Positions 1-64,000 of a stretch of DNA of 64,000 bases are shown here, piece by piece. The translations under genes and the position numbers were made by a program. The notes under the pieces are model-generated. The model worked only from the letters and a program-made list of their open reading frames with translations. It was not told the DNA's origin and made no database searches. Each line of letters starts with the position of its first letter. Positions within the stretch are counted from its first letter, which is position 1. This stretch comes from Naegleria gruberi. Taxonomy: Eukaryota. The stretch lies in NCBI GenBank assembly GCA_000004985.1, contig GG738903.1, one strand, 5' to 3'.

Positions 1-111
1 ATTTAATTGGTTTCAGGAAGAAAATATTTCATCAATGCGCAATACCATAAAATATTCTTTGAATATTTCAATTGAGTGTTGGTGATATGAAAATGCAATC
101 CTCCAAAATTC

Positions 112-1068
112 TCAAATGCATAAAGATCGCTCTGCTGAACTATTCTCCAAATCACTCTTAGTTGTAAGGAGAATTACTTCTGGATTGATGGCATGAGTAC
201 GAAATTCCTCCTTTTTGTAATCAAACACGTGCTTTACATTACTGGAATAAGGATTTCCTAATAGTAAGATTGTTGAAGTAGCTCTATAAAAGGTGAATGG
301 AATGTGTAAAACTCTCTCACCAGAGTAACTATCCCACAATTCCAGCTTTAACTTTGTTTCTTGGCCAATGTTGAATTGCTTAACTGCAAAATCAATTCCA
401 ATTGGAGGTAGAATGAATGGATTTAAGGAAACAGGTGAATCTTTCATGGCACACTCGTGAAATGAGGTTTTTCCTGATTTATGTTCTCCATCCAATAAAA
501 CTTTGACCATTTGGGGAGAATTCTTTGGTGGGATAGAAGAAGCAATAGCATCAACTGTGTTGCTTTCTGATGAAGAAGTTTTGAAGAATCCAAGAAAACT
601 GTCGAATAATCCTGTTTTTGACTTTTCCTTTTTTGATTTACTTTTCGAATCTTGATACTCATTGAAAAAACCTTTCAATATTACTAATTCTTCATCTACC
701 CAACTGTCATCAACAGAAATTATTTTAGAATCTCCAGAAATTATTGCAATTTTTGCTAATTTACATGCAAATTCATAAACTTGCCTTCTCAACAAATACT
801 TGATGAACTTCCTTGCCCGAAAATCAGAAGATAGCAACAACTGATCCAACTCTTTAAATCCCGAACATTTTAATTTAAATTTTCTAATTAATATTTCATA
901 TTCTTTCCAAATTAATTCAATAGATTTTCCTCTCCACTTTTTACACACTCTCCCAAATATGAAAAACAATTCCACACTATTGAAAAAATGTAATACTTCT
1001 CCGATTATCATATCATTAGGCAATTCATGAAAAAGAGTGGAGTAAGAAATTGTTTTGCATGTTTCCAT
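112..1068 (-). CDS. F-box-like N-terminus fused to a divergent Rab-like small GTPase domain (318 aa)
   Basis: ATG at 1068, TGA at 112–114. The N-terminus, LPNDMIIGEVLHFFNSVELFFIFGRVCKKWR, is F-box-like. The C-terminal half carries Ras/Rab motifs: P-loop GEHKSGKTS; switch I PPIGIDF (Rab TIGVDF-like); G3 LELWDSYSGER (WDTAGQE-like, catalytic Gln missing); YRATSTILLLGNP; G4 TTKSDLE (NKxD-like). Confidence 0.55.
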   Translation of the reverse strand: METCKTISYSTLFHELPNDMIIGEVLHFFNSVELFFIFGRVCKKWRGKSIELIWKEYEILIRKFKLKCSGFKELDQLLLSSDFRARKFIKYLLRRQVYEFACKLAKIAIISGDSKIISVDDSWVDEELVILKGFFNEYQDSKSKSKKEKSKTGLFDSFLGFFKTSSSESNTVDAIASSIPPKNSPQMVKVLLDGEHKSGKTSFHECAMKDSPVSLNPFILPPIGIDFAVKQFNIGQETKLKLELWDSYSGERVLHIPFTFYRATSTILLLGNPYSSNVKHVFDYKKEEFRTHAINPEVILLTTKSDLENSSAERSLCI

Positions 1069-1198
1069 TTTTTTTGTAAACTTTGCAAAACTTTGAAATC
1101 TCTAACATGTCATAGGAAAGTTGAAATAGAAATATCAAAGAAATTGACATTTCATGCTACTTTACATTCTCGTAAATTGTCCAAATAACAAGAGCCAT

Positions 1199-1570
1199 TC
1201 AATTATTCATACTTTTATCAAATTTGAGATTCATCAGATCAGTGGAAGAGCACAATATTCTAAAGAACTTTCCAGACAAGAAATACTTTGGAAAGGTAAT
1301 CCATTGCTCAATGAATATTCTCTTAATAAAATCCCATGGACCTGTAAATGGTTCTGGCTTATTTGTTTCCAACTTGTGTCCAATGTTTTGCATGCCCATG
1401 GCTATGGCCATAATGGGAAAACCAATAATTGAAAGAAATGGTTGAATAAAAAAGAGGACAATGGTCAGAATGGAGCCAACCATGAATAGTGGAACAAAAA
1501 ACAAGTGCAATAGCAAATTAATTTTGGAAGAGTGGCGACTTTGATAAACATTCAGAGGGTTTTGAGTCAT
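1199..1570 (-). CDS. small membrane protein with two predicted TM helices (123 aa)
   Basis: ATG at 1570. Two long hydrophobic stretches (LLLHLFFVPLFMVGSILTIVLFF, FLSIIGFPIMAIAMGM). No recognisable family. Confidence 0.35.
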   Translation of the reverse strand: MTQNPLNVYQSRHSSKINLLLHLFFVPLFMVGSILTIVLFFIQPFLSIIGFPIMAIAMGMQNIGHKLETNKPEPFTGPWDFIKRIFIEQWITFPKYFLSGKFFRILCSSTDLMNLKFDKSMNN

Positions 1571-1859
1571 TTTCTTGTTGTTTCGAATTGTTTCGAATAG
1601 ATTAGTTTGGATTGAGTTAGTTAAAGTATTGGAAATGTCCTATTGTTCCAATAGTACTCTTCCTTGGTCAGATTCTAATTGAGTCGGTTTTTTGCGGATA
1701 ATCTTCCATGACCTGTGGATTTTGATATCTCAACCAAAACTCCTTTCGAAATAGATTTTGAAATGGAAGATTTTCCTTGTGAACAATTGGCTCAATTCTT
1801 CCTTAATGTTTCAGTTGGTTTCGTTTCTATAATTCGAAAGTGAGAATTTTTGAAATAAT

Positions 1860-2918
1860 TTAATTATAATTGATATCACACAATGTAAATTCTGTTTCTT
1901 CTTTGAATCCACTTCGTACATACACTCCATTTGAGGTTGGATTTGATGAATCGGCAGTCAGAAACATCCACTTGAATAATTGATTTCCACCTTCTTCCTT
2001 TCTTTCGAATAATTGCATTGACATGGATTGAATGAGAAATGAGGCAATACCTCTTCCTCTATATTCTTCCTCTGTGAATACATGAGTAATTCTACATGCA
2101 CTTGGAATTGGAGTGGCCAAAGCAATGGCAATAGGATTCGAATTTCCTTTCATGGTAACATAGAAGGTATTTCCTTTCTGGGATGGTCTAAGCAACATAT
2201 TTTCGAGAATAAATTGTTCTGATGGCACTATTGCTGGAAAACAAATCTTACAAAATCTGTGAATCATATTGGCACAGTGTTTGGTTAGATTTTCATTGGT
2301 TGTGTCCAAAAATTTGAGTTCGTAATTTGTTTCCTTAGGTGGAAGTGTTAAATGATCTCTAATGAGTGAGTAGGACATCATCTTTACCTGAATTTTGTAA
2401 GAAGGAGAAGGATTCATACCAGGATCAAAATTTGAAACGTATTCCTCACATAGAAATAAACTTTCCTCAGTTGACCAGAATCCAGTCAACTTTCTGTCAA
2501 ACTTTTTAACGATTTCTTCAAATTGATCAAAGGATAATACATCACTATTGTTGGAAATTCTCAAATTCCGATAATCAACTGAACAAAACATTTTTAAAAC
2601 TCCTCTTGCAACTATTTTTCTAGTTTCCAATAATTGTTTCTCATCTGGAAAACTAAACACCATCAATTGTGGTGGAAACCAAGTCACGACTCTTTCAATT
2701 TCTCCCTTCTGATGTACAACCATAAGGAATCTCCTATCTATTGTAAATCTTTCCGGATTGTCAACCATGGATTTCATCAAACCAATTTGATAATTATTAC
2801 TTGCAGAATTTTCAAGAAGAAACGCAAGACAATCATTATAGAATTTCAAGGTATCTGTGTAGAATGTGATGGTGTGAGAGTTTTCATCAATGGAAGGTAA
2901 GGAATAAGTTATTGACAT
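1860..2918 (-). CDS. protein with C-terminal GNAT N-acetyltransferase domain (352 aa)
   Basis: ATG at 2918. Near the C-terminus, RGRGIASFLIQSMSMQ matches the GNAT acetyl-CoA motif A (R/Q-x-x-G-x-G/A). Confidence 0.55.
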   Translation of the reverse strand: MSITYSLPSIDENSHTITFYTDTLKFYNDCLAFLLENSASNNYQIGLMKSMVDNPERFTIDRRFLMVVHQKGEIERVVTWFPPQLMVFSFPDEKQLLETRKIVARGVLKMFCSVDYRNLRISNNSDVLSFDQFEEIVKKFDRKLTGFWSTEESLFLCEEYVSNFDPGMNPSPSYKIQVKMMSYSLIRDHLTLPPKETNYELKFLDTTNENLTKHCANMIHRFCKICFPAIVPSEQFILENMLLRPSQKGNTFYVTMKGNSNPIAIALATPIPSACRITHVFTEEEYRGRGIASFLIQSMSMQLFERKEEGGNQLFKWMFLTADSSNPTSNGVYVRSGFKEETEFTLCDINYN

Positions 2919-3376
2919 TTTTTTTTAAAGAGTTTTCACAAAGATTACAATAAAAAAAGGCAATTACCATCAACTTGTGTAACAATTATAGAAAATCCGT
3001 ACTATTTGTTGAAATCTTATTGAATAGCAGTATTAGTAATTAAATTATTCCAATTTTTTTGTAATTTAGAACTTCCCAATTTTGCTCCAAGCTCGATTTT
3101 CTTGAAAAACCACCACCACGTGTAAACCTCCTTTTGATACTTGTCCAATTCCTGTTTGTTATTGTATAAATGGTATTCCTTAATTCTGGATTAATATGAT
3201 AAGGTGTTCTTTGTGTGAAATAATTTTTCAATGGATGATTGACTTAACCAGAAAAAAGACAAAACAAATCCTCAGGAATAGGAATTGAGCCATATTTATT
3301 ACAAAAGTTTACAATAGTGTTCAAAATAATTCTAAAGTTGTTTAGATTTTTCAAAAAAATAGATCAAAAAAAAACA

Positions 3377-4168
3377 ATGGAATACATTGGGGCCAATCTC
3401 ATTCTCTCCTATTCATCTGCAGAAAAGAATGCAATCATCACACACGATAAAAGATCAACTACTGCCATCATTAATCAAGATGATGAATTTATTCCATTTC
3501 TCTATCTAGGAGGAAAGACAGCTGCAGAAATTGATCATCAAGCACTTTATGAAGCATTCTCAATTACTCATCTATTGAATGTGAGTGAAACTCCTAATAA
3601 TAATACTTGTTGTAATATTAAATCAAACTCCGATGATGAGAATGAAAATAATTTAATAATTGATGATGAAAATGAAAATAATGAAAAGGAGACAAATTCA
3701 CCCATTCAAAGTCTTCATCTTCCGTTCCTTGATGCTCCGAATGGTAAATTGGAACACATTCTGCCACAAGCTTTCGAATTTATTGAGAAATGTTTCGAAC
3801 AGAAAGGTTGTTTATTGGTGCATTGTAGAGCTGGAGTTTCTCGTTCAGCAAGTGTGGTGGCTGCCTTTATAATGTATCGATTTGGATTCAATCTAAAAAG
3901 AGTTCTATCTCTAATGAAAGAGAGGAGACCTTCGGTGGATCCAAACTTTGGTTTCATTTACAAATTGAAAGAGTTGGAGAAGCAGTATTGTGATGAGAAG
4001 GATTTAGTGGATAGTATTAATGTGGAGGAGGTGTGGAGCAAGTATTGGTATGATTATGAGATGGTGAAGGAGTGGACACAAAGTGAAATTGCTGAACTGT
4101 TTAGTATGGATGGAGATTTTGATGAGAATGTGGAAACACTAATTTCATTAAGGAATAGATCAAAATAA
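3377..4168 (+). CDS. dual-specificity protein phosphatase (DUSP) with an N/D/E-rich insert
   Basis: Active-site signature VHCRAGVSRSAS (HCxxGxxRS) followed by a typical DUSP C-terminus. First in-frame ATG is at 3377 (MEYIG...). The ORF-track start at 3317 is TTG. Confidence 0.7.
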   Translation: MEYIGANLILSYSSAEKNAIITHDKRSTTAIINQDDEFIPFLYLGGKTAAEIDHQALYEAFSITHLLNVSETPNNNTCCNIKSNSDDENENNLIIDDENENNEKETNSPIQSLHLPFLDAPNGKLEHILPQAFEFIEKCFEQKGCLLVHCRAGVSRSASVVAAFIMYRFGFNLKRVLSLMKERRPSVDPNFGFIYKLKELEKQYCDEKDLVDSINVEEVWSKYWYDYEMVKEWTQSEIAELFSMDGDFDENVETLISLRNRSK

Positions 4169-4226
4169 ATAAATACCAGAAAATCCTTAAGAAAATATTT
4201 AAGATCATTAAGGAAAGACTCAACAA

Positions 4227-4299
4227 GCCCGTCTAGCTCAGTCGGTAGAGCGCAAGGCTCTTAACCTTGTGGTCGTGGGTTCGACCCCCACGGTGGGCG
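4227..4299 (+). tRNA. tRNA-Lys (anticodon CUU)
   Basis: GCCCGTCTAGCTCAGTCGGTAGAGCGCAAGGCTCTTAACCTTGTGGTCGTGGGTTCGACCCCCACGGTGGGCG folds as a cloverleaf with A and B boxes, a 7-nt anticodon loop CTCTTAA and a 7-bp acceptor stem. It is near-identical to metazoan/fungal tRNA-Lys-CTT. A T-run lies 5 nt downstream. Confidence 0.9.
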
Positions 4300-4386
4300 A
4301 TTCAGTTTTATATTTCTAGTTATTTGTATCTAGATATTCCTTTTACCTTAAACCAATGTTGAACAGAGTTTAATTATTTACATATT

Positions 4387-5025
4387 TTAAAAGAAACCCC
4401 ATGCTTTGAATTGTCTTGAAATTCTTTTGCATGCTTCCATAACTTGTGGTTTCAAATCTTTGGAAAGATCTTTTGGATTATCCAAGAATGCAAATGGAAC
4501 AGCATTTGTAACTTTATCCACAAATTGCTTCTCTGACATTGACTCTGTGAAATGTGTTAAAACAATCATTGGATTGAAAGGAAGCCCCTTTACATCTGTT
4601 TCTTTAACAGCATTTTGGAATTTGACAAATTTTTGTAAAGAAACAGAATTCCATTCACAAGCTCTACAAACAAAAATAACTGCGTCAATTCTATTATCGA
4701 GGTCAATCTTGTTTGTCAAGTAATTTTCCACTAAATTAGTTCCGGTCTTGATTCCTTGCAAGATTAATTTTAAGGTATTCAAGTCGTCTGGATTTTCGAA
4801 TGGTTTACCAGCAGAATCAAACAACAACAAGTTGGCAGACGAAACTGGAACACTTTCGTAAAGTAAGGTACCAACTTCTGCCTTTCTTCCAACATCACAT
4901 GTTTCAACCATGATATTTGGATTGAAAAATTTGAGGAGAGTGTTGATGAAGGATGATTTACCTGAATGTGGATCACCAACCACAAGAATTTTGAGAGGAA
5001 GGTTTGGGAGAGTTGTTAAAGACAT
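4387..5025 (-). CDS. P-loop GTPase, IIGP/IRG-like (first copy of a tandem pair)
   Basis: P-loop GDPHSGKSSFINTLL (IIGP-like GxxGxGKSSFIN); conserved block CDVGRKAEVGT; G3 LFDSAG. ATG at 5025 (MSLTTLPNL...); the track start at 5058 is GTG. It is a paralog of the gene at 5212–5962. Confidence 0.5.
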   Translation of the reverse strand: MSLTTLPNLPLKILVVGDPHSGKSSFINTLLKFFNPNIMVETCDVGRKAEVGTLLYESVPVSSANLLLFDSAGKPFENPDDLNTLKLILQGIKTGTNLVENYLTNKIDLDNRIDAVIFVCRACEWNSVSLQKFVKFQNAVKETDVKGLPFNPMIVLTHFTESMSEKQFVDKVTNAVPFAFLDNPKDLSKDLKPQVMEACKRISRQFKAWGFF

Positions 5026-5211
5026 TTTTTGTTGAACCAAATTGAAACGTGATGTCACGTTAAGAATATCTACTCACTGGTATTTATTTTCACGTTTCGA
5101 AAACTTTTTCGATGTGTATTTCATTACATTTTTAAGGAAAGATGCATTAGTTTCAAAGAAAGTTGGGTCAATACTTTTGCTAAAGACATATTTATTCATT
5201 TAATAACTAAT

Positions 5212-5962
5212 CTATCTACGCTTTGTAAGAACCTCTGCACTGACAACAAGGAACACAAATCCAACTACATTTTCTTTAACAATTTCTGAATTCATCCATT
5301 CAGAAAGTGACAAGTTTACACCTGTTGGCAATCCATGAATTAACTTTTGAATTTGATTCACATCATTTCCATCCATTCCCTTTTCGAATGGTTTACCAGC
5401 AGTATCAAAGATGTGATATTCATGACCATTAGAGGAACCGAGATGAACTTTTTCATAGTGAACTGTGCCAACATCTGCCTTTCGTCCAACATCACAACTT
5501 GCAACTTGGATTCGTCTATTGAAATATTTACACAATGTGTTGATTGTTGAGGATTTTCCAGAGTGTTGAGGTCCAAGCACAAGAATGTTGGTAGACTTTT
5601 TGTTAGGATTATATTTCATGTTTTCAACCTCAATTTTTTGTAACATCAAGTCAATGATTTTGTTCTTTTCTGATGGAATGTCAGTTTCCAAGTTGATATG
5701 ATTTTCAAAAAAGAAAATTCTATTTTCATGGATAAGGTTAGACAGAGATTCCTTTAATTCAATTCTTGTTGAGCTGGGGATTTTTTCATGGTTTGTAATA
5801 ATGACCAAAGGTTTTTGTTCTGATAAAGTTGAAATACGAATGTGGAAGAAACTTACTGAGTGATGATTTTTTTTCGAGCCATTGGTAAAGATTTCCAATA
5901 TTAATAACAGCGTCTGTGTCTATGACAATAGATGGACCAAAGAAAAATTCGAACAAACCCAT
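5212..5962 (-). CDS. P-loop GTPase, IIGP/IRG-like (second copy), two exons
   Basis: Model join(complement(5857..5962), complement(5212..5819)). Exon 1 starts at ATG 5962 (MGLFEFFFGPSIVIDTDAVINIGNLYQWLEKKSSL) and ends at donor GTAAGT. The intron is 37 nt (5820–5856), ending ...TATCAG. Exon 2 carries P-loop GPQHSGKSSTINTL, CDVGRKADVGT and FDTAGKPFE. Total 714 nt, in frame. The track start at 5898 is TTG. Confidence 0.5.
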
Positions 5963-6172
5963 TTTTTTTAAGTTATTCGAATCTTGGTGGAAACGAGTGA
6001 GGTAGAAAAAGTATTGTGATTCTAACTACAAACTGCAAACGTGATGATTTCTATGCAACCTCTCACGTTTCCATTCTATTCGAATCTAATGAAAGAACAA
6101 GAAACGTGAAATCATCACGTTTGCTATTAGAATCACAAATCTCGTTTACAATAAAAACTCAAAAAAAAACGC

Positions 6173-7102
6173 ATGCAGATCTTTCAGACCTTTCTTCAGA
6201 ATTTTCGTGGTTTGTGGAGTAGAAACACAATTCAAAAGACTCAATGCAAACCCTCTTTGGAAATTTTAGAGGACTGCTTTAAGAAAAACCGTAGGTTTCT
6301 TTCATTTTAGATTCAGATACAGTTTCGAATAGAAGAAAAAGTTGTTTTTGTTTCATTTGGAAAGAAAGAAGCCATATTCAGCAATATTCCAGAAAATTAC
6401 TTTCTTTTCGTTCAGAAAGAAACGGATTTCGATCTTATTCATCAAACCATTCACAAGATTGTGAAACATCGAAATGACCAAACTATTTCGATTAGAATTT
6501 TAGGTCAACCAACTCATTTGAAAGAGGAAATTCAACAATTGTTCTTGTCATTGTTTAATGTTGTGGAAGATGGTGATAATTCGAGTGACGTTGTCGTGTA
6601 TTTTGTTGAAAACATTGAAACTGTATACGAAACTGTTTCGGATAGTCCAGAAAGAGTTTCTAATGCTTCTGACAATGATCCACAAGAATTATCTCATAAC
6701 TTATTTGATAGGGTCACCAACGAACTAAACTCTGACATTTCCATAACTGGAAATTACAACGAGCACGCAGAACTTTTAAGAAATTGCCTCTCTCGTTTAA
6801 TCAACCCAATTTCAAAGGAGAAGAAACTATTCTTATTTAGTTGGAAGAAAGGTCCTCAATCAACTGTTTTCTTTAGAGATGATGGTTATTTTAGAGAACA
6901 CAAAGATGATCCATTATCGAGGGAGAATTATTGTGTTTTGTTTCTTCCAATGGATAAAGAAAGTTATTGGAGTTTGAAGAGTGAATATTTGAAATTTGTT
7001 CAATCGACTCATCCAAATGTTTCATTCTTTTATGTTGATAGCATTGGGTCTTTTGATGAGCGTCATTTGTCAATTGATTTTATTAAGTGGCTTTCAGGAT
7101 AA
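6173..7102 (+). CDS. hypothetical protein (about 268 aa), tentative two-exon model
   Basis: The long ORF 6461–7102 has no ATG; its frame stays open upstream to 6311. Tentative model join(6173..6209, 6333..7102) uses ATG at 6173, donor GTTTGT and acceptor AATAG. That gives MQIFQTFLQNFR-EEKVVFVSF... No recognisable domain. Confidence 0.35.
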
Positions 7103-7642
7103 TCATCTATAAATGGAAATAATTAATACATTCTCCTTTACTAGTCATTCATCATTGTGTTGTTACTTCTAAATATTACTTTGACAGTATTTGGTGAGGA
7201 AATGGATCATTGTGTAGTTACTTCTATTATGTGAGGAAGAAAGTAGGAGAAATTAGTGGATAACACATGAAAGTGAAACCAGAGTTGACACACCATAACG
7301 TATAGTTACCATTAATGTTGTTAATTAGTGAGTACTTTATTGAAATTAATTCATTTTTACAGCTTAGAACATCTCATAAAAGAAGAACTATTTAAAAGAA
7401 AGTTCTGAGCACTACATTGCTTGCTCTCGAAAGATCACTTTCACTTGGATCATTGTTTGATTGACCAAATGTAAGGTTGCCTTCCAATAAACATTTAAAA
7501 CGATCAACTTGCAAATTATCTGAATTGAAATCCCAACCAAAAGGGTCAAATAATGAAATCTTGTCTGTAAGTGGATAATTATTAACTCTATTCGATTGAA
7601 TAGTTTATAATAAGTGAAACAACTTCTAGAAGCTATTAAGAA

Positions 7643-9517
7643 TTATTTTACTTTTTTAATGAGTTTTAACAGATTTTCAATCTCTGACTCATTTTCAATA
7701 GCATCAATTGAACAATTATAATCATAATATAACCACACAACACCTCTCTCTCTAATAGATATATCCGATTGATAGAGATTTACACCTGAAGGAAACGAAT
7801 CATCTGGTGAGTCCTTTTTCCAATAGGTCTTATTGAGAGTTGCCAAAACCATGATAACAGATGCTCCTCCATAATTTTTGTTCTCATCTGAGAGTGTTAC
7901 CTTGAAATCAGACCATGTTGGTGGTCCATTATGATAAATGAATCGAAGGACGACATCTGGCTTTTGAATTTCTTGCAATGATTGAATATTGAGATTGAGG
8001 AATTGTTGATTGGCCTTTTCTTTGAGTTTCTTCTTGAAATTGCCAGAGATTCCTTCCTTTCTATCTGAAATTGCAACTTGAAAGGTTCTTTCTCTGATTA
8101 TCTCAATAGTATATTTTTGGGAGGTTGAAGGAGTTCTTGAATTCATTATTGATAGGACTGATTGACCAATGGTGGATGGTGTCGTGAAGGAAACCTTAAT
8201 GACTGATCGTTCAGGGATGAATTCCACCATGCATTCCATAGAGCTACTGGCAAAATGTTGTAGAACTGCTCTGACAGATGTCAAGTCAAGGAATTCAACA
8301 TTCTCATCATAAATGTCGCATATTTTAAATTCCAAATAGGTAAGAGTCTTCTCACGTAAAACCCATTTAGAATCTTGAATTTGCACATTCTCTGAGTTAA
8401 TAAGGGCCATCTTGGACCAGTTGACATCCTGACAATCAGCAGTAAATTCAACAGTTTTTTGTTGATCTCCAAACTTGAGCTGAAGCACTGCTTCCCCCAC
8501 AAACTGACATTTAAAGTCAATAACAAGATTATTATCCATAACTGAGACCTTACAATTCCATTCAGAATTTCCACATCTCACAATTGCCTTAATATCCTCC
8601 GCCTTAAACTGCTTGACTTGATGTGAATTGTTAATATTAACACAGGGGATGATAACTGAGCAGTCTTTTCCAGCTATACATCTCTTATTCCAGTTTGATT
8701 TGGAAATACTATTAGCTAAAGATAGTTCTCTATGGTTAAATGTCTTGACTTCCTTTAATAGAATGGTTCCCATGTATTCTAAAGAAAATTCGTATAATCC
8801 TTCGTTTTTGATACAGAAAGATCTGTTCCATTGCTTCCTTCTTTGTAAGCTTGATTGCAATACCAAATTAGATTTCTTTTCAAATGTTTCATTATGCATA
8901 TCAACACCACGAACTCGAATAATTAAATCACTTTCCTTCACGTTCAAATCTGTTTCGACAATAAAATTCACTGGATCATTGGTGTAAATTATTTGAGAAT
9001 GAGGTTCTATTCTTTTTACATGAACCTCTCCGATTCCAATTGATCTGGGAGGATCTTGAATTTTCTTTAATTCCAATTCAGATTTAGTTTGAATAATTGG
9101 CAATGTTTGAGTTGTTTGATTTTGAATCAGTGATGGCTTTTCAGAGTTCATTAATCCACTCTCTACAATTTTAATCATTTCACTTTTCATTGATTTTGAA
9201 ACTTGGTCAACAATATTATTCAACTGTTCCAATTGACTCATCGAAGTTGCATTCCACCAAAACGGTTTCATCTCAAACAATCGACTCAAATACATCAAAG
9301 CAGCTCCTTCCCTAGAAAGCTTAATCTGTTTAAATTCCAATCTGATTTGATCGACATTTGATCTTGAAAAAGAGACAGCCCATGGATAATTAGTGTCACC
9401 ATATTTGAATTGAAGTTCTAGAGCTTCTAATAAATCATCCTTTATGTTATTCATATGGACGAATTGGACTGCCAATTCATAGTTGAATGGAGTTGCAAAC
9501 TTGAATGATTGCAACAT
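7643..9517 (-). CDS. hypothetical 624-aa protein
   Basis: One continuous ORF starting at ATG 9517. It has Ig/filamin-like beta-rich stretches but no confident family assignment. Confidence 0.45.
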   Translation of the reverse strand: MLQSFKFATPFNYELAVQFVHMNNIKDDLLEALELQFKYGDTNYPWAVSFSRSNVDQIRLEFKQIKLSREGAALMYLSRLFEMKPFWWNATSMSQLEQLNNIVDQVSKSMKSEMIKIVESGLMNSEKPSLIQNQTTQTLPIIQTKSELELKKIQDPPRSIGIGEVHVKRIEPHSQIIYTNDPVNFIVETDLNVKESDLIIRVRGVDMHNETFEKKSNLVLQSSLQRRKQWNRSFCIKNEGLYEFSLEYMGTILLKEVKTFNHRELSLANSISKSNWNKRCIAGKDCSVIIPCVNINNSHQVKQFKAEDIKAIVRCGNSEWNCKVSVMDNNLVIDFKCQFVGEAVLQLKFGDQQKTVEFTADCQDVNWSKMALINSENVQIQDSKWVLREKTLTYLEFKICDIYDENVEFLDLTSVRAVLQHFASSSMECMVEFIPERSVIKVSFTTPSTIGQSVLSIMNSRTPSTSQKYTIEIIRERTFQVAISDRKEGISGNFKKKLKEKANQQFLNLNIQSLQEIQKPDVVLRFIYHNGPPTWSDFKVTLSDENKNYGGASVIMVLATLNKTYWKKDSPDDSFPSGVNLYQSDISIRERGVVWLYYDYNCSIDAIENESEIENLLKLIKKVK

Positions 9518-9718
9518 TTTTTTTCTTTTAAAACGTGATTTGTTGAATGGGCTTTTTGAGTCTTGGAATTATTATTAGAAAGCACGTTTCGTCCACTTTA
9601 CTCCAACACGTTTCGTTTCATCACGTTTCGAATGGCCTTAAAAGTTGGTTGTGTTTATCACGTATTAGAGAAATATATAACAAGAAAAAACAAACAACCA
9701 AATCATCAAACAATAAGA

Positions 9719-10272
9719 ATGTCATCCCCAACCCACTATGCTTGCCTTGAATCCAATAACAATTCAAAGTTCAGATTTGCCTATCATGAAACATTCTCAT
9801 CCCAACAATCTGGAAAAGTATTCTTGATTGATTTTGAAAATTCTGTCAAGTATATGAATGATAATTGTCCTCTTGATGTCATCAATACAAAGGTTTTTAC
9901 TCAATTGGTCAGTGGACTTGTTTCAGTCAAGATTTCAGACGAAACTAAAGGAGTCATTGAACTCACCATTGGAACCAAATGTTTGAAATTGGAAAAGACT
10001 GAAATTACAAGTCAAGATTTCCTTCAAGAACAGGTTTACTTGTTGGAGAAGAAGTTTGAAAGAATGCTCAAAGGTAAGTTGTCGGCAATTCGAATAATTT
10101 TGTTGATAACAACAATTTAAAAGAAAATGATAACAAGATTAAAAGCTTGAATGAAGAAATTCACTGCTTAAGAGCAATGAATGAAGAATTGGCTCGAGTT
10201 GTGAGAACCAAGAACGAAGAACAACCTGTTCAACCAGTTGCTGAAGAAGTTCCACCAGTTGTTGTCGAATAA
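9719..10272 (+). CDS. small protein with C-terminal coiled coil (about 167 aa), two exons
   Basis: Model join(9719..10073, 10124..10272). ATG at 9719 (MSSPTHYACLES...). Donor AAAG|GTAAGT; 50-nt intron; acceptor TTAAAAG. Exon 2 encodes ENDNKIKSLNEEIHCLRAMNEELARVVRTKNEEQPVQPVAEEVPPVVVE*. Confidence 0.55.
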
Positions 10273-10319
10273 TTGAAAACTAATGTGTTGTACTTCAATA
10301 CTTTACACTGTAAATAAAT

Positions 10320-11861
10320 TTATTCAAATGTACAAATTGCAACATCACAAAGTGACCTTGATCTCTCGCTCAAAATTGGTGCTGACATTTTCACAACCTC
10401 CAAATAACTCATTGCAATTGGATGTTCATAATTGGTAATGTTAATAATCTTTTTGAATATTTGTCGAGCAGCTTTGTAATCCTTAACAGCAATTGCAACT
10501 CTACCAACACCAATCATGGATCTAATTTCAAGAGAATTCATTTGTAAACCACATTCAAAATTATCAATTGCTTTTTGGTAATGTCTGATATGTCTCAAAC
10601 CTTCTCCTTTAAAATAGAGAACCTCTCTCTTCATTCTACTGTCTTCTATCAGATCATCTGCTCTGTCGAAGAATAATTCTGCCAATGACTTGTGAGTGTG
10701 CACTCTGTTCACGCTATTCATCAAGTTGATTGTCTTTCTGGTGCAGAAATTATTCTTATTAATGTCAGTGGCCACATCATTTGGATTCAGTTCGTGATGA
10801 TCAGAAGAGCAAGTGCATTTCTCATGACAGGTTGAGTATAATCTGGATAACATTGCCTCACAGACAACACCAATTCCAGAATAGGCAATACAGTAAGAGG
10901 TCCTACTATCATAGGCCAATGTTGGATTATTCCTCACTTGTGTATATTCCTTGTTTTGAAGCAATTCAATGAGATCTGAAATTCTGGCTGGATCCAATCG
11001 TGTTGGGTTAATTCTGAAAATTTCCTTTCCCATCAATGCATAAGTTACTTGGATAATGAGTAAGAAACAATCCAGAGCTTCTGAGAATCTATTCAAACAC
11101 AACAATGTCAATCCCTTATTCAAAATGGTCAAACAAGCTCCACTATATCTCAACAGGTAGAATCTATCGTAAACACCTCTCTTGTATCTTTCCTCAACAG
11201 GTGAAACATTGCCAAAATTTGGAGCAAGATATTGAACACTTCCATTCTTTTCATCAGCTGGAAGAGTCAAAATATTTTCACATTGTCTTGCCAATTGATG
11301 GTCATTGCTCATCTGATTAAAGATGTGATCGTCTGGATGAATGGTGCTCACTGTGAAATTATCAATTGCCAATGCAATTGCCTTATTGTATGTTTCCAAA
11401 CTGGAATTGAAATCTTCCTGTAAAAAATAGCAATTTCCCAAAGCATTGTAAACTACATCAAATGATCTGTTAGTCATTGCAATACATTTCTGAAATGTTT
11501 CCATTGCCTTTTTGAATTCTCCTCTTTCATTGAATGCATTTCCTTTTATAACGTAGGCCCATCTATGTTTTGGATCTAATTGTAAAACCTTCTCTTCAAC
11601 TTTGATTGCCTCTGAAAAGTTGGCGCTCACATAATGAGTCACTCCTTTATGGTAAAGAGCTGTTTGATTTCCAATAAATTATACGAAACAATGTTAATGT
11701 TAATAATAGAATGAATGAAACAAACCTTCAATGTGATTAGGTGAAATGTCTAAAATTTTATCAAAGTAATCAGCAGCTTCCTTAAACTTTCCCTTCGCAT
11801 ACAAATTCGAAAATCCCCTTTCGAATAATAAGGCTATAGGCATATTATCTGTACTGGCCAT
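10320..11861 (-). CDS. TPR-repeat protein (about 491 aa), two exons
   Basis: Model join(complement(11726..11861), complement(10320..11659)). Exon 1 is MASTDNMPIALLFERGFSNLYAKGKFKEAADYFDKILDISPNHIE. Donor G|GTTTGT; 66-nt intron; acceptor AAACAG. Exon 2 continues ALYHKGVTHYVSANFSEAIKVEEKVLQLDPKH... and has multiple TPR-like A/Y/F-x-x-G-x-x-x-x-x-x-x-x-A-x-x-x-F units. Confidence 0.65.
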
Positions 11862-12129
11862 GTTATATATTAGTTAGTTAATAAGAAGTTATTGTTATGT
11901 AATAGTTTACAATAATGGTGTAGTGGTGTGTTGGAGTGAATATTAATTAGTTTAATATTCAATAGATATATAGTACAGAGTAAATATGATACAAGTATGT
12001 GTGTGTTCCCGAAACAATAAAAAGATAGAATGAAAAAACCAATATCGAACACTTCTGATGTTGTTGTTTAGTTTTTTTCTCTTATTGTTTGCTAATGTTT
12101 TAAACAACAGTTAAAAGTTTAAATCCGAG

Positions 12130-12420
12130 AGATGATGGATTTCAATGGGATTTGGATGGATAACTCTCTAAACCAAGATCTGAGGTAATGGGTTGAATGA
12201 TGGATATTGTATTGATGGAGGATGGTTTAATAATGGGTTGGCTGATAGTGTTGCTAGTGCTGATGATGATGATGTACTGTTTTTGTTGTTGGATTTGGTT
12301 GAAACTGTTCAGAAAGGTCCTGAGATGGCAGTTGTGTGTTGTATTATGATGAGATGTTGAGTTATTGTTTTGTGTTGTTATGCTTGATTTTGTGATGATG
12401 GCAATTGGCATTGGAGAGAT
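12130..12420. repeat. G/T-rich (top strand) low-complexity tract with (GATG/TGATGG)n-like degenerate microsatellite
   Basis: Runs such as gatgatggatttcaatgggatttggatgg...gctgatgatgatgatgtactg. Minus-strand N/Q/T/S-rich ORFs here (12142–12411; an 81-codon ATG ORF from 12610) may be compositional artefacts. Confidence 0.4.
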
Positions 12421-12690
12421 ACTGAATGTTGATCAATTCCAGTTCATACACAAGAGCATAACAATTGTTGTCATGTTGTTGTTGTGGAAAGGAACGTGTG
12501 TTAGGAGGTTTCGGTAAATTGTTGAAGATTGTTATTGTGGAAAGTCTACTATTTAGAAACAAACATTTCTTGTTAAAACTGAGACAGTTGTAATCATCTC
12601 CTTCCATATGAATGGCAATCTCGCGTTTTTTAAAAAGTGGATGCACCCAACAAATATGGTAAGGAAATTCGTAAGAAAGAAAAAAAGTAG

Positions 12691-12763
12691 TGGAGATGCG
12701 GGGTATCGATCCCCGTACCTCTTCCATGCTAAAGAAGCGCTCTACCATGTGAGCTACATCCCC
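12691..12763 (-). tRNA. tRNA-Ala (anticodon AGC)
   Basis: The reverse complement reads GGGGATGTAGCTCACATGGTAGAGCGCTTCTTTAGCATGGAAGAGGTACGGGGATCGATACCCCGCATCTCCA. The anticodon loop TTAGCAT gives AGC, a G3:U70 pair is present, and the T-arm GGGGATCGATACCCC matches eukaryotic tRNA-Ala. An oligo-T terminator follows on the minus strand (aaaaaaag on plus). Confidence 0.85.
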
Positions 12764-12905
12764 TTACATATGTGTTATTGGAAGTATATCTAGGCAGATA
12801 AAAGAGCGAGTACCAAGCCTTCAGTACTTGTGCTGGTACAATGATAGAAGGTTTTGGCAGAGTTAGAATTGAGAATAGATTGATTTACCTAATCCTTAAT
12901 TACTG

Positions 12906-14285
12906 TTAATTCAAAAGGGAACAAATAATATTTGTAATAGTCTTCCCTCCATCAAAGTCAATGTCGTTTCTTTTGTTTTTCTGTTGTTGTGTTATCATAT
13001 TGTTGAGAACAGTGTTAGCTTTTTCAAACAGTGATGGAAGAGCATTAATAACCACATCTCCTTCTACCTTGGAAACACATGAATCTCCAATGTTTTCTAT
13101 TAAGGCCTTCTCCGTATAAGGGTGTTCTATCATACCATATCGTTCCAAATATAATGTTGGTATCTTGTGGAATAGAACTTCTGTTACAGTACCATATGAA
13201 GTTTTACCAACAAGAACATCAACAGCCAAAAGTAAATCTCTTGCAAAATCAATATTTTCCTTCTCAAGATCTAGGAATGAAAAATTGACAACATTTGGCA
13301 TCCTATTTTCTACAGAACTTCCACACATTACAATTACTATCCAATCGTCTGGAATGTTCCATTCCAATTGCTTTTCTTGAAGAAGGGTTGGTGAAGGAAA
13401 GCTTAACCCACCAAATGAAAACATCATAATCTTGTAATTCTTATTGGAAGGCATCTTGGATTTAGAAATAACCCAATCTTTCATATACTCTTTAGTGTAT
13501 TTTGTATTTTTAATAGTTGTCGTAATAGGCCAACTATTTTCTGTAGACTCGATAATTGTATCCGATCCAAATGGTAATTCGTTTGTAGAGTAAGGCAGTT
13601 GGATAAAAATGTCAGTCTTTCCATGTATAGAGTATAGAGATCTACATTGCTTTACCATGAGTTCCTTTTCTTCCTTTAACTTGGAATAGTTCACATCAAG
13701 TCCATCAATATTTCCAACAATTTCATCTGTACTCTTTGGAAGAGAAATGTGAGACATTGAATGTTCATAAATGTACTCCCAACACCAATTACTTATTCCA
13801 ATAGAGAGCGGCAGGCGACTTTCCAATCCATATTTTCTGTTGAGCCTCTTTGCCATTACTGGAGCAATTTCAGGAACATCCCACACAATTAGCTCAATCT
13901 GGTAAGGTTCCAGAAATTGTTCAATCTCACAAATCATTGAATTTTCAGTTGGAATTCCATTGTGATCCTGTTCATCCCCATACAAACATTCAAAGTGTTG
14001 ACTCCAATGTTTTTTCCATCGCTCAATTGTTTTACAAGGAGATGTTGATACAGAATTTTGTTCCTCAATCAATCCTACAGAAATCTTTGTTCCTAAAATT
14101 CTAATCTGTTGTTCTGGTATTTCCTGAAGTCTCTCCTTGAGGAAGAACCTATTCACTCCACTCACAATATGAAAGATAGCACTCGGGAAGTTTTTATGTA
14201 ATTCATTCAATACTGGAGCAAGCCTAGCAGTATGTCCAATTCCGTGATCCGATATAAAGACAGCAATATGGGAAATATTCATCAT
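12906..14285 (-). CDS. GT-B fold glycosyltransferase-like protein (459 aa)
   Basis: Starts ATGATG at 14285. N-terminal FISDHGIGHTARLAPV resembles the Gly-rich nucleotide-sugar-binding N-terminus of GT1/GT28 enzymes. C-terminal VLVGKTSYGTVTEVLFHKIPTLYL resembles the GT-B C-terminal donor-binding motif. Confidence 0.45.
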   Translation of the reverse strand: MMNISHIAVFISDHGIGHTARLAPVLNELHKNFPSAIFHIVSGVNRFFLKERLQEIPEQQIRILGTKISVGLIEEQNSVSTSPCKTIERWKKHWSQHFECLYGDEQDHNGIPTENSMICEIEQFLEPYQIELIVWDVPEIAPVMAKRLNRKYGLESRLPLSIGISNWCWEYIYEHSMSHISLPKSTDEIVGNIDGLDVNYSKLKEEKELMVKQCRSLYSIHGKTDIFIQLPYSTNELPFGSDTIIESTENSWPITTTIKNTKYTKEYMKDWVISKSKMPSNKNYKIMMFSFGGLSFPSPTLLQEKQLEWNIPDDWIVIVMCGSSVENRMPNVVNFSFLDLEKENIDFARDLLLAVDVLVGKTSYGTVTEVLFHKIPTLYLERYGMIEHPYTEKALIENIGDSCVSKVEGDVVINALPSLFEKANTVLNNMITQQQKNKRNDIDFDGGKTITNIICSLLN

Positions 14286-14455
14286 AAAAAGAAAGTTTTA
14301 ATGGTGTAACAATCTGCCAAGTAAGAGTATCAGAATTTAAATATTATTAAAATGTTGTCGATGGAGGAGTTAAATAGTTGCTGCTGTTTTTTTCAGCTTC
14401 ATCAAGCTTGGCTTCCGACTAGCTATTGTAATCTCGTTGAAAAAATTTAAAAAAA

Positions 14456-15365
14456 AATGTTGAGACTCAGCAAGAACATTATCCGATCATCAAAGGTGAG
14501 CAATCATTATTGAAGCAAATTATTAAATCATTAATCGACTTGTTCTGTATTTTACTAAAATCTTGTATATGTAAATTTATCATCATCTAAAAATTTAGAA
14601 CACCAGATTTGCTCTTTTGTCTACTCAAAGAGCCACTTACTTTACTGATGCCTTCAGTGAAAGCGATAAATTCGCCAAGGAATTGAACAAAGTACGTCAT
14701 CATCTTGTTTTTATATAATAACCATCAATAGTATCCAGTTATTACCGAAGGTTTCGGTGGTGAATATGCTCAACAATTGTTCAGACACGGTTATAACACT
14801 AGCCAATTGGGATACATCAAGTTGAGTGTACGTACATTGTTCTTATTGTTAATTAATTTATTGTTGATTTTTGATGTTGTGATGATGATTATAAAAATCT
14901 TAGCTCGAAGAAACCTTGTCTTTCTTCAAGAAGGAAGGTACTCCAATCACTCAAAACAATGCCGCTCTTACTAAATTCTTGAAGGATGCTGGTGTTGCTC
15001 CAGAAGTTGCTACTGATTTGTTGACTACTGTCTATCAAAGAGGTCAAGAAGGTATCTTTGATACTATTGTTGCTCAATTCAACAAGTTATACAATGCTCA
15101 TTTCCAAATTGCTTATGGTAAATTGACTTTGCCACAACCACTTTCCACCAAGTATACTACTTTCTTGCACCTTATGAAGATGGCTGCTGTCGGTACCCTT
15201 GCTCCAGTTAAGACTAAGGTCAACTTTACTTCAGACATCTTGCCTTCCGATCTCGGTGGTTGGAGAGCTGACGTCGGTGAAGACTCTATTGATAAGTCTT
15301 TCGTGACAGAGCTCGGTAAGATTATTTCTGATGAAAAGCAAAACTCTGTTTTGAGATCCCTCTAA
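14456..15365 (+). CDS. mitochondrial ATP synthase OSCP (subunit 5/O), four exons
   Basis: Model join(14456..14494, 14599..14691, 14732..14827, 14904..15365). Exon 1 MLRLSKNIIRSSK is a presequence. Donors are GTGAGC, GTACGT, GTACGT; acceptors TTTAG, AATAG, CTTAG. The C-terminus SDLGGWRADVGEDSIDKSFVTELGKII fits the OSCP C-terminal consensus (S.LGG..V..G....D.S). Codon bias is GGT/GCT/CCA/AAG. Confidence 0.7.
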
Positions 15366-15467
15366 ATGTAGAACAACAACAATAATAATTAAAATGGGCT
15401 TTTGGTCTTGAAGATTTCAGCTTCTATTGCAGATTCTCAAATAAAAATTTAAAAATTCAATAATTTA

Positions 15468-16061
15468 TTAAACATTGGAAGGTAAATTATTGAATGAAAT
15501 TTGGTGTATTTCATTATCACCAAAAATTAAAGCAAAGGAATTGAGAGTGAAATCAAACTGTTTAGCTGATGAAGTTATTTCACTTAATTCCGATCTATAT
15601 TTCTCATCTGTATATGCTATTGAGACATGTGACTCGTTCTCATTGTATGCAATCGTTCCCTTAGTTAATTCTCCACATTTTCTTCTGAATTGAAGAAATG
15701 ACATTTGATCTTCAATGAATTTCTCAATCTTTATACTTGCAAAGAGACAAATCACCTTCTTATCTTTGATTCTATCCACATCTGATACATGAAAAGAGTC
15801 TACCGAAGCCTTGAATGGATATAATTTGTTTTCTGGATTATTTACAAAATCCTTAACTGCTTGAAGAGCAGTTTCCTTGTATTCGTTCGGAATCTTCACA
15901 ACAAGAGTAGAGTGAAAATTGTGTTGTGGTTCTCCTTTAATTTTATGACCATGATTGTCCAATCGCCATTCCTTCTCCACAAGATTATAAATATTTTCGA
16001 ATGATCTGGCAACATCATCTTCCATCTTTAAGCAACTGTACCCAAATTTACGTGGAGCCAT
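15468..16061 (-). CDS. 2H phosphoesterase superfamily protein (LigT/CPDase/Usb1-like)
   Basis: Two H-x-[ST]-x motifs, NFHSTLVV and ESHVSIAY, sit about 90 aa apart. ATG at 16061 (MAPRKFGY...). The track start at 16076 is TTG. Confidence 0.5.
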   Translation of the reverse strand: MAPRKFGYSCLKMEDDVARSFENIYNLVEKEWRLDNHGHKIKGEPQHNFHSTLVVKIPNEYKETALQAVKDFVNNPENKLYPFKASVDSFHVSDVDRIKDKKVICLFASIKIEKFIEDQMSFLQFRRKCGELTKGTIAYNENESHVSIAYTDEKYRSELSEITSSAKQFDFTLNSFALIFGDNEIHQISFNNLPSNV

Positions 16062-16096
16062 TTTTTTTGTAAACAATTAGCAATTTCAAAAGTGCA

Positions 16097-17272
16097 TTAA
16101 TTTATCAAATCATCGAGCCAATCATCTAAATCACCTGCTTTCTCTTGGGTTTTTGGGTTTTCTGGAGATGTTTGTTTTGGCAGTGTTGCTGATGTTGTAG
16201 GAATGGATTGGGTAGAGATTGGAAGGGTTGGGTTAATTGGACTAGTAATTTTCGGAATTGTTGCTGAGCTAGATGAAGGGTTTGGATGCATTGAAAGTAA
16301 ATCATCCAGAATGTCATCATTCTTCAAATCAATTTTAACTGGTTCAACTTTAGGTTTTGGAAGTGTGAAAGTGGTGTGCTTGACTTCATTTTCCATAATT
16401 TCATCCAGAATGTCCATTGAATCGTCTTGTTTCTTTTCTGTAGTTTGTTCTTGTTGGGTGGTTATTTGCTCGACTGGTGCTTTGGTTGGTACACTTGGTT
16501 CTTCTTGCATTGGTTCAGCATCGTTTTCACTATCAGATGAAATATCTTCCACTTGCTGTTGTTGTGTTGTCTTGGATTTCAAATATTGACTAAATGGTAC
16601 AAATGATGATGATGGTACATTTTCGGTATTTTCTTCTGGTGAGCTATTGGATGGGAAAGGTTGAATGTCAATTAACTTTAATCTTCTTTCAACAGAAATA
16701 CTTGGATCCTTGAGCAAAGTTGCCAATTTAGATTGATCCAAGTAGAATAATTTTGACATTATAGAGTCAGCATCTGATGAATCTAATTTTTCTTCTTCCC
16801 ATTCCAATAATCCTCTAGAAGTTCCTGGTGATGCAAATGACTGTGTCAAAGTTACACTATTAGAAATCATCATCATGGTTTCCTTTTCCATTCTATTTAA
16901 TTCATGTTGTAATTTTGCTTGAAATTTCCTTTCTTCTGCTTCTGGTGTTTGCACTTCATCGTCTTCCTCCGATTTAAATCTAAAAGAATTATCAACAAGA
17001 GATCTTTTACCATATTTTGCTCTCTTTAAATTTTCCTCTTGTTGCATCATTTCAAGTTCCTCCTGATCAACATCTTCATTATCATTCACAGTTTGAATGC
17101 TTCTTCTAAATCCAGTACCAGACATTTGTCCAGTGATCATGAAATGTTTATTCGATCGGGATGATGAATGTTGTTGATGTTTCTTGTTTTTAGTATGAAA
17201 CTTGGAAGGCTTCTTCTTGACTTCTCCTCCCGAAGATGATGAAGCATTGGTTTTACTTTTCTTTTCGCTCAT
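16097..17272 (-). CDS. acidic Ser/Glu/Thr-rich low-complexity protein (391 aa)
   Basis: ATG at 17272. Compositionally biased with a K-rich N-terminus. No domain assignment. Confidence 0.45.
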   Translation of the reverse strand: MSEKKSKTNASSSSGGEVKKKPSKFHTKNKKHQQHSSSRSNKHFMITGQMSGTGFRRSIQTVNDNEDVDQEELEMMQQEENLKRAKYGKRSLVDNSFRFKSEEDDEVQTPEAEERKFQAKLQHELNRMEKETMMMISNSVTLTQSFASPGTSRGLLEWEEEKLDSSDADSIMSKLFYLDQSKLATLLKDPSISVERRLKLIDIQPFPSNSSPEENTENVPSSSFVPFSQYLKSKTTQQQQVEDISSDSENDAEPMQEEPSVPTKAPVEQITTQQEQTTEKKQDDSMDILDEIMENEVKHTTFTLPKPKVEPVKIDLKNDDILDDLLSMHPNPSSSSATIPKITSPINPTLPISTQSIPTTSATLPKQTSPENPKTQEKAGDLDDWLDDLIN

Positions 17273-17797
17273 TTTTTTATTTAAATTAATAATTATTTAT
17301 TTTTAATATTAAATAATTTACATTCTGAGTACTATGATGTTGTATCAGTCAATTTAGTATTATACATTGATATTTAATACTACTTTACAATTATTACTTA
17401 TTCCGAAGAATATCCAATGGATAACACAATTTTCCGTTAACATTTTAACATATCAAGTAAAAACAAGTGTGTTTCATCTTTCCATCACTATGAGTCATTC
17501 AATCCTCACAACATTTTATCATTATCTTCACAATATAAGAGTTACAAGTTGTCTTTAAATTCTCTGAGACTCCCTCTCTCTGTTACAAACCTCCAACCCG
17601 AAAATACTATAAATTCTTCTTCATCAATATTTTGCGCTTCTTTGAAAAAAAAGCCTTGATTGGATCAAAGGAAGCGCACACTCAAAGATAATTGTAGGTA
17701 CCCTCCTAAAGTTTTTGGAACTAAAAAGCCTTTTCGTTAATGTGATGATGTTGTTGTTGTGGTGTGAATTCATTAATTATCGTAACGGAATAGAAAG

Positions 17798-19918
17798 ATG
17801 AAGACTAAATATGTTTTGGTGATTGGTGGTGTTATTTCAGGACTTGGTAAGGGTATCATTGCCAGTTCCGTCGGTAGATTGTTGAAGGAAGCTGGTCAAA
17901 ATGTTACTAGTATCAAGATTGATCCATATATTAACATTGATGCTGGTACTATGTCTCCTTATGGTATGTTTTTCATATTTACATGATGATGTTCATTCTT
18001 ATTCTTTTCTACTTGTGCTATCTTCTCATTTGCTATTTGCCTTCTTGCATCCAAACGAACACTGTCCACTCTGCTTTGTTGTCTTAACTTTCCATTGAAT
18101 GAAACTGTGTGGGTCGTTGTGAAATTTTTTTTGATGCACATTTTGTTTGTATTTTGCTCTTTCCTCAATATGACCTTGTTTGGTGCTGTGATATCTTCGT
18201 CAATAATGGGCTCACTTTTCACACAATCTTTTTCACATGTACACTCTATAGAACATGGTGAAGTTTATGTTTTAGATGATGGTGGTGAAGTTGATTTGGA
18301 TTTGGGTAACTATGAAAGATTCCTTAATTTGAGACTCCACTCTGATAACAATCTTACTACTGGTAAGATTTACAAGTCTGTCATTGAAAAGGAAAGAAGA
18401 GGTGACTACTTGGGAAAGACTGTTCAAGTTGTTCCACACGTTACTAACGAAATTCAAGAATGGATTCGTCGTGTTTCTCTCGTTACTACAGATGTTGCCA
18501 TCTTGGAAAAGCATCCATCATCTAATCCTGATGTCTGTATTATTGAATTGGGTGGTACCATTGGTGATATTGAAGGAATGCCTTTCATTGAAGCTTTGCG
18601 TCAATTCCAACAAAAGGTTGGAAGAGAAAACTTCTGTTGCATTATGGTCAGTTTGGCTCCTGCTATTACTTCAGACAGTGAACAAAAGACTAAGCCAACC
18701 CAACAATGTGTCAGAGAATTGAGAGCTGTTGGTTTCTCACCAGATTTCATTGTTGTTAGATCCGAAGAAGTTTTGCAAAAGGCTGTCAGAGAAAAGATTT
18801 TCAACTTTTGTGGTGTTGAAAGTGTTGACCACGTTATTGGTTGTCACAATATGAGAAATCTCTTGGCTGTTCCAGAATTGCTTGCTCAACAAGGACTCGG
18901 TAAATTGATTCAAAAGAGACTTGGTTTGCAACAAAAGAGTGATTTGCAATTCGATCAATTGCCAACATGGTCCACTTTTGTTTCCAAGTTCGACCAAGTT
19001 GATACTCAAAAGACTGCTACTAGAATTGCCATTGTTGGTAAATATACTGAACAACCTGATGCTTATCTTTCCATTCAAAAAGCATTCCAACACTCAAGCT
19101 TAATGTTGGGAGAAAAGATTGAACTCGTTTATATTGAAGCCAGTAATTTGGAACCAACTGAATGTACTGCTGAAGATGAAACTTCTTCTCAATCATCAGA
19201 TACTGAAGTTTACTCGACTAATTGGGATTTGCTCAAATCATGCCATGGTATTTTGGTTCCAGGTGGTTATGGTATCAGAGGTACTGAAGGTAAAATTGCT
19301 GCTGTCAAGTATGCCAGAGAAAATAATATTCCATACTTGGGTATTTGTTTGGGTATGCAATTGGCAGTTGTTGAATTTGCTAGAAACGTTCTCGGATATA
19401 GCAATGCCACTAGTGAAGAATTCAATGGTGAACAAGAAGAATCAGAAAAGAAGCACAGAAAGAAGAGAGTCGATCCAAAGAATGTCATTGTTTACATGCC
19501 AGAAATTTCCAAGACTCATTTGGGTGGTACCATGAGATTAGGTTCAAGAACTACCATCTTTGTCAATTCACCTGTTGGAGATGATAGCGAAATTGAAAAC
19601 CTTGAAGGATCTCTCTTATCTAAGTCAAAGATTTTCGAATTGTACGGTAAGAAGCCAAGAACTAATGAAAGACACAGACACAGATATGAAGTCAATCCAA
19701 ATTTGGTTCCAGAATTCACAAAGCAAGGACTTATCTTTGTTGGTCAAGATACCACCAGACAAAGACAAGAAATTTGTGAAATTTTGACTCATAACTACTT
19801 TGTTGCTGTCCAATACCATCCAGAATTCCAATCAAGCTTGGAAAATCCAAGTCCACCATTTGTTGGTTTGGTTAAATATTCTGCCGAACAAAAGAGAAAG
19901 GTAGAAACTCAACAATAA
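17798..19918 (+). CDS. CTP synthase (610 aa), two exons
   Basis: Model join(17798..17963, 18252..19918). Exon 1 is [55 protein letters not shown]. Donor G|GTATGT; 288-nt intron; acceptor TATAG. Exon 2 continues [24 protein letters not shown]... The GATase domain has GICLGMQ and HPEF. Total 1833 nt, in frame. Confidence 0.85.
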
Positions 19919-20029
19919 TTGCGATGTAAATAAAATTTTGTACAAACAAACATTCAGTTTGAACTTTAATAAATTATTTTGTTGAGATTTTAAGGTGTTG
20001 GCTTAATTAGAAGCAACTACCTTTAACAT

Positions 20030-21106
20030 TTATCTGATATCATCAAAGTATCTGTGTTCCAAAGCTTCCTTTGCAGTGATACGCTTATTTGGTTGATAGA
20101 TCAACATACGCTTAAAAGGTCAATTAGATCAAAATAATTATTTAAAAAACTTACACCCAAAAGATCAATACCAGCTTCACAAAGGTTTGGAACCAAACCA
20201 CCAATGAAATTACCACGCCAGTTAGGGAAGATTGCCTTCCAGTTTGGTAATGAAGTAACACCACTCCACACAGTTTCTGATGGTGTGCCCAATAATTGGA
20301 AGATCTTGTAGAGCATATCAATTTCAGAGTCTGCTGGGAATAATGCTTGTCCAGTACATAATTCAGCAAAAATACATCCAATACTCCACAAATCGATTGG
20401 TGTTGAGTATCTCTTGGCACCCAACAAAATTTCAGGAGCTCTATACCATAATGTTACGACTTCATGAGTGAGAGTTCTTGTTGGAATTTGGAATGCACGA
20501 GCCAAGCCAAAATCGGCCAACTTGATATCGCCTTCAGAACTGATTAAAATATTTTGTGGCTTCAAGTCTCTGTGAATAATTCTTTGGGAGTGGCAGAATG
20601 CAATACCTTTGAGGATTTGGAAGAGGGTAGTCTTCACATCTTGTGGAGGAATGGTTTGTTTGAGAACTTTTCTATAATAGTCAGTCTTTTTCTTTAAATC
20701 GTGATCAATAAATTCAAAAACAAGATTAAGTTGTTGGTCGCAGTGAATAACTTGATGAAGTCTCACAACATTTGGGTGGTTCAATTCTTTTAAAAGAGAA
20801 ATTTCTCTGATTGAAGTGGAAGGAACACCTTCATCTTCTTGTTCGAGTCTGACTTTCTTCAGGGCTACAATTTGTCCAGTTTGTGTATCTTCGGCCTATT
20901 CATTATTATTACATAATATAGTATTATTTGAAAAAGTATGAATAAGAGTCAATTCAAAAATTGATACAAACCTTGTAGACAACTCCGTAGGTTCCTTCAC
21001 CAACCTTTTCCAACTTTTTATACCTCAAAAGCTTTTGGGAGACTGGAGAGTATTGTTGCTTTTCACTCATGGAGAATTGATCCTCTGGACTTGCAGTGAA
21101 TGACAT
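20030..21106 (-). CDS. cyclin-dependent kinase (PSTSIRE variant of PSTAIRE), three exons, 318 aa
   Basis: Model join(complement(20972..21106), complement(20155..20895), complement(20030..20110)). Exon 1 ends ...[13 protein letters not shown] with donor GTTTGT; the intron is 76 nt with acceptor AATAG. Exon 2 contains [35 protein letters not shown]...[10 protein letters not shown]...DFGLAR...WYRAPE and ends ...GIDLLG with donor GTAAGT. The second intron is 44 nt. Exon 3 is [26 protein letters not shown]. Confidence 0.8.
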
Positions 21107-21354
21107 GATGTTTATGATGGAATAATAATTTAATAAATATATTTAACAGGAAGGGAAATGTTAGATCGACTATAGAATGTAGACACAATATGTTACAATT
21201 TATAGACAATGGAAAGAGGAGCGCGAATATAATCAGCAAAATAGTACTATCAATCAATGATTGCGTTTATTTGCTGCTTTGGAGTGAGAGGAAGAGAGTA
21301 GTGTGTTTGATTTTTTTTTGTTGCTTTTTTTGAAATTGAATTGTACCTAAAAAA

Positions 21355-21365
21355 TGGCGCCAAAA
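21355..21365. promoter_or_regulatory. E2F-type motif TTTTGGCGCCA (read on the minus strand) about 250 bp upstream of the CDK start
   Basis: tggcgccaaaa on plus is TTTTGGCGCCA on minus, matching TTTSGCGC with a palindromic GGCGCC core. It is intergenic, on the promoter side of the minus-strand CDK gene. Confidence 0.3.
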
Positions 21366-21786
21366 TCAAAATAACGGAAGGCATACATGACTGAAAAGTT
21401 AAGCACTTGTCATGACACTTGACGCAAACAGGTTTGGCAGAAAGAGTCTTTGGGTGTAAATTCCGATAGATACTGTAGTGATCTTTTGATCGTAATACTG
21501 CTAGGTTGTGAAAAATATTCGAAACGTGATATTTATAATTAAGGAACTATTCCTTAATTGAGTACTTGACGTTTTGTTCAGTTTTTTTCTGGTTTTGTTT
21601 CTGTATCCAATCGTTCATATCTTTTTGTTTTTTAGCTTCAGCTTCTTCAATGATGAGTTGTCTTTCCCTACTTTCTGCTTCACTACCACCAATTGACCAA
21701 GCAATGGCACATCGTTTCTCATCTGTTGTGACTTGTTTATCATCTAAATGATTCAGAGAGGGTATTCTTGAGATGATTGTCTTTCT

Positions 21787-22418
21787 TTAGTTTTTCATCG
21801 AGTTGGTTATTGGATTTCCCTTCAGATAAAGAACATTCAATTTAGGGAGCTGTGACAATATATCAAGAATTTTTGGATCCTCAATATAATTATTGGAAAG
21901 ATCAATCAACGTTAAATGTTTACAATGTATCAAACTCTTCAAATTTTGAGCATTTTCCAACTTGTTTTTTTGTAACTCTAAACTCTCCAACAATGGACAC
22001 ATTTCAATGCCATCCAAATTTTCCAATCTATTTCTCGCCATATTCAATACTTGCAATTTTTCCAAACTTGCCAAATTCTCAATCCTACTAATCCAATTAT
22101 CATGCAAATAGAGACAAGTTAACTTGCTAAAATGATCCAAATTTTCAATCTTACTAATAACATTTCCATTCAACCACAGGGAAAGCAGAAGAAAATTTCC
22201 AAATTTTCAATAACCTTAAATCCCATCTCGTGCAAATATAAAACCTCATTGAGAGAGGGCTCTCCGTAGAGTCCCCTCCGAGAGCAAACCGAGGCGATTG
22301 TCTCATCGACTGATGTTGATAATATTGTTGTTGTTGATTTTGAAACATTTTTTACAGTTTGGTTCAAAAAATTGGCGCCAAATTTTTCTTTTTTCATCTC
22401 TTCAATTTCCAAGTTCAT
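21787..22418 (-). CDS. SDS22-like leucine-rich-repeat protein, interrupted reading frame
   Basis: Two ORFs carry IENL-type LRRs (LYLHEMGFKVIENLE; LWLNGNVISKIENLDHFSKLTCLYLHDNWISRIENL...). They overlap near 22170 with a 1-nt frame offset. No canonical GT..AG intron can join them; only a weak GTTATT...AG 66-nt option exists. ATG at 22418. Confidence 0.45.
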
Positions 22419-22446
22419 ATTTTATGTTTTGTAAAGTTTATGAACA

Positions 22447-23562
22447 ATGAGGAGTTTCGAATGGGGAATTAGTAAATTTTATAAAAAAATGTCTGTTCCT
22501 CCTCCACCTGGTGGCATTCCATCAATGCCACTCGTCAAACCTGTTGAGAAAACAACCTCACAACCAAAGAGTAGTTTACAAAAATCTTCACTATCTCTTT
22601 CCGAAGCCAAAACTCATCCTCTCGATATTCCAATTGATTGGTCCAATATTCAAAATGTATTCCTCTCCTCCAATCAAACTTCAGGAATTTTATTTGTTGA
22701 AACTCAAGAGAAAGATCATGTGGTTGTGGTGAAGGCAACCTCAACCATAGCTCAGGAAATTTATGGAGGAAAGATTGCTGAATTTTTGGGATTGAAAACA
22801 CCACAAGTAAAGCTAATGGAATACAGAGCTGATTTTAAGAATCCCATTAAAAAGTATTGGGCCGATTGTAAAAAGTATTTGAAAGAATTTACTGTGAAAT
22901 ATGGAATGAGTGTTGAACAGAGAAAGATTGAGAAGGAGTTGTTTAGAGCTTTCTTCTTGTTGATGGAGTTCATTGAGGGAGCAACAAGTTTGGATGATAT
23001 AATGAGTGACGAAAGTATTGGAAAGTCACTTTTGGAAAATGAGCAAGTTTGTGAGGATTTTGGTGGAATGATAGTGTTGGACATTATTCTGAATAATTGT
23101 GATAGATTACCACTTGATTTGATATGGAATCATGAAGGTAATTCGTCCAATATTCTATTTTCTCCCAAGCTGCAAAGATTAGTTCTAATTGACCAAGCAT
23201 TTATGGCAATAATTAATGAGGGTCAGAAACAGACCTACTTTAAAAAGATAGAGTCTTTCTCAAAATGTTGTTCAGAAGAAACTCTTTCCAATAATCCATA
23301 TTTAGACCAAGTTGTTGACTATATTTACAATTGCACTGGATACAAGATGAGCGATCAAGCAAAGGAAAATATTCACAAAGGAATTTTGAAATCCATCGAG
23401 AAATTAAAATCAATCAATAAGGAAACATTACAAGGATTCAAAACAGAAGTGGAAATGATGAAAACAGGATCAGATTGGGAATCAACGTATTTCAATTCTG
23501 TATTAACTATTGATATTGATTTTCTCTATGAAGCCATTCAAAAGATGACCAATATTCAATAA
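22447..23562 (+). CDS. atypical kinase-like protein (PI3/PI4-kinase or actin-fragmin-kinase-like fold), 371 aa
   Basis: HVVVVKATSTIAQEIYGGKIAEFLGLKTP resembles the VAIK-type lysine region. LLMEFIEGATSL is a hinge-like segment. IVLDIILNNCDRLPLDLIWNHEGNSSNILF resembles the PI4K-II / AFK catalytic loop (DRxxxN). LVLIDQAF sits in the DFG position. Confidence 0.4.
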   Translation: MRSFEWGISKFYKKMSVPPPPGGIPSMPLVKPVEKTTSQPKSSLQKSSLSLSEAKTHPLDIPIDWSNIQNVFLSSNQTSGILFVETQEKDHVVVVKATSTIAQEIYGGKIAEFLGLKTPQVKLMEYRADFKNPIKKYWADCKKYLKEFTVKYGMSVEQRKIEKELFRAFFLLMEFIEGATSLDDIMSDESIGKSLLENEQVCEDFGGMIVLDIILNNCDRLPLDLIWNHEGNSSNILFSPKLQRLVLIDQAFMAIINEGQKQTYFKKIESFSKCCSEETLSNNPYLDQVVDYIYNCTGYKMSDQAKENIHKGILKSIEKLKSINKETLQGFKTEVEMMKTGSDWESTYFNSVLTIDIDFLYEAIQKMTNIQ

Positions 23563-23678
23563 TAAAGAGTCAAATCACCAATAAAATCAGCCCACCACAC
23601 GAAAATTAACTTTGTTTCGGATTTGATTCGTTCTAACAGTATTTCACCTTCCAATTTGAGAAAACAATTTCAAAAAAA

Positions 23679-25203
23679 ATGTCCAAACATGCAATGCTCA
23701 CAAATTATGGACACAAGCTGTGCAGTTTATTCACCAAAGGATCCCAATTGCAATTCCTTTTGATCAAACGACCACAATTCAGCGACGACAATCGTGGTTT
23801 TGCAATTCAACAAAATGACGACCTGAAAGGACACCGAAAGATTACCATAGAATCAAATTTTCCAGTCGGTGGACGAATGAATAAATCATTGGAGGAGAAT
23901 TATCATGTATTGGGTGGTGCTGATAGTGGTGGTGATGGTCAAGGATTGAAATTCCTTACTCAATCATTGGATGCTTTTGAAAAATGTTATCAAGTGGTCA
24001 ATCGGATGAGTTTGGAAAAGAATGATGAAAGAGTTGAGGTACAAAAAGTGAGCTATCTTTTGGGAAGATCACAAGTTGGGTTGTACATGATAAGGGACTT
24101 GATGAGGGATGGATTGACGACTGAAGAGTTTGAGTCTTCACATGAGTTATATTTGGATAATCTACCAAAAATTGGAATATCTATTGATGGTAAAGATGTT
24201 TCAAAGCTTGATTCGCCATCGATGAGACATGCACTATGGTTATGGCATTTGGAAAGGTTGATTTCCTTTGGTGACAATTTCACAAGGGAGAAACTAATTG
24301 CATTGTTCTATCTCATTATTCACACAATGTGGAATAGAGAACCAACTTACTCTCTTCATTACATGAGGTTATTTACTAATGAATATTCAAAGACGAAGAA
24401 GTTGTACACTAGCATATTGGGAGATTCATTGACGAACACGTGGTCTCAAGTTTTGGGCAGAATTTTCACAGAAAATGAATTTGATAATTTCAATGATTTG
24501 GATAGTGAGCTTCCTGTAAACCTTAAAAGTATGTATCATATATTCTCTGCGTTTATTTCATTTGCAGACAGTGAAAGCATTCCTGTCGACACTTATTTAA
24601 GAGCTTTGGATAAAGAGCAAGTGAATAATCCACTCAACACATACATTCCATTTATGAAAGTAATGATGGAAGATCAATTTGAAGACATTGAAACTGTATT
24701 GAAAATAATGGAGAAATCACCAATAACTAATCATCAAGCTAATGAAAAGAGATATGGAAAGTGGTGGACTATTTTTGAGTGAAAAGCATGAAAATATTGA
24801 GAGAATTAAGGATTTTAAATTCTATCCAGTTCTTTATTGGAAAGCTTGTGCTGTCAGTGAGCCATCATCTGATCGAGATTTGTCAGATATGAGAAATTTT
24901 GTAAAGCAACTTGAATTCTTCTCTGGAATGCCATCTCATTGTAAATTGTTAAATCTCAAAATAATGGATGAATATAATCATGGAAATTATGAACGAGTTT
25001 TGGAAATATTCAACTTCTCTGAAAAGCATTTCCATTCCCAAATCAAAATGGATGATGATTACTGTTCCACTTTTTATGGATGCCAAGCTTTACATAAATT
25101 AGGAAGAAAAGAAGAAGCACTTTCAATAATTCAAAAGAAAGTAACAAGATACGGTTCAATAGAAACATCATTTCATGAGTTGTTTTCAATTGTTAATAAA
25201 TAA
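23679..25203 (+). CDS. hypothetical protein; two overlapping ORFs (23679–24782 and 24742–25203) probably one gene
   Basis: The adjacent ORFs sit in frames 0 and +1 and overlap by 41 nt. The second starts with a true ATG. Either an unresolved short intron, a frameshift, or two overlapping genes. No recognised domain. Confidence 0.3.
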
Positions 25204-25393
25204 ACGAGAAAATAACCTATGATGTTGTCATTTCTCAAACATGTCAGTATGTTGGCCACATCCAAAATATCACGGGATGGATTTCAAATCACGAAAAGAG
25301 GAAATGTGGTAAATTTTAGAAATTACAAGTAAACTAATTTTTGTAACCTCTCAAAGATTAGTTTCGTTTCTGATATTAACACAACTAAAAAAA

Positions 25394-26738
25394 ATGTTCG
25401 ACAAGCCAACCCACACAATTTCACTGATCGGGCAAACAGGCAGTGGTAAATCAACACTTTTAGGTCAACTATTGTATCAGATGGGATATATTTTAGATGA
25501 ACAATTAGAAGAAATTTCAAAAACTGCCGATAAATTAGGAAAACCAAATTGTAAATATTCCTTCCTGGTCAACTCAACCAGAAAGGAGAGGGAATGTGCA
25601 TCAACAAGTCAATTATCATTTAGACAAGTGGAAACTAAAAATTATTTCTGTAATTTAATTGACACACCAGGTAGGAATTATTTGAATTTATTGAAACAAT
25701 CAAATTTTTGGAATATTGAAAGGAAGTGAAATTTATATGAAAAAAACAATTCGTGCCTTGGCAATTTCGAATACACTAATTGCAGTAATTGATCCGAGAG
25801 AAGTCGAATTCAAAAGGAGCATCAATCGGCTTGATGGAATATTGACACAGTACATGCTTTCTCCCATAGTTACCAGTTCACAAATTATTTGTTGTGTCAA
25901 TTTAATGGATCATCTAGAAATTAATTATTCAGAGCAAGTCTTTGTGAAAACAGTTAGTGAACTTTCAAAAATCTTGAAAAGAACAGGATCGTCTTCAGTA
26001 GATATCATTCCAATTTCTGCTTATTGTGGAGATAATATTGTGGAACTATCTGATAAAACACCATGGTATGAGGGTAAATGTCTGTTGGATGCTTTGAATT
26101 CATTGAAACCAACAGTAAATAATTTGGAACTAAGTTTAAGAATTCCAATTTTGGATGTTAAAAAAATAAGTGGAGTTGGAACAGTTGTTTATGGAAAAGT
26201 TGTAGCAGGGATACTAAAAATGGAATCAAAAATAGTATTGGCTAATTCTAATATTGAAAATGCAAGAATTGCATCTATTGAATCATTTGGAAAGCGATTG
26301 GAAGAAGCAAAATCTGGTCAACTGGTGGCTATCAACTTGCGTAATGTCTTACACAGCTCAATCAAATCAGGAGATGTAATATTAGAGGAAGGAAAATCTA
26401 CTGGTATGGTAACTCGCTTCTTTGAAGCAAATATTTTAAACATTGACCATCCAAAAGGCATTCATCCAAATTACCAACCTACAATTCAATTACAGGCTAC
26501 TCAAGCTAAATGTAAATTGGTTACTATTAAGGAAAGCTCTTGTCATAGGATTTTGAAGGAATATTTTCCCCCCTTTATTAAGAGAAACTATTTAGGAGTG
26601 GTTGAGTGTGAATTAGACAAAGCTTGTTATTTGGATACGGATGCATTTTGTAGATTTTTTATTAGAGATTTTAGGAAGGTGATAGGATTTGGCGCGATTA
26701 CTCGTGTTGGAGTTGAACAAGTTGAAAGTAATAAATAA
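25394..26738 (+). CDS. EF1A-family paralog with degenerate GTPase motifs (about 430 aa), two exons
   Basis: Model join(25394..25670, 25723..26738). N-terminus MFDKPTHTISLIGQTGSGKST aligns to EF1A [22 protein letters not shown]. G3 is DTPGG (EF1A DAPGH) and G4 is NLMD (EF1A NKMD). The intron GTAGGA...AAAG is 52 nt. Domain II (ISGVGTVVYGKVVAGILK) and domain III (FFEANILNIDHPKGIHPNYQP...; FCRFFIRDFRKVIGFGAI) are present. Confidence 0.7.
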
Positions 26739-27043
26739 TGTTTCTAATATTATTATCAAGAACTTTGCATTTACATTTGGTTTTGCTGCCCAAGTCAGAG
26801 CTTTCGGATTGAACAAGGATTTTATTGATACTCAAATCATATATGTGGATTTTGAAGCTGGAATGATGAGAATTGATGCTGAGATTTCCTTTGCTCCAAT
26901 TACAGACATTCCAGTCTCTGTCATTACCAAGTCCTCTGGTCACGGAACTGACTATGTCATTGAGGAATTCTTTAACTGGAACCATGGTTCAAAAGCCATC
27001 CCCATCAACAGATATGCCATTAAAAAGCAATAAACTGTTACAA

Positions 27044-28316
27044 TCAATACATTTGGCAAATCATGTCCACATCATTAAAATTCAATTTTTCATTGAATTT
27101 ATAAATAAAATGTTTTGGAATGATATCAATATCCGAATAGAATAGAATTTCGTCATGCCACACTACATATTTTAATGAGGGAGCACAGCTTTCCATTCCA
27201 TTTATGCTTTGAATCTTGACCACCTTTCGATTATTATTCGAAAACACGGCGTATTCCACTATTTTCCATAATCGAACAAAAAATTCTCTAAAATAACTTA
27301 CTGGTAGAAAGAATGTAAACATCATTATAAATAATATAAGCATCAAAGATTGATTGAGGTGAAAAATCAATCTCCACAATCTTTCTCCAAACATCTATAG
27401 TTCCCATAAATGATCCAGCAATGAATATTTCGTGAGCAATAGTCATGGCCAATGAAATATTTTGGCCAGCAGAGAGTCCAATAATTTCATTATCTGAAGG
27501 TAAATCGAGAGGTTTCGGATTAGTGATGCAAAAGTGTTTTTCATAGCCAAGTTGTTTGTGATCGTTATTTCCCCAAACAAGTCCGTTACCATCCTCAAAT
27601 ACAGCAAGGCAATTAGCAAAACCAGAGGCAATAATCTTGACCCTTCTTCCTTTGATTTTACTATTCGAAATCTTTGTCATATCATGTGCTCTATCACCAC
27701 TACAAGCCAATTGACCAAATCCTGAATTTCCACAAAAATACAGCTCTCTATTCATATCTAAAAAGTAACTGTGGCCATAACCTGTCTTTACATCCACCAA
27801 TTCATCATTTCTCTGTACCAATTCAAACCTCAAATCGGCCATCGATGGCGATCCAATTGTCGTTCCAGCTTGATTCCATGTATTGTAAGTAGTGGCTCCA
27901 TATAAATTTCCCAATCTAGTTTTTAATATCACATTAATTGGCGAAATCTCAAAATCCACAACAAATTCATGTTCCAAATCAACAGGTTTCCACTTTTGCT
28001 CAACATGCACATAAATCCTTCCCTTCCTCGTTAAAACAATCATTGAATCGGAAGTCATTTTCCCCATCATGTAAATATCATCAGTTATTCCCTCCTCATA
28101 ATATTCCGATTTTGATAAGAAGACTTGTGTTGGTTTAGTATCATCTCTCATCAAATAATTATTAAAATCTAATTGTGATCGTTGAATGGGAGATCGTTGA
28201 TCCAGATGATGATGATGATTAGCATGAACAATATTTTGCTTTTTCATTGGTTTCTTCTTGTTGGCTTTTAGTTTTTTTGTTGTTGGAGCCGTAAACAATG
28301 AGGTGATAAAGTTCAT
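27044..28316 (-). CDS. RCC1-repeat (regulator of chromosome condensation-like) beta-propeller protein
   Basis: ATG at 28316. RCC1 signatures are LYFCGNSGFGQLACSGD, LVWGNNDHKQLGYEK and IAGSF. The main exon is 27302–28316. A probable 3' exon spans 27044–27258, reached via donor A|GTAAGT, a 43-nt intron and acceptor AAATAG. It bypasses the TAG at 27288 and adds about 70 aa in frame, for 1230 nt total. Confidence 0.6.
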
Positions 28317-28629
28317 CTCGGTTGTCTATCTATTTTTTTTGTTGTTGTAATTTTAGAATGAAGTTTACAAAAATGTTGTGCTGTTGGCAATTAATTCAGT
28401 ATGGAATGAGGAATAATAGTTGTAAAGTAACAAAATAATTAGTCCCAAATAGATGGTAAATAGAATGAATTGTTACGTCCCAATCGCATAGAAAATTTAA
28501 TGTTCGATTTATTTGAGCTATTAAATAATCCGCCAAGCGCAAGCACAAATCCAAATGGAGACATTTCAGAAATACTATTTAATTTCTAATGTTTCACAAC
28601 TATTCGAAACAAACAACAATCAAAACAAA

Positions 28630-29178
28630 ATGTCTAAAACTCTTGTATTCTTCTTCCACGAAAGATTTGAAAGCTCTCAAGCCAATCGTTCCATGATAAA
28701 GGCCTTGTCAACTCTTGACAATATTGAAATTGTAAACATGCATCAAATATTTACTGAAAATGGTAACAAGTTTGATTCCAATTCAGATATTCAAAGACTT
28801 TTGAATGCAGACAGAATTATCTTTCAATTTCCAATCCAATGGTACTCAATGCCAGCTTTTATGAAACAATGGATTGATGAAACCTTTACTAGAATGTACT
28901 ATATTCGATATGGAGAGGAAGGATTGAAAATGGAGGGAAAGAAATTTATGATATCTGTTACTGCTGGTAATTTTGAGGAGGCATACACTCCACAAGGTCA
29001 GAATTTGATTCCACTCGATGACTTGTTGAATCCATTGAAAGCTCTCGCTCACAGATGTAAATTACAATGGAGTGAACCATTCATTTCCTATCGTGCCAAT
29101 AAGAAATCAGTTGAAGAATTGGAAGAAACTGCCGAACAATATCGTCAATTTGTTTCCAAATGGATGGAAAAGTATTAA
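28630..29178 (+). CDS. flavodoxin-like fold NAD(P)H:quinone oxidoreductase family protein (KefG/KefF/MdaB-like)
   Basis: MSKTLVFFFHERFESSQANRSMIKAL...ADRIIFQFPIQWYSMPAFMKQWIDETF...GKKFMISVTAGN...CKLQWSEPF matches the bacterial KefG/'general stress protein 14' pattern (FxHP, Q-F-P-x-x-W-x-x-x-P-A-x-L-K-x-W-x-D). ATG at 28630. Confidence 0.6.
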   Translation: MSKTLVFFFHERFESSQANRSMIKALSTLDNIEIVNMHQIFTENGNKFDSNSDIQRLLNADRIIFQFPIQWYSMPAFMKQWIDETFTRMYYIRYGEEGLKMEGKKFMISVTAGNFEEAYTPQGQNLIPLDDLLNPLKALAHRCKLQWSEPFISYRANKKSVEELEETAEQYRQFVSKWMEKY

Positions 29179-29312
29179 CTCATCTGTAAATAATCAAAGA
29201 AATGGATCAATTTCTATTATAATAAATACTTTATATTAAATGCAATATATTTCGCCAGCTAAGGTTCGCAAGGGTTGAGTACCTTGATAAACGTTAATTT
29301 AAGAAAGTTGAT

Positions 29313-29431
29313 GGCTACGGCCATATCACGATGAATGCACCTCATCCCGTCCGATTTGAGAAGTTAAGCATCGTCGAGCCACATCAGTACTGAGGTTGGA
29401 GACAACTTGGGAACCTGTGGTGCTGTAGTCT
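29313..29431 (+). rRNA. 5S ribosomal RNA gene
   Basis: GGCTACGGCCATATCACGATGAATGCACCTCATCCCGTCCGATTTGAGAAGTTAAGCATCGTCGAGCC...GGTGCTGTAGTCT carries the conserved 5S helices and loops (CCCGTCCGAT..GAAGTTAAGC; 3' GGTGCTG). It is about 119 nt and is followed by a TTTTT Pol III terminator. Confidence 0.85.
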
Positions 29432-29477
29432 TTTTGAAACTAACCTTATTGCAAACTTATTTTTCGGCCTTACTGAA

Positions 29478-32400
29478 CTAAGGTTTTCGTTTTTTGGAAC
29501 ACTCATGAGTTGTGAAAATTTGTTTCCTCAAACATTTTTCAATTTCTATGGGCAACTTATCCAAGCTTGACATTGCGTCTGCATGCAACCCCGGCCCAAT
29601 AAACGGTTCCAAGAATCTATAGATTGTTTGTTGATTCTCTTTGAATATTGTTGCATAACTGAGAATTGAAATTTTGAATAGATTATTGTCTGTCATGTGT
29701 TGAACTACTTCACGCAAGCTTTCTATCCTAAATCTAATCTTAAAACACGGTGAAAACCCACATCTTGCAACATGTCCTTGCACATCCATATAAATTTCAT
29801 CATTTTTCCTGATTCTGAAAATGCGTCTAATGAAATAGTCATAAATCATGCCAGTGACTGCATTGTCCTTGAATGTTTGAGATTTTGCTTCCAAGTCTTG
29901 AATTGAAAAATTGTCAGGCATTCTATGCACTGATTTTGGAATGAGTATGAAACCAGTGTAATTACTAATTGGGCAATATTCAATGATACTAGAGTTATAG
30001 TCAATTTTTGGTACTAATGCTCCATTGTTTTCATTGTTTTGATTATTGAGGAAGGAATTCTTGAAAATTTTCATAAAATTATTCAATACAAAAGCATGGT
30101 GAGAATATCTTTGAAAGCTCAGTATCACATTTTCTCCATTAGCAAGTTCCAATTCAATAGTTGAATAATCTTCAGATTTAGTTATTAAATAAATACCAGG
30201 TTTGACTTCTTTCATTGTAAACGGTATCAAGAATGGAAAATCAATTTGTATTGATTGCACCGTATCAAGATAATCCAAAAATGAGCTCTGATATCTTATT
30301 ATTTTGTAATATTCAGTGTCAATCATTTTCAAATATTTCATTAGGATTAGTTTGCAGACTGCATAGGAAGATTCCACTTTCAGAAGCCAAAATAATTGAT
30401 TTCCAAATAATTTTGATTTCAGACATCTATTCTTGAGAAGGTATTCAGCTAAAACTCCATATTCATTCTCGTATTTGATACAATGAACAAGAAATGGTAA
30501 AATATCAGAAAATAAATCATCTGATGTTTCTTCTAGGCATTTGATTAATACCAGTTTCGAAAATATTCCAATATTCTCGGAGAAGAGTGATATCATCTCA
30601 ATAATATTTGGTTTCTTCCATTTTCCTAATGTTTGGTTAGCTTCATAAATGATCATTGGGGTTTCGAATGAAATTCCATAAAGAAATGGAACAAAATGCG
30701 AAGGCTCATTCATATCCCACTTATTTCCTTCCAAATAAGTTTCTAAATTTGAATCACTCACATTGTTTTGAATCAAAGATAATGGATGGTTTGGTATTCT
30801 ATCAAAATCATATTCAATAATTGAATCATAAGTTGGAAACTCAATGTCTAGAGAAATTTGTGAGTTTTTTGCACCTTTTGCAAAAAGCCTGACATTCCCT
30901 TGAAGTAATTTCATATTTGAATCAAAAACTGGACATTCAAAGTGATCTTTAAAAACAACTTTTCTTGGTAATCCAGTTTCAGAACACTCTGTTTCCATAA
31001 CAAGTGAAAAATCGATGCAATAATCACATGATATTTCTGAAATTAGTGAATCAAATAAAACCTCTTCATTCCAATCTAAGCAACTCAAACTTTGAGGAAA
31101 GATATTTCTTGTTTTGTGAATTTCTTTCTTATTATTCCTTCCAACTATGGAATATTCAATTGTAAAGGAAAGAGGTTTTTGGTATTTAAATTCAAAATCC
31201 TTGAATGTGAGACCACAGAGTTGATTAATCCTCATTTTCATTCTCTCATTGATTTGGAAAGATGATACAGTATCATTTGTTTGATTGGTTTCTAATATTT
31301 TAATATCCGAAAGTGAATCAAGGAATGCAACATTACTTTCAAAATCCGCATTGGCAGTATTTACAGATTTTCCAATATCAATAAATCTAATTCTATCCCT
31401 TTTTAGCCCTATTCCACAAACAATCTCACTCTCATGATCTTTCAAACGGCTGTTATTCATGGATAGATAAATCAATGATGGCATATTCTCAATAATGGAA
31501 ATTGCTTTCGTACAAAGACGATTTTCAGAAATATTTAATCGTTTCAAATTCTTCCATTCATATTCCTCAAATATTGAATCAATACCACAGTCTGGAACGT
31601 CAAGACTGGTCAATTGTTCCAAATCACAAATATTCTTGATTAAATGAAAATCAATGAGACCAAATGTTGAAATTTTTAGTCTTTTCAGCTTGAGAGGTTT
31701 GAATTCTGTGATAGTTTCCAAGAAATCCTTCCAAATTGATTTACTTGAAATGGTAAGGCTGACTAAATTATTGAATTCGCATTTTGCAAATTCTGAAAAG
31801 TTTTCAATATTTCCTTGTTCAAGTATAAATTCTTCTAAATTATTAGAAATTCTATTAAGGTCTTTTAAATTTACACTCAATTTTCTCAAATTACTGTATT
31901 CCAAATGTGTCAATTTGGTCATAGAATATGACCAACAGTCAAATTTAGTTCTCATTTCCAAGGAATAAAGTTGTGGCTTAATGGATAGTCCAGCAACTTC
32001 TTCTACTTCGTTAACGGATGAATCTACTAACAAATTTACCAAATTAGGCAAACTCATTTTACTATTCATCAATTTATAATATTCTTGGTTATCAATTATT
32101 GATTCCATAATATCCAAAGATTTCAATTTGTAAAAATGTGAAATACTATTAAATTTAAATCCTTCCCTATCACGACCTTGAATATCTCTAATTGTTAAAT
32201 GCTCCAAATTATGCACAAGTCTTGGGGAATTTTTCATAATTTCAAGATCGCTATTCGAAAATGGTCCCCAAATATTCGAAATATTATAAAAATTAATTGA
32301 ATTGTTTTTAATTGCAATGAGGAAATGATTCACTGCTGGATCAACATAGGCTCCCTGGGAGAAACACATTTTCCTACTGGCCAAGATTTTAACTTGAATT

Positions 32401-32531
32401 TTGTTCAGAGTTGATGCTAACCTCCATTTCGAACAAACTAAGGAAATTATTCGAATGATGAATTTTGAATGAAGGAAGGAAAATATTTCCACCAACATTT
32501 CGGATGGAATGTCGTTTAGCTTTTCATACAT
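29478..32531 (-). CDS. F-box / LRR protein fused to a PI3K-type helical (accessory) and divergent catalytic-like region (1017 aa)
   Basis: ATG at 32531. N-terminal F-box: IPSEMLVEIFSFLHSKFIIRIISLVCSKWRLAS. The middle holds L..L.L..C.I-type LRRs. The C-terminal third contains LPFLVHCIKYENEYGVLAEYLLKNRCLKSKLFGNQLFWLLKVE, which matches the PI3K accessory/helical signature (VQALKYE...LA.FLL.RAL.N..IGH.FFW.LRSE). A region of the size expected for the catalytic domain follows, with no intact DRH/DFG motifs. Confidence 0.55.
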   Translation of the reverse strand: MYEKLNDIPSEMLVEIFSFLHSKFIIRIISLVCSKWRLASTLNKIQVKILASRKMCFSQGAYVDPAVNHFLIAIKNNSINFYNISNIWGPFSNSDLEIMKNSPRLVHNLEHLTIRDIQGRDREGFKFNSISHFYKLKSLDIMESIIDNQEYYKLMNSKMSLPNLVNLLVDSSVNEVEEVAGLSIKPQLYSLEMRTKFDCWSYSMTKLTHLEYSNLRKLSVNLKDLNRISNNLEEFILEQGNIENFSEFAKCEFNNLVSLTISSKSIWKDFLETITEFKPLKLKRLKISTFGLIDFHLIKNICDLEQLTSLDVPDCGIDSIFEEYEWKNLKRLNISENRLCTKAISIIENMPSLIYLSMNNSRLKDHESEIVCGIGLKRDRIRFIDIGKSVNTANADFESNVAFLDSLSDIKILETNQTNDTVSSFQINERMKMRINQLCGLTFKDFEFKYQKPLSFTIEYSIVGRNNKKEIHKTRNIFPQSLSCLDWNEEVLFDSLISEISCDYCIDFSLVMETECSETGLPRKVVFKDHFECPVFDSNMKLLQGNVRLFAKGAKNSQISLDIEFPTYDSIIEYDFDRIPNHPLSLIQNNVSDSNLETYLEGNKWDMNEPSHFVPFLYGISFETPMIIYEANQTLGKWKKPNIIEMISLFSENIGIFSKLVLIKCLEETSDDLFSDILPFLVHCIKYENEYGVLAEYLLKNRCLKSKLFGNQLFWLLKVESSYAVCKLILMKYLKMIDTEYYKIIRYQSSFLDYLDTVQSIQIDFPFLIPFTMKEVKPGIYLITKSEDYSTIELELANGENVILSFQRYSHHAFVLNNFMKIFKNSFLNNQNNENNGALVPKIDYNSSIIEYCPISNYTGFILIPKSVHRMPDNFSIQDLEAKSQTFKDNAVTGMIYDYFIRRIFRIRKNDEIYMDVQGHVARCGFSPCFKIRFRIESLREVVQHMTDNNLFKISILSYATIFKENQQTIYRFLEPFIGPGLHADAMSSLDKLPIEIEKCLRKQIFTTHECSKKRKP

Positions 32532-32781
32532 TTTTTTAAACGAAATGGTTTAAAATCGATCACGAATTTATTGTAATAATTCATGAGAACAAATTGAACA
32601 TGCATTAATCTATTTCAAAACGTGATTAGAAATTTAGAATTAGAAAGATCCAAAAATAGTCAATAACACCCGTCAACCTGAAGATGTCAACAAGACAAAT
32701 TCTGGCTCACCTTTTAATTGGAGTGCGCAAGACGAAGCAGTAAGCAACCTTAATGAATTTGAACAACGATACAATGTAGGC

Positions 32782-32991
32782 GTGACTTTTTATCAGATAA
32801 TGACCAAGGATACTTTGACAAGTATTTGTACGTTGTGTAACTTTGGTAAGGTGCAAGATTTGAGATTGAAATTTCCTCACGGAAAATTCACTGATGAATT
32901 AATTGATTCTGTGTTGACCATGTTAGCAAGAGATGCTCACCAGAGAATGAACATTGATACTCTTCTCAAGATTTCTACTGAGCACCACTGA
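32782..32991 (+). pseudogene. possible relic of a protein-kinase C-terminal lobe
   Basis: The 69-aa ORF ends ...FTDELIDSVLTMLARDAHQRMNIDTLLKISTEHH*, resembling kinase subdomains X–XI (S.E..DLI..ML..DP..R.T..ELL.H). It sits in a 730-bp intergenic region and no upstream kinase exons are detectable. Confidence 0.2.
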
Positions 32992-33260
32992 TGTTACATG
33001 TGAATGGAAATCCACACTTATTTCCACAATTACATTAATTTTTTATGGGTTATCTTTTTATCGAGGACGCTTTACAGTAAATAAACTGTAAATGTGTTAT
33101 TGTAAAGTACTTTGATTTAACTGACTCACACGATATTGTAAACCACTTCCCAAACTGTGGGAAAAATCACATGTATTGGGATGTTTCATCTCACATACTA
33201 ATAACTAAACTTCACCAAACAAAACAAAAAAAATCACACAAGAACAAACAATTAGAAACA

Positions 33261-34014
33261 ATGGGAAACGTTTTTGATAAGATTCCTATTGAAGACATTC
33301 AGTCAGGAGTTACTGGAGCCATCAATGCTATTACAACAGGTACTCACCCAAGTACTAGAGACGAAACTACGTACAATTCTGTGAAAAAGTGGATTCAAGA
33401 TTGTGATGTAAAAACCTGCAAGCTATTCCACGATGCTTTTGCAATGCCAACTGATGCAAGTGGTGCTATCATTTATAAGAAAGCTGTCGTTTTCACCAAG
33501 TCAATTGATGTCAATTTGACAGATCTCTTGGTAGATTTGTTAGAATTATTCAACAGTAAGAGTTATCAAGCTCTTGCCATTTCTGCTTTGAGAACAGTTG
33601 CCAAGAATCTCAAGATGAGTATTTCCACAGGTGAAAATAACATGCATGATGACAGATCTCAATAATGGAATGATCATGTGTGTTGCCTCCACTGTTTACG
33701 AAAGTAAACTTGATGCTACAATCTTCAAAACAGGTGTCCTGTGTACTGGTACCATTATTAAGGTTGTTCCACAATCCATGTTCAGAATTGGTTTGATTAA
33801 TGCCATGATGAGAACTAGTTTGGAAAGTGTCAGAAGACAAACTGTTGAAATTTTGCATGCCAAGTATATGATTGCAGAGCAGGATATCAAAGAAAACTTT
33901 ACATTATATAATAAGGTATTCATTGAGACAGAGGCTATTTATAATGATTATATTAAAGAAGAATTGAAAAGACATAAAGCAAAGGAAGAAAACAAGTTAG
34001 AAGCAGAACAATAA
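33261..34014 (+). CDS. hypothetical protein (about 216 aa), probable two exons
   Basis: ATG at 33261 (MGNVFDKIPIED...). Frame-0 and frame-1 ORFs overlap near 33631–33665. Tentative model join(33261..33630, 33734..34014) uses a G|GTGAAA donor, a 103-nt intron and an AACAG acceptor. No domain assignment. Confidence 0.35.
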
Positions 34015-34157
34015 ATTAACATAGCAGTTGGAGATTAAGATGAGGTTGGTGAATCCAATAAACTGTAAGCATAGTTAATGGGTATTAGTTTATTATTATT
34101 GAGGGACTAATTAAATTGATTGACTTGTGAGATCACTTTTCACAAGATCAAAAAAAA

Positions 34158-35210
34158 ATGGGCAATTCACAACCGGCATCAAATCTTGATGGCCAGACAA
34201 CGTATGATCGTTCAACGGGTGAACAAATAGTAAATTTTAATTTATTCTCCGATGATGAATGTAAGGAGAAAACCCATGAAGAAATTGAAGCAAGTCAAGT
34301 TGATTATTTCTCTTCGGATCAGAGATTGGATGAATTAAAAACAATTTTGGGAGAAGACATTGTTAATAACCAGTTGGAATACTATAAGAATGTTACAAAG
34401 GTAACTGAAGAGTGTTTGCCAGTGATGGCAATCACCAAAGATTATCCATTTATGGACGAGTATATAGGTCATTATTTGGTGGCATGTTTAATGAGGAAGA
34501 GTGAAAGTTTTGCTAAACATTCAAAGCCATTCAAGTGTTTGGATGATGGATATTTGGATGAAATTTTAGATGTGAATACTTTAAAGAAATATCCAACCAA
34601 AATTCTGAAACAGAAATTTGAAGAGTTTCATCAGGATTTCCAGTATTGCATGTCAGTGCCAAATTCAAATGAATATAGCAGAGTGATGGAGACTGTATCT
34701 TTGGAAACTGTTTTCAAAGAACCTTATTCTGCAATCCTTTCTCAACCAAATCAAATAGAAATTATCAAGTCTAGATTTTTACCAAAGCAAACTACTTTGG
34801 AAGTCAAGAAAATTGAGCACGAGCCGATGGAACCTTATATTTATAACCCAAAAACAGATACAGAAGAGGATTTTGAAAGAAAGTTAATAGCACTTTCACA
34901 AACTGATTTTTTGAAACAAGATATTGAGCTTGTGAAGGAGTGTTATCAAAAGGAGCAAGAATCGACAAGTGCCGATTGTTTTGGGAAATACAATTCTCTT
35001 TTGAGTATTTCTGAACTCGTTCTTTGCAAGAAGGAAATTCTCACACAATCACCACAATTAACATTTCCAAATATTGAAGACTCAGCACTTTTGGATTTTA
35101 AAAAAGATGGATCTTGTTCAGGAGTTCTTTTGAAAAATCATATTGAAAAACTATTTCCAAATATGCCAAAATTTCACTATCTATACTTTTATAACAAAGA
35201 TAATAATTAA
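34158..35210 (+). CDS. hypothetical 350-aa protein
   Basis: ATG at 34158 (MGNSQPAS...). Continuous ORF with acidic segments. No recognised domain. Confidence 0.45.
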   Translation: MGNSQPASNLDGQTTYDRSTGEQIVNFNLFSDDECKEKTHEEIEASQVDYFSSDQRLDELKTILGEDIVNNQLEYYKNVTKVTEECLPVMAITKDYPFMDEYIGHYLVACLMRKSESFAKHSKPFKCLDDGYLDEILDVNTLKKYPTKILKQKFEEFHQDFQYCMSVPNSNEYSRVMETVSLETVFKEPYSAILSQPNQIEIIKSRFLPKQTTLEVKKIEHEPMEPYIYNPKTDTEEDFERKLIALSQTDFLKQDIELVKECYQKEQESTSADCFGKYNSLLSISELVLCKKEILTQSPQLTFPNIEDSALLDFKKDGSCSGVLLKNHIEKLFPNMPKFHYLYFYNKDNN

Positions 35211-35252
35211 TATTTACAATAATTTCGTTTCCTGAAACAATTTCTTTTGAAC

Positions 35253-36320
35253 TTATTGGGAATGATCAGTAATGACCATTCTAGCAATGGTATTAACACA
35301 ATCAATGGCAGCATTCTCATTCTTGTTTATCCAATAATGCATCTTTACCTTGTTAATGACCACGTCATGGACAAAACCATTCATGCAATGATAGAATGAT
35401 GGATAGGAAAATTGAATGTGAATTCTTCTACAATTTACATGCTTTTGTAAATTATTGAGCATTTTGGTGCTTATTAAATTTTCATTACTGGAATCTGGAA
35501 TGAATTCAATTGATTCATCAAAGTCCTCAACTTGAAAATCTAACTCCTTATCTTGTGTGAAAATATCTGAATAATTATCTGAATCAAATCCACTGTGTCC
35601 AACAATTGAAAACTCAATAGGACCTTTCTGTGGAGGTTGGAATGTAGATTTTGCACAGATGCAAGCCCCTGAATGAGGAACTGAAATGTCGTAATGAGTA
35701 CTTCCAATCAGTGTCTTGAATTTGAAACTATTCCATGCAGATATAAATTTCGATTCTGGTTCTGACATCTCCATCAGCAATGGATCACTCAAAGCCAATT
35801 GCTTACCAGTATCACCAAGAAAGTGTCCCACATATGTATTTGCAATTGTACTCACAACATTTCCATATAAATCAGTCCATCCTCCACTGCTAGTTCTCTT
35901 CGATCCCAAATGAGGAGAACAAATAGTTGTCAACCCAATTGGCTCAAAATATTTAGAGAATTCATCCTCATATTCATTCATCAACACATAGGCAGCATAT
36001 CTACAATAGAGACCTCCTAACGAATGACCAATTAGGGAAAATTTAACCTTGTTGTTTCTTTCTGTAAATTTGGGTAAAATTTCCTTCCTGAAATATTCAA
36101 TAATTTCTTGGGCCATTCTCTTACCACCAACTGCCACTCCATGATGTGTGTCCTTGGAGTTTGATGATGGACGCAGAGTAAATAATTGATCATCGGGAAG
36201 AATTGAATCCAAAATTGGATATTTCTTATGAAATTCTAACTGGATGTCATGTTGTAAATATTCCATATCCTCGTGCTGGCCGTTATTTCCATGCGAGAGA
36301 ACAATAAAGTGATAAACCAT
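35253..36320 (-). CDS. DUF676-type putative serine esterase / alpha-beta hydrolase (355 aa)
   Basis: N-terminal FIVLSHGNNG and nucleophile elbow LIGHSLGG (GxSxG) match the DUF676 (Rog1/FAM135-like) lipase family. ATG at 36320. Confidence 0.6.
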   Translation of the reverse strand: MVYHFIVLSHGNNGQHEDMEYLQHDIQLEFHKKYPILDSILPDDQLFTLRPSSNSKDTHHGVAVGGKRMAQEIIEYFRKEILPKFTERNNKVKFSLIGHSLGGLYCRYAAYVLMNEYEDEFSKYFEPIGLTTICSPHLGSKRTSSGGWTDLYGNVVSTIANTYVGHFLGDTGKQLALSDPLLMEMSEPESKFISAWNSFKFKTLIGSTHYDISVPHSGACICAKSTFQPPQKGPIEFSIVGHSGFDSDNYSDIFTQDKELDFQVEDFDESIEFIPDSSNENLISTKMLNNLQKHVNCRRIHIQFSYPSFYHCMNGFVHDVVINKVKMHYWINKNENAAIDCVNTIARMVITDHSQ

Positions 36321-36421
36321 TTTTTTTTAAATTAATTTATTTAAATTAAACTATTTTTGTAAGCAAGTTCATTTTGCGCCTTACTTTCATTCTATTTTTA
36401 AAACAAATAATAAAGAAAAAA

Positions 36422-37462
36422 ATGTCCACAACACATGATGAAGAAATAATAGAAGGTGATGATCAATCATTGATGATCGGAAGGTTTGATATAACGACTC
36501 TGCCCCTAGAAAATCAAATTAATATATTTTGGTATTGTGATGAGAGAACTCTGATCAATGTGGCTCAAACTAATAGAGGCTATCATCATTTGATCATGGG
36601 GGATGATGATGAATCGGAGCCGGAGGTGAATTCCTATAGAAATACTATTTGGAAGGTTAGATTATTGTCTGAATTGAATAGATTGATTGATGATTATAAT
36701 AAGAGTATAATTGATAATGTAATTGATACTTCCTTGGTTCATAATTTGAATGAAAATGATTTGGACAAGTATGTGAGGAATAATTTGAGAATTAAGGAGG
36801 ATAGAATTAGATATAGTGAAATTTTGGCTAAATTCAAGAGATTAGATTATAAACCAGCTGTGGATTCAACTGAAGTTTCAGCAAAAGGAAGAGTTTGGAA
36901 TAATAAGACTGTATACACTTGGTATTCTTTCCTTCATCGAAATTATCCAATATCAAATGATGATGATTTTGCATCTTATTGTACATTTGAAGGATATGAG
37001 ATTGTAATCAATCAATATGGTTCATCTGGAGGAAATGATTGGAATATTGTGTTTGGTATAGGAGGTGAATATGAAGATTTTGGAAAATCCAATTCGATTG
37101 CAGAGTTTACAGTAGAAAACTGTGGTTTTGGATATATTGTAAATTCTAATCAGTTCAAGATTAGAGGTGATCATATATACGAAGATTGTAAATTCGCAAA
37201 AGATATTAAGGCAGTTAAAGTAGGTGACAGATTCACTCTCAAATATGATAGAGAAAGGAAGTGCATTCACTTCTTCAAGAATGGACAACACATTGTTTCT
37301 GTTGCTGATGAATATGGAGAAACTCTCAAACCAATCGTCTATTATCCAATCATTTCTATGTGTGTTGAAATGGGTGTTACTTTCTATCCTCTGCTTCAAG
37401 TCGATTATCCAGTCAATGAAAATGTATCCTTCACAAAGAGCAACTTTAAATTTACTTGTTAA
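36422..37462 (+). CDS. F-box-like / SPRY (B30.2) domain protein
   Basis: ATG at 36422 (MSTTHDEE...); the track start at 36374 is upstream in frame. F-box-like: LPLENQINIFWYCDERTLINVAQTNRGYHHL. C-terminal SPRY-like: VGDRFTLKYDRERKCIHFFKNGQHIVSV...ISMCVEMGV. Confidence 0.5.
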   Translation: MSTTHDEEIIEGDDQSLMIGRFDITTLPLENQINIFWYCDERTLINVAQTNRGYHHLIMGDDDESEPEVNSYRNTIWKVRLLSELNRLIDDYNKSIIDNVIDTSLVHNLNENDLDKYVRNNLRIKEDRIRYSEILAKFKRLDYKPAVDSTEVSAKGRVWNNKTVYTWYSFLHRNYPISNDDDFASYCTFEGYEIVINQYGSSGGNDWNIVFGIGGEYEDFGKSNSIAEFTVENCGFGYIVNSNQFKIRGDHIYEDCKFAKDIKAVKVGDRFTLKYDRERKCIHFFKNGQHIVSVADEYGETLKPIVYYPIISMCVEMGVTFYPLLQVDYPVNENVSFTKSNFKFTC

Positions 37463-37541
37463 ATTCACACATTTTCATTTCTGTTTTTAATATTAAAAAA
37501 TTATTATTTACTGAATCATTTGTTTATTGAGTTTTTGTTAA

Positions 37542-39078
37542 TTAAAATTCAAACTTAAAGTCGTCGTTGGCTTGGAATTCTTCTGAAGCCATCAAAAATT
37601 CAGAACTTGTTTGAAGGTTGACACCACCAAAGTCAGAATTTTGATCTGGAGATTGTGATTCTTTCAATCTTTCTAAAATATCAATCAAATTTTGAAGCTG
37701 AGAAGGATCCATTGATTGAAGTGTTTCCATTGAAAGTTCTGGAACTGGAGGGGAAGCAACAGCAGCACCTGTACCATTTAAAGCTTGGTGTTGAGCTTGT
37801 TGCACGGTTGGTTGCTCGATACTATCTTGAATATTATTAAAGAGGGCTTCGAATAGTGCTGGATCCAATCCAGTACATTCGTTTGACAAAACGGAACGTT
37901 GATTTTCTTGTTGGAATAACGAATTGACCCATTGTTTACAAACCATATCGCTAATTGGCATGGATTGTTGTTGAGTGAGATCCATTGGCCAATGGAAAGT
38001 ATTATGATTATCGTCGAGGAAATAGTTATTCAAAGTTGGGAAGTTATTCGAATCGAATCTTTGGAAGTGAGCTGAAGTTGGAGCTGACATGGCACTTGAC
38101 AATCCACCACCTATCATATCTTGTTGTGGTTGAGGAGTTCCAGCACTTTGGGAAGAAATTGTCATTGGAGAATTTTGAGAATTTCCACAATTCTCACTTT
38201 CTCTTCTCAAGTTGAGGTAGACATTGAGTTTCATTTCTTTGGCCATCAATCTTTCAGGTGGTGATAATGTACAAGTGGCAGTAGATGTATGTGGATTAGT
38301 TGTATTATTGTTGGATGGAATAAATGAGGTACTTGTGGATGGTTGACTATTCGAAAGTTGACCAACACTCACGCAGCTATTACTTCTCTTTCTGATTGTA
38401 TTCGAATTGGTTTGGTTGAGGATATATGGATGAGAGGCACTGGTGCTTCTATTTCTGGAAGAGGAATTTGGAGTTTCTGGAGAATTCTTTAAGACTAAAG
38501 GAACAACTTGAAGTTGTTTGAATGTTTGTAGTTGAGCAAGCGAGGTTTCTTCCCTTAAGTTTTGATTCTCTGAATGGTATGGTCTTTGTTTCAATCTTTG
38601 GAGTTTCGTCTTCCATCTTAGTTTGGAATATTTCGAATAATTCTTGATCACATGAAATACCATGATGAAGACTTTGATCCAGAGCAGTTAAAGCTTCTTC
38701 AGTGAATAGAATTTCTTCAGTCGAAGGAGTATCAACACTATTAGCAATTGATTGCTTTCTCTTCTTTTGTTTAGTTTCGACTCTTGGAGAATCATTATTC
38801 GAATCTTCTTCAGCAGCTGCAACTGACTTTCTTCTAGATGTTCTCTTTCTCTTCTTTGGAGTGGTTTCGCTACCTGGTTGGAAAGCCAAAACTTGAACAC
38901 CAGTTGATGTACTCAAATTCAATTCGAAATAGTTTTGTTTAAATTCGTCATTGTTGATTTGTTTACGAAGTTTCTTTGGTTGACCACTGATAGGTGTTTT
39001 ATCTGAAGCAATATCAGAATCGTTAGTGTAGTTAGAAATGACGGATCCTCTTCTCAAACTTGGGGAATAGGTGCTCAT
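37542..39078 (-). CDS. S/T/N/Q-rich putative nuclear protein with basic NLS-like cluster; one unresolved intron or frameshift
   Basis: Upstream ORF (ATG at 39078, MSTYSPSLRRGSV...PKKRKRTSRRKS...) and downstream ORF (to stop at 37542) overlap out of frame between about 38449 and 38663. A GT..AG intron of about 90 nt (roughly 38570–38660) would join them in frame: ...SLHH | ENQNLREETSLAQLQ.... Coordinates near the junction are uncertain by ±1. Confidence 0.35.
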
Positions 39079-40908
39079 TTTGATATTTAGTTTAGTTTCG
39101 AATGGTGTGTCTATAAGTTGTTGTAAAGTGTACAAGGCGATGAGAGAATTTATATATTTCGGCGATAGAGTATATTACTAGTTGAACCAAGAGAAGGATT
39201 ACTATTCAAATACTCTTTGACCAATTCAAGTATTTTACAAGTTGTTGTTTTTTTTTGATTCGAATAATTTGCAAGAAACCGTGTGAATTTATTCATCAGT
39301 GCCAATGAAAGGATCATCATGAAGAATGAACGACTGAGATGAAAACTGCACAAGAAGCATCTACTCGCAACTGACTTTGATCTGTGAGAGGCCACACGCT
39401 TGTGCTGCTCATTCTATTCGAAACGAAATCCACACAATAGGAAGACAAACTGTCTGTTGATTGGTCAAATGTCCTCTCTCTATACAATTATATTTCTATT
39501 GACTAGATATGTAGTGATCCATTCTTGTCCAGATTTCAAGTAACAGTTAGTTTCGTCTAAAAACTTAAAAAGCGTAATATGAAATATGACATTTTAATTG
39601 CAGCAAGTGTCAATATTTGGAAAAAAAGAAAGTTTGGAATGTACCAGATGAGTTTGAATAACACATTTCTCCATCGTACGAAACCTTTCAGATACTGGCT
39701 CTTTGAAAGTTGAAGTTTTGCTTTGTGAAATAAAAGGTTTTGTGATTTAAAATGTCAAGTGCTATGAAATTCATGTATGATTTTCTAATATGTGACATGA
39801 TGACTATGTGCAGATGTTGATGTCAACAAGTAAATTACGAAGATAGAACTGTCATACAAGATTGGATCTACAAGTTTCAGATCTAGTGAAATAGTTTAGG
39901 TTAACGCAGACGAAAGGAGATAGATCAGTAATGATAGAAAAGGAATATCCTGTAACCATGGACTGTCTAATTACAAAGTGAATATACAACAGGTACTCTG
40001 TTATTAGTACATTGTGTATTCTCATGGAATTTGAATCTTTTAAAGTGGACAAAAATATACGAAAGTGTAATATTCTGAAAGGTGTGCGTGTTAGTAATCA
40101 TTGTAATAACAAATTTGAGGAATCTTTCGGAATCTTTCTACAATCCACTCACTACAAATATTTCACACTACTGTACATTGTATTTTTGAGAATCTTTCGA
40201 ATATGTCATTGTTCGTTAAAGAAATCGTTGCGTTAGTGGTTTTACAAATTCCAAACCGTGTCCTTTCCAAAATAATGGTGGGAACAGTTTTTCTTCACTG
40301 TTTCCATTTGTGTGGTTGTATCGAATTGATTTTCTTCATTATGTTCAACCAAATGAACCCAATGTTCAAGTTTCGAATAGAGAAGAGATAAGCACAGTTC
40401 TGTTCACTTCCCAAATAATATGACTTGACGCTTTCGCTCGTGTCTTTCCATCAAGAACCTTAAGGTTGCAAATTTGTTGACGAAATTGACGAGATTTCAT
40501 TTTTCTAATTTTGTTTTGAAATTTTTTACAAAATTAAAAGTCCGTTCGTTCGATAATAATTGGACGTTCAGTGATGAGTCAGCAGTTGTTGATTGTATAG
40601 AAGATTTTTGATTCAATTACAATGTGACAGAGATATTGATTCTCATTTTGATTTTTCATGTTTCATTGTAAACAATTTCAAATAGAGATGTGTTGTAAAC
40701 GAAAGGGGTTTGTGAGATAAATGAACTATTTCACAAGTTCATTTGTTTATTTCTTTTTCAAATTGGAAATGAAACTTTATGGTTAGTTTCGTTTGTATGT
40801 TTGATTCATGAAAAGAGAGATAGTTTTCTTTGAGATATTGTAGTTCATTAAATTGTTCTCTCTTCTATTTTCTTCAAGATTCGAATATTGTTAGTTCACC
40901 AATCAATA

Positions 40909-41045
40909 AGGTTCATTTCTTCCATAAGTTCATCAATAAAGAAAATTGTAAAAAATTGTAATCTTTTCATCCATTACACAAGTTCATTTCTTCCATTAGT
41001 TCATCATTAGCTTTTGTACAAAATTCTAAGTCTTTTCAACCATTA
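40909..41045. repeat. two tandem copies of an about 68-bp direct repeat
   Basis: Unit A (40909–40976): aaggttcatttcttccataagttcatcaataaag...tcttttcatccatta. Unit B (40979–41045): caagttcatttcttccattagttcatcattagc...tcttttcaaccatta. A third partial match, acaagttcatttgtttatttc, lies at about 40730. Confidence 0.6.
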
Positions 41046-41047
41046 AT

Positions 41048-42469
41048 TTATTCATCCGATATCAGTATCCCAATGTCACATAATTGATTATTCTTGAGTT
41101 TTTGGAAAATCTTCTCTACAAAGAAGAATTCTCCAGCAAATCGATACCTCACATGAATGATGGAATCAGTTGAAACATCCTCCTCAGTTTTTCCTCCATA
41201 AAAATACAAGCCACTTCCAGTTGCATCATGCACCAGTGAGGAGCACAATAACCTTCCTGCAGCAACTCCTAATTGAATGCAAACACTCCACTCATTCCTT
41301 TTCAAATCGAAAACATAGCAATCATTTTTAGGTATTCTATTGCTCTGTTCACAACCTCCCAAGCTTAATAAAAAACGTTGATCTATCAAACAAATAGTAT
41401 TGCCATAAATTGGCTGAGGTACTGGGCATATCTTTGTTTCCTCAAATTTCACAACGGTCCAAGAATTTGTTTTGAAATGGAAGATGACCAAATCACATGT
41501 TAAAACAGGTACATCAATGTTCAGCTCACCAGCATAAATGACCATAGAATCGTTTGATGGATTGTAAACTGCTGTAGAAAATGATCTGGACTCTATTGGA
41601 ATATTTGGAACAATTTTTTCTACCCACGTTTCAGTTTCACAATCAAAAACATATAAATCCTTACTGATCCACTCATCGGAATATCCTCCAAACAGAACAA
41701 TGGTATTATTAAATGATCTATACACTGAAACATGTCCATAAATTCCAGGGGCTGGATTATTGACTGCCTCCTCTTCAAAAGGGAAATACTTCCACTCATT
41801 AGTATCCAAATTATATATAGTCAAGTCATTTTCTGGTGTTGAATCATCATTTCGTATACCTCCAATAATGTAGAATGAATTATTCACCGGATTATAATTC
41901 AGTGAATGATAATAGAGAGCATTTGGTGGGCTATCATCCGATTCCTTCATACCAATCGGTGGCAACCATTTCTTCTCCAGAATATCATATCTCTGAAATT
42001 CAATACCGTCATGATCTCTACCTCCCCATGAGTAAATAATTCTCGAGTGGTGATTATCAACAATCTCTGTCGTGTGTGCATAAATACTTAGTGGTTTGAT
42101 GCAATCATCAGCTTGATCACTCTTCTGATCACGATGTTTTTCATCTTCGGAGCCTTCATGTACTGAATGTTTACTCTCTGATGTTGATGATTCCTCATCT
42201 TGATGATGATGATTATGATCTTCCTCTTCAACAATTTCCAACGTAACTTGTAGAGCCACATCATCATCATCATGATCTTTATCTTCATAATTCCTCTTTG
42301 AAAAATTCTGTCTATAAATCAGTGGATAATAGATGGGACACAAGGCTGTATGTCGATAGGTAATAAATTCAATATCAACATGTTCATCTTCTTGTTTATC
42401 ATCATCGGGGATGGCAATGATTTCTTCTGAAGATGTTTTTGATTGTGAATCAGTACTCAAATTATCCAT
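41048..42469 (-). CDS. Kelch-repeat beta-propeller protein with acidic/His-rich N-terminal region
   Basis: ATG at 42469 (MDNLSTDSQ...); the track start at 42487 is GTG. Repeated Kelch blades (...YSWGGRD..., W..LPP..., ...HS.VY...FGG) run through the C-terminal 300 aa. Confidence 0.6.
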   Translation of the reverse strand: MDNLSTDSQSKTSSEEIIAIPDDDKQEDEHVDIEFITYRHTALCPIYYPLIYRQNFSKRNYEDKDHDDDDVALQVTLEIVEEEDHNHHHQDEESSTSESKHSVHEGSEDEKHRDQKSDQADDCIKPLSIYAHTTEIVDNHHSRIIYSWGGRDHDGIEFQRYDILEKKWLPPIGMKESDDSPPNALYYHSLNYNPVNNSFYIIGGIRNDDSTPENDLTIYNLDTNEWKYFPFEEEAVNNPAPGIYGHVSVYRSFNNTIVLFGGYSDEWISKDLYVFDCETETWVEKIVPNIPIESRSFSTAVYNPSNDSMVIYAGELNIDVPVLTCDLVIFHFKTNSWTVVKFEETKICPVPQPIYGNTICLIDQRFLLSLGGCEQSNRIPKNDCYVFDLKRNEWSVCIQLGVAAGRLLCSSLVHDATGSGLYFYGGKTEEDVSTDSIIHVRYRFAGEFFFVEKIFQKLKNNQLCDIGILISDE

Positions 42470-42719
42470 TTTGCTATTTATTTTCACTTGATATCAATTA
42501 GTATTAATTAGTATATTTGGTTCGGATCAAAAATATCAATAAACAATTTAATACTTTTGGATGACGAGTTTTTTTTTGTAAAGATTTTTAAATTTCCAGC
42601 CCGCCAATTTCAAAATTAAAAATAGAACAAATCACATCAAAAAAAATAACAAAACTCGTCATTGCAATTCTTTTGATTAAATTTTTTTCATCTTTTTTTT
42701 TGCGATAACAACAATCATC

Positions 42720-43378
42720 ATGATGAGTTCGGCTGAACAACAACAACAACACCTGTCGGTGGTGGAGGATAGTGATCAAAGAATGGTGGAACATAATGAG
42801 GTTCCGATTATGGCCAAACCAGGAGAAGCAAATGCATACTTTCCAAGTTATACGACAAATCATCCAGTTGAGAGGGATTCTGATGAGGACGAGACTGAGG
42901 AAGTTGATGATGATGAAAATGGAGGACGTTTCTTTGATCCTCTCTTTGAATTCAAGGAACAAGACAGATTGTTGCCATATGCAAACATTGAGAGAATTAT
43001 GAAAAAAACTGTGGAAATGTTTAATAAGAGTGCTAAAATTTCAAAGGAAGCAAAGGAGTGTATGCAAGAATGTGTCACAGAATTTATTTGTTTTGTGACA
43101 GGTGAAGCATCCGATCTTTGTGTAGAAGAAAAGAGAAAAACTGTGGCAGGAGAAGATGTTTTGAATGCCTTGGAAAAACTTGGTTTTGAAAATTATTGTA
43201 AGTTTTTATATTGAGATGAGTATTGTGTTAATTGTGAAAAGGTGGAGCCTTAAAAGAATGTCTGACGAAACATAGAGAATCCATCAAAAATGACAAGAAA
43301 GGATCTGGATCTAACAAGAACAAAAAAAAGTCATCAAAGGGCGGAAAGAATAACAACAATAAGGATACTAATTGTTGA
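42720..43378 (+). CDS. NF-YB / HAP3 histone-fold CCAAT-binding factor subunit, two exons
   Basis: Model join(42720..43197, 43242..43378). Core [20 protein letters not shown]...[55 protein letters not shown] matches NF-YB (REQDRFLPIANV.RIMK...SEASDKC..EKRKTI.GEDIL.AM..LGF). Donor T|GTAAGT; 44-nt intron; acceptor GAAAAG. Exon 2 is ...[19 protein letters not shown]...*. Confidence 0.75.
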
Positions 43379-43401
43379 AGACGGATTAAGTTGGAAGTTT
43401 A

Positions 43402-44487
43402 TTACTTCAATATTATTATTCGATGATTTTCCTTGTCTGCTATATAGAGCTCGCCAGTGATATGATTGATACACAATCCATTTGGATTTCCCTCACTGAA
43501 CTGGATTGATTTTAGGTAATTTCCCTCTGGTGAAAATATTAAAACTCTTCTATTAGTGATTCCATCACAAACAAGAATTTGTTTTGTGATCTTGTCTACT
43601 GTTACAGATGTTGGAAATTCAAACTCACCAACTCCATTACCTCTGCTACCAAATTTGAAAAATAATACCTTGCCTCTTGTATCTGTAACATACACTCTAT
43701 TATTATGTCTATCAGATATGATACATTGATTTTCATGATTGACTGTAATACCAAAAGGTGACTCCATTTTGAGCTTTCTTTCACATCTCTTTCCAAAAGC
43801 ATATAAAAAGTCACCATCCTTTGAAAGCACTTTAATTCTATGATTGGACGAATCTGATATGAATATATCACCATAATTTCCACCATTTTCAAAAGTATTC
43901 ACATGTATTCCACAAATTCCATTGAATTGATAGGGTCCATTGCCAGGTTTCAATCTTAGACCTCTCCTCCAAAGTTGTTCATGCTTTATCAAATCGTAAC
44001 AATAAATACATTCATCATCACCTGCAACTAATAAATTCCCATAAATATCTATTTCCATAAAAAGTGGTTTGAAAACCAAATCAATTTTATATTGAAATTC
44101 TCGTGTTGTTAAATCAAAGGCTTGAATCCTCCTATTGCCATGATCAGCAACTAGCAATATGTGATTTTCATGTGATATTTTTACATCGTATGGAAGTGAA
44201 AATTTGCCACATTCCGAATCCTCCCAAGAAGAAGCAATAATACCCAAACTATCTTCATCATAGGATGGCATTACCAATAATTTCGGAATGCAACCAACAA
44301 TCTTTAGAGAATCACTCAATCCACATTCCAAAAAATCTTTTGATTTTCTCATCCCTTTCCTCATATTTTCCGTTAATTTTCTCAAGAGCCAATCTAAATG
44401 ACTAAATTCCTCTTCCTCTTGATCAGTCTGCACATGATTAAAATCGTGTAGAATCAACACAAAGGTCACAGCTGATTCTCTTTTCAT
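43402..44487 (-). CDS. NHL-repeat beta-propeller protein (361 aa)
   Basis: ATG at 44487. Repeated NHL-type blades (LLVADHGNRRIQAFD; IFISDSSNHRIKVL; CIISDRHNNRVYVTD; LVCDGITNRRVLIFS; LYIADKENHRIIILK). Confidence 0.6.
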   Translation of the reverse strand: MKRESAVTFVLILHDFNHVQTDQEEEEFSHLDWLLRKLTENMRKGMRKSKDFLECGLSDSLKIVGCIPKLLVMPSYDEDSLGIIASSWEDSECGKFSLPYDVKISHENHILLVADHGNRRIQAFDLTTREFQYKIDLVFKPLFMEIDIYGNLLVAGDDECIYCYDLIKHEQLWRRGLRLKPGNGPYQFNGICGIHVNTFENGGNYGDIFISDSSNHRIKVLSKDGDFLYAFGKRCERKLKMESPFGITVNHENQCIISDRHNNRVYVTDTRGKVLFFKFGSRGNGVGEFEFPTSVTVDKITKQILVCDGITNRRVLIFSPEGNYLKSIQFSEGNPNGLCINHITGELYIADKENHRIIILK

Positions 44488-44493
44488 TTTTTT

Positions 44494-45434
44494 TTAAAAT
44501 TCAAAAACAAAAGGTTTTCCAATTAGTTTGTCTTCCTTATTGCCAATAACAGAAATTGCATTAATATACATTCTGTCACTCTCCTTCTCATAGGCAAATC
44601 CTCTTGCTTTTGGACAGTGATTATGACCAAAACAGTGTACCTTTAAATTTGTGAAATGATTCGAGTCCAACAATGTGGTCAACTCTTCAGATCCTCTCGA
44701 TGATCCATTTGATGTTCTATCCATATTGAATTTACAACATGGAAAGTGTGTCATTAGAATGTCAATATCATTCGGAATATTAAACGATGTCTTTTTACAA
44801 AACAAAGGTGGTGCCCAATTTCCTCTATATCTCACTCCATGAATCTTGATAGAATGATTATTATCGTCCACAATCGTCACACTTTCGTCCAACAGTAAAT
44901 AATATTGTGATTTGAGAGTGGATTTGGATTTTTCCTCTCGGAAATACTTTTGAAATCGTGGATAGACAATAATATCAGGTGACCATTCATGATTTCCTAT
45001 ATATTTAATAATTAATTATTAAATCATATAATATATGTAATAATATATTGATGATGATGATATATTTGTCATGTTCATAACCTACCCACAATCATGATAA
45101 TATATTTAAATACTCCATCACATTGTTTAATTAAATATTCAAAAAACGTGTCAACTTCTGTGAATAATCCAGTATTGGTAAAGTCACCACAATGCAGTAG
45201 AACATCACCTGCAGGCAGATCAACCATTTCATGCATACAATGTGTATCGGAAATGAGTACAAACTTCATGGGTTGAATTGGAAGATTTGAATGATGTTTT
45301 ATGGATCGTTGTGGAACTTGTAGTGTTGTAATTTCCTCTTCGATTGGAGATGTTGATTCTCCTCCTCCTACTACTTCCACTGATGATGTGTGATGATTCT
45401 TTTGATAGTAAAAACTGCTTTCGTTTTCATTCAT
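44494..45434 (-). CDS. calcineurin-like metallophosphoesterase, two exons (about 283 aa)
   Basis: Model join(complement(45086..45434), complement(44494..44996)). Exon 1 has ...KFVLISDTHC...GDVLLHCGDFTNTG...IMIVG, then donor G|GTAGGT and an 89-nt intron ending TATAG. Exon 2 completes the motif as IVGNHEW (GNHE) and later ...VHCFGHNH... Its stop, TAA at 44494–44496, is only 6 nt from the NHL gene ATG. Confidence 0.7.
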
Positions 45435-45640
45435 TTTTTCAATTTGTTTTATTCAAATTTGTGTCATCTAAACTTGGAATTTGTAATCAACTAGACAATT
45501 TTAAAAGTATTTCAAAAAGTTCAAGAAATTTATGAATTTGGAGTTTCAAAAATTCTCCATTAGCTTCAACTTTTTTGAACTAAGTTGCAAATATGAAATT
45601 TTCAACAATAAGCTGGTTCAATAATTACAATGAACTCTCT

Positions 45641-47639
45641 CTATCTTACATCTGAAATTACCTCTGCAAAGATTTCATCCCAAGGAGTTAGTGCCTCTTC
45701 AGTTACTTCATTTAGTGAGGAGCTAGGAGTCATTTCTTCCTCTTGAGTGAGTTGTTTCAGAATACTCATTAGTACTTCATCATTTTGCAGTGGAATGTCA
45801 TCGTTTGGTGTACCAGAGGAACTGATGATTGATAAATTATCTTTCAGTAAACTGAGTGGAGAAATATTTCTATTGAGAACTTGTGTCATTTCATCAATGA
45901 GATCCTTGTGCATATTTTGAACTCGTCTATATCGTTTACTCATCAAGCTGATTGCTCTAAAGTCCTTCTCCAGAATTGAGAAACTGTCAAATGTGATGGT
46001 TTGTCCTGAGGAAGTAAGAATGCTGGCCTTTCTAGGTTTCAATCCTTTTTCTACCATTTTACAAACATTCAAGTGAAATGCACAAGCTTCCACAACAGGT
46101 GAAAGAACTGCAAATAAGCAATATCTAATTAATTTTCAAAATGGTTATCAATTTGATGATTTTGGATACTTACGGAAACAATTCATTTTCAGTCAATAAG
46201 GTTATTCTGAGTGCACTTTCTTCCATCATTGAATAGCTCACTTCTTGAATCTGTTTCAAGAATAAAAATGCATACCCTTCTGATAAAATTGTTGTAAACA
46301 ATCTCTGATGTTTAAAGTATCCATCGCTGTGGCAGTCAGTTAGAGCTTTCATAGCTTCTGATTTGTGTTTCATGAGGGCCTTGAATATAAAGTGAGAAAC
46401 TTGTTTGAAGAGTACATAGTTTTGAGGAGTAATTTTGGTATTTCTCATGTAGTCCCAAGTACCTGGCAGTAAGAATTCATCGAGTTTTCTATTTACAGAG
46501 TAGAAAAACAGTTGGTACATGTTATCCAACAGATTTTCCATATTATTCAATTCTTTCATAAATCTGGCCGAAACTAGAGTCTTGTGATGGACTAAACTAG
46601 CATAAAATCTATTTCTCAAGGTTTTTTCGTTATCCAAATAAAAATTAATAAGGGTATGATAATAGCTTGCTTTGATTTGATTTCCTTCTGCGACACAAGT
46701 CATAAACATCAAGTGACAAGAGGCACCCCAATAAAACTGTGTGATATGATCCACAGAAAGTGCTGCAATTTCACATTCTGCCCTTCTCAAAATATAATCC
46801 ACATAGTCCAATTCACCCAACAGTTGTGAACTCAATGTCAAAATACCCAAATAGAAAGCATAAATACATCTCAATTCCCCCTTTGATTTTATCCATCCAT
46901 CATTATGAAGCAATTCAACATCTTCCCCTCTCTCAAAACAATGCAAGTAATTATTCACAAAATGTACAAGTTTAGCCCTCTCAATCAGAGGATGAATACC
47001 ACAAATGAAAGTAAAGTACAACTCAATCACCCTCATAGGTGTAATTGGAGAGGGTTTAGTTGTAAATATTCCAGCACTACCATTTGCATTATTGGTCATT
47101 GTGATATCGGTACTACTCTGATCATCGGAAGTCTTTTTCTTAATAGTATCATCGGATGATGATGACGATTTGGGTTTATCCTTTGATTTTAATGAATATA
47201 ATTCAGAACCCTTTCCTCTCTTTTGTGGTGTATTGTACTATAAGAAGTTTTCCGTTCAAATATTCATATGGAGAGTGCAATTATTATTGTAATTAAATAT
47301 ATCGAAATATTGAGTGATAATATTTTGATGATGGGGGTATAAGGAATATTAATAATTGAAACATACAACACATTCCGATCCGACTGCTAAACACTTTGAG
47401 CATCCACTTAATTTCTTATCACACTATTTTCATATCATTGTGATGATGAAGTTTTTCAATGAAAGTTTTAAAAGATGAAAACAAACCTTTTTATGCAATT
47501 TTCTACACCGAATACATGCAATGGGATGGCAATCTCCACTAAACGTCAATTGATTCATTTGCTGATGTTCCTGTTGTTTGTCATTACCTTCACTATTATC
47601 GGGAGGAGATGATGATGAAGGATCCACTTGATGAAACAT
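45641..47639 (-). CDS. Gal4-type Zn(II)2Cys6 transcription factor with fungal-specific TF middle-homology-like region, four exons
   Basis: Model join(complement(47487..47639), complement(47367..47423), complement(46174..47237), complement(45641..46124)). The Zn cluster ACIRCRKLHKK|CDKKLSGCSKCLAVGSECV (C-x2-C-x6-C-x6-C-x2-C-x6-C) is split across exons 1 and 2. Donors are GTTTGT, GTATGT, GTAAGT; introns are 63, 129 and 49 nt. Exon 3 holds the long alpha-helical regulatory region. Exons total 1758 nt, in frame. Confidence 0.7.
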
Positions 47640-47971
47640 TTTTTTCGTAGTTTAAAGTAACTAGTCGATCGGTTCTGCATGCCAAAACCAGAGAATGCAT
47701 TGGCCAAGTTTGAATGTGGTTGGAAATGTTGGTAAAGTGCTTCGGCGGGGTGGAGTTTTTAATATGTACGCCTTTAACAATGTTGTAAAAAATATTTAAA
47801 TATTTAAAAAAAAAATATCCACAGTAATTCTACTAACCAATGTTATTACAGCAAAATCATCCTCCTTAGAATTTGTATCTTTAAAACGGAACAAACCTAA
47901 CTAGAGAGAACAAAGAGGATCACTACAAGTTAAACAATAACAATTATCGTACTTAAACCAGAAAGAAAAAA

Positions 47972-50539
47972 ATGATTGGTGCTGGTGGTATGCCAGGTGC
48001 CGGTGCCGATGCTGCTGGTTCTTCCGATGATGCTCCTCCATCTGGTGCTCAACCAAAACTCTCTCGACTCTTACAAATTGAACAAGATTTTGCTGCAAAA
48101 GATGACCTTGGTATTATTTCCGAAATACATGATAGTAACCAAAAGATTCTGTTGATATCATGCCACACCTTGAATGCGGATCATTCTCTCAACACGGATC
48201 ATGTAATAGTCAAGATTGATACCATCATTAGATCATACAAGATCCGAAATCCCAATACCACAATCAAGGCACCTCTCATGATTAAAACATCCAACTCGGA
48301 GGCATTCCTACAAAGATTGAACAAATTGGGGGTATGCAGAGAAGTGAAGGAAAATATAGTGTTCTATGATGAAATTTCAAAATTTAGCAAATTTGCAAGT
48401 TTGTTTTGTGATTGTTGCTTTCAAAACATGTTGGAACGAAAGCAAATTGGTTTCAATTTTAAAACCTTGTACATGTTGAAAATGCAACTCAGGAGGCCTT
48501 ATCCTTCATGTCTGGATCGATTTAAAAGTGATATTATCATTGGTGCTTATATTGCCTTTCCAGAGTTTGTGTTTGGTGTGACGAATGTTTGGATTAATGA
48601 GAATGAAAGTTTTGGAGTTTACAAGATGAAAAACAGCGACCAGCTACTAATTCACAGTCAAAGTCAAGTTGTATTGGAGAATCTTTTTTACCTAGGATAT
48701 ATTGAGAGTATGGAAAGTTTGGTTTCAATCCAAGGAAGCTCACTATTGGGTTCTAGAGTTTCATTTAGAGGATCAAAATCTGACAAGTTGTACATTCTTC
48801 CGTGCATATCTTTAATGAATAACCTAATAATGGCATCTGTTCCATCTCAAGTGGAATTGGATTATAAATCATGGTTGAATATTGGAACAAGAGAGGATTG
48901 GAAATCATATGTAGATCAGTGTGCCCCAACACCATTTCTCAATAACTCAAATCCAACAATTGGTTATTTCCCTGCCCTATATAAGGGTCCAAAGCATCTT
49001 TTCAATCGATCAGATGCTTCGTTTGTAAATATTGAGGAGGTTTGGGATATTTTACATAACAACAAATTACCAGAAAAGAGACCAAAAGACAGAAACACTT
49101 CACCTGGAGAAGTGACAGTATTATTAGATGAAACGTTTGATAGTAATGTTCTAAGGAGATTTCTCCAGTTGAAATTGAGATTTCCATTGAACCAAAATGT
49201 ATTATCTTTAAGAGGGAAGATTGTGGATTGGTTGTTTAACCATAATCTAGTACTTCCAGTGACTGAAGACCGAACAACTACTCAACTAGTAATACGTAAT
49301 GAATCTATTACTGATTCATCAGAAACTGCTATATTCTATCCTGTAATTAATGACGAGCAGATATCTAATTTATTCCTCAAACAAGAGTATTTGACAAAAC
49401 TAAAAAATAGCCTGTCAGCATTCTTAATTCTCCTTTTCAACTATCTGGAGAAAAATGGGATAGATTATGAGAGAGATCATCCTTTTAGAGATTACTTGGA
49501 TGCAAATCAAACCATTTGGAAAGATTATGACAAGAATTTAATTCACTATCAGCTAGTTGGTAGTACCAAAATCCTCTCAGAATTGAGCTATCAATCTATG
49601 TTTCCTAAACTAAAGCCAAGTATGATTATTTCTAATCAGTATATGTTACTAGATGGAATGAGAATGGAGATTCAAAATATGGATGATTTGAAACGACAAC
49701 TGATAGATTTATATTCAGCAACAGCCTACAGAATGACAATCGTTCATGGAATGTTTGATGATCCTTCTTTTGATAGAACAGTTGCTAACAGTTACATTCT
49801 TTCACTGAATAATTATCTGGAAATATTAGAGAGCCATAGTAAAACAGAAGTTATTGAAGAGGAGGAGCTAGATGAGCTCGATTACCTATTTATAGCTCTT
49901 TCCTCGAAACATTTATTGAAATCATACTCTTACTATGCTGAGTTTAACATTAGATATGCATTTAATGACGGCTGGTATACTGCACAAATGGTTTTTAAAG
50001 AATATGTCCAAAGAAAGAATTTTATTAAGAGGAAACCTAACACTCTACTAATCAATAATTTCCTAAAAAATCAATTAAGAATACTGCATCCAATTATACC
50101 AGCATTCGCATCTTACTGTTGGACTGACATACTTGGTATCAAAGATTCAATACTCTGTTATGAAAATATTCCATTACCTGATCCTAAATATTTACTGTCT
50201 AATCATTTAATAAGAGCAGTACTTCCAAAATCCAAGTTGAGGAAAAGAAAATATTCAACAGCTAGGATAACTGTTTGTGACAAGAAGGAGGAATGGCATG
50301 TGAAAGCCTTAGCAGCTCTCAAAGCACATGAAGAGTATATTAATTCACAAGATTGCTTGAACAAACTTTTCTTGTACGTAAAGGATTATTTGAAAGAAAA
50401 AGATATCAAAACGATAATGCGATATATGAGTGCTCTGTGTGAGTTGTACAAAGAACTGGGATCTGATATTTTCATGAATGGAATGAATATGAATTGCTCA
50501 AGCCACATTTTGAATGGATTAGTGAACAATTCCAATTAG
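47972..50539 (+). CDS. hypothetical 855-aa protein
   Basis: ATG at 47972. The Gly/Ala-rich N-terminus (MIGAGGMPGAGADAAGSS...) uses preferred GGT/GCT/CCA codons. Long continuous ORF with no confident domain. Confidence 0.5.
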   Translation: MIGAGGMPGAGADAAGSSDDAPPSGAQPKLSRLLQIEQDFAAKDDLGIISEIHDSNQKILLISCHTLNADHSLNTDHVIVKIDTIIRSYKIRNPNTTIKAPLMIKTSNSEAFLQRLNKLGVCREVKENIVFYDEISKFSKFASLFCDCCFQNMLERKQIGFNFKTLYMLKMQLRRPYPSCLDRFKSDIIIGAYIAFPEFVFGVTNVWINENESFGVYKMKNSDQLLIHSQSQVVLENLFYLGYIESMESLVSIQGSSLLGSRVSFRGSKSDKLYILPCISLMNNLIMASVPSQVELDYKSWLNIGTREDWKSYVDQCAPTPFLNNSNPTIGYFPALYKGPKHLFNRSDASFVNIEEVWDILHNNKLPEKRPKDRNTSPGEVTVLLDETFDSNVLRRFLQLKLRFPLNQNVLSLRGKIVDWLFNHNLVLPVTEDRTTTQLVIRNESITDSSETAIFYPVINDEQISNLFLKQEYLTKLKNSLSAFLILLFNYLEKNGIDYERDHPFRDYLDANQTIWKDYDKNLIHYQLVGSTKILSELSYQSMFPKLKPSMIISNQYMLLDGMRMEIQNMDDLKRQLIDLYSATAYRMTIVHGMFDDPSFDRTVANSYILSLNNYLEILESHSKTEVIEEEELDELDYLFIALSSKHLLKSYSYYAEFNIRYAFNDGWYTAQMVFKEYVQRKNFIKRKPNTLLINNFLKNQLRILHPIIPAFASYCWTDILGIKDSILCYENIPLPDPKYLLSNHLIRAVLPKSKLRKRKYSTARITVCDKKEEWHVKALAALKAHEEYINSQDCLNKLFLYVKDYLKEKDIKTIMRYMSALCELYKELGSDIFMNGMNMNCSSHILNGLVNNSN

Positions 50540-50627
50540 ATGGATATCCAATTGATTGTTACTTGGAAAGGTCATCTGAGAACTCAACCATAGCCAATCC
50601 TTTCTTTCCTATTGTAAAATTAATTGA

Positions 50628-51329
50628 TTAATGAGCTTTATTTACATATTCCATACACCTTGGATAATTCCATTCATCAATATTTACAGATGATACACTC
50701 TTTCCTTCAGCCATCTGTGTCAATAAATCTGTCACCTCAATCAATTCTGTATCTTGAGGATTTCCATAAAAAGCTCTCATCAAGAGCATGTTACGTAAAT
50801 TATCTGGCAAGTATGAAATTTCATTATCCAAAAAGATGGTCTTTTCCATATCTCTTCCCAAACTATTCACTCTCTTGGTTTGGAAAATATGATGTCTATA
50901 CAATCTATGTGTGAAAACATCAGGCATGTGTTTCAGAATATTATCAGCATGAAATTTCACACCAGCAGTCAACAAGACAATTTCAAATCGTTTCTCCATC
51001 TCTACCAAAAACTCTTCCAATCCAGGTCTCAACATGACATGACATTCTGGATAACAAGGAAACGAATTATGGAATGGTCTCTCCGAACTAGCAATTAAAC
51101 ATTCATCCAAGTCCAAAACCAAAGTCATTTCTCTATCGGATTTGATAGCAGGAAGAGAACACAATCCATCCCGAGAGGCATACTTGTAATTGATGGAATT
51201 ATGACGAATTGTTGATGCAGATGATGATGAATTTTTGAATATTCTTCCATTCTTGTTGTTGCTGGTAACAAGGAAGGAAATTGATGATGAAAACTTGCAA
51301 GATTTTTGTGCTGTGAGAACTTTGAGCAT
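50628..51329 (-). CDS. NIF/FCP1-like HAD-family protein phosphatase (CTD small phosphatase / Dullard-like)
   Basis: ATG at 51329. Catalytic motif LVLDLDECLIAS (DxDx[TC][LV]) plus NIF-domain spacing (...EIVLLTAG...FLDN...). Confidence 0.7.
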   Translation of the reverse strand: MLKVLTAQKSCKFSSSISFLVTSNNKNGRIFKNSSSSASTIRHNSINYKYASRDGLCSLPAIKSDREMTLVLDLDECLIASSERPFHNSFPCYPECHVMLRPGLEEFLVEMEKRFEIVLLTAGVKFHADNILKHMPDVFTHRLYRHHIFQTKRVNSLGRDMEKTIFLDNEISYLPDNLRNMLLMRAFYGNPQDTELIEVTDLLTQMAEGKSVSSVNIDEWNYPRCMEYVNKAH

Positions 51330-51430
51330 TTTTTTCTAATTTTTAATAAAATTCATTTTCCTTTCACAAATTAATGAAATAAGGTACATATCATCAACAA
51401 TTCTTAATTTACATTTACATGAGGAGAGGT

Positions 51431-52099
51431 TTATTTTTCTTTACGATACATGACATCTGTTCTCATGACATATTTAAATTCATTTGGATCACTCAACACA
51501 CTTCCTTCATGATAATTCGAATGAACAAACATCAAGACTTGACCTGCTTGTGGTTTCACACTATGAGTTATTTCACATCTCGAATTGAGAAAGTTAGTTT
51601 CACCTCCACTCTCCACATCATTCAAATATAAGAGAACTGTAATGAAAGATCTTTCCACAACTTTCATTTTCTTTCCATTAATTTCCACATTAAGAGTTGG
51701 TCTCTGAAAACAACCATCATAATGAGGAGCAAAATATTCTCCAGCTGCATACTTGTAGAAACGAATTCTTTCATTGAGACCACACAATTTAAAACCATCT
51801 TGTGGACCTACTTTGAGTGATGACACATTCTGTGGCAGGTATTTCTCTAATTTTTTGTAAAGCATGTCAGAATATTGCTTTTTATCAATCATGGCACGAG
51901 AGTTATTTCTAACATCTTTCATCATGGTAGATGAAGTAGGACCTGTTGAAATTGGGGCTTCTCCATAACCAATTTCTTCACTTTCTTTCAAAAGTTTCGA
52001 ACATTCTTCTGTGGAGAATAAATTCTTGATGAGCCAAATGTTGTTTGGATCAATGGTTTCAAGATGTGGTTGCTTAGAGATGGTGGATGAAGAGATCAT
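51431..52099 (-). CDS. 2-oxoglutarate/Fe(II)-dependent oxygenase, prolyl 4-hydroxylase-like (222 aa)
   Basis: ATG at 52099. HxD in ...FAPHYDGCF..., ...ITVLLYLNDVESGGETNFL..., distal His in ...MFVHSNYHEGS...: a P4Hc-type jelly-roll signature. Confidence 0.65.
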   Translation of the reverse strand: MISSSTISKQPHLETIDPNNIWLIKNLFSTEECSKLLKESEEIGYGEAPISTGPTSSTMMKDVRNNSRAMIDKKQYSDMLYKKLEKYLPQNVSSLKVGPQDGFKLCGLNERIRFYKYAAGEYFAPHYDGCFQRPTLNVEINGKKMKVVERSFITVLLYLNDVESGGETNFLNSRCEITHSVKPQAGQVLMFVHSNYHEGSVLSDPNEFKYVMRTDVMYRKEK

Positions 52100-52243
52100 T
52101 GCTATTGTTTCTTTTGTTTTTTTGAAAATAAATGATACAAACAGTCTGAAAAGTTTAAATTAAACGATGAACATTGAGTTCACAGTTCGAAGCTCGGTAA
52201 TATGAAAACACGTTATTAAGGGTAATCAAGGTTAACAAATGCA

Positions 52244-52295
52244 GCCCGTCTAGCTCAGTCGGTAGAGCGCAAGGCTCTTAACCTTGTGGTGGGCG
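52244..52295 (+). pseudogene. truncated tRNA-Lys(CUU) copy lacking the T-arm (21-nt internal deletion)
   Basis: GCCCGTCTAGCTCAGTCGGTAGAGCGCAAGGCTCTTAACCTTGTG|GTGGGCG is identical to the tRNA-Lys at 4227–4299 except that GTCGTGGGTTCGACCCCCACG (T-stem/loop, B box) is missing. The same 3' flank ATTC and a T-run follow. Confidence 0.7.
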
Positions 52296-52417
52296 ATTCC
52301 TTTTACGATTCTGTCTGTTTATTTTGAAATAGTTAATTTTACAATAATAAATAATTTATCTATAATATTTCAAAACAATAACAATACTATCTATTTATTA
52401 ATTTTTATTTAAAAAAA

Positions 52418-53722
52418 ATGAAGAAGCGAATGAGAGAAGAATTTGATCGTAATTCAATCATGATGGAAGGAAAGGAGTACGATAACTTATTCCCCGATGA
52501 TATTTGTGAAGAAATTATGCAATGGCTAGCTTGGAAAGAAGTTTTATTGAATTGTTGCCTAATTTCCAAGCAATGGTTTACAATTGCAAAATCAAGATAT
52601 AGAGCAAGTATTCAACTCACATATGGTCAAGAAAAATTATGGCTATGTTTTATTAAAGAGCAGCAGGAAGGAATTTCTCGTATATTTAATATTGGTGTTG
52701 ATTCTTTCAGAGTGGTGGGAAGTTACTTTATAGATAGCATTAATGCAGAGATTATTAGCAAATCGTTTCCTAATTTGAAGCGATTGGAAATTGGTGATAA
52801 CCAACAATTTGGAGATTGTGGAGCAGAGTCGATAAGTAAGATTAAGACTTTGACGAGCTTGAATGTTTTAGATTGTGGAATAACTTCAAAAGGAGCAGAA
52901 TTTATTGGATTGTTAAACGGGCTGACCTATCTTAATATTGGAAATAACAAGATTATGGATAGTGGAATGAAATTTATTGGAAAATTGAGTTCACTGAATG
53001 TTTTGCAGATTGGTAGTACTGAGATAACTAGTGAGAGTTTTAAATTGGTGGGCTGTATGAAGGGATTAACATCTCTTTCTATTTATTCAAATCCAGTCAC
53101 AATAGAAGATGCAAAATCCATAAGCTCAATACACGGCCTTAAATCTCTAAATATCAGCAATACAGGAATTTCTGTGGAAGGATTGAAATATTTAAGTGCA
53201 CTGACTTTACTAACGAACTTGTCTTTGGCCAAGAATAACATTACAAATGAAGGGCTTTTATCAATATCCCAAATGAAGCAAATAACTAAACTCTTTCTTC
53301 AACATAATGTAATAGACTGTGATGGAGCTCAATTATTAAGTACAATGACCAATTTGAGATTATTAAATATTAGTCAAACCAAAATCACCACTGAAGGAAT
53401 CAAGCACATTACCTCCTTGAAGAACATTACATCTTTGAATATTTCGATTAATCAGTTAAATGATGAAGCTTTAAAATTAGTTAGTTCAATGAATCAATTG
53501 ACCAATCTCAGTACACACAATAACAAGCTAACCAGCGAAGGCGCAAAACATATAAGCCAATTGAATAATCTAACAGAACTCAACATTTCCTCAAATCCTG
53601 TAAGAATCGAAGGTGCCAACTATTTAAATCAAATGACAACACTCAAAATAATTAATGTTTCAAACTGTAGAACTGGAATCTTCCAATGGAACAATAATAT
53701 TGATCTACAATTTGATGACTAG
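52418..53722 (+). CDS. F-box-like / RNI-type leucine-rich-repeat protein (434 aa)
   Basis: ATG at 52418. F-box-like FPDDICEEIMQWLAWKEVLLNCCLISKQWFTIA, followed by about 14 LRRs of the form L..L..L.I..N.I..EGAK.IS. Confidence 0.6.
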   Translation: MKKRMREEFDRNSIMMEGKEYDNLFPDDICEEIMQWLAWKEVLLNCCLISKQWFTIAKSRYRASIQLTYGQEKLWLCFIKEQQEGISRIFNIGVDSFRVVGSYFIDSINAEIISKSFPNLKRLEIGDNQQFGDCGAESISKIKTLTSLNVLDCGITSKGAEFIGLLNGLTYLNIGNNKIMDSGMKFIGKLSSLNVLQIGSTEITSESFKLVGCMKGLTSLSIYSNPVTIEDAKSISSIHGLKSLNISNTGISVEGLKYLSALTLLTNLSLAKNNITNEGLLSISQMKQITKLFLQHNVIDCDGAQLLSTMTNLRLLNISQTKITTEGIKHITSLKNITSLNISINQLNDEALKLVSSMNQLTNLSTHNNKLTSEGAKHISQLNNLTELNISSNPVRIEGANYLNQMTTLKIINVSNCRTGIFQWNNNIDLQFDD

Positions 53723-53802
53723 CAGCACATGAACCATAAAGTTAAATAGTAAACAACTCTTGTTACCCATAAAGCAACCATCAAATTCACCAATCAAAAA
53801 AA

Positions 53803-55164
53803 ATGCCAAACATCAACATTCGACTTCGACAAGCCAAAAACTTGGCAGCAAAAGACCTTTCCAAAACGTCGGACCCATTGGTAATTTGCACAGTTAACAA
53901 CAAGAAATCATTCAAGACAGAACCAATCATGATGGACTGCAATCCAAACTGGGAAACGCACAAGAAACCAATTAAACATGAATTTACGGTGAATTTTGAC
54001 AAATTAACAGACGTGATACAATTACAAGTGGAAGACTATAACATCTTCTCTAAAAACAAACCAATAGGAAGTTGTCAAATACCTCTTCAATTTTTAGAAA
54101 AATCAAAACCAATGGAATTTACATTTGATTTACGTGATACGAAACAAGCAATTGCTGGACAATTGGTAGTTTTATTGGAAGCAATGGATTTTGGAATTGT
54201 TCCTTCAACAACAACAGTGCCTATGTATCCTCTTCCGACACAGCAACCATATTCTCCTCCTATTTCTGTTGTGCAGACACAGCAACCACAACAACCACAG
54301 CCACAGATACAGCCACAACAGCCACAACAGCAACTAGTTGGAAATTTACAAAGGAATGACAGTAGTCCAACACTTGCTGCACTCAGACATGGATCTTTCC
54401 TGACCAATAATAATACAGGTGTTGGTGGTCAATCACCTATTCAACAGCATCCATTGCAAACTTCTCAGAGTTTTATCATGCAAAAAACGACAATGGATCA
54501 ACAACAATCATCAATGATGATGGGCACAGGAAGTAATAGTGTATATGGAATGCCACTACCACAACAATATGTCAATAATGGAATGCAACAACAGCAACAA
54601 CAGCCATTGACACATTCCAATTCGTTCATTAATTATTCACAACAACCACAACAACAACAACCACCATCAATGTATAATAATTCTCAGCAAGGAGTTAATA
54701 TAATTTCACCAAGTGCTAATAATAATAATAATATTGGAACTCAATATACTCCTCCACAACAGTATAATCAACAGTATAATCAGGGAATTGTTAATAGTCC
54801 AGGAAGTATTTCATCTCCTTCGAATTTACAACCAATGAATAATTCATCATCTTATAATTTAATGAATAATTGTCAACTACAAGGAAATGTACAAGCTCAA
54901 CAAATTCAACAAAATGATAATAGTGTATCTACTCCAAGAAAGGCATTGCCTACATTACCAGTTAAACAAGGAAGTACAAGTCCTCAAACAATTGGTCAAC
55001 CAACAATTGATTCACAAATTCCAAAACCAAATGAGCTACCTCAATCGAATCAATGGACTGGTGTTGTCACTGATCAATACATTGATTATGTAGTTTCCCA
55101 ACTTCCAATTCCACTCTCCATACCAGAATATTACCAACGTTTTGTAAAGCCATTTAAAATATAA
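53803..55164 (+). CDS. C2-domain protein with long Q/N/P-rich low-complexity C-terminus (453 aa)
   Basis: ATG at 53803. The N-terminal 100 aa fit a C2 fold (IRLRQAKNLAAKDLSKTSDPLVICTV...NPNWE...FTV....DVIQLQVEDYN...IGSCQIPL). The rest is poly-Q/PQ/N repeats. Confidence 0.6.
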   Translation: MPNINIRLRQAKNLAAKDLSKTSDPLVICTVNNKKSFKTEPIMMDCNPNWETHKKPIKHEFTVNFDKLTDVIQLQVEDYNIFSKNKPIGSCQIPLQFLEKSKPMEFTFDLRDTKQAIAGQLVVLLEAMDFGIVPSTTTVPMYPLPTQQPYSPPISVVQTQQPQQPQPQIQPQQPQQQLVGNLQRNDSSPTLAALRHGSFLTNNNTGVGGQSPIQQHPLQTSQSFIMQKTTMDQQQSSMMMGTGSNSVYGMPLPQQYVNNGMQQQQQQPLTHSNSFINYSQQPQQQQPPSMYNNSQQGVNIISPSANNNNNIGTQYTPPQQYNQQYNQGIVNSPGSISSPSNLQPMNNSSSYNLMNNCQLQGNVQAQQIQQNDNSVSTPRKALPTLPVKQGSTSPQTIGQPTIDSQIPKPNELPQSNQWTGVVTDQYIDYVVSQLPIPLSIPEYYQRFVKPFKI

Positions 55165-55180
55165 ATCCAAATCTGGACAT

Positions 55181-56131
55181 TTGAATGATTTGAAACTTTT
55201 TAAAAAAATGATAAAACGAACAATTGAAACTCTTGTTGATGAAGCAAATGTTGGATCTGAAACAAAAAAGACGAAACTCACTCATGAAGTTTTCAATGAT
55301 GATATTCTGGGTGAAATTTTATCCTTCCATGATGATTTTAAATTCATTGTATTGAATTGTGCATTAGTTTCGAAACAGTGGTTGAATGTCATATTGGAAA
55401 GATCAAGACTTTGTTTTCGATGTTATAGTAACAATTTGAAAGGTCGATTTTTACAAAATATTGCAACTTTGGTGGTGAGATTTGGAACTGTCGAATTTGA
55501 TTATCAAATACTTGGTCTGATGAAACGTTTATCACATCTTCGAGCTTGTTTTAATGATATTGGTGTTGAAGGGGCTAAACACATCAGTCAATTGAAACAA
55601 TTAACTTTTCTTGGAGTGAGTGGTAATTTTGTTGGAGTGGAAGGAGCCAAATACATTAGTCAATTGAAACAATTGACAAACCTAGATATTTGTTTTAATA
55701 ATATTGGAGATGAGGGAGCAAAACACATTAGTGAATTGAAACAATTGAAAAATCTCAAAATTGGAAACAATTACATTGGTGTTGAAGGTGCCAAATATAT
55801 TAGTCAACTGAAACATGTAACCAAGCTTTCTATTAGTTATAACAATGTCAGAGTTGAGGGGGTTAAATACATTAGTGAAATGAAACAATTAACTGATCTT
55901 AACATTGGTGAGAATGTAATTGGTGATGAAGGAGCTAAACATATTAAGAAATTGAATCAATTGACTAGATTAAGTATTTCAGGTGTTGAAATAAGTGAAG
56001 CAGGAGCTAAATACATTTGTGAAATGAAACAATTAACACAGCTCAATATTAAGAATAATAACATTGGCAAAATAGGCAAGGAATATATCTGTACTGAACT
56101 GAAATATTTAATTGATCTTGAAGTGTACTGA
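55181..56131 (+). CDS. F-box-like / RNI-type LRR protein (316 aa), paralog of 52418–53722
   Basis: ATG at 55181, only 16 nt after the upstream stop. Repeats are NNIGDEGAKHISELKQLKNLKIGNNYIGVEGAKYISQLK... Confidence 0.6.
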   Translation: MNDLKLFKKMIKRTIETLVDEANVGSETKKTKLTHEVFNDDILGEILSFHDDFKFIVLNCALVSKQWLNVILERSRLCFRCYSNNLKGRFLQNIATLVVRFGTVEFDYQILGLMKRLSHLRACFNDIGVEGAKHISQLKQLTFLGVSGNFVGVEGAKYISQLKQLTNLDICFNNIGDEGAKHISELKQLKNLKIGNNYIGVEGAKYISQLKHVTKLSISYNNVRVEGVKYISEMKQLTDLNIGENVIGDEGAKHIKKLNQLTRLSISGVEISEAGAKYICEMKQLTQLNIKNNNIGKIGKEYICTELKYLIDLEVY

Positions 56132-56221
56132 AGTATAAAAAGAAAAAATTCATTTTCTTTCGTGCATTTGATTTGTACAAATACCATCCATGAAAGGTAA
56201 TCTTCTTGTCTATACTTAAAA

Positions 56222-57871
56222 TTATTTATTCCAATAACTTAATAATTCTTCCATTTTACCATACGAGTTGATGCTAACCTTCCTTAATTTGGCAAAAGTT
56301 GGATTTGTTTGCAAAGCTTTCACACATGCTTTTGATGCAGAAACGGAATGTGCATCAATTTTTCTCAAATTTACCAAATTGGTACACTTGGAAACAAGGT
56401 TTTCATACAAATTGATGCCATCCATATTGCAACATTGACAAATTAATTCCTTCAAATTGGAAAAGACTGGTGAATCGAAAATGATTTCGAATAAAGATTC
56501 TAAACAAGCCAAATCAGAAATATCCAAATATTCCAAGTTAGATAAGGTAGGAGCACTCAAAAAGGTTTCATAGGAACTCTTCAATAAGTTCTTGTTTTCA
56601 CAATATCTAGCACTTGAATGAGAGATAGTGAGCCTCTTTAGATTTGGGCAATGATAAGAGAGTGAAGGAAAGGTTGAAATGTAGGTACTTTTCAAATTCA
56701 AATCAGTGAGTGAGCTTTGAGAGTTTGGTGGACATTGTACAACCTCTGAATTTTCTTGTCTGTAGTGTGCAGTAGGACCTCCAAAAATGTTTGCATTTCC
56801 CCAATTAAAGTTTTCAGCTTTGAGTGTTGTGAGTTTTGGTAAACTTGGAGAAACAATCAAATTTACAAATTCACTATTTGGCATGGAACAATAGGAAAGA
56901 TCAAGTCTAGTAATATTGGTTAAACTTGTCCAAAAGTTTGGGTAAAGAGTCAATCTATGATTTCTAATACCCAAATATTCGAGATTGACCTTATCTTTCA
57001 ACAATTCGGTTAGTCCATAGTCTTCATTTCCAGATTGAGAATGTTGTGCTAATTCTAAATGAGTGAGTTGATTCAAATATTTGGATTCTGAAATGATTTG
57101 CAAAAATGATTTTGGAAAGTCGTGGCTTGTCAAGTCTAATTTTTTAACACTGGACATGAAACTGCTATTGAGTAATTCCTTTGCCTCCTTTTCTGTAAAC
57201 TTTTTCACATTGGCCAAGTTTAATTTTGTCAAATTCTTCATTGAACATTTCTTTAAATTCTTCACACTTTGAATTCCCATATTATTGGATGCTAAATTCA
57301 ATTTTGTCAAATTCTCCAACTTTTTACAATTAGAAAGTACTTGAAATGTATCAACACCAGCAGAAAACAATGATAATGAAGTGACATTCTTGATAAATGG
57401 TCCATCTAACAAACTGGTAATCTCTTCCTTTCCAACTTTGACTGACTTTCGTCTACTATAACTTGCAGTACCTAATCTCACTTTAAAACTAAGTCTTTTC
57501 AAGGTTTCTCTCCACATCTTGGATACCAATTGACAGGAATTCATCAGAACTGGTATATCCAAGAATTGATAAATGTGAAATAAATTATCCGAATTTAATT
57601 GATCGGACGAAACTCTTCTTCTATGCACATCCAACTCCTTCAAGAATTCGTTAATATTACCAACAAATTCATCAATCATACAATTATTATTTACAAAATA
57701 ATGATGACCAACTAATTTCACCTTTTTAGAAAGTGACAGTAATTGATCATTGACATTGGTCATTTCATTAAATAAAGTACCATCAATATTTTCATCAACA
57801 TGTTCATCAACATTTGCAAGTTGTTGATCTGATGTTTCTTCGTGTTTTCTCTTCTTGCTTTGTTTTGGCAT
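56222..57871 (-). CDS. F-box-like / LRR protein (549 aa)
   Basis: ATG at 57871. F-box-like LFHIYQFLDIPVLMNSCQLVSKMWRETL, followed by cysteine-containing LRRs (L..L.L..C..I.D..). Confidence 0.55.
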   Translation of the reverse strand: MPKQSKKRKHEETSDQQLANVDEHVDENIDGTLFNEMTNVNDQLLSLSKKVKLVGHHYFVNNNCMIDEFVGNINEFLKELDVHRRRVSSDQLNSDNLFHIYQFLDIPVLMNSCQLVSKMWRETLKRLSFKVRLGTASYSRRKSVKVGKEEITSLLDGPFIKNVTSLSLFSAGVDTFQVLSNCKKLENLTKLNLASNNMGIQSVKNLKKCSMKNLTKLNLANVKKFTEKEAKELLNSSFMSSVKKLDLTSHDFPKSFLQIISESKYLNQLTHLELAQHSQSGNEDYGLTELLKDKVNLEYLGIRNHRLTLYPNFWTSLTNITRLDLSYCSMPNSEFVNLIVSPSLPKLTTLKAENFNWGNANIFGGPTAHYRQENSEVVQCPPNSQSSLTDLNLKSTYISTFPSLSYHCPNLKRLTISHSSARYCENKNLLKSSYETFLSAPTLSNLEYLDISDLACLESLFEIIFDSPVFSNLKELICQCCNMDGINLYENLVSKCTNLVNLRKIDAHSVSASKACVKALQTNPTFAKLRKVSINSYGKMEELLSYWNK

Positions 57872-58192
57872 TTTTTTTTCTAGAAGAAAGTGGTTGAAAC
57901 GAAACTTTACAATTATTTCAACCTGTCAATTTAACAGATTTTCCAGAAAATGGAGTGAATTCACAAATTCCACTATTTATTGGCTAATAATAACTGTTCA
58001 ATAATAATTATTCAATTCTGGATTACCATTTATGGTGCTTTCTATAAAAAGTTTAAAATTCACAATTTCAATAAATATTTTCAAATAACAACTTTGATTA
58101 AAACTAGATCATTTGAAAAAGATCTAAAAATTAAATTCCCTTTCACTCAATCAAAAAAAAAGATCAAATTTATTTTTAAATATTAAAAAAAA

Positions 58193-60328
58193 ATGAAGAA
58201 AACTTCTTCCTCGCTAGTGAGGAGTTTTTCTTCCGTGTCTGTTGTGATGAAAAATAAGACAATGCAATCATCAAATTTATCAGCATTGATCAATAATTGT
58301 CAAGTACTATCATCCACGAGGAAAAATGCTAGATTTTATAGTGTAAAGCAAACTCTTGGAGGAAATGAAGCCTCCACTCTTAGACAACAAGTTGCTTCTA
58401 CAACATCGTCATCATCTTATGCTCAACAACATCAAGCACCACCAGTGATTGAGCAAGTTGTTGCCGAAGAATCAACAACAACAACAACATCCGAACCAAT
58501 TATTGAAGAAAAACCACTCTTCTCCAAGAAGGAAATTATGATTCTTGAAAGCGAAAAAACAGCACTTGGACACTTGTTGAAAATTATCGAAAACGTTGAA
58601 GGAAGTGAAGAGGATATTGATCTTTTAAGAAAAAGTATTAATCAATTGGAGGAACATTTCTTGATGGTTATTGTTGGTGAATTTAATGCAGGTAAATCAT
58701 CATTCATTAATGCCATGCTCGGAGATCGTTATTTGAGAGAAGGTATTACTCCAACAACAGCTCATCTTCATGTTATTCGTCATGGAGGTGATTCTAATCA
58801 AAAGTTTGACGAGAGAAATCAACTTGTAAATATGGAACTTCCACTCAAGTGGCTTAAAGGTATTAGTGTTGTTGATACACCAGGTACTAATGCCATTATC
58901 AAGGAACATCAAACAATTACAGAAACTTTTGTACCAAGAGCTGATTTAATCATCTTTTTGACCAGTGCAGAAAGACCATTCTCTGAGAGTGAACACACCT
59001 TCCTTGAAATGATTAGAAAGTGGGGTAAGAAGGTTGTTGTCTGTATTAACAAGTATGATTTACTTCAAAATGAAAAGGAACAGGACGAAGTGGAAGTATT
59101 TGTTCGTGATGGTATTATTCGTTTATTGGGCTTTGAACCTAAAATCTTTTGTGTCAGTGCTAGGAGTGCAATGGATTTCAAACAATCATCAAGAATTTCT
59201 TCATTCTTGGCTCCTGAAGAAAGAGAACTTGCCGAAAAACAAAAAAAGACCAAGTTGGCTGAAAATTGGCTTGATTTGGAAAAGTATGTTTTGGACACTC
59301 TGAATTCTATTGAACGTGCCAAGTTGAAATTCCTTTCTCCACTTGGTGTTGCTCAAAATTTATCTGAAAAGTACTTGACAACCAATATTGAAGAAAGATT
59401 AAAGGTATTGAAAGAAGATAAGAAAACTATGGAAATTATTGAAGAACAACTTCAAGTATTTTATAATGATATGAAACAAGATTTTGAATTGCAACAAGCC
59501 AAATTGGAAAATATTTTCCATGAACTTTCTGAACGTGGTACAGGCTTTTACGATAACTTTGTCAATTTGTCTAATATTTCAAGTTTGATCAAGTCCAAGA
59601 TTGTTGCTGAAGAATTCCAAACTCAAGTTATTGCCAATACTGCCACTCAAATTGAAAATCATGTCTCTGAAGTTATTGATTGGATAATTGACAGAAAATA
59701 CAGACAATGGAAAGCTGTGACAGATTTTGCCAATAAGAGAGCTAGAATTTCACTCCATGAAGATAAATTAGTTGGAACTCTTTCAAGTGATTTCCAATTT
59801 AACAGAAAGGAACTTTTACTCAAAATTGGTACCACAGCTGAAAATGCTGTTAGAAGCTATGATAAGGAACATAATGATACTGAAAAGCTCTTCTCTGAAA
59901 TTGCCTCTGGTCTCAAGGCTACAGCTGCTGTAGAAGTCAGCGCTATTACAATTGGTGTTTCTTCTGCACTCTTGATGCCAACTGCTGCTATGGCAGGTGC
60001 TGGTGTTGTTGGTGCCTTAATGGTTGGTGCTGGTGGTCTCTACGCACTCCCATACAAGAGAGCTACAATGAGAAAGAACTTTATTCGTGAAGTTAACAAG
60101 CTTAAGGAAGTTTTAAAGCAAAGAATGAGGGAAGAATTTGAACGAGAATTATTGTCAAGTATTGATAGTATTAAGAATTCAATTACTCCTTACTCTAGAT
60201 TTGTTAAAGCTGAACATGAAAAATTCTCAACTCAAAAGGAAAGACTCATCGAACTTCAAAAGGTTATTAATCAAATCAGAAAGGAAATTGAAAGCTTACA
60301 AGAGGCTGATATTACTAAAAAGATGTAA
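58193..60328 (+). CDS. dynamin-like / BDLP-mitofusin-type large GTPase with predicted mitochondrial presequence and C-terminal hydrophobic segment (711 aa)
   Basis: The N-terminus, MKKTSSSLVRSFSSVSVVMKNKTMQSSNLSALINNCQVLSSTRKNARFYSV, is basic and hydroxylated with no acidic residues (presequence-like). The GTPase has G1 GEFNAGKSSFINAML, G3 DTPG and G4 NKYD, followed by long coiled-coil-like regions. A Gly/Ala-rich hydrophobic segment, AVEVSAITIGVSSALLMPTAAMAGAGVVGALMVGAGGLYALPY, lies near the C-terminus. Confidence 0.6.
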   Translation: MKKTSSSLVRSFSSVSVVMKNKTMQSSNLSALINNCQVLSSTRKNARFYSVKQTLGGNEASTLRQQVASTTSSSSYAQQHQAPPVIEQVVAEESTTTTTSEPIIEEKPLFSKKEIMILESEKTALGHLLKIIENVEGSEEDIDLLRKSINQLEEHFLMVIVGEFNAGKSSFINAMLGDRYLREGITPTTAHLHVIRHGGDSNQKFDERNQLVNMELPLKWLKGISVVDTPGTNAIIKEHQTITETFVPRADLIIFLTSAERPFSESEHTFLEMIRKWGKKVVVCINKYDLLQNEKEQDEVEVFVRDGIIRLLGFEPKIFCVSARSAMDFKQSSRISSFLAPEERELAEKQKKTKLAENWLDLEKYVLDTLNSIERAKLKFLSPLGVAQNLSEKYLTTNIEERLKVLKEDKKTMEIIEEQLQVFYNDMKQDFELQQAKLENIFHELSERGTGFYDNFVNLSNISSLIKSKIVAEEFQTQVIANTATQIENHVSEVIDWIIDRKYRQWKAVTDFANKRARISLHEDKLVGTLSSDFQFNRKELLLKIGTTAENAVRSYDKEHNDTEKLFSEIASGLKATAAVEVSAITIGVSSALLMPTAAMAGAGVVGALMVGAGGLYALPYKRATMRKNFIREVNKLKEVLKQRMREEFERELLSSIDSIKNSITPYSRFVKAEHEKFSTQKERLIELQKVINQIRKEIESLQEADITKKM

Positions 60329-60422
60329 ATTTAAAAGTATATTAATCTAAAGCAACTATTTTGTGTTAATCACTTTATTCTTTATCACAAAATATATTGA
60401 ATGTTTCAAATCAAAAACAAGT

Positions 60423-60493
60423 TGCATTAGCCGGGAGTCGAACCCGGGTCACCAGCTTGGAAGGCTGGTATGATACCGTTACACTACTAATGC
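60423..60493 (-). tRNA. tRNA-Gly (anticodon UCC)
   Basis: The reverse complement reads GCATTAGTAGTGTAACGGTATCATACCAGCCTTCCAAGCTGGTGACCCGGGTTCGACTCCCGGCTAATGCA. The anticodon loop CTTCCAA gives TCC, and the T-arm GGGTTCGACTCCC is canonical. It is near-identical to eukaryotic tRNA-Gly-TCC. A T-run follows on the minus strand. Confidence 0.9.
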
Positions 60494-60520
60494 TTCTCAT
60501 TACATTTCTTAAAATATGAT

Positions 60521-60614
60521 ACTAAACGAGTCAATTATAGCATTTTAAGCATCACTCAAGAGCAAATCAAACACAATCAATTATGCTTAAAATGCTATAA
60601 TTGACTCGTTTAGT
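60521..60614. repeat. 32-bp perfect inverted repeat (hairpin) with 30-nt spacer, about 30 bp upstream of tRNA-Gly
   Basis: Left arm 60521–60552 is actaaacgagtcaattatagcattttaagcat. Right arm 60583–60614 is its exact reverse complement, atgcttaaaatgctataattgactcgtttagt. Confidence 0.8.
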
Positions 60615-60628
60615 GATATGATTCTTGT

Positions 60629-61353
60629 TTTGTGGGCCAACCAATGCTAAAAATGAGCGTAAACGTTCAGTGAGCCTGAATTGATTTACAATTCTGTTCC
60701 TAACCAAAACAACAAATATTTGGTTTATTAATTATATTCTCACATAGATGCTTGTTATTTGATCGAACGGTCTTTTATCTTTCTGTGTTGGAAGAAACAA
60801 TCAATAAAGTTTTGTGTAATTTTTTAGCTAGTGGTTTGTAAACATTAAAAAAACGAGTTTATTTTGGACATTGCTCGATATCTACTTAATGAATCGTATC
60901 AGATTAAATATCACAATGTTATTTAACAAAATTATTATTGTATTGTTTTGTTGGTTTTATTAAAACTGTTGTTATTCTTAAAATGTTAGCAGATAGATAA
61001 GTTTCGGAAATCACTTACAATGGCAACATTTCTTCACTCCACACAATAAAATACTGTGATTACATGCGATCAAAGGTTGAATTTTGGAATATCATTAAGT
61101 AACTAAAAAGTTTGCTCCCAAAATAACATCCGAATAGTGAGCTAATTTACTTTGGGAAAAAATTACTGTTCAACCGATGGTCCAAGATCTATGAATTGAA
61201 TTATTGAAACAAAGATTGTCCTCAGTTTTATGCACAGTGATGTCTACAACGAAAAAACGATGGTAGTATATTAATGTTTTGAAGGTATACAGACATTGAA
61301 CAATACTGTTGGTCTGTATTTTATCATATTTTTTAGGGTTGGTTGGCCCACAA
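60629..61353. mobile_element. candidate MITE-like non-autonomous element (about 725 bp) bounded by 15-bp terminal inverted repeats
   Basis: ttgtgggccaaccaa at 60629–60643 and ttggttggcccacaa at 61339–61353 are perfect reverse complements. The sub-terminal sequences are also similar (..ctaaaaat..). The interior has no ORF and a different composition from flanking DNA. The right end abuts the NHL-like gene's stop codon, 4 nt away. Confidence 0.3.
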
Positions 61354-61357
61354 TATA

Positions 61358-62323
61358 CTAAGAATATATAAGTACTCCAAATTGTCCACTATCACATACA
61401 TAAAGTAGACCACTTAATGGATCAATAATAATTCCAAAACTCTTATAATTTCCACTAACAGATTTAACTTTTGATAAATCCTCCCTTCTAACCACAACAA
61501 GTCTATAACCACCATTATCTGATACATAAATCAAATCAGAGGCCTTCTCATAGAATATAGAATAGGCAAAATTCATTCTAAAAGATGATTTTCGAATAGA
61601 ATTCCATTTTCCTTGCTGTTTTTCAAATAATTCTAAACAAGAATTATGACTCATTAATATTTCATTCTCAGAAAAGCAATGAATACCAAAACCACCACCC
61701 TCAATTTTCCCAATATCATCATCTAAATATTGTAAATGATCTCCATGTTCACGATCTAATATCATAACTGATTTTTCATAATCCACAACATAGAGTTGGG
61801 ATCCCATAACATCCAATCCCCAGATATTATAGTAAGTTTCTTTAGATTTCCAAACAAGAAGTGGATTCTTCCTCATTATATCAGAAACCTTAATCTTTAC
61901 AACATATGGATCAGTAGATGCATAAATATATTCCTCATCCTTCTCCTTAATCAATTTCAAACAATTAAAACAAGTAATTTCCTCAAACTCAACTTCAAAC
62001 AAGGCCTTCCTTCCAATTGACTTGTTTTCATACTCTTCAGCTGTCTCTGCTCTCGGAAAAACACTCAGTGCCGAACCATTCGTTACAATAAATCTATAAT
62101 AATCATTGGAGAGAACAATATCAAAACAATTCGGACCAACATGCCATGCAGAATAATAACCACTAACATTCAGTGATGAAAATTCGAGAGAGTATCGTTT
62201 GGTGGGGATGATATTAATTTTATATTTTAGGAGGTTAATTAAATTATTATTATCGTGATGATCATCATCAGTGGAAGTAAATTGGGACGGAAGAAAATCT
62301 ATCAGCTCAACCTTTACAGACAT
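61358..62323 (-). CDS. NHL/YVTN-like beta-propeller protein (321 aa)
   Basis: ATG at 62323. Blade-like units are LYVVDYEKSVMILD, IYVSDNGGYRLVVV and LYVCDSGQFGVLIY. Confidence 0.5.
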   Translation of the reverse strand: MSVKVELIDFLPSQFTSTDDDHHDNNNLINLLKYKINIIPTKRYSLEFSSLNVSGYYSAWHVGPNCFDIVLSNDYYRFIVTNGSALSVFPRAETAEEYENKSIGRKALFEVEFEEITCFNCLKLIKEKDEEYIYASTDPYVVKIKVSDIMRKNPLLVWKSKETYYNIWGLDVMGSQLYVVDYEKSVMILDREHGDHLQYLDDDIGKIEGGGFGIHCFSENEILMSHNSCLELFEKQQGKWNSIRKSSFRMNFAYSIFYEKASDLIYVSDNGGYRLVVVRREDLSKVKSVSGNYKSFGIIIDPLSGLLYVCDSGQFGVLIYS

Positions 62324-62872
62324 TTTTTTTTAAAATTATTTGTAAAGAATATTGTAAAGTTAGGGTGGTGAGGATTAACAGATTCATTTTGATAACATTA
62401 TCAATGGCATTGTTGATTTTATTTCGAATAAAGTGGAGACAGATACAGTTGACATGTTCTCTGTTTGACATTGAAATGATGTATCAGCCATTATCAGAGT
62501 ATATGGCCAATGGTTCTTGAATTGTATGACAAAATCCTCATCTCATCTGCATTGAGTTGTGTTCTATATTCAGTCTCTTCTTTAATTTGTCCATTTTTGT
62601 AGAAAGATTCATGAAGTTTGTTTATTCGAATAAAAAGAATTTAAAAATTTTTGGTGTTTTTGAATTCTATACAAGTCGAACAGGTATTCGTTAAAAAACT
62701 GTGGTTAACATCTCTGATGCGAAGTATTTATCAACTTTCTCTTCATGGATGCAATATACGAAACCATCTGAAAGGGAGGTTTAAAAACTGGATAATTGTA
62801 TCACTTTAAATAGGGAGGATAAACTTCTTTCAACATCTTTCCTTAGTCTTTAGAGCATTAAAAGAAAAAAGA

Positions 62873-63286
62873 ATGAAAACCAATTCAATGGATCGCTTAT
62901 TTGATAATTTGATGAGATTATACTTGACATTGCTGGCAGAAACTCAAACTAATCTTGAACAAATACAAGTTGATAAAACAATAAGTGCCAGTAATCCACA
63001 AGTGTTGGAAGAAAACCAAAAAGTTTCCACTCAGACATCGTACGAAACATCTAATGTAGACAATGATTCGAATAATGTAATTTGTGATACAATCTCGCAA
63101 AGCGAACCACTTCCAAGTAATAGAAACGAAAGCTCATCTACCGATCATACAAACAATAGGACTGAATTGAATTTTGTAATAGTTAGTGCCTCGACCATTT
63201 CAGAGAAATGTTATTCGAAAGTTAAAAGAGGAAGAGGAAGACCAAGAAAAAATACACTAAACAATAATAACAATACCAACAAATAA
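62873..63286 (+). CDS. small AT-hook protein (137 aa)
   Basis: ATG at 62873. The C-terminal KVKRGRGRPRKNTLNNNNNTNK contains an AT-hook core (RGRGRPRK). Confidence 0.45.
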   Translation: MKTNSMDRLFDNLMRLYLTLLAETQTNLEQIQVDKTISASNPQVLEENQKVSTQTSYETSNVDNDSNNVICDTISQSEPLPSNRNESSSTDHTNNRTELNFVIVSASTISEKCYSKVKRGRGRPRKNTLNNNNNTNK

Positions 63287-63438
63287 TCATTTCAATCCTT
63301 GATCGATTTCTCTTCCAATTCTCAAGTTCTTTGTTGATTCCAATAGTTTTGTGCTATTCGAAACTGCATACCATAAATTTCTCAATCACTATTGTTTTTG
63401 ATTGAATGAAATTTACTAATAAAAAATAGCTCAACCGT

Positions 63439-64000
63439 ATGAAACGTTTCTCTTGTGCACTTTCGAATACCTTTAAATTCGTCCAACCTAGACGAACGTT
63501 GCCGAATACTTTAAACAAGAATAATTTACGCAATTCCTTCCGATCCTTTCACACTAATTTTCCAATTTTTAATCAAAATGATCGAAATGCAAATGAGACT
63601 CAGAATCTTATAGACGAAATTTCCAAAGCAATTCGTGAACAACAATATTCGAAAGCGAAACAAACTCTCCGAGGATTAACCAAGAATTGGTTGGGATTTT
63701 ACAAATTCGATGATAATCAATTAGCTCTTTATTTACAGAGTTTAGTCTTGTTGGATTGTTCGAATAATGATGAACGAAAGATGAATCTAACACCCTTGCT
63801 ATTAGCTTCGAATAATGGCTATAAGAAAGCTCACTTAATGCTTGCAACTATGGCTTATTTGAAGGATTCCAATTTGGAGAATGAAAATTATAGAGTTTAT
63901 TTGAAGGAATTTGACGAAAGTGTGGATTGGAATGACGAAACATTGGTTCAATTGACCATTGAATCACATTTAAAAGAATTAATCCAACAATTTGATTCGA
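63439..64000 (+). CDS. 5'-partial view of a gene running off the window (at least 187 codons, no stop), presequence-like N-terminus
   Basis: ATG at 63439 (MKRFSCALSNTFKFVQPRRTLPNTLNKNNLRNSFRSFHTNFPIF...). The frame stays open to 64000 and is absent from the ORF track, presumably because it has no stop inside the window. The opposite-strand ORF 63608–63847 looks spurious. Confidence 0.45.
   Translation, partial: MKRFSCALSNTFKFVQPRRTLPNTLNKNNLRNSFRSFHTNFPIFNQNDRNANETQNLIDEISKAIREQQYSKAKQTLRGLTKNWLGFYKFDDNQLALYLQSLVLLDCSNNDERKMNLTPLLLASNNGYKKAHLMLATMAYLKDSNLENENYRVYLKEFDESVDWNDETLVQLTIESHLKELIQQFDS

Follow-up and report, generated by a model that had tools for sequence, protein, structure and literature searches.

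The best-studied functional analogue of the proteins discussed here is Rab40, a Rab whose C-terminal SOCS box brings in Cullin5 (PMC8129794, PMC10509765). The likeness lies in the pairing of a Rab-type G domain with an adaptor motif for a cullin-RING ligase, so that the GTPase takes the part of the substrate-recognition subunit of an E3. The adaptor motifs differ: Rab40 has a C-terminal SOCS box and Cul5, whereas the Naegleria family has an N-terminal F-box and, presumably, Skp1/Cul1. Rab40 also keeps the canonical G motifs and is prenylated, whereas the Naegleria family has neither the catalytic Gln nor a prenylation motif. In RhoBTB, an atypical small-GTPase domain is likewise joined to a cullin-adaptor domain, and its GTPase domain is non-hydrolysing, but the components are a BTB domain with Cul3 and a Rho-family G domain rather than an F-box with Cul1 and a Rab-like one. 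RhoBTB, an atypical Rho GTPase that serves as a Cul3 adaptor through its fused BTB domains, is among the citations of PMC8296547 (as PMC4931677). A third system, TbFRP of the Euglenozoa, combines a FYVE domain with an F-box plus a Ras-like GTPase; its authors tie the F-box to rapid protein turnover and did not find an orthologue in N. gruberi (PMC3593210). TbFRP resembles the Naegleria proteins by architecture, in that its F-box lies upstream of a Rab-related GTPase domain and it comes from a protist of the same supergroup, but it has a PI3P-binding FYVE domain at its N-terminus, which was not detected in the open reading frame (ORF) studied here. Neither a SOCS box nor a BTB or FYVE domain was found in this 318-aa ORF by Pfam at E ≤ 10.

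The family itself has been described. Herman et al. 2021 (BMC Biol; PMC8296547, Additional File 4) distinguish three clades of Rab-like genes that are specific to Naegleria and extended at the N-terminus by an F-box. In some of their members mutations disrupt the coding sequence, and the authors read this as "birth-and-death evolution". For the F-box-Rab-like genes they propose "GTPase-dependent ubiquitination", and they guess at a role "at the organism-environment interface". The combination of F-box and Rab-like domain, which the first-pass annotation of this locus had called unusual, is unusual among eukaryotes, but it is recurrent in Naegleria and already published.

The locus lies in a window of 64,000 nucleotides of nuclear DNA from Naegleria gruberi (GenBank assembly GCA_000004985.1, contig GG738903.1), by which we mean the whole stretch of DNA that was analyzed. 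The ORF in which a fused F-box and Rab-like GTPase had been noticed is present, as are all the motif strings quoted from it. Its features, together with those that lie outside its frame, are as follows.

3..1068, minus strand: the whole gene NAEGRDRAFT_73202, approximately 356-358 aa, with a frame break close to the 3' end (family homology).
112..1068, minus strand: ORF A, 318 aa, from ATG to TGA (ORF list).
916..1023, minus strand: F-box, aa 16-51, LPNDMIIGEVLHFFNSVELFFIFGRVCKKWRGKSIE (Pfam, family profiles, AF2).
649..915, minus strand: family-specific helical region, aa 52-140, with the motifs RKFIKYLLRRQVYEFA and W..EL..LKGYF..F.D (alignment, AF2).
514..648, minus strand: Ser/Lys-rich linker, probably disordered, aa 141-185 (AF2, alignment).
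136..513, minus strand: in-frame part of the Rab-like G domain, aa 186-311, from beta1 to the G4 motif (Pfam, PDB, Foldseek).
463..489, minus strand: G1 motif or P-loop GEHKSGKTS, aa 194-202, in which GxxxxGK[ST] is kept (family blocks).
388..408, minus strand: switch I PPIGIDF, aa 221-227, the conserved Thr replaced by Pro (HMMER alignment to Rab3D and Sec4).
313..336, minus strand: G3 motif and switch II WDSYSGER, aa 245-252 (HMMER alignment to Rabs).
151..162, minus strand: G4 motif TKSD, aa 303-306, in which [NT]KxD is kept and D306 is invariant across the family (alignment).
124..138, minus strand: interval holding the frame break (C-terminal family HMM, codon positions).
6..137, minus strand: C-terminal part of the G domain in a second frame (ORF 3..155), QQSDLYAFENFGGLHFHITNTQLKYSKNILWYCALMKYFLPETN, with a stop at 3..5 (family HMM).
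75..89, minus strand: G5 position HITNT (ETSAK in Rabs), outside the frame of the 318-aa ORF (alignment).

An exhaustive HMMER search and a cluster look-up showed that aa 187-318 of ORF 112..1068 are 100% identical to the 132-aa N. gruberi protein XP_002671737.1 / D2VW03. The locus is almost certainly the gene NAEGRDRAFT_73202, and its membership of the family is equally secure. Its RefSeq model, XP_002671737.1, begins at M187 and covers the GTPase fragment alone. Table S8 of PMC8296547 lists the identical 318-aa sequence as a corrected model under XP_002671737.1*, class Rab, ending ...SLCI*; the F-box column is blank for this entry, while its paralogues are flagged F-box. The fusion, the family and the 318-aa model are therefore already known from this source. 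Two things are new here: the C-terminal ~40 residues survive in a second frame, and the aligned motifs, read anew, point to further losses in switch I and in DxxG.

We read NAEGRDRAFT_73202 as a recently inactivated copy in a known birth-and-death family of presumed SCF adaptors, with a probability of about 0.6. By chance, a 318-codon open frame at 33% GC would have a probability of ~2e-11. Since all 318 codons are open, either the inactivation would be very recent or the truncated protein would still be under selection. The neighbors of the gene are eukaryotic, densely packed on both strands, at 33% GC, and include ORFs for an actin-fragmin kinase, RCC1, Kelch, NHL, C2 and LRR proteins, a dual-specificity phosphatase, CTP synthase and a dynamin-family GTPase; all three standard stops are used by the other ORFs of the window. 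A scan of viral contigs gave no matches. The low GC content and the dense ORFs had first suggested a giant virus or a bacterium as the source, but this was rejected in view of the gene content and the exact match to N. gruberi.

The same fusion is found in at least 13 homologues, which match the ORF along its whole length and come from N. gruberi, N. fowleri and environmental contigs. They include N. gruberi XP_002677004.1, XP_002680716.1 and XP_002676638.1 and N. fowleri XP_044563075.1, and one of the environmental homologues lies in a single exon of a JGI metagenome contig. Homologue P0002 matches at 7.6e-48 over aa 10-310 in HMMER, which also aligned P0003, P0004, P0008, P0018 and others. 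Nearest to the ORF among the paralogues are XP_002670359.1, at 43% identity, and XP_002677004.1, at 41%. Exhaustive HMMER was required for this, as a word-indexed search for homologues returned 0 proteins from the single sequence and 2 from the family alignment. Four proteins matched by HMMER in multiple stretches (P0006, P0009, P0012 and P0019) were set aside as tandem multi-Rab proteins that have no F-box and do not belong with this architecture. From N to C terminus, the homologues have in common an F-box-like segment (LPxE(I/L)xxEIxxxxxxx(E/D)LIFxxxxVCKxWR), a family-specific helical region (RxFxKxLLRxxVxExA ... W..EL..LKxYFxxFxD), a low-complexity, Ser-rich linker of variable length and a Rab-like domain. 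The family is Naegleria-specific and rapidly expanding, with a divergent, non-prenylated Rab-like G domain.

The F-box of this copy is weak when considered alone. The segment LPNDMIIGEVLHFFNSVELFFIFGRVCKKWR occupies aa 16-46 of the ORF, and the family alignment shows a one-residue insertion in the first F-box helix relative to most paralogues. Profile searches for the F-box and the Ras family, proposed in the first-pass annotation as a check, gave a divided result for the single sequence: Ras and Roc passed their cut-offs, while the F-box profile PF00646 scored 13.1 bits on the full 318-aa ORF (E=0.099), below its cut-off of 20.5, and reached E=0.024 on the N-terminal fragment. At family level the picture is clearer, with matches at E ≤ 0.01 to F-box in 9 of 14 members (best 2.6e-7) and to F-box-like also in 9 of 14; Ras matches 13 of 14. 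Two of the five members that lack an F-box match are N-terminally truncated public models. A family profile of the N-terminal 140 residues, compared with the PDB, matched FBXL17 (2.6e-5) and FBH1 (5.8e-5), followed by FBXO6, FBXO44, FBXW7, KDM2B and Skp2, and nearly all of its matches are F-box proteins. Because homologues match F-box models and the family profile matches F-box proteins, we take the predicted F-box of NAEGRDRAFT_73202 to be supported by homology, sub-threshold as it is in its own sequence.

We modeled the protein with AF2 from the family alignment (mean pLDDT 66, pTM 0.59), a single-sequence AlphaFold model being uninformative (pLDDT 36). The model places F-box helices at residues 18-27, 31-38 and 43-63 with moderate confidence (pLDDT 53-73); a Foldseek search with the whole model was dominated by the Rab domain. 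The region that follows, aa 52-140, has no Pfam match, and helices are modeled in the middle of the protein at residues 71-79, 83-111 and 121-139 with pLDDT of about 70-80. Residues 138-180 fall below pLDDT 50, and the length of the linker differs among family members.

The 318-aa ORF is an incomplete gene, its G domain being interrupted before the G5 region. The Pfam Ras match in the ORF stops at profile position 119 of 162, and the final ~40 G-domain residues (YAFENFGGLHFHITNT…WYCALMKYFL) are encoded in another frame, ORF 3..155. In the intact paralogue P0002 this region reads ...ADKYAFENFGGLHLDITNTNIEEPSAIIWYCAILKYLL and aligns with alpha4-beta6 of Rab8A (...LALDYGIKF). We scored the three frames with a C-terminal family HMM made from 13 homologues, with the window sequence left out. 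Positions 1-15 of this HMM match in the ORF frame (12.7 bits) and positions 20-62 in the second frame (58.4 bits, E=8.5e-20), and the third frame gives no match. The ORF frame leaves the family match after ...LENSS(AERS), and the other frame joins it at (QQS)DLYAF. The C-terminal signature of the family, ...AFENFGG.L..EITNT....WY..L.KYLL, is present, but in the second frame. That the assembly contains a frame break within 124..138 is certain.

Repairing the frame raises the score against the full-family HMM from 244.4 bits for the unmodified ORF to 299.8-305.0 bits for the frame-repaired composites, a gain of 55-60 bits. Reading through the TGA, as an alternative genetic code would have it, was rejected because it brings no such gain (244.8 bits). 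The second-frame tail leaves the Pfam Ras score flat (26.9 against 26.8 bits), so the divergent C-terminus is visible to the family HMM only and not to the generic profile. The top-scoring repair is a 5-nt insertion that supplies a second copy of GATCT and yields a gap-free alignment of SSAERSDLYAF with the family sequence FSNEQADQFAF; other repairs score 3-5 bits below it, a difference that does not separate a 5-nt deletion from a 1- or 2-nt error. A deletion by slippage seems to fit the break better than an error in base calling does. Because the best repair restores a GATCT repeat with a gap-free match, we favor a real mutation over a base-calling slip and regard an assembly error as the less probable origin of the break. 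The break rests on one public assembly. An exact-sequence look-up of contigs encoding the ORF, P0001 or P0002 gave no independent copy of the locus, and a gapped DNA pattern spanning the break had 0 matches in metagenome contigs.

The alternative that survives best, though we think it unlikely, is that the gene is intact and the break an error of the draft assembly. The product would then be an F-box-Rab-like pseudoGTPase of 356-358 aa, presumably an SCF adaptor with a non-hydrolysing binding domain like its paralogues. Both frames are indeed open and strongly family-like up to the junction, no stop occurs among the other 318 codons, and a similar degeneracy of the switch motifs is seen in apparently intact paralogues. 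However, the best repair takes 5 nt and not 1, and even the repaired protein is 3 residues shorter than the closest paralogues between TKSD and YAF. The curators of the family also report truly disrupted members, and end their own model of this gene at the same ...SLCI* (PMC8296547).

The G domain is recognizably that of a Rab. At aa 189-310, Pfam detects a Ras/Roc-type domain (Roc 33.7 bits, cut-off 27; Ras 26.8 bits, cut-off 21.6), and the top phmmer matches in the PDB are all Rabs: Rab3D (1.1e-10), Sec4 (3.7e-9) and then Rab3A. In the Foldseek search the modeled G domain superposed on Rab35, Rab1a and Rab3A at E of about 2-5e-8 over ~125 aligned columns, with target-normalized TM-scores of ~0.6. 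The presence of an F-box and a Rab-type G domain in one ORF, as first noticed, is upheld by these matches for the G domain and by the homologues for the F-box.

The motifs of this domain are kept to different degrees. G1 and G4 are kept here and in most paralogues. In switch I, canonical Rabs have TIGIDF and most paralogues TIG(I/V)DF with the Thr kept, against PPIGIDF here. The G3 motif WDSYSGER pairs residue by residue with WDTAGQER, which puts S249 at the position of the DxxG Gly and G250 at that of the catalytic Gln; most paralogues read WDQCGPERF, with the Gly kept and the catalytic Gln replaced by Pro. At the G5 position the family consensus is EITNT, the SAK being lost, and residue matches beyond GLH/GIKF were judged by eye. 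We compared the RabF motifs by eye with the reference set IGVDF, KLQIWDTAGQE, RFRSIT, YYRGA and LVYDIT. NAEGRDRAFT_73202 keeps IGIDF and has degenerate forms of the others (KLELWDSYSGE, RVLHIP, FYRAT and LLLGNPY), and the paralogues retain RFRSIT and YYRGA. No prenylation motif (CC, CxC or CaaX) was found at the end of the ORF (...SLCI), of the repaired frame (...FLPETN) or of the paralogues (...KYLLS or similar). Degenerate switch motifs also occur in apparently intact paralogues (P0005, with PPI and WESGGER, and P0007, P0008, P0026 and P0029), and several family members, for instance P0029, have lost the P-loop itself. Loss of these motifs is therefore by itself no proof of decay. Because most members lack the catalytic Gln, the family G domains look like slow or non-hydrolysing Rab-like binding modules rather than fast switches.

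Ras-like GTPases work by an established "loaded spring" mechanism, in which the gamma-phosphate is sensed and held by two residues, the Thr of switch I and the Gly of DxxG. Both are lost in NAEGRDRAFT_73202, so a GTP-specific state is not expected, and the sequence predicts a non-switching pseudoGTPase that cannot attain a GTP-specific conformation. The first-pass annotation had instead seen a Q-to-S change and predicted from it a constitutively GTP-locked or non-cycling GTPase. The alignment gives another reading, in which the Gln has become Gly and the Ser stands where the DxxG Gly should be. A GTP lock is therefore not supported, and the frame also breaks before G5. A complete F-box-Rab fusion that acts as a GTP-locked SCF substrate receptor would agree with the true absence of the catalytic Gln and with an F-box that is real at family level. 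We hold it to be very improbable, because switch I has Pro for Thr in addition to the substitutions in G3, because structural knowledge of the Ras superfamily indicates that the GTP-bound conformation could not be stabilized, and because the ORF lacks the G5/alpha5 part of the domain.

That the F-box region and the GTPase region might belong to different genes had been raised from the outset, and the public 132-aa model starting at M187 would agree with two separate genes or with a gene made of the GTPase part alone. The frame is, however, unbroken from M1, and an N-terminal alignment gives 40% identity to P0002 over the first 185 residues. The same order is found in 13 homologues, including single-exon environmental copies, and the curated model in PMC8296547 unites both parts. 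We treat F-box region and G domain as one gene and give the separation hardly any credence. Weakest of all is a deliberate joining of the two frames, by programmed +1 ribosomal frameshifting or a very short intron: a 16-nt GT..AG at 140..155 does connect the frames arithmetically, but we rejected it as an intron because splicing it would remove the invariant Asp of TKSD and because it is implausibly short (Naegleria spliceosomal introns are far longer than 16 nt), the ~35-nt interval has no other GT..AG and leaves no space for an intron, no known frameshift signal is present, and the paralogues require no such event.

If NAEGRDRAFT_73202 is a recently inactivated member of the family, its product, if any, would be an F-box protein with a truncated pseudoGTPase unable to switch. 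In the intact members, the F-box would dock the protein onto Skp1/Cul1. The Rab-like domain could then serve an SCF ubiquitin ligase as the module that binds its targets; alternatively, docking could make the GTPase itself a substrate for turnover. Recruitment of an SCF ligase through the F-box, suggested in the first-pass annotation, is a reasonable idea that the authors of PMC8296547 raise as well. As we read it from domain content, we put an SCF-adaptor function of the family at even odds.

A far more speculative possibility, and in our view a long shot, is that these proteins are "Rab decoys", whose dead Rab-like domains would mimic host Rabs and capture effectors with which intracellular bacteria, for example Legionella-like parasites of amoebae, bind Rabs. 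Once captured, an effector would be passed on by the F-box for ubiquitination through SCF. Turnover by birth and death would then be the footprint of an arms race, and the broken NAEGRDRAFT_73202 a casualty of it. This speculation is compatible with the loss of catalytic residues across the family, the missing prenylation, the expansion within the lineage and the role "at the organism-environment interface" that has been guessed at in print.

For the annotation of N. gruberi, two corrections follow. RefSeq XP_002671737.1 is too short at its 5' end, and the corrected model in print lacks ~40 residues at its 3' end because of the frame break. NAEGRDRAFT_73202 is probably a pseudogene and should probably be flagged as disrupted. 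As a discovery the locus is of small value, since Herman et al. 2021 already give the fusion, the family and the 318-aa model in their supplement, and intact paralogues such as XP_002677004.1 are preferable subjects for study. F-box-GTPase fusions are frequent in Naegleria, where they also involve Rho, Ran and G-alpha domains. They would suit the question of whether cullin ligases reuse small-GTPase folds as substrate receptors, in the manner of Rab40 and RhoBTB.

The public RefSeq/JGI model of the Naegleria F-box-Rab-like gene NAEGRDRAFT_73202 (XP_002671737.1, 132 aa; window 112..510, - strand) starts at the internal Met187 and therefore lacks both the F-box and the protein's helical half.

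Besides this protein, the window encodes a second unusual F-box fusion, in an ORF of 1017 aa:

window 29478..32531, - strand, F-box-like domain, LRR match and PI3K accessory (PIK) helical domain

The N-terminal F-box-like domain (aa 5-39) scored 26.3 bits, above the cut-off, and the PIK domain spans aa 607-723. The LRR match is weak, and no kinase catalytic domain was detected within the ORF.

Two LRR proteins were also found:

window 55181..56131, + strand, LRR protein 1
window 52418..53722, + strand, LRR protein 2

At its N-terminus, LRR protein 1 is similar to the F-box segment of the F-box-Rab-like protein (tblastn E=0.15), and it therefore probably belongs to the FBXL-type F-box/LRR proteins.

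For two other ORFs, an upstream exon is probable given where their profile matches begin:

window 18095..19918, + strand, CTP synthase, match from profile position 49
window 25716..26738, + strand, eEF1A/EF-Tu-like, GTP_EFTU match from position 78

Introns would thus occur in this otherwise intron-poor stretch. Two adjoining ORFs, each with a partial MMR_HSR1/IIGP-like GTPase match, are probably a single gene, interrupted either by an intron or by a further break in the frame:

window 4387..5058, - strand, piece 1
window 5212..5898, - strand, piece 2

Interspersed among the protein-coding genes are three tRNA genes:

window 4227..4299, + strand, Lys-CTT
window 12690..12763, - strand, Ala-AGC
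window 60423..60493, - strand, Gly-TCC

A homologue, P0003, is encoded on the environmental contig L001 (JGI metagenome 3300002220):

L001 2130..3212, + strand, 360 aa, F-box and Ras, single exon

PH-domain and rhomboid genes adjoin it, and the contig is eukaryote-like and densely packed with genes. The F-box-Rab-like family therefore also occurs in uncultured organisms, which are presumably heterolobosean.

What the first reader, a model, noticed from the sequence alone, without database searches (positions are those of the whole stretch)
25394..26738. EF1A paralog with the catalytic histidine and guanine-specificity motif mutated
The protein is collinear with EF1A over all three domains, and the N-terminus even keeps the KPTH..I.LIG..DSGKST pattern. 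The G3 motif is DTPGG, so the His that activates the hydrolytic water in EF-Tu/EF1A is Gly, and the NKxD motif is NLMD. Such a protein should bind but not hydrolyse GTP efficiently, or have lost nucleotide specificity. This is reminiscent of Ski7/HBS1-type regulatory pseudo-translational GTPases, but here it is derived from EF1A itself. A 52-nt intron splits the G domain exactly after DTPG.
Basis: partly seen in the sequence, partly recalled or inferred. Interest (0 to 1): 0.65.

Follow-up and report, generated by a model that had tools for sequence, protein, structure and literature searches.

The report
Divergent, probably GTPase-dead EF1A paralogue in Naegleria
This is a real, intact gene of the amoeba Naegleria gruberi that encodes a very divergent copy of translation elongation factor EF1A without its catalytic histidine; it is one of many odd EF1A copies already counted in this genome, so it is moderately interesting rather than new in kind.

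Summary
The window is Naegleria gruberi and the gene is NAEGRDRAFT_73219. The two-exon model holds: exon 1 25394-25670, a 52-nt GT..AG intron 25671-25722, exon 2 25723-26738, giving 430 aa. The protein is collinear with EF1A over all three domains.

- Spliced, G3 reads DTPG-S, not DTPGG.
- The P-loop is GQTGSGKST, so the Val and Asp of GHVD are also lost.

G4 is NLMD as reported, but its Asn and the guanine-specifying Asp are kept.

Two close homologues from one metagenome keep the exons, the 52-nt intron, the open frame and NLMD. The former His position varies among them (S, S, M). dN/dS is about 0.3-0.4. The P-loop/switch I exon is the most constrained part and the switch II helix the least.

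The protein groups (88% bootstrap) with two other His-less N. gruberi EF1A paralogues. It scores far better against EF1A than against Hbs1 or eRF3, and it has no N-terminal extension. Atkinson 2015 already lists 13 EF1A-type genes in N. gruberi, plus separate eRF3 and Hbs1. His-less EF1A-like proteins also occur in Anaeramoeba, Stentor, Physarum and Halteria.

Best reading: a selected EF1A-derived protein that binds nucleotide but does not hydrolyse it. Its function is unknown.

The parts
25394..25670 (+). Exon 1 (codons 1-92 plus the first base of Gly93). It encodes the N-terminus, the P-loop, switch I and D-T-P of G3.
   Evidence: The ORF and splice were computed. Exon 1 is 277 nt in all three homologues. 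It is the most constrained part of the gene, with pN/pS about 0.2.
25430..25456 (+). G1/P-loop GQTGSGKST (canonical GHVDSGKST). The GxxxxGKS/T core is kept; His, Val and Asp are replaced.
   Evidence: G13, G18, K19, S20, T21 kept; H14Q, V15T, D16G.
25589..25609 (+). G2/switch I RECASTS (canonical RERGITI). The Mg-coordinating Thr71 is kept.
25661..25670 (+). G3, first part: D90-T-P and the first base of Gly93 (DxxG kept).
25671..25722 (+). Phase-1 spliceosomal intron, 52 nt, GTAGGA...GAAAG, 21% GC.
   Evidence: The length (52 nt) and the GT/AG ends are conserved in L001 and L002, and L002 has extra substitutions and compensating indels inside the intron. Read-through stops at 25729. The NCBI model uses the same donor.
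25723..26738 (+). Exon 2: the rest of Gly93, Ser94 in place of the catalytic His, the rest of the G domain, domains 2 and 3, and the TAA stop.
   Evidence: Similarity to L001 and L002 ends at the stop codon.
25725..25727 (+). Ser94 codon (agt) at the position of the catalytic His of DxPGH. It is Ser in L001 and Met in L002.
25899..25910 (+). G4 NLMD (canonical NKxD). Lys is replaced by Leu; Asn and Asp are kept. The motif is identical in all three homologues.
26013..26036 (+). G5 region ISAYCGDN (canonical ISGW/VSAW..GDN). The SA is kept.
26178..26381 (+). Domain 2 (beta-barrel), Pfam GTP_EFTU_D2, residues 245-312.
   Evidence: 40.9 bits against a cut-off of 30.3. pN/pS is about 0.3.
26418..26708 (+). 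Domain 3, Pfam GTP_EFTU_D3 / GTP-eEF1A_C, residues 325-421.
   Evidence: This is the most relaxed domain, with pN/pS 0.4-0.7.

Best explanation
The locus is NAEGRDRAFT_73219 of Naegleria gruberi. It is an intact, two-exon, selectively maintained gene for a 430-aa protein.

Shown:
- The protein is a highly derived paralogue of elongation factor EF1A.
- It belongs to a Naegleria-specific group of divergent EF1A copies, together with NAEGRDRAFT_60891 and NAEGRDRAFT_60950. That group is part of a published expansion of 13 EF1A-type genes in this genome.

Inferred mechanism:
- The residues that hold nucleotide and Mg are kept and are the most constrained part of the gene. These are the P-loop GxxxxGKST, the switch I Thr, DxxG, the Asn and Asp of G4, and the SA of G5.
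- The residues that trGTPases use for ribosome-activated hydrolysis are gone: the switch II His, the P-loop Val of the hydrophobic gate, and the P-loop Asp that holds the monovalent cation. The switch II helix is evolving almost freely.
- The protein therefore most likely still binds guanine nucleotide, probably more weakly because the NKxD Lys is lost, but cannot carry out ribosome-triggered GTP hydrolysis.
- It keeps only 38 of 66 positions that are invariant in canonical a/eEF1A. The changed positions include several in the KNMITG/SQAD segment and in the DVY and HH motifs of domain 2.
- It is therefore probably no longer a working aminoacyl-tRNA delivery factor. It more likely acts as a non-hydrolysing binding or regulatory protein, analogous to Ski7 but not related to it by descent.

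Its partner and cellular role are unknown.
For: - Organism and gene identity.
- Splice model, three EF1A domains and full-length collinearity.
- Conservation in two homologues of the exon structure, the 52-nt intron, the open frame and NLMD.
- Purifying selection: dN/dS is 0.39 and 0.31 against L002 (Fisher p = 4e-7 and 2e-10). By region, exon 1 (G1-G3) is about 0.2, the switch II helix 0.65-0.69, and domain 3 0.4-0.6.
- Motif states.
- Ski7 has Ser for His and Thr for Val, and co-purifies with GTP: PMC4509514.
- EF1A rather than Hbs1 or eRF3 affinity.
- Monophyly with the two other N. gruberi paralogues at 88% bootstrap. Shared derived signatures (VV[YF]GK, EAK[SA]G, Y[QK]PT).
- Published expansion (aEF1A x1, eEF1A x12, plus eRF3 and Hbs1): Atkinson 2015 main text and supplement.
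- Native base composition: CDS 33.5% GC against 33.4% for the window.
Against: - There is no expression data, so a transcribed and spliced mRNA is not shown.
- The 5' splice site GTAGGA is less canonical than the GTATGT of a neighbouring gene's intron.
- dN/dS of 0.3-0.7 is high for a translation factor. The window-versus-L001 comparison alone does not differ significantly from neutrality (p = 0.2).
- The residue at the former His position and the P-loop Thr are not conserved among the three homologues (S/S/M and T/K/T), so the exact match to Ski7 may be coincidence.
- L001 is not syntenic with the window. The 'homologues' may therefore be paralogous copies rather than orthologues, which weakens the cross-species reading.
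- The loss of the G4 Lys could mean the protein binds no nucleotide at all.
- The deep nodes of the tree are unsupported, and an NJ tree of long branches is weak evidence.
Confidence: 0.6

Rival explanations
1. Decaying duplicate: one of many redundant EF1A copies drifting towards pseudogene status. It would be unexpressed or without function, and its motif losses would be simple degeneration.
For: - It sits in a large family expansion.
- Constraint is relaxed, with dN/dS 0.3-0.7.
- Only 38 of 66 invariant core positions are kept.
- The former catalytic position is variable.
- The 5' splice site is unusual.
- No close relatives were found outside three sequences.
Against: - Three homologues all keep a 430-435-codon open frame, the start, the stop, and an intron of exactly 52 nt.
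- dN/dS is significantly below 1 against L002 (p = 4e-7).
- Constraint is patterned by region, with the P-loop/switch I exon at about 0.2. That is not expected for a dead gene.
Confidence: 0.15
2. Nucleotide-free pseudoGTPase scaffold: the EF1A fold is kept only as a binding platform, for example for one of the moonlighting roles of EF1A such as actin binding, and no GTP is bound.
For: - The G4 Lys is lost and the P-loop Asp, Val and His are changed.
- Many canonical core positions are changed.
- Divergent EF-1alpha copies in other protists have been proposed to keep only auxiliary, non-translational roles (Kamikawa 2013, PMC3699394).
Against: - GxxxxGKST, the switch I Thr, DxxG, N..D and SA are all kept in all three homologues.
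- The exon that carries G1-G3 is the most constrained region.
Confidence: 0.12
3. Still an active translational GTPase or elongation factor that uses non-canonical catalytic residues (Ser positioning the water), or that has altered nucleotide preference.
For: The Ski7 authors consider that a Ser could in principle stabilise a catalytic water. The overall three-domain architecture is intact.
Against: - The position is Met in L002, so no catalytic side chain is conserved.
- The P-loop Asp and Val are also lost.
- The protein scores 251 bits against a 540-bit cut-off for the EF-1alpha equivalog.
- 28 of 66 universally invariant positions are changed.
- N. gruberi has many other eEF1A genes to do the canonical job.
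Confidence: 0.08
4. Foreign origin: acquired from an archaeon (it scores best against archaeal EF1A) or from a giant virus of amoebae (these encode EF1-family GTPases).
For: - The best PDB and database hits outside Naegleria are crenarchaeal aEF1A: 226 bits against 186 for mammalian eEF1A.
- One N. gruberi gene is binned as 'aEF1A' in Atkinson's table.
- Giant viruses encode EF1-family GTPases (PMC6582330).
Against: - It groups with two other N. gruberi paralogues (88% bootstrap). One of these scores slightly higher against eEF1A than against aEF1A (308 against 293 bits).
- The eukaryotic PDB and reference eEF1A sequences are opisthokont (mammal, yeast, nematode). The nematode one carries a roughly 12-aa insertion that is absent from the archaeal EF1As and from all three Naegleria paralogues, which penalises the score.
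- Base composition is native and the gene has a spliceosomal intron.
- Its neighbours are ordinary eukaryotic genes.
- No relative was found in viral contigs.
Confidence: 0.04

Closest known systems
Canonical a/eEF1A (translation elongation factor 1-alpha; TIGR00483; Pfam GTP_EFTU + D2 + D3)
   Same: It has the same three-domain architecture, collinear from residue 1 to about 425, and a similar length (430 aa). EF1A is the best hit in every library.
   Different: - Identity is only 30-33%.
- It scores 251 bits against a 540-bit equivalog cut-off.
- The catalytic His, the P-loop His, Val and Asp, and the G4 Lys are replaced.
- 28 of 66 universally invariant positions are changed.
NAEGRDRAFT_60891 and NAEGRDRAFT_60950 (two other divergent EF1A paralogues of N. 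gruberi)
   Same: - They group with it at 88% bootstrap.
- They share derived signatures (VV[YF]GK, EAK[SA]G, Y[QK]PT) and the N-terminus M-x-[DE]-KPT.
- They also lack the catalytic His.
   Different: - They are only 31-34% identical to the window protein but 49% identical to each other.
- They keep the Lys of G4: NKMD in 60891 and NKME in 60950.
- 60891 also keeps the GHVD P-loop.
- The window lineage has the longest branch.
Ski7 (S. cerevisiae), a non-canonical Hbs1-derived trGTPase-like protein
   Same: Both have Ser at the catalytic His position and Thr at the P-loop Val position, with the P-loop Asp also replaced, on an otherwise intact G-domain scaffold. Ski7 co-purifies with GTP, which serves as a model for how the window protein might behave.
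   Different: [quoted passage not shown]
- The window protein descends from EF1A and has no N-terminal extension.
- Its Ser and Thr are not conserved in its own homologues.
Divergent EF-1alpha genes of EFL-containing ('dual-EF') eukaryotes (Kamikawa et al. 2013, PMC3699394)
   Same: These are long-branch EF-1alpha copies thought to have given up the main elongation role and kept only a subset of functions.
   Different: In those species the divergent copy co-occurs with EFL as the main factor. Atkinson's table lists no EFL for N. gruberi but many eEF1A copies.
His-less EF1A-like proteins of other protists (Anaeramoeba flamelloides, Stentor coeruleus, Physarum polycephalum, Halteria grandinella, and many unnamed metagenomic sequences)
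   Same: They are about 420-450 aa, EF1A-collinear, and have the catalytic His replaced (R, N, K, D, S, G and others), often with the P-loop Asp lost as well. 34 of the 103 nearest cluster representatives lack the His.
   Different: No supported phylogenetic link to the Naegleria group was found; deep nodes have about 0% bootstrap. The losses are probably independent. None of these proteins has been characterised.
Hbs1 and eRF3
   Same: They belong to the same EF1 family and have the same G-D2-D3 core.
   Different: - They score much lower: 122 and 119 bits against 226 for EF1A.
- They have N-terminal extensions and intact G motifs.
- N. gruberi has its own copies.

Membership tests
a/eEF1A (EF-1alpha) | Three-domain architecture (G domain, domain 2 barrel, domain 3) collinear over the full length | tested here: met
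   Pfam GTP_EFTU scores 83 bits, D2 41 bits and D3/GTP-eEF1A_C 34-40 bits, all above their cut-offs. The protein aligns over residues 1-425 to A. pernix aEF1A.
a/eEF1A (EF-1alpha) | Score above the curated equivalog threshold (TIGR00483 EF-1_alpha, 540.1 bits) | tested here: not met
   It scores 251.4 bits. PRK12317 gives 259.6 against a cut-off of 502.
a/eEF1A (EF-1alpha) | Canonical G motifs: GHVDxGKST, RGxTI, DxPGH, NKxD, SA/SG | tested here: not met
   The motifs are GQTGSGKST, ECASTS, DTPGS and NLMD, with only the SA of G5 unchanged. The nucleotide- and Mg-contact residues are kept, but His94, Val15, Asp16 and Lys153 are replaced.
a/eEF1A (EF-1alpha) | Retention of residues invariant across archaeal and eukaryotic EF1A | tested here: not met
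   It keeps 38 of 66. An Hbs1 keeps 57 of 66 and the paralogue 60891 keeps 50 of 66.
a/eEF1A (EF-1alpha) | GTP-dependent aa-tRNA delivery with ribosome-activated hydrolysis | not testable with these tools
   This needs biochemistry.
Ski7 | Non-canonical active site (Ser for the catalytic His, Thr for the P-loop Val) on a GTP-binding scaffold | tested here: inconclusive
   The window protein has Ser94 and Thr15, as Ski7 does. Its homologues have Met (L002) at the His site and Lys (L001) at the P-loop site.
Ski7 | Descent from Hbs1, and an N-terminal exosome/Ski-complex binding region | tested here: not met
   The protein starts 12 residues before the P-loop. It scores 122 bits to Hbs1L and 77 to yeast Hbs1, against 171-226 to EF1A. 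Identity to an Hbs1 is 26%.
eRF3 / Hbs1 | Closest sequence affinity to eRF3 or Hbs1, an N-terminal extension, and intact G motifs | tested here: not met
   N. gruberi has separate eRF3 and Hbs1 genes (Atkinson 2015 supplement).
Naegleria-specific divergent EF1A paralogue group (with NAEGRDRAFT_60891 and 60950) | Monophyly and shared derived substitutions | tested here: met
   NJ bootstrap is 88% for the five Naegleria sequences. Shared signatures are visible in the alignment. Caveat: this is a distance tree with long branches.
Divergent EF-1alpha of dual-EF species (Kamikawa 2013) | [quoted passage not shown] | tested here: not met
   Atkinson's list of 37 trGTPases for N. gruberi contains no EFL. 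This rests on the literature only; the genome was not searched here.
EFL (elongation factor-like) | Sequence affinity to the EFL clade | not tested
The best hits in all libraries were EF1A.

The most novel reading that the evidence does not exclude
The window gene and its two N. gruberi relatives would be members of an unrecognised, widespread class of EF1A-derived pseudo-GTPases in phagotrophic protists (Naegleria, Anaeramoeba, Physarum, Stentor, Halteria). These proteins would bind GTP but not hydrolyse it. They would have a dedicated role at the ribosomal A site, such as stalling, surveillance or hibernation, as an EF1A-derived functional analogue of Ski7. Alternatively, they would act as binding decoys for EF1A-targeting factors of intracellular bacteria. 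The decoy idea has no support here: the residue equivalent to the Legionella Lgt target Ser53 is Asn in this protein, by my own reading of the alignment.
Probability: 0.1. Interest if true: 0.7.

Novelty: new member of a known kind. Interest (0 to 1): 0.35.

Why it matters
If the protein binds GTP but cannot hydrolyse it, it would be an EF1A-derived counterpart of Ski7. It would show that the core elongation factor itself, and not only Hbs1, can be turned into a non-catalytic factor.

Similar His-less EF1A-like genes occur in several unrelated protists, and N. gruberi carries 13 EF1A-type genes. Together these point to a recurrent and so far uncharacterised fate of EF1A duplicates.

There is also a practical point. 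The public gene model for NAEGRDRAFT_73219 appears to be mis-spliced. It deletes 70 residues of the G domain and fuses a downstream ORF, so the database protein hides the very motifs at issue.

Against that, the family expansion is already in the literature and no function or expression is known. For now this is a well-documented curiosity.

Tried and rejected
It was run with the exon 2 product instead.
- The top hit, P0121, was a tandem-duplicated Meloidogyne eEF1A model whose score was inflated by two matching stretches. It was used only to rebuild a canonical eEF1A reference.
- Two JGI metagenome scans found no close relative. One scan of viral contigs found none.
- An attempt to fetch the genomic locus of paralogue 60891, to compare intron positions, failed because the protein is not on record.
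- A test of eukaryote-versus-archaea signature columns gave only one usable column and was uninformative.
- The accession of this gene could not be found in Atkinson's supplementary tables because the relevant file is truncated. Whether this gene is the one binned there as 'aEF1A' remains a guess.
- Synteny with L001 was tested and not found, so the homologues are not claimed to be orthologues.
- Structure prediction was not run.
- Identity as Ski7, Hbs1 or eRF3 was rejected on scores and architecture. Viral or archaeal origin was considered and found to be unsupported.
Full report
**What is at the coordinates**

The region 25394-26738 (+) holds two ORFs in different frames, 25394-25729 and 25716-26738. 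Removing a 52-nt GT..AG segment at 25671-25722 (21% GC, against 33% for the flanking coding sequence) joins them into a 1293-nt CDS of 430 codons that ends at the TAA at 26736-26738. The junction is cca g|ga agt, so the intron is in phase 1 inside the Gly codon of DxxG. The next AG would give a 56-nt intron and break the frame.

The product matches Pfam GTP_EFTU (83 bits), GTP_EFTU_D2 (41) and GTP_EFTU_D3/GTP-eEF1A_C (34-40), all above their gathering thresholds. It aligns from residue 1 to 425 with solved EF1A structures.

**Organism and annotation**

The best database hit, at 99% identity, is a 'predicted protein' of Naegleria gruberi: NAEGRDRAFT_73219, EFC38938.1/XP_002671682.1. The window fits a gene-dense eukaryote. 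It is 33% GC, has dispersed tRNA genes including tRNA-Ala(AGC), and a neighbouring gene has a spliceosomal intron.

- It uses the same donor (GT at 25671) but a distal acceptor (AG at 25931-25932). This deletes residues 94-163, which run from the switch II helix to the G4 motif.
- It uses a second 40-nt 'intron' (26721-26760) that skips the stop codon and fuses ORF 26761-27033.

The 210 nt removed by the public model encode EF1A-homologous sequence. They are open in all three homologues. Similarity between the homologues ends exactly at the TAA.

**Homologues**

Two contigs from one ENA metagenome assembly (ERZ929261; loci L001 and L002) encode proteins 90% and 83% identical to the window protein. 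Both keep:
- the ATG and a 277-nt exon 1;
- an intron of exactly 52 nt with GT..AG ends (identical in L001; in L002 it has many substitutions and compensating indels);
- an open exon 2 and a stop at the same place.

NLMD is identical in all three. The P-loop is GQTGSGKST, GQKGSGKST and GQTGSGKST. The residue at the catalytic His position is Ser, Ser and Met. The loss of His is therefore shared, but no replacement residue is conserved.

Nei-Gojobori dN/dS is 0.39 (window against L002) and 0.31 (L001 against L002). Both are significantly below 1 (Fisher p = 4e-7 and 2e-10). The closer pair, window against L001, gives 0.72 and is not significant.

Constraint differs by region:
- the exon that carries G1, G2 and DxxG: about 0.2;
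- the switch II helix just after the lost His: 0.65-0.69;
- G4-G5 and domain 2: about 0.3;
- domain 3: 0.4-0.6.

One caveat applies. L001 is not syntenic with the window. Only 25354-26739 matches, and L001's first 95 nt match window 29349-29443. Divergence between the window and L001 is also mosaic. These sequences may be paralogous or recombined copies rather than clean orthologues.

**Family placement**

Against PDB sequences the protein scores:

| Target | Bits |
|---|---|
| A. pernix aEF1A | 226 |
| Sulfolobus aEF1A | 207 |
| Mammalian eEF1A | 186 |
| Yeast eEF1A | 171 |
| Hbs1L | 122 |
| eRF3 | 110-119 |
| CysN | 92 |
| Yeast Hbs1 | 77 |

In NCBIfam the best model is EF-1alpha, but at 251 bits against a 540-bit cut-off. 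BLASTP identities are 34% to NAEGRDRAFT_60891, 33% to a crenarchaeal aEF1A, 30% to a nematode eEF1A and 26% to an Hbs1. The protein starts 12 residues before the P-loop, so it lacks the N-terminal extension of eRF3, Hbs1 and Ski7.

The higher archaeal score is at least partly an artefact. The eukaryotic references used (mammal, yeast, nematode) are opisthokonts. The nematode eEF1A carries a roughly 12-aa insertion that is absent from the archaeal EF1As and from all the Naegleria paralogues.

An exhaustive HMMER search of 1.84 billion cluster representatives found nothing closer than 36% identity outside the gene's own cluster. It did reveal two further N. gruberi genes:
- NAEGRDRAFT_60891: GHVDAGKST, DAPVGS, NKMD.
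- NAEGRDRAFT_60950: GQANSGKTT, DAPANP, NKME.

A neighbour-joining tree was built from 105 sequences, 429 columns and 100 bootstraps. The three window-type sequences group at 100%, and they join the other two N. gruberi paralogues at 88%. All deeper nodes are unsupported. The group sits in a bush of long-branch eukaryotic EF1A-like sequences, not with Archaea. Shared derived signatures support common descent of the Naegleria group: VV[YF]GK for VPVGR, EAK[SA]G for EAxPG, Y[QK]PT for YTPV, and an M-x-[DE]-KPT start.

**What is already published**

[quoted passage not shown] Its supplementary table lists 37 trGTPases for N. gruberi: one binned as aEF1A, twelve as eEF1A, nine as eEF2, and single eRF3 and Hbs1 genes, with no EFL and no Ski7. 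The expansion is therefore known, and canonical termination and rescue GTPases exist separately. I found no paper that describes the motif losses of this gene.

**How common the phenomenon is**

Among the 103 nearest EF1A-family cluster representatives that cover G1-G3, 34 lack the catalytic His. The replacements include R, N, K, D, G, S and others. Only 8 of those 34 keep the P-loop Asp, against 52 of the 69 that have His. Named examples are Anaeramoeba flamelloides (two genes), Stentor coeruleus, Physarum polycephalum and Halteria grandinella. A Ceratiomyxa protein has SHMD at G4. The sample is biased towards divergent sequences, but His-less EF1A-like paralogues are clearly recurrent in protists.

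**Mechanistic reading**

Kept in all three homologues:
- P-loop: G13, G18, K19, S20, T21.
- Switch I (Mg contact): T71.
- DxxG: D90 and G93.
- G4: N152 and D155.
- G5: S191 and A192.

Lost:
- H94, the residue that positions the hydrolytic water once the ribosome activates the factor.
- V15, the P-loop half of the hydrophobic gate.
- D16, the ligand for the monovalent cation.
- H14.
- K153.

Ski7 has the same Ser-for-His and Thr-for-Val changes and an Asn for the P-loop Asp. It co-purifies with GTP and is more stable with a GTP analogue than with a GDP analogue (PMC4509514). By analogy, and given that the G1-G3 exon is the most constrained region while the switch II helix is nearly free, I infer that the protein binds guanine nucleotide but does not perform ribosome-triggered hydrolysis. 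Because the G4 Asp is kept, weaker affinity is more likely than lost specificity.

Only 38 of 66 positions invariant in 15 canonical archaeal and eukaryotic EF1As are kept, against 57 in an Hbs1. Changes fall in KNMITG.SQAD (KKTIRALAISN), in DVY of domain 2 (DVK), in HH (FG) and in PGD (SGQ). From general knowledge of EF-Tu/EF1A ternary complexes, several of these lie near the aminoacyl-tRNA and switch surfaces, so loss of canonical aa-tRNA delivery is plausible. This is inference, not a test.

**Rivals**

- A decaying duplicate is the main rival. Dead genes do not keep three 430-codon frames, a length-conserved intron and region-patterned constraint, but expression is unproven.
- A nucleotide-free scaffold cannot be excluded, because the G4 Lys is lost.
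- Residual catalysis is unlikely, because the former His site is Ser or Met.
- Archaeal or viral origin has no support: the gene groups with other Naegleria paralogues, has native composition and a spliceosomal intron, sits among ordinary eukaryotic neighbours, and has no relative in viral contigs.

**Verdict**

The interpretation as an EF1A-derived, Ski7-like non-catalytic paralogue is reasonable in outline. It overstates the loss of guanine specificity, and it misses that the gene is one of a published family of divergent EF1A copies.

It is a new, individually undescribed member of a known kind. Interest is moderate to low, and would rise if expression and GTP-locked behaviour were shown.

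Noticed in passing
window 25671-25932 and 26721-27033: The public gene model NAEGRDRAFT_73219 (445 aa) appears to be mis-spliced. It uses the same donor as the 52-nt intron but a distal acceptor (AG at 25931-25932), which deletes 70 residues of the G domain. A second 40-nt 'intron' (26721-26760) skips the conserved TAA and fuses the unrelated ORF 26761-27033. The homologues keep the deleted stretch open and stop at the TAA.
   Followed up: partly
L001 1-95 and 400-1797, against window 29349-29443 and 25354-26739: The closest homologue is not syntenic. Similarity covers only the gene plus 40 nt of its 5' flank. L001's upstream end matches a window segment 2.6 kb downstream of the gene, at 97%. 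Divergence is mosaic: the intron and the middle of the gene are nearly identical, while domain 3 has pS of about 0.19. This suggests recombination, gene conversion or paralogous copies in N. gruberi-like strains.
   Followed up: partly
not in the window (proteins P0270 and P0166; P0160, P0168, P0163, P0185, P0247): Two further N. gruberi EF1A paralogues (NAEGRDRAFT_60891 and 60950) lack the catalytic His. So do EF1A-like proteins of Anaeramoeba, Stentor, Physarum and Halteria. In all, 34 of the 103 nearest cluster representatives lack it, usually together with the P-loop Asp.
   Followed up: partly
window 26743-27033 (+): A small ORF (96 aa from the first ATG) lies immediately downstream. It has no Pfam hit and no counterpart in L001 or L002. 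It is currently annotated as the C-terminus of the EF1A-like protein.
   Followed up: partly
window 17964-18251 (+): The CTP synthase gene has a 288-nt phase-1 intron with GTATGT...TATAG ends between MSPY and EHGEV. This shows a more canonical 5' splice site than the GTAGGA of the EF1A-like gene's intron.
   Followed up: partly
window 4227-4299 (+), 12690-12763 (-), 60423-60493 (-): Three dispersed tRNA genes: Lys(CTT), Ala(AGC) and Gly(TCC).
   Followed up: no
window 23679-24782 and 24742-25203 (+): Two long ORFs just upstream overlap by 41 nt in different frames and have no convincing Pfam hit. They may be one gene split by a short intron.
   Followed up: no
window 22447-23562, 27288-28316 (-), 28555-29178, 29478-32531 (-): The neighbours are ordinary, unrelated eukaryotic genes: an actin-fragmin kinase-like protein, an RCC1-repeat protein, a flavodoxin-like/NAD(P)H dehydrogenase fold protein, and an F-box + PI3K-accessory domain protein. 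There is no translation-related gene cluster.
   Followed up: yes

What the first reader, a model, noticed from the sequence alone, without database searches (positions are those of the whole stretch)
29478..32531. F-box/LRR protein carrying a PI3K-type helical signature and a degenerate catalytic-like tail
One uninterrupted 1017-codon ORF combines an N-terminal F-box, a leucine-rich-repeat block and a C-terminal region. That region reproduces the PI3K accessory-domain signature (…CIKYENEYGVLAEYLLKNRCLKSKLFGNQLFWLLKVE…) almost residue-for-residue. It is followed by a segment of the size expected for the catalytic domain, but without intact DRH/DFG motifs. I do not know of an F-box::PI3K-like architecture. 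It suggests an SCF substrate adaptor built on a catalytically dead lipid-kinase scaffold, or a PI3K-like pseudokinase targeted for regulated turnover.
Basis: partly seen in the sequence, partly recalled or inferred. Interest (0 to 1): 0.7.

Follow-up and report, generated by a model that had tools for sequence, protein, structure and literature searches.

The report
F-box/LRR protein with dead PI3K core
A Naegleria gruberi gene fuses a ubiquitin-ligase adaptor (F-box plus leucine-rich repeats) to the non-catalytic core of a class-I-type PI3-kinase whose kinase region has decayed beyond recognition, an undescribed but species-restricted architecture hidden by truncated or split public gene models.

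Summary
The 1017-codon ORF is real (window 29478-32531, minus strand). It is Naegleria gruberi NAEGRDRAFT_52708, published as a 963-aa "predicted protein" that starts at Met55 and so lacks the F-box.

Confirmed:
- F-box, above Pfam's cut-off and conserved in two paralogues.
- LRR solenoid, at fold level only.
- PI3K helical domain (PI3Ka, 50 bits against a cut-off of 31).
- C2 plus helical align to class-I-like PI3Ks at 99.2% hhalign probability (E 2e-19).

Not confirmed: the 257-residue tail shows no detectable similarity to a PI3K catalytic domain. Pfam and PDB profile searches find nothing, hhalign gives P 0.35, shuffled controls score as well, and AlphaFold confidence is below 40. DRH, DFG and GDDLRQ are absent from all three paralogues. 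"Kinase remnant" rests on position and colinearity only.

An exhaustive search of 1.84 billion proteins, plus viral and metagenomic DNA scans, found this family only in N. gruberi. It occupies three loci with the same domain order, two of them split by annotation.

Most likely it is an FBXL-type SCF substrate receptor carrying a catalytically dead PI3K-derived binding or membrane-targeting module. I rate it a new variant of known kinds, of moderate interest, with function untested.

The parts
29478..32531 (-). Complete coding sequence, 1017 codons plus stop. This is N. gruberi NAEGRDRAFT_52708 (EFC39004.1 / XP_002671748.1 / D2VW23).
   Evidence: ORF listing. 100% identity to the public 963-aa model over residues 55-1017. 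One stop in this frame against 48-117 in the other five.
32370..32531 (-). Codons 1-54, missing from the public gene model, which starts at Met55. This segment contains the F-box.
   Evidence: BLASTP of the ORF against P0001. An in-frame TAA lies 18 nt upstream of Met1. P(no stop by chance) is 0.0095. The segment is 38-50% identical to the N-termini of paralogues P0004 and P0008.
32409..32519 (-). F-box, residues 5-41 (IPSEMLVEIFSFLHSKFIIRIISLVCSKWRLAS).
   Evidence: PF12937 scores 26.3 bits against 24.3; PF00646 scores 19.3 against 20.5. Fifteen positions are invariant across the three paralogues. The paralogue profile hits only F-box proteins in PDB, with the Skp2 F-box of the Skp1-Skp2 complexes on top at E 1e-4.
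31374..32216 (-). Leucine-rich-repeat solenoid, about residues 106-386.
   Evidence: Pfam LRR families are all below cut-off; the best is LRR_14 at 18.3 against 40. PDB sequence hits to the ANP32 LRR are only E 0.02. The AlphaFold model shows a regular strand/helix alternation over residues 110-386 at pLDDT 55-86. All Foldseek hits are LRR proteins: InlA at E 1.2e-5, NLRC4, TLR8, Rad7, Dia2 and D3.
30822..31241 (-). PI3K-type C2 beta-sandwich, about residues 431-570.
30267..30749 (-). PI3K helical (PIK accessory) domain, about residues 595-755.
   Evidence: PF00613 scores 50.1 bits against 31. The PDB profile search is led by p110gamma at E 8.5e-7. hhalign gives 99.2% probability, E 2e-19. This is the best-modelled segment, at pLDDT 70-82.
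29481..30251 (-). C-terminal tail, residues 761-1017. It occupies the position of the kinase domain, shows no detectable kinase similarity and has no catalytic residues.
   Evidence: There are no Pfam or PDB hits. hhalign gives P 0.35 and performs no better than shuffles. pLDDT is below 40 from residue ~808. It is the least conserved segment among the paralogues, at 22-34%. It is nevertheless kept open: P(no stop) is 2.4e-10. Colinear best paths pair LSFQRYS-HHAF with IMFKAGDDLRQD and FIRRIF--RIRKNDEIYMDVQGH with YVLGIGDRHNDNIMLTKDGN.

Best explanation
The gene encodes an FBXL-type F-box protein. An N-terminal F-box is followed by an LRR solenoid, and the C-terminal 590 residues descend from a class-I/II-type PI3K catalytic subunit.

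The PI3K's adaptor- and Ras-binding N-terminus has been replaced by the F-box/LRR unit. The C2 and helical domains are retained and conserved. The former kinase domain has lost every catalytic residue and has drifted beyond sequence recognition.

Inferred mechanism:
- The F-box docks the protein on Skp1 in an SCF ubiquitin ligase.
- The LRR and/or the dead PI3K core act as non-catalytic recognition modules. In active PI3Ks, C2 is the membrane- and regulatory-subunit-binding element, and the helical domain is the scaffold contacted by regulators.
- These modules would bring the ligase to membranes or to partners of genuine PI3Ks.

Shown here: the domain composition and order, the loss of catalytic motifs, the existence of three paralogous loci, and the restriction to N. 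gruberi. Inferred: Skp1 binding, ligase function, the kinase origin of the tail, and what is recognised.
For: - Domains: F-box and PI3Ka are above Pfam cut-offs. The F-box profile hits Skp2, FBXL17, FBXO44 and no non-F-box proteins. The LRR fold is supported.
- Catalytic loss: DRH, DFG and GDDLRQ are absent in all three paralogues, and the corresponding positions are not conserved among them.
- Conservation pattern: F-box 38-50%, C2 39-47%, helical 41-48%, LRR 32-36%, tail 22-34%. This fits selection on the F-box and the C2/helical core, with relaxed constraint on the tail.
- Paralogues: the same domain order occurs at two further loci. P0008 and P0003 have consecutive accessions on one 348-kb scaffold, and P0004 and P0002 are consecutive on one 245-kb scaffold.
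- Coding status: the frame is kept open in 30% GC DNA.
Against: - There is no expression or protein evidence.
- The public model omits the F-box.
- LRR Pfam scores are sub-threshold.
- The F-box helices are modelled at low confidence, pLDDT 35-44.
- The tail's kinase ancestry has no statistical support.
- The family is confined to one species and evolves fast, which also fits weak or no function.
- The two paralogues are annotated as split genes, and I could not read their DNA.
- The structure model of the C-terminal half used an alignment containing two real PI3Ks. Its resemblance to PI3Ks is therefore partly circular.
Confidence: 0.6

Rival explanations
1. The C2 and helical domains descend from a PI3K, but the last 257 residues are not a kinase remnant. 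On this reading the ancestral kinase domain was lost, and an unrelated or newly evolved sequence sits in its place. This rival concerns the tail only and is compatible with the SCF-adaptor reading.
For: No method detects kinase similarity: Pfam at E<=10 on the whole protein and on three isolated tails, a PDB profile search, hhalign at P 0.35, and a shuffle control in which 34 of 60 shuffles reach the real score. A global alignment scores lower than the local one. The tail is about 50 residues shorter than real kinase domains. pLDDT stays below 40 even though real PI3Ks were in the alignment.
Confidence: 0.3
2. The F-box does not recruit substrates. Instead it ties a PI3K-derived pseudoenzyme to Skp1/SCF for its own regulated turnover or for a non-degradative Skp1-dependent role. 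The functional unit would be the dead PI3K core, acting as a decoy or scaffold in phosphoinositide signalling.
For: C2 and helical are the best conserved parts after the F-box. These are the surfaces through which active PI3Ks bind regulators (established knowledge of p110/p85 and Vps34/Vps15 complexes). The LRR block is weakly conserved and sub-threshold in Pfam.
Against: An F-box followed directly by an LRR solenoid is the standard layout of substrate receptors, and Foldseek hits include Dia2 and D3. Nothing here distinguishes self-turnover from substrate recruitment.
Confidence: 0.15
3. The family is evolutionary debris. It would be a recent, species-specific domain shuffle that is drifting towards loss, with no selected function. 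The window copy would merely be the one that has not yet been interrupted.
For: The family is found only in N. gruberi among 1.84 billion representative proteins and in viral and metagenomic DNA scans. The paralogues are only 33-43% identical. The two other loci are annotated as fragments that begin inside domains. There is no literature or expression evidence.
Against: A 1017-codon open frame in 30% GC DNA has a chance probability of about 1e-38, and the tail alone 2.4e-10. At 33-43% identity the paralogues are old, yet they keep 15 invariant F-box positions and long invariant runs in C2 and helical, such as SEISCDY, CPVFDS and GNQLFWLLK. That pattern is domain-wise purifying selection, not neutral decay.
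Confidence: 0.12
4. The ORF is an artefact of reading two neighbouring genes, or a misassembly, as one. On this view an F-box/LRR gene and a separate PI3K-like gene exist, as the public annotation of the two paralogous loci suggests.
For: The paralogues are annotated as pairs of adjacent genes. The public model of the window gene is also shorter than the ORF.
Against: In the window there is no stop codon anywhere between the F-box and the C-terminus. The public model itself spans LRR, C2, helical and tail in one protein. The two paralogue pairs are split at different places, about residues 143/319 and 415/477 of the window protein. Both splits fall inside folded domains, the LRR and the C2. 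That points to truncated models, not a conserved gene boundary.
Confidence: 0.03

Closest known systems
FBXL-type F-box proteins (Skp2/FBXL1, FBXL17, plant D3/MAX2, yeast Dia2). Some carry an extra domain, such as FBXL5 (hemerythrin) or KDM2A/B (JmjC, CXXC, PHD).
   Same: An N-terminal F-box is followed by an LRR solenoid. The F-box profile of this family matches Skp2 and FBXL17, and the LRR model matches LRR receptors including Dia2 and D3. Known FBXL members also combine the F-box/LRR unit with an accessory domain (review PMC7729025, listed; the examples given are my own knowledge).
   Different: The accessory module here is a 590-residue C-terminal PI3K-derived core, which I found neither in the databases searched nor in the papers searched. 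The LRRs are too divergent to pass any Pfam LRR cut-off. Skp1 binding is untested.
Class I (and class II) PI3K catalytic subunits, p110alpha/beta/gamma/delta and PI3KC2alpha
   Different: There is no adaptor-binding or Ras-binding domain; the F-box/LRR unit takes that place. No PI3_PI4_kinase domain is detectable, and the ATP-binding lysine, DRH and DFG are absent. The tail is shorter, at 257 against about 305 residues.
TRRAP/Tra1, the catalytically dead member of the PI3K-related kinase (PIKK) family
   Same: Same principle, from my own knowledge: a member of the PI3K/PIKK superfamily that has lost its catalytic residues and serves as a protein-interaction scaffold.
   Different: It belongs to a different branch (PIKK with HEAT/FAT repeats, not C2/helical). 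It is conserved across eukaryotes, its kinase fold is clearly retained, and it is not linked to an F-box. No sequence relation was found here.

Membership tests
F-box proteins (SCF substrate receptors) | F-box motif recognised by a curated profile | tested here: met
   PF12937 F-box-like scores 26.3 bits against a cut-off of 24.3, at residues 5-39. PF00646 scores 19.3 against 20.5, just below. A profile of the three paralogue N-termini hits only F-box proteins in PDB, with the Skp2 F-box at E 1e-4.
F-box proteins (SCF substrate receptors) | The F-box segment is really translated (start codon upstream of it) | tested here: inconclusive
   The public model starts at Met55. In favour of Met1: it is the first ATG after an in-frame stop, P(no stop) over codons 1-54 is 0.0095, and there are 15 invariant residues across the paralogues. 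No transcript data were available.
F-box proteins (SCF substrate receptors) | Binds Skp1 and assembles with Cul1/Rbx1 | not testable with these tools
   This needs pull-down or two-hybrid experiments, or a complex prediction with N. gruberi Skp1.
FBXL subfamily (F-box + LRR) | LRR repeats recognised by sequence profiles | tested here: not met
   Every Pfam LRR family is below its cut-off; the best is LRR_14 at 18.3 against 40. A simple LRR motif count gives 5 against a shuffle mean of 2.0, sd 1.3.
FBXL subfamily (F-box + LRR) | LRR solenoid fold following the F-box | tested here: met
   The AlphaFold model shows regular strand/helix repeats over residues 110-386 at pLDDT 55-86, pTM 0.59. All Foldseek PDB hits are LRR proteins, best E 1.2e-5, with 300-380 aligned columns. 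Model confidence is moderate.
PI3K catalytic subunits | PIK helical (accessory) domain | tested here: met
   PF00613 scores 50.1 bits against 31. Paralogues score 47.2 and 66.1 bits. The PDB profile hit to p110gamma has E 8.5e-7.
PI3K catalytic subunits | PI3K-type C2 domain before the helical domain | tested here: met
PI3K catalytic subunits | PI3_PI4_kinase catalytic domain | tested here: not met
   There is no hit at E<=10 on the whole protein or on the isolated tails of three paralogues. The tail profile finds nothing in PDB. hhalign gives P 0.35, and 34 of 60 shuffles score as well.
PI3K catalytic subunits | Catalytic residues: ATP-binding Lys (IFKxGDDLRQD), DRH catalytic loop, DFG | tested here: not met
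   The strings are absent from all three paralogues and present in P0005 and P0016. Aligned positions read LSFQRYS-HHAF / LIYYSNSPDIY / LEYSPLD, and FRIRKN / FNSNSI / FESSSP.
Class I PI3K | Adaptor-binding and Ras-binding domains N-terminal to C2 | tested here: not met
   There are no such Pfam hits. Residues 1-430 are F-box plus LRR, leaving only about 45 residues between the LRR and the C2.
Pseudokinase derived from a PI3K | Kinase fold retained without catalytic residues | tested here: inconclusive
   Catalytic residues are absent, but the fold of residues 808-1017 is unresolved at pLDDT below 40. Only the order of secondary-structure elements and colinear low-confidence alignments fit.

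The most novel reading that the evidence does not exclude
This would be the first pseudoenzyme derived from a class I/II PI3K. Hard-wired to an SCF ubiquitin ligase, its dead C2-helical-(kinase) core would mimic an active p110. It would capture PI3K regulators or activators at the membrane and have them ubiquitinated. That would be a decoy-type negative feedback on phosphoinositide signalling, invented in Naegleria.
Probability: 0.12. Interest if true: 0.7.

Novelty: new variant of a known kind. Interest (0 to 1): 0.42.

Why it matters
If it is functional, this would be an example of a lipid kinase recycled into a non-catalytic recognition module of a ubiquitin ligase. It would also be a class-I-type PI3K pseudoenzyme, a category I found in neither the databases nor the papers searched. 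That would give a handle on which PI3K surfaces (C2, helical) carry regulator binding independently of catalysis.

There is also a practical point about annotation. The three N. gruberi loci are annotated so that the architecture is invisible: one model is truncated before the F-box and two are split. Domain-architecture surveys would therefore have missed it.

The weight of the finding is limited. The family is confined to one free-living amoeba species in everything searched, it evolves fast, and there is no expression or functional evidence.

Tried and rejected
- Bacterial or viral origin of the window: rejected. The window has tRNA-Ala(AGC), a lone 5S rRNA gene and a 100% match to N. gruberi. 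The viral contig scan found no relative.
- Word-indexed protein searches with the full protein, the C-terminal half and the family alignment returned only N. gruberi proteins and two weak LRR/F-box hits.
- Retrieving the DNA of the paralogous loci failed. The N. gruberi assembly is not in the contig index, so I could not tell whether the split models reflect introns, frameshifts or gaps.
- The metagenome DNA scan with family-specific peptide patterns gave 266 pattern matches, none of them a relative.
- Detecting a kinase domain in the tail failed by every route: Pfam on the whole protein and on isolated tails, a PDB profile, hhalign in local, greedy and global modes, and a column-shuffle control.
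- AlphaFold of residues 431-1017 left the tail unresolved even with real PI3Ks in the alignment. The AFDB fold library was unavailable.
- Class III (Vps34) origin: not favoured. The best sequence matches are class I p110gamma and p110alpha, then class II, and the nearest full-length relatives carry class-I-like N-termini.
- Local repeats or a mobile-element context around the gene: only short chance-level matches.
- A cluster of related genes in the window: none. The neighbours are unrelated.
- Literature: no paper mentions the gene identifiers. Neither the PI3K evolution study (PMC4617754) nor the ciliate phosphoinositide-kinome study (PMC3823935) mentions an F-box in its text, and the former does not describe inactive members either.
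Full report
**What is there.** Window 29478-32531 holds, on the minus strand, one ORF of 1017 codons. The other five frames of the same stretch carry 48-117 stop codons. With this base composition (30% G+C) an open frame of that length has a chance probability of about 1e-38. The window is eukaryotic: it has a tRNA-Ala with anticodon AGC and a solitary 5S rRNA gene. The ORF is 100% identical to a Naegleria gruberi protein, NAEGRDRAFT_52708 (EFC39004.1, XP_002671748.1, UniProt D2VW23), named only 'predicted protein'.

**The start codon.** The public model is 963 aa and begins at Met55 of the ORF, so it lacks the first 54 residues, which contain the F-box. Four observations argue that Met1 is the true start:
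- Met1 is the first ATG after an in-frame TAA 18 nt upstream.
- The chance of 54 stop-free codons is 0.0095.
- The segment matches Pfam F-box-like from profile position 1.
- It is 38-50% identical to the N-termini of two paralogues, with 15 invariant positions: P, E, EIFSFLH, KF, S, VC, W.

No transcript data were available, so this point stays inferred.

**Domains, N to C.**
1. F-box, residues 5-41. PF12937 scores 26.3 bits against a cut-off of 24.3, and PF00646 scores 19.3 against 20.5. A profile of the three paralogue N-termini hits only F-box proteins in PDB. The F-box of Skp2 from the Skp1-Skp2 complexes is on top at E 1e-4, followed by FBXO44, FBXL17, FBXO42, FBXO6, Dia2 and FBXW7.
2. 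LRR block, about residues 106-386. All Pfam LRR families are below their cut-offs, and a simple motif count is only weakly enriched. An AlphaFold model built on a six-sequence alignment shows a regular strand/helix alternation over residues 110-386 at pLDDT 55-86, with pTM 0.59. Every Foldseek hit in PDB is an LRR protein: internalin A at E 1.2e-5, NLRC4, TLR8, designed LRRs, and the receptor subunits Rad7, Dia2 and D3.
4. PI3K helical domain, about residues 595-755. PF00613 scores 50.1 bits against 31, E 3e-13. The best PDB sequence matches are p110gamma (E 8.5e-7), then p110alpha and PI3KC2alpha. This is the best-modelled part, at pLDDT 70-82.
5. A 257-residue tail, residues 761-1017.

A profile of the three paralogues' C-terminal halves aligns with four full-length class-I-like PI3Ks at 99.2% probability, E 2e-19. 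The block covers protein residues 458-738 against PI3K residues 329-659, which is C2 plus helical.

**The quoted signature.** The 37-residue stretch starts at residue 684 and is 35-49% identical to genuine PI3Ks. It is clearly the PIK-domain motif, but 'almost residue-for-residue' overstates it.

**The tail.** The claim of a 'degenerate catalytic-like' region was tested in several ways, and none gave a signal:
- No PI3_PI4_kinase hit at E<=10 for the whole protein or for the isolated tails of the three paralogues.
- A tail-only profile finds nothing in PDB.
- hhalign of the tails against four PI3K kinase domains gives P 0.35.
- 34 of 60 column-shuffled tails score at least as well.
- Forcing a global alignment lowers the score from 157.7 to 134.6, so the tail contributes negatively.
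- AlphaFold leaves residues ~808-1017 below pLDDT 40 even with two real PI3Ks in the input alignment.

DRH, DFG and GDDLRQ are absent from all three paralogues and present in genuine PI3Ks.

Four things still speak for a kinase origin:
- Position: the tail directly follows the helical domain.
- Colinear best paths from two programs. LSFQRYS-HHAF pairs with IMFKAGDDLRQD, and FIRRIF--RIRKNDEIYMDVQGH pairs with YVLGIGDRHNDNIMLTKDGN.
- The order of modelled elements: three strands, a long helix, then a helical region.

The model and the fold hits are partly circular, because real PI3Ks were in the alignment. I rate a kinase origin at about 0.7 and treat it as inference. The residues at the would-be catalytic positions differ among the paralogues, so residual activity is very unlikely.

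**The family.** An exhaustive HMMER scan of 1.84 billion representative proteins gave only 18 hits at E<=1e-3. Four are N. gruberi paralogue fragments:
- P0003 (EFC40945.1, 694 aa, named 'phosphatidylinositol 3-kinase') covers query residues 319-976.
- P0008 (EFC40946.1, 136 aa) covers residues 5-143.
- P0004 (EFC37601.1, 450 aa, 'F-box domain-containing protein') covers residues 5-220.
- P0002 (EFC37602.1, 529 aa) covers residues 485-927.

Consecutive accession numbers and identical scaffold lengths show that P0008 and P0003 are neighbours, and so are P0004 and P0002. N. gruberi therefore has three loci with the same domain order.

The two annotated pairs are split at different points, about residues 143/319 and 415/477 of the window protein. 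Both splits fall inside folded domains. That points to truncated gene models, not a conserved two-gene arrangement. I could not read their DNA to confirm this.

All other hits are either ordinary LRR proteins matching residues ~100-375, or full PI3Ks matching only residues ~593-760. Scans of viral and metagenomic DNA found no relatives. No protein outside N. gruberi shows the fusion.

**Conservation pattern.** Identity of the window protein to its paralogues is 38-50% in the F-box, 32-36% in the LRR, 39-47% in C2, 41-48% in helical and 22-34% in the tail. Long invariant runs such as SEISCDY, CPVFDS and GNQLFWLLK survive at an overall identity of 33-43%. This fits purifying selection on the F-box and on the C2/helical core, with relaxed constraint on the tail. 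It argues against simple decay.

**Most likely mechanism.**
- Shown: an F-box/LRR unit occupies the place of the adaptor- and Ras-binding domains of a class-I-type PI3K. C2 and helical are retained, and the catalytic residues are gone.
- Inferred from established knowledge of SCF ligases: the F-box binds Skp1, and the protein acts as a substrate receptor.
- Inferred from established knowledge of p110/p85 and Vps34/Vps15 complexes: C2 and helical are the surfaces that bind membranes and regulatory partners. The dead core is therefore best seen as a binding or targeting module.
- Open: which partner is recognised, and whether recognition is through the LRR, the PI3K core or both.

Rivals, with my confidence in each:
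- The tail is unrelated to kinases (0.3; compatible with the main reading).
- The F-box governs the protein's own turnover, not substrate recruitment (0.15).
- The family is drifting debris (0.12).
- The ORF is really two genes (0.03).

**Comparison with known families.** It works like an FBXL-type F-box protein with an accessory domain. It passes the F-box test and the LRR fold test, but not the LRR sequence-profile test. It is not a PI3K enzyme: it meets the helical and C2 criteria and fails the catalytic-domain, catalytic-residue and ABD/RBD criteria. The nearest conceptual parallel for a dead member of the wider superfamily is TRRAP/Tra1, which is unrelated in architecture (my own knowledge).

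Neither the PI3K evolution study (PMC4617754) nor the ciliate phosphoinositide-kinome study (PMC3823935) mentions an F-box in its text, and the former does not describe inactive members either. No paper cites the gene identifiers.

**Surroundings.** The neighbours are unrelated: an RCC1-repeat protein, a flavodoxin-fold reductase, a DUF676 esterase, CTP synthase, and Kelch, TPR, C2, LRR and dynamin-like proteins. There is no repeat or mobile-element signature around the gene.

**Verdict.** This is a new variant of known kinds and is restricted to one species. Its architecture has been hidden by the existing annotation. Interest is moderate.

Noticed in passing
window 29313-29431 (+): A complete, solitary 5S rRNA gene (Rfam 105 bits) ends 47 bp from the stop codon of the F-box/PI3K-like ORF, in convergent orientation, and is followed by a T-run. 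The 3' UTR of the protein gene would have to overlap or abut it.
   Followed up: partly
window 32370-32531 (-): The public N. gruberi gene model (XP_002671748.1, 963 aa) starts at Met55 and omits the conserved F-box, so the database entry shows only a PI3Ka domain.
   Followed up: yes
other N. gruberi scaffolds (P0004+P0002; P0008+P0003), not in the window: Two paralogous loci are annotated as adjacent gene pairs whose models begin or end inside the LRR and C2 domains. These are probably mis-split single genes. One fragment is named 'phosphatidylinositol 3-kinase' although it lacks a kinase domain.
   Followed up: partly
window 4227-4299 (+), 12690-12763 (-), 60423-60493 (-), 52244-52295 (+): There are three dispersed tRNA genes: Lys-CTT, Ala-AGC and Gly-TCC. 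A fourth, 52-nt tRNA-like match (Rfam, 36.7 bits) was not called by ARAGORN and may be a fragment or an atypical tRNA.
   Followed up: no
window 25716-26738 (+): This ORF has EF-Tu domains 2 and 3, and a GTPase domain that starts only at profile position 78. That suggests an eEF1A/eRF3/HBS1-like gene whose first exon lies upstream, across an intron.
   Followed up: no
window 28555-29178 (+): A flavodoxin-fold (Flavodoxin_2, 134 bits) NAD(P)H-quinone-reductase-like gene lies between the RCC1-repeat gene and the 5S rRNA gene. This family is commonly bacterial, and its origin was not examined.
   Followed up: no
window 52418-53722 (+), 53803-55164 (+), 56222-57871 (-): Two further LRR proteins and a C2-domain protein lie about 20 kb away. 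They pass Pfam LRR and C2 cut-offs, unlike the divergent LRRs of the gene studied. No F-box was detected in them at E<=1e-4.
   Followed up: no
window 33171-35210 (+) and 7643-9517 (-), 12906-14285 (-): Several sizeable ORFs have no Pfam match: 164, 127 and 350 aa upstream of the gene, plus 624 and 459 aa elsewhere. The three upstream ones partly overlap and may be exons of one gene.
   Followed up: no
window 31654-31968 (+): A 104-codon ORF runs antisense inside the LRR-coding part of the gene. It is most likely a chance open frame in AT-rich DNA.
   Followed up: no

What the first reader, a model, noticed from the sequence alone, without database searches (positions are those of the whole stretch)
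43402..45434. Metallophosphoesterase ORF and NHL-propeller ORF are in the same frame, separated by a single TAA inside an A/T homopolymer
The metallophosphoesterase ORF (two exons, GNHE motif restored by splicing) ends …KPFVFEF-TAA at 44494–44496. The NHL-repeat ORF begins ATG six nucleotides later, and both use the same minus-strand reading frame (GAA TTT TAA AAA AAA ATG AAA). Three readings are possible. This could be an extremely tight gene pair. It could be a single phosphoesterase–NHL fusion gene with a stop introduced by a homopolymer sequencing error. Or it could be a programmed stop-codon readthrough. A phosphoesterase–NHL fusion would be an unusual architecture.
Basis: seen in the sequence. 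Interest (0 to 1): 0.5.

Follow-up and report, generated by a model that had tools for sequence, protein, structure and literature searches.

The report
Two tightly packed Naegleria genes, not fused
In this Naegleria gruberi window a phosphoesterase gene and an NHL-propeller gene sit only six bases apart in the same frame, but they are two ordinary separate genes rather than a fusion, a sequencing error or a stop-codon readthrough.

Summary
The window is Naegleria gruberi. The two-exon metallophosphoesterase (MPE, 283 aa, identical to annotated XP_002671752.1) ends FVFEF-TAA at 44496-44494. A 361-codon NHL ORF starts at 44487, six bases later and in the same frame.

The fusion and readthrough readings fail:
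- The stop is the family's natural end. Every heterolobosean homolog aligned ends PFVFxF-stop, including a second N. gruberi copy and a related contig (L003).
- No 1-2 nt indel in the T4A9 tract can fuse the ORFs.
- In L003 the same gene pair is 16 nt apart and out of frame, so the shared frame is a coincidence.
- No listed homolog of either protein carries the other's domain.
- In N. lovaniensis the two genes lie on different contigs.

The "homopolymer" is the organism's standard start context. A run of six or more A directly before ATG marks 19 of 39 long-ORF starts against 5 of 2,589 other ATGs.

Two points remain of minor interest. The NHL gene appears to have no deposited N. gruberi protein model. 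A 6-nt spacer also forces either overlapping transcription units (favoured) or a bicistronic mRNA, and only RNA data can decide between them. Overall this is ordinary.

The parts
45086..45434 (-). MPE exon 1 (ATG at 45434). It encodes the N-terminal extension and the DxH (ISDTHC) and GD (HCGDF) metal-binding motifs.
   Evidence: Once spliced, the product is identical to XP_002671752.1.
44997..45085 (-). 89-nt GT..AG intron (GTAGGT...ATATAG), phase 1, which splits the GNHE motif.
   Evidence: The intron sits at the same position in the related contig L003.
44494..44996 (-). MPE exon 2 including the TAA stop. It carries GNHE and GHNH and ends ...GKPFVFEF.
   Evidence: dN/dS is 0.12 against L003.
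44494..44496 (-). Genuine TAA stop of the MPE gene, formed by the last T of the T4 run and the first two A of the A9 run.
   Evidence: The stop falls at the same codon in P0002, L003 and all heterolobosean homologs aligned. It survives every A-run indel.
44488..44493 (-). 6-nt inter-ORF spacer (AAAAAA). With the two A of the stop it forms the 8-A run in front of the NHL ATG (A9 counting the A of the ATG).
   Evidence: A run of 6 or more A before ATG occurs at 19 of 39 ORF starts against 5 of 2,589 other ATGs, p 4e-33.
43402..44487 (-). NHL-repeat protein gene: 361 codons plus TAA (followed by a second TAA), no intron. No N. gruberi protein record was found for it.
   Evidence: There are orthologs in N. 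lovaniensis (45% identity) and in L003.
44206..44487 (-). N-terminal extension of the NHL protein (residues 1-94). It is poorly conserved and low-confidence, with a predicted helix at residues 24-51. It contains the motif (V)ILHDF, conserved in three species, upstream of the next in-frame Met at codon 42.
43405..44205 (-). Six-bladed NHL beta-propeller (residues ~95-361).
   Evidence: The AlphaFold2 model has pLDDT mostly above 90 and 23 strands. The best Foldseek matches are TRIM-NHL domains with target TM-score 0.80-0.86.

Best explanation
These are two separate protein-coding genes of Naegleria gruberi packed head-to-tail.

The upstream gene encodes a complete MPPED2-like metallophosphoesterase. 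Its TAA at 44496-44494 is the natural, ancestral end of the protein. The downstream gene encodes a stand-alone NHL six-bladed propeller protein. Its ATG at 44487 carries the genus-typical start context, a run of A directly before ATG, often preceded by T.

The upstream ORF simply runs up to that start motif and uses the TAA formed at its T/A boundary as its stop. The shared reading frame is a coincidence. This much is shown.

The following is inferred. Only 6 nt separate the ORFs, so the two transcription units must share sequence. I judge about 60% likely that they are independent, overlapping mRNAs. In that case the NHL transcript starts in or just upstream of the A-run, with its core promoter inside the last part of the MPE coding sequence, and the MPE mRNA is polyadenylated inside the NHL coding sequence. 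I give about 20-25% to a bicistronic mRNA instead.
For: 1. Organism and gene model. The spliced MPE is identical to annotated N. gruberi XP_002671752.1. A second N. gruberi copy on another scaffold (P0002) is also 283 aa and also ends FVFEF.

2. Natural C-terminus. All heterolobosean MPE homologs in the alignment end PF(V/A/I)F(E/D/Y)F-stop, apart from a more divergent Willaertia end. They include N. fowleri, N. lovaniensis, two N. gruberi paralogs and metagenomic relatives.

3. Related contig L003. The MPE ends FVFDF-TAA. After 16 nt the NHL ortholog starts in a different frame, and reading through the stop ends after 23 codons.

4. Indels. No 1-2 nt indel in the T4A9 tract fuses the ORFs.

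5. Start context.
- A run of 6 or more A before ATG occurs at 19 of 39 long-ORF starts against 5 of 2,589 other ATGs (odds ratio ~490, p 4e-33). The ORF at 61358-62323(-) has an identical context.
- 10 of 17 independently annotated starts in N. lovaniensis and N. fowleri have 5 or more A there, including the N. lovaniensis NHL ortholog.

6. True start. The peptide motif (V)ILHDF is conserved in three species and lies between Met1 and Met42, so ATG 44487 is the start.

7. Purifying selection. dN/dS is 0.12 for MPE exon 2 and 0.22 for the NHL N-terminus.

8. Self-contained propeller.

9. Domain architecture. None of the 120 listed MPE homologs has an NHL domain, and none of the 80 NHL homologs has a Metallophos domain.

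10. Separate genes elsewhere. In N. lovaniensis the two genes are on different contigs. In N. fowleri, N. lovaniensis and two other heterolobosean contigs no NHL gene lies within the sequence held downstream of the MPE; where a downstream gene is called, it starts more than 200 nt away.

11. Compact genome. Tandem spacers of 32-43 nt and convergent spacers of 21-42 nt occur elsewhere.

12. Literature. Comparative work finds Heterolobosea have about 2 genes per directon and none of the long directional gene clusters seen in Euglenozoa (bioRxiv 10.64898/2026.07.29.740908).
Against: - No RNA, TSS or poly(A) data could be consulted, so the transcript architecture is inferred, not shown.
- A 6-nt spacer (16 nt in the relative) is far below the other tandem spacers in the window. 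It leaves no room for a conventional promoter or a 3' UTR, which is what a bicistronic unit would also look like.
- The NHL ORF has no deposited N. gruberi protein model, so its expression is unproven.
- L003 is a short-read metagenome contig of an unidentified relative. If its A-run were one base shorter the frames would coincide, although its stop would remain.
- dS between the two species is near saturation (~1.5), so the dN/dS values are rough.
Confidence: 0.88

Rival explanations
1. Bicistronic mRNA. One transcript carries both ORFs. After terminating at UAA, ribosomes reinitiate 6 nt downstream, or initiate internally on the A-rich leader, to make the NHL protein as a separate polypeptide.
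For: - The stop-to-start distance is 6 nt here and 16 nt in the relative L003. The adjacency, orientation and A9 run are conserved between the two.
- There is no room for a promoter or a 3' UTR in the spacer.
- No TGTAA or AATAAA motif occurs within 300 nt after the MPE stop.
- Conserved bicistronic nuclear loci exist in other eukaryotes, for example green algae (PMC7896298, PMC11892635, abstracts).
Against: - Comparative genome architecture gives Heterolobosea about 2 genes per directon, with no polycistron-like clusters. I found no report of bicistronic transcripts in Naegleria.
- The upstream ORF is 283 codons with 8 in-frame Met codons (sequence). That rules out the leaky scanning used in green algae and makes reinitiation inefficient (established knowledge).
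- The pairing is recent and lineage-specific. It is absent in N. lovaniensis, N. fowleri and other heteroloboseans.
- The NHL start has the same context as ordinary stand-alone genes.
Confidence: 0.2
2. Programmed stop-codon readthrough. A fraction of ribosomes decode the UAA and produce a 646-residue MPE-NHL fusion in addition to the 283-aa enzyme.
For: In N. gruberi the two ORFs share a frame with a single intervening stop and no other stop.
Against: - The frame relation is not conserved. In L003 the NHL ORF is in the +1 frame, and readthrough stops after 23 codons.
- UAA followed by A is the least leaky stop context (established knowledge).
- There is no stimulatory RNA structure (z +0.30) and no Rfam element.
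- The downstream ORF begins with a canonical start motif and a conserved N-terminus.
- The fused architecture is not seen among homologs of either protein.
Confidence: 0.03
3. A single fusion gene whose stop is an assembly or sequencing artefact in the T4A9 tract.
For: The stop lies at the boundary of two homopolymers, where length errors are most likely.
Against: - Every 1-2 nt indel tested leaves a stop at or within 20 codons of the same place. Only a substitution could fuse the ORFs.
- The allelic or second N. gruberi copy is also annotated as 283 aa ending FVFEF.
- L003 has the stop at the same codon.
- The whole family ends there.
Confidence: 0.01
4. A stop-removing intron. Constitutive or alternative splicing from a GT inside the MPE 3' end to an AG inside the NHL 5' end joins the two ORFs.
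For: 63 in-frame, stop-free GT..AG combinations exist. One example is donor 44508 (GTTTTT) to acceptor 44428 (81 nt).
Against: - That number is what chance gives when both ORFs are open in one frame.
- No donor resembles the real intron's GTAGGT.
- All candidates would delete part of the universally conserved PFVFxF C-terminus, and some would delete the GHNH catalytic motif.
- In L003 the frames differ, so the same intron could not work.
Confidence: 0.03
5. The NHL ORF is an unexpressed relic, which would explain why it has no gene model. In that case the junction is simply the MPE's 3' flank.
For: No N. gruberi protein record matches the ORF.
Against: - The ORF is an intact 361 codons in a 33%-GC genome.
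- dN/dS is 0.22 against L003.
- There is 45% identity over 330 residues to an annotated N. lovaniensis protein.
- It has a canonical start context.
- It has a confident complete propeller fold.
Confidence: 0.05

Closest known systems
MPPED2 / MPPED1 (239FB) family of calcineurin-like metallophosphoesterases
   Same: The Pfam Metallophos match covers the full profile. The best solved relative is MPPED2, 3rl4, E 1e-15. The DxH, GD, GNHE and GHNH motifs are all present.
   Different: It has a ~55-residue low-complexity N-terminal extension and a heterolobosean-specific C-terminal end, PFVFxF. Substrate and activity are unknown.
NHL domains of TRIM-NHL proteins (Drosophila Thin and Brat, TRIM71/LIN-41, TRIM2/3)
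   Same: It is a six-bladed NHL propeller with 25-28% identity and target TM-score 0.80-0.86. The Pfam NHL score is 56.8 bits against a cutoff of 20.
   Different: No RING, B-box, coiled-coil or filamin module is present. There is only a ~95-residue, poorly conserved N-terminal extension with one predicted helix. RNA binding was not tested.
Overlapping or abutting transcription units in compact protist genomes
   Same: Spacers are very short and there is an A-rich start context. Neighbouring genes in this window are 35-116 nt apart, and spacers of 21-32 nt occur in N. lovaniensis.
   Different: The 6-nt spacer is the extreme of the distribution. No transcript mapping was available for Naegleria.
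Conserved bicistronic nuclear loci of green algae (PMC7896298, PMC11892635)
   Same: Two conserved ORFs on one strand are separated by a very short spacer.
   Different: According to those papers, the algal loci depend on leaky scanning past the upstream ORF. Here the upstream ORF is long, with 8 in-frame AUGs. The pairing is recent, and no shared transcript has been shown.

Membership tests
Calcineurin-like metallophosphoesterase (PF00149), MPPED2-like | Profile match above the curated threshold | tested here: met
   PF00149 scores 49.3 bits against a cutoff of 21.5, covering profile positions 1-191 of 191. MPPED2 structures 3rl3-5 match at E 1e-15 to 2e-13.
Calcineurin-like metallophosphoesterase (PF00149), MPPED2-like | Metal-binding motifs DxH, GD, GNH[ED], H and GHxH | tested here: met
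   ISDTHC, HCGDF, GNHE (restored by splicing), MTHFP and GHNH are all present. The corresponding residues are invariant or nearly invariant in alignment A1.
Calcineurin-like metallophosphoesterase (PF00149), MPPED2-like | Phosphoesterase activity | not testable with these tools
   This needs an enzyme assay.
NHL-repeat six-bladed beta-propeller (PF01436) | Profile match above the curated threshold | tested here: met
   PF01436 scores 56.8 bits against a cutoff of 20. DUF5128, a 6-bladed propeller family, scores 37.7 against 22.9.
NHL-repeat six-bladed beta-propeller (PF01436) | Closed six-bladed propeller fold | tested here: met
   The AlphaFold2 model has 23 strands in six blades, with pLDDT above 90 over residues ~95-361. 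The top Foldseek hits are NHL domains with probability 1.00.
Programmed stop-codon readthrough | Downstream ORF kept in frame with the upstream ORF in related species | tested here: not met
   In L003 the MPE is in frame 2 and the NHL in frame 3. The readthrough frame closes after 23 codons.
Programmed stop-codon readthrough | Leaky stop context and/or a stimulatory downstream RNA structure | tested here: not met
   The context is UAA-A. The 121 nt from the stop onward fold no better than shuffles, z +0.30. There is no Rfam element.
Programmed stop-codon readthrough | Extended protein detected | not testable with these tools
   This needs proteomics or ribosome profiling.
Single fusion gene interrupted by an artefactual stop | A plausible sequencing error restores one ORF | tested here: not met
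   None of eight 1-2 nt indel variants of the T4A9 tract fuses the ORFs.
Single fusion gene interrupted by an artefactual stop | Orthologs or homologs carry the fused architecture | tested here: not met
   None of 120 MPE homologs has an NHL domain and none of 80 NHL homologs has a Metallophos domain. The genes are separate in N. lovaniensis. The family-wide C-terminus falls at the stop.
Eukaryotic bicistronic transcription unit | Conserved same-strand adjacency with a very short inter-ORF spacer | tested here: met
   The spacer is 6 nt in N. gruberi and 16 nt in L003. The pairing is absent in N. lovaniensis, N. fowleri, L015 and L016.
Eukaryotic bicistronic transcription unit | A single mature mRNA spans both ORFs | not testable with these tools
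   No transcript data are accessible. Exact-protein look-ups in assemblies found nothing for N. gruberi.
Eukaryotic bicistronic transcription unit | Upstream ORF permissive for leaky scanning (short, few AUGs) | tested here: not met
   The upstream ORF is 283 codons with 8 in-frame Met codons.

The most novel reading that the evidence does not exclude
The MPE-NHL pair is a genuine bicistronic mRNA in a heterolobosean, a lineage regarded as conventionally monocistronic. The second cistron would be translated by termination-reinitiation or by cap-independent initiation on the short poly(A)-like leader. If so, the genus-wide A-run before ATG would be a leader that can recruit ribosomes internally.
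Probability: 0.15. Interest if true: 0.6.

Novelty: new member of a known kind. Interest (0 to 1): 0.15.

Why it matters
As posed, the finding does not matter much. There is no unusual phosphoesterase-NHL architecture and no recoding event.

Three practical points come out of it:
1. A conserved 361-codon NHL-propeller gene appears to be missing from the deposited N. gruberi protein set, probably because it abuts its neighbour.
2. A run of six or more A directly before ATG is a near-diagnostic marker of gene starts in Naegleria. It could improve annotation and prevent similar false alarms.
3. The 6-nt spacer is a clean test locus. It can show how a very compact, supposedly monocistronic eukaryotic genome places a promoter and a poly(A) site when there is no intergenic DNA.

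Tried and rejected
- **Alternative genetic code (TAA as a sense codon).** Rejected. Long ORFs are common under the standard code, and TAA ends 28 of 39 of them.
- **Independent DNA of the junction from N. gruberi itself.** Exact-protein look-ups for both annotated MPE copies found no contig. The near-identical ENA contig L002 stops inside exon 1.
- **More junction-spanning relatives.** A JGI metagenome scan with the NHL protein returned only hits at 22-29% identity, with no close relatives.
- **Local synteny.** No N. gruberi neighbour gene has a homolog in the N. lovaniensis or N. fowleri loci I fetched. I cannot say which gene moved.
- **Poly(A) signal.** TGTAAA after stops looked promising by eye but is only weakly enriched, at 7 of 36 genes against 0.09 background. 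AATAAA is not enriched. The MPE 3' end cannot be placed.
- **Embedded promoter signal.** Synonymous divergence is lower in the last 40 MPE codons (pS 0.48 against 0.71, permutation p 0.048). A codon-identity test is not significant (p 0.42). This is inconclusive.
- **Stop-removing introns.** I enumerated the candidates and rejected them.
- **RNA structure and Rfam.** Nothing found.
- **Literature on Naegleria UTRs, TSSs, bicistrons or overlapping transcripts.** Nothing relevant is held. The 2010 genome paper is not in the library.
Full report
**What is there**

The window is nuclear DNA of Naegleria gruberi. It has about 33% GC, is gene-dense, and has short introns.

On the minus strand the junction reads GAA TTT TAA AAA AAA ATG AAA:
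- the stop is at 44496-44494;
- a 6-nt spacer lies at 44493-44488;
- the ATG is at 44487.

Joining exon 1 (45434-45086) to exon 2 (44996-44494) across an 89-nt GT..AG intron restores GNHE and gives a 283-aa protein. This protein is identical to XP_002671752.1 / NAEGRDRAFT_73230. Pfam calls it Metallophos, and the closest solved relative is MPPED2.

The downstream ORF (44487-43402, 361 codons) is an NHL-repeat protein. The two ORFs are in the same frame, and the spliced read-through contains only the one internal stop.

**Is the stop real?**

Four independent lines say yes.

1. A second N. gruberi copy on another scaffold (NAEGRDRAFT_76255, P0002) differs by one residue. It is also annotated as 283 aa ending FVFEF.
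2. An ENA metagenome contig from a related Naegleria (L003, 72-76% amino-acid identity) ends its enzyme with FVFDF-TAA at the homologous codon.
3. In an alignment of 13 homologs, the enzymes from N. fowleri, N. lovaniensis, two N. gruberi paralogs and the metagenomic relatives all terminate at the same PF(V/A/I)F(E/D/Y)F motif. Willaertia has a more divergent end at the same position. This is the natural C-terminus of the family.
4. I simulated every 1- and 2-nt insertion or deletion in the T4A9 tract. Changes in A-run length leave the TAA untouched. Changes in T-run length run into TGA or TAA within 3-20 codons.

A homopolymer length error therefore cannot have created the stop, and none can remove it.

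**Is the shared frame meaningful?**

No. In L003 the same two genes are adjacent on the same strand, but they are separated by 16 nt (ataaattcaaaaaaaa). The NHL ortholog is in the +1 frame relative to the enzyme. Reading through L003's TAA meets another stop after 23 codons.

A shared frame has a 1-in-3 prior. UAA followed by A is a strong terminator context (established knowledge). The 121 nt from the stop onward fold no better than shuffled sequence (z +0.30), and no Rfam family matches.

I also enumerated GT..AG pairs that could splice out the stop. There are 63 in-frame combinations, which is expected when both ORFs are open in one frame. None has a donor like the genuine intron's GTAGGT. 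All would delete part of the conserved C-terminus or catalytic motifs.

**What the 'homopolymer' is**

Across the window, a run of six or more A directly before ATG occurs at 19 of 39 first ATGs of long ORFs. It occurs at only 5 of 2,589 other ATGs (odds ratio about 490, p 4e-33). In nine of the 39 starts the run is preceded by T, which makes a TAA triplet. The gene at 61358-62323(-) has exactly the same ttttaaaaaaaaATG context.

The same signature is present at 10 of 17 independently annotated gene starts in the N. lovaniensis and N. fowleri loci I fetched. One of these is the N. lovaniensis NHL ortholog, cacaaaaaaaATG.

So the A8-ATG at 44487 is a canonical gene start. The enzyme ORF happens to run up to it and uses the TAA at the T/A boundary as its stop.

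**Is the downstream ORF a real, independent gene?**

- Its best homolog is a stand-alone 395-aa N. lovaniensis protein, with 45% identity over 330 residues. That protein lies on a different contig from the N. lovaniensis enzyme.
- The L003 fragment aligns from its first residues. A short motif, (V)ILHDF, is conserved in all three species and lies upstream of the next in-frame Met (codon 42). This supports ATG 44487 as the true start.
- dN/dS against L003 is 0.22 for the NHL N-terminus and 0.12 for enzyme exon 2. dS is near saturation, so these values are rough.
- AlphaFold2 gives a confident, complete six-bladed propeller for residues ~95-361. The N-terminal extension is low-confidence and contains one helix.
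- Foldseek's best matches are the NHL domains of Thin, TRIM71 and TRIM2/3.
- None of the 120 listed enzyme homologs carries an NHL domain. None of the 80 NHL homologs carries a Metallophos domain.
- In N. fowleri, N. lovaniensis and two other heterolobosean contigs no NHL gene lies in the sequence held downstream of the enzyme. Where a downstream gene is called, it starts more than 200 nt away.

The adjacency is therefore a recent arrangement of the N. gruberi lineage.

**An annotation gap**

The exact 361-aa sequence is not in the protein collection. The homology search returned no N. gruberi protein at all, although N. gruberi proteins are in the database. The gene seems to lack a deposited model.

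**How it most likely works**

What is shown: there are two genes and two proteins.

What is inferred: with only 6 nt between the ORFs, the transcription units must share sequence. Naegleria packs genes very tightly anyway:
- tandem spacers of 35, 43, 80, 101, 112 and 116 nt in this window;
- a tandem spacer of 32 nt and a convergent spacer of 21 nt in N. lovaniensis.

Comparative work treats Heterolobosea as lacking the long directional gene clusters of Euglenozoa, with about 2 genes per directon.

I therefore favour overlapping monocistronic mRNAs, at about 60%. The NHL transcript would start at or just upstream of the A-run, and the enzyme mRNA would be polyadenylated inside the NHL ORF. A bicistronic mRNA remains possible, at about 20%. 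I could not test this.

- A candidate poly(A) motif, TGTAAA, is only weakly enriched after stops.
- Synonymous divergence is only marginally reduced in the last 40 enzyme codons (pS 0.48 against 0.71, permutation p 0.048). A codon-identity test is not significant.
- No literature on Naegleria UTRs or bicistrons was found.

**Verdict**

Of the three readings offered, only 'extremely tight gene pair' survives. The feature is ordinary for this genome apart from the extreme spacing. Both proteins belong to known families.

The residual interest lies in the apparently unannotated NHL gene, the near-diagnostic A-run start signature, and the locus's value as a test case for transcript overlap versus bicistrony.

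Noticed in passing
window 43402-44487 (-): The 361-codon NHL-propeller ORF has no matching N. gruberi protein in the collection. Other N. gruberi proteins are present, and orthologs exist in N. lovaniensis and L003. It is probably a gene missed by the deposited annotation.
   Followed up: partly
whole window; for example 2918(-), 36320(-), 58193(+), 62323(-): A run of 6-8 A directly before ATG, often preceded by T, C or G, is a near-diagnostic gene-start signature. It occurs at 19 of 39 long-ORF starts against 5 of 2,589 other ATGs. It is also seen at 10 of 17 annotated starts in N. lovaniensis and N. fowleri. Whether it is a transcribed poly(A)-like leader or only a Kozak-like context is unknown.
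   Followed up: yes
window 5962(-), 14457(+), 22489(+), 25394(+), 47639(-): Five ATGs carry the A-run signature (6 or more A) but are not the first ATG of a long ORF. They may be short first exons of intron-containing genes, or small genes.
   Followed up: no
L003 199-201: The related contig's phosphoesterase exon 1 has an in-frame TGA (ccg tcc TGA gat) where N. gruberi has GGT. This could be a pseudogene, a polymorphism or an assembly error in the metagenome contig.
   Followed up: no
window 44497-44616 (-) versus L003 800-919: The last 120 nt of the phosphoesterase CDS are 82.5% identical at the DNA level. Synonymous divergence there is lower than in the rest of exon 2 (pS 0.48 against 0.71, permutation p 0.048, but the codon-identity test gives p 0.42). 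This is a weak hint of an overlapping constraint, such as the NHL promoter.
   Followed up: partly
window 16061-16097 (-), 55164-55208 (+), 35210-35253: There are other very tight neighbours: tandem ORFs 35 and 43 nt apart and a convergent pair 42 nt apart. UTR or promoter overlap with neighbouring genes must therefore be common here.
   Followed up: no
window 23679-24782 (+) and 24742-25203 (+): Two same-strand ORFs overlap by 41 nt in different frames. They are probably two exons of one intron-containing gene rather than overlapping genes.
   Followed up: no
window 4227-4299 (+), 12690-12763 (-), 60423-60493 (-): Three tRNA genes are present: Lys-CTT, Ala-AGC and Gly-TCC. The tRNA-Lys begins 59 nt after the stop of the ORF ending at 4168.
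   Followed up: no
L015 1201-2040 (-) and 2081-2824 (+): Another heterolobosean metagenome contig carries two phosphoesterase paralogs head-to-head, about 40 nt apart.
   Followed up: no
window, 5-100 nt after stop codons: TGTAAA / TGTACAAA recurs after several stops, for example after the genes at 4387, 10320, 18134, 28555 and 51431. It is only about 2-fold enriched (7 of 36 genes against 0.09 background). AATAAA is not enriched.
   Followed up: partly
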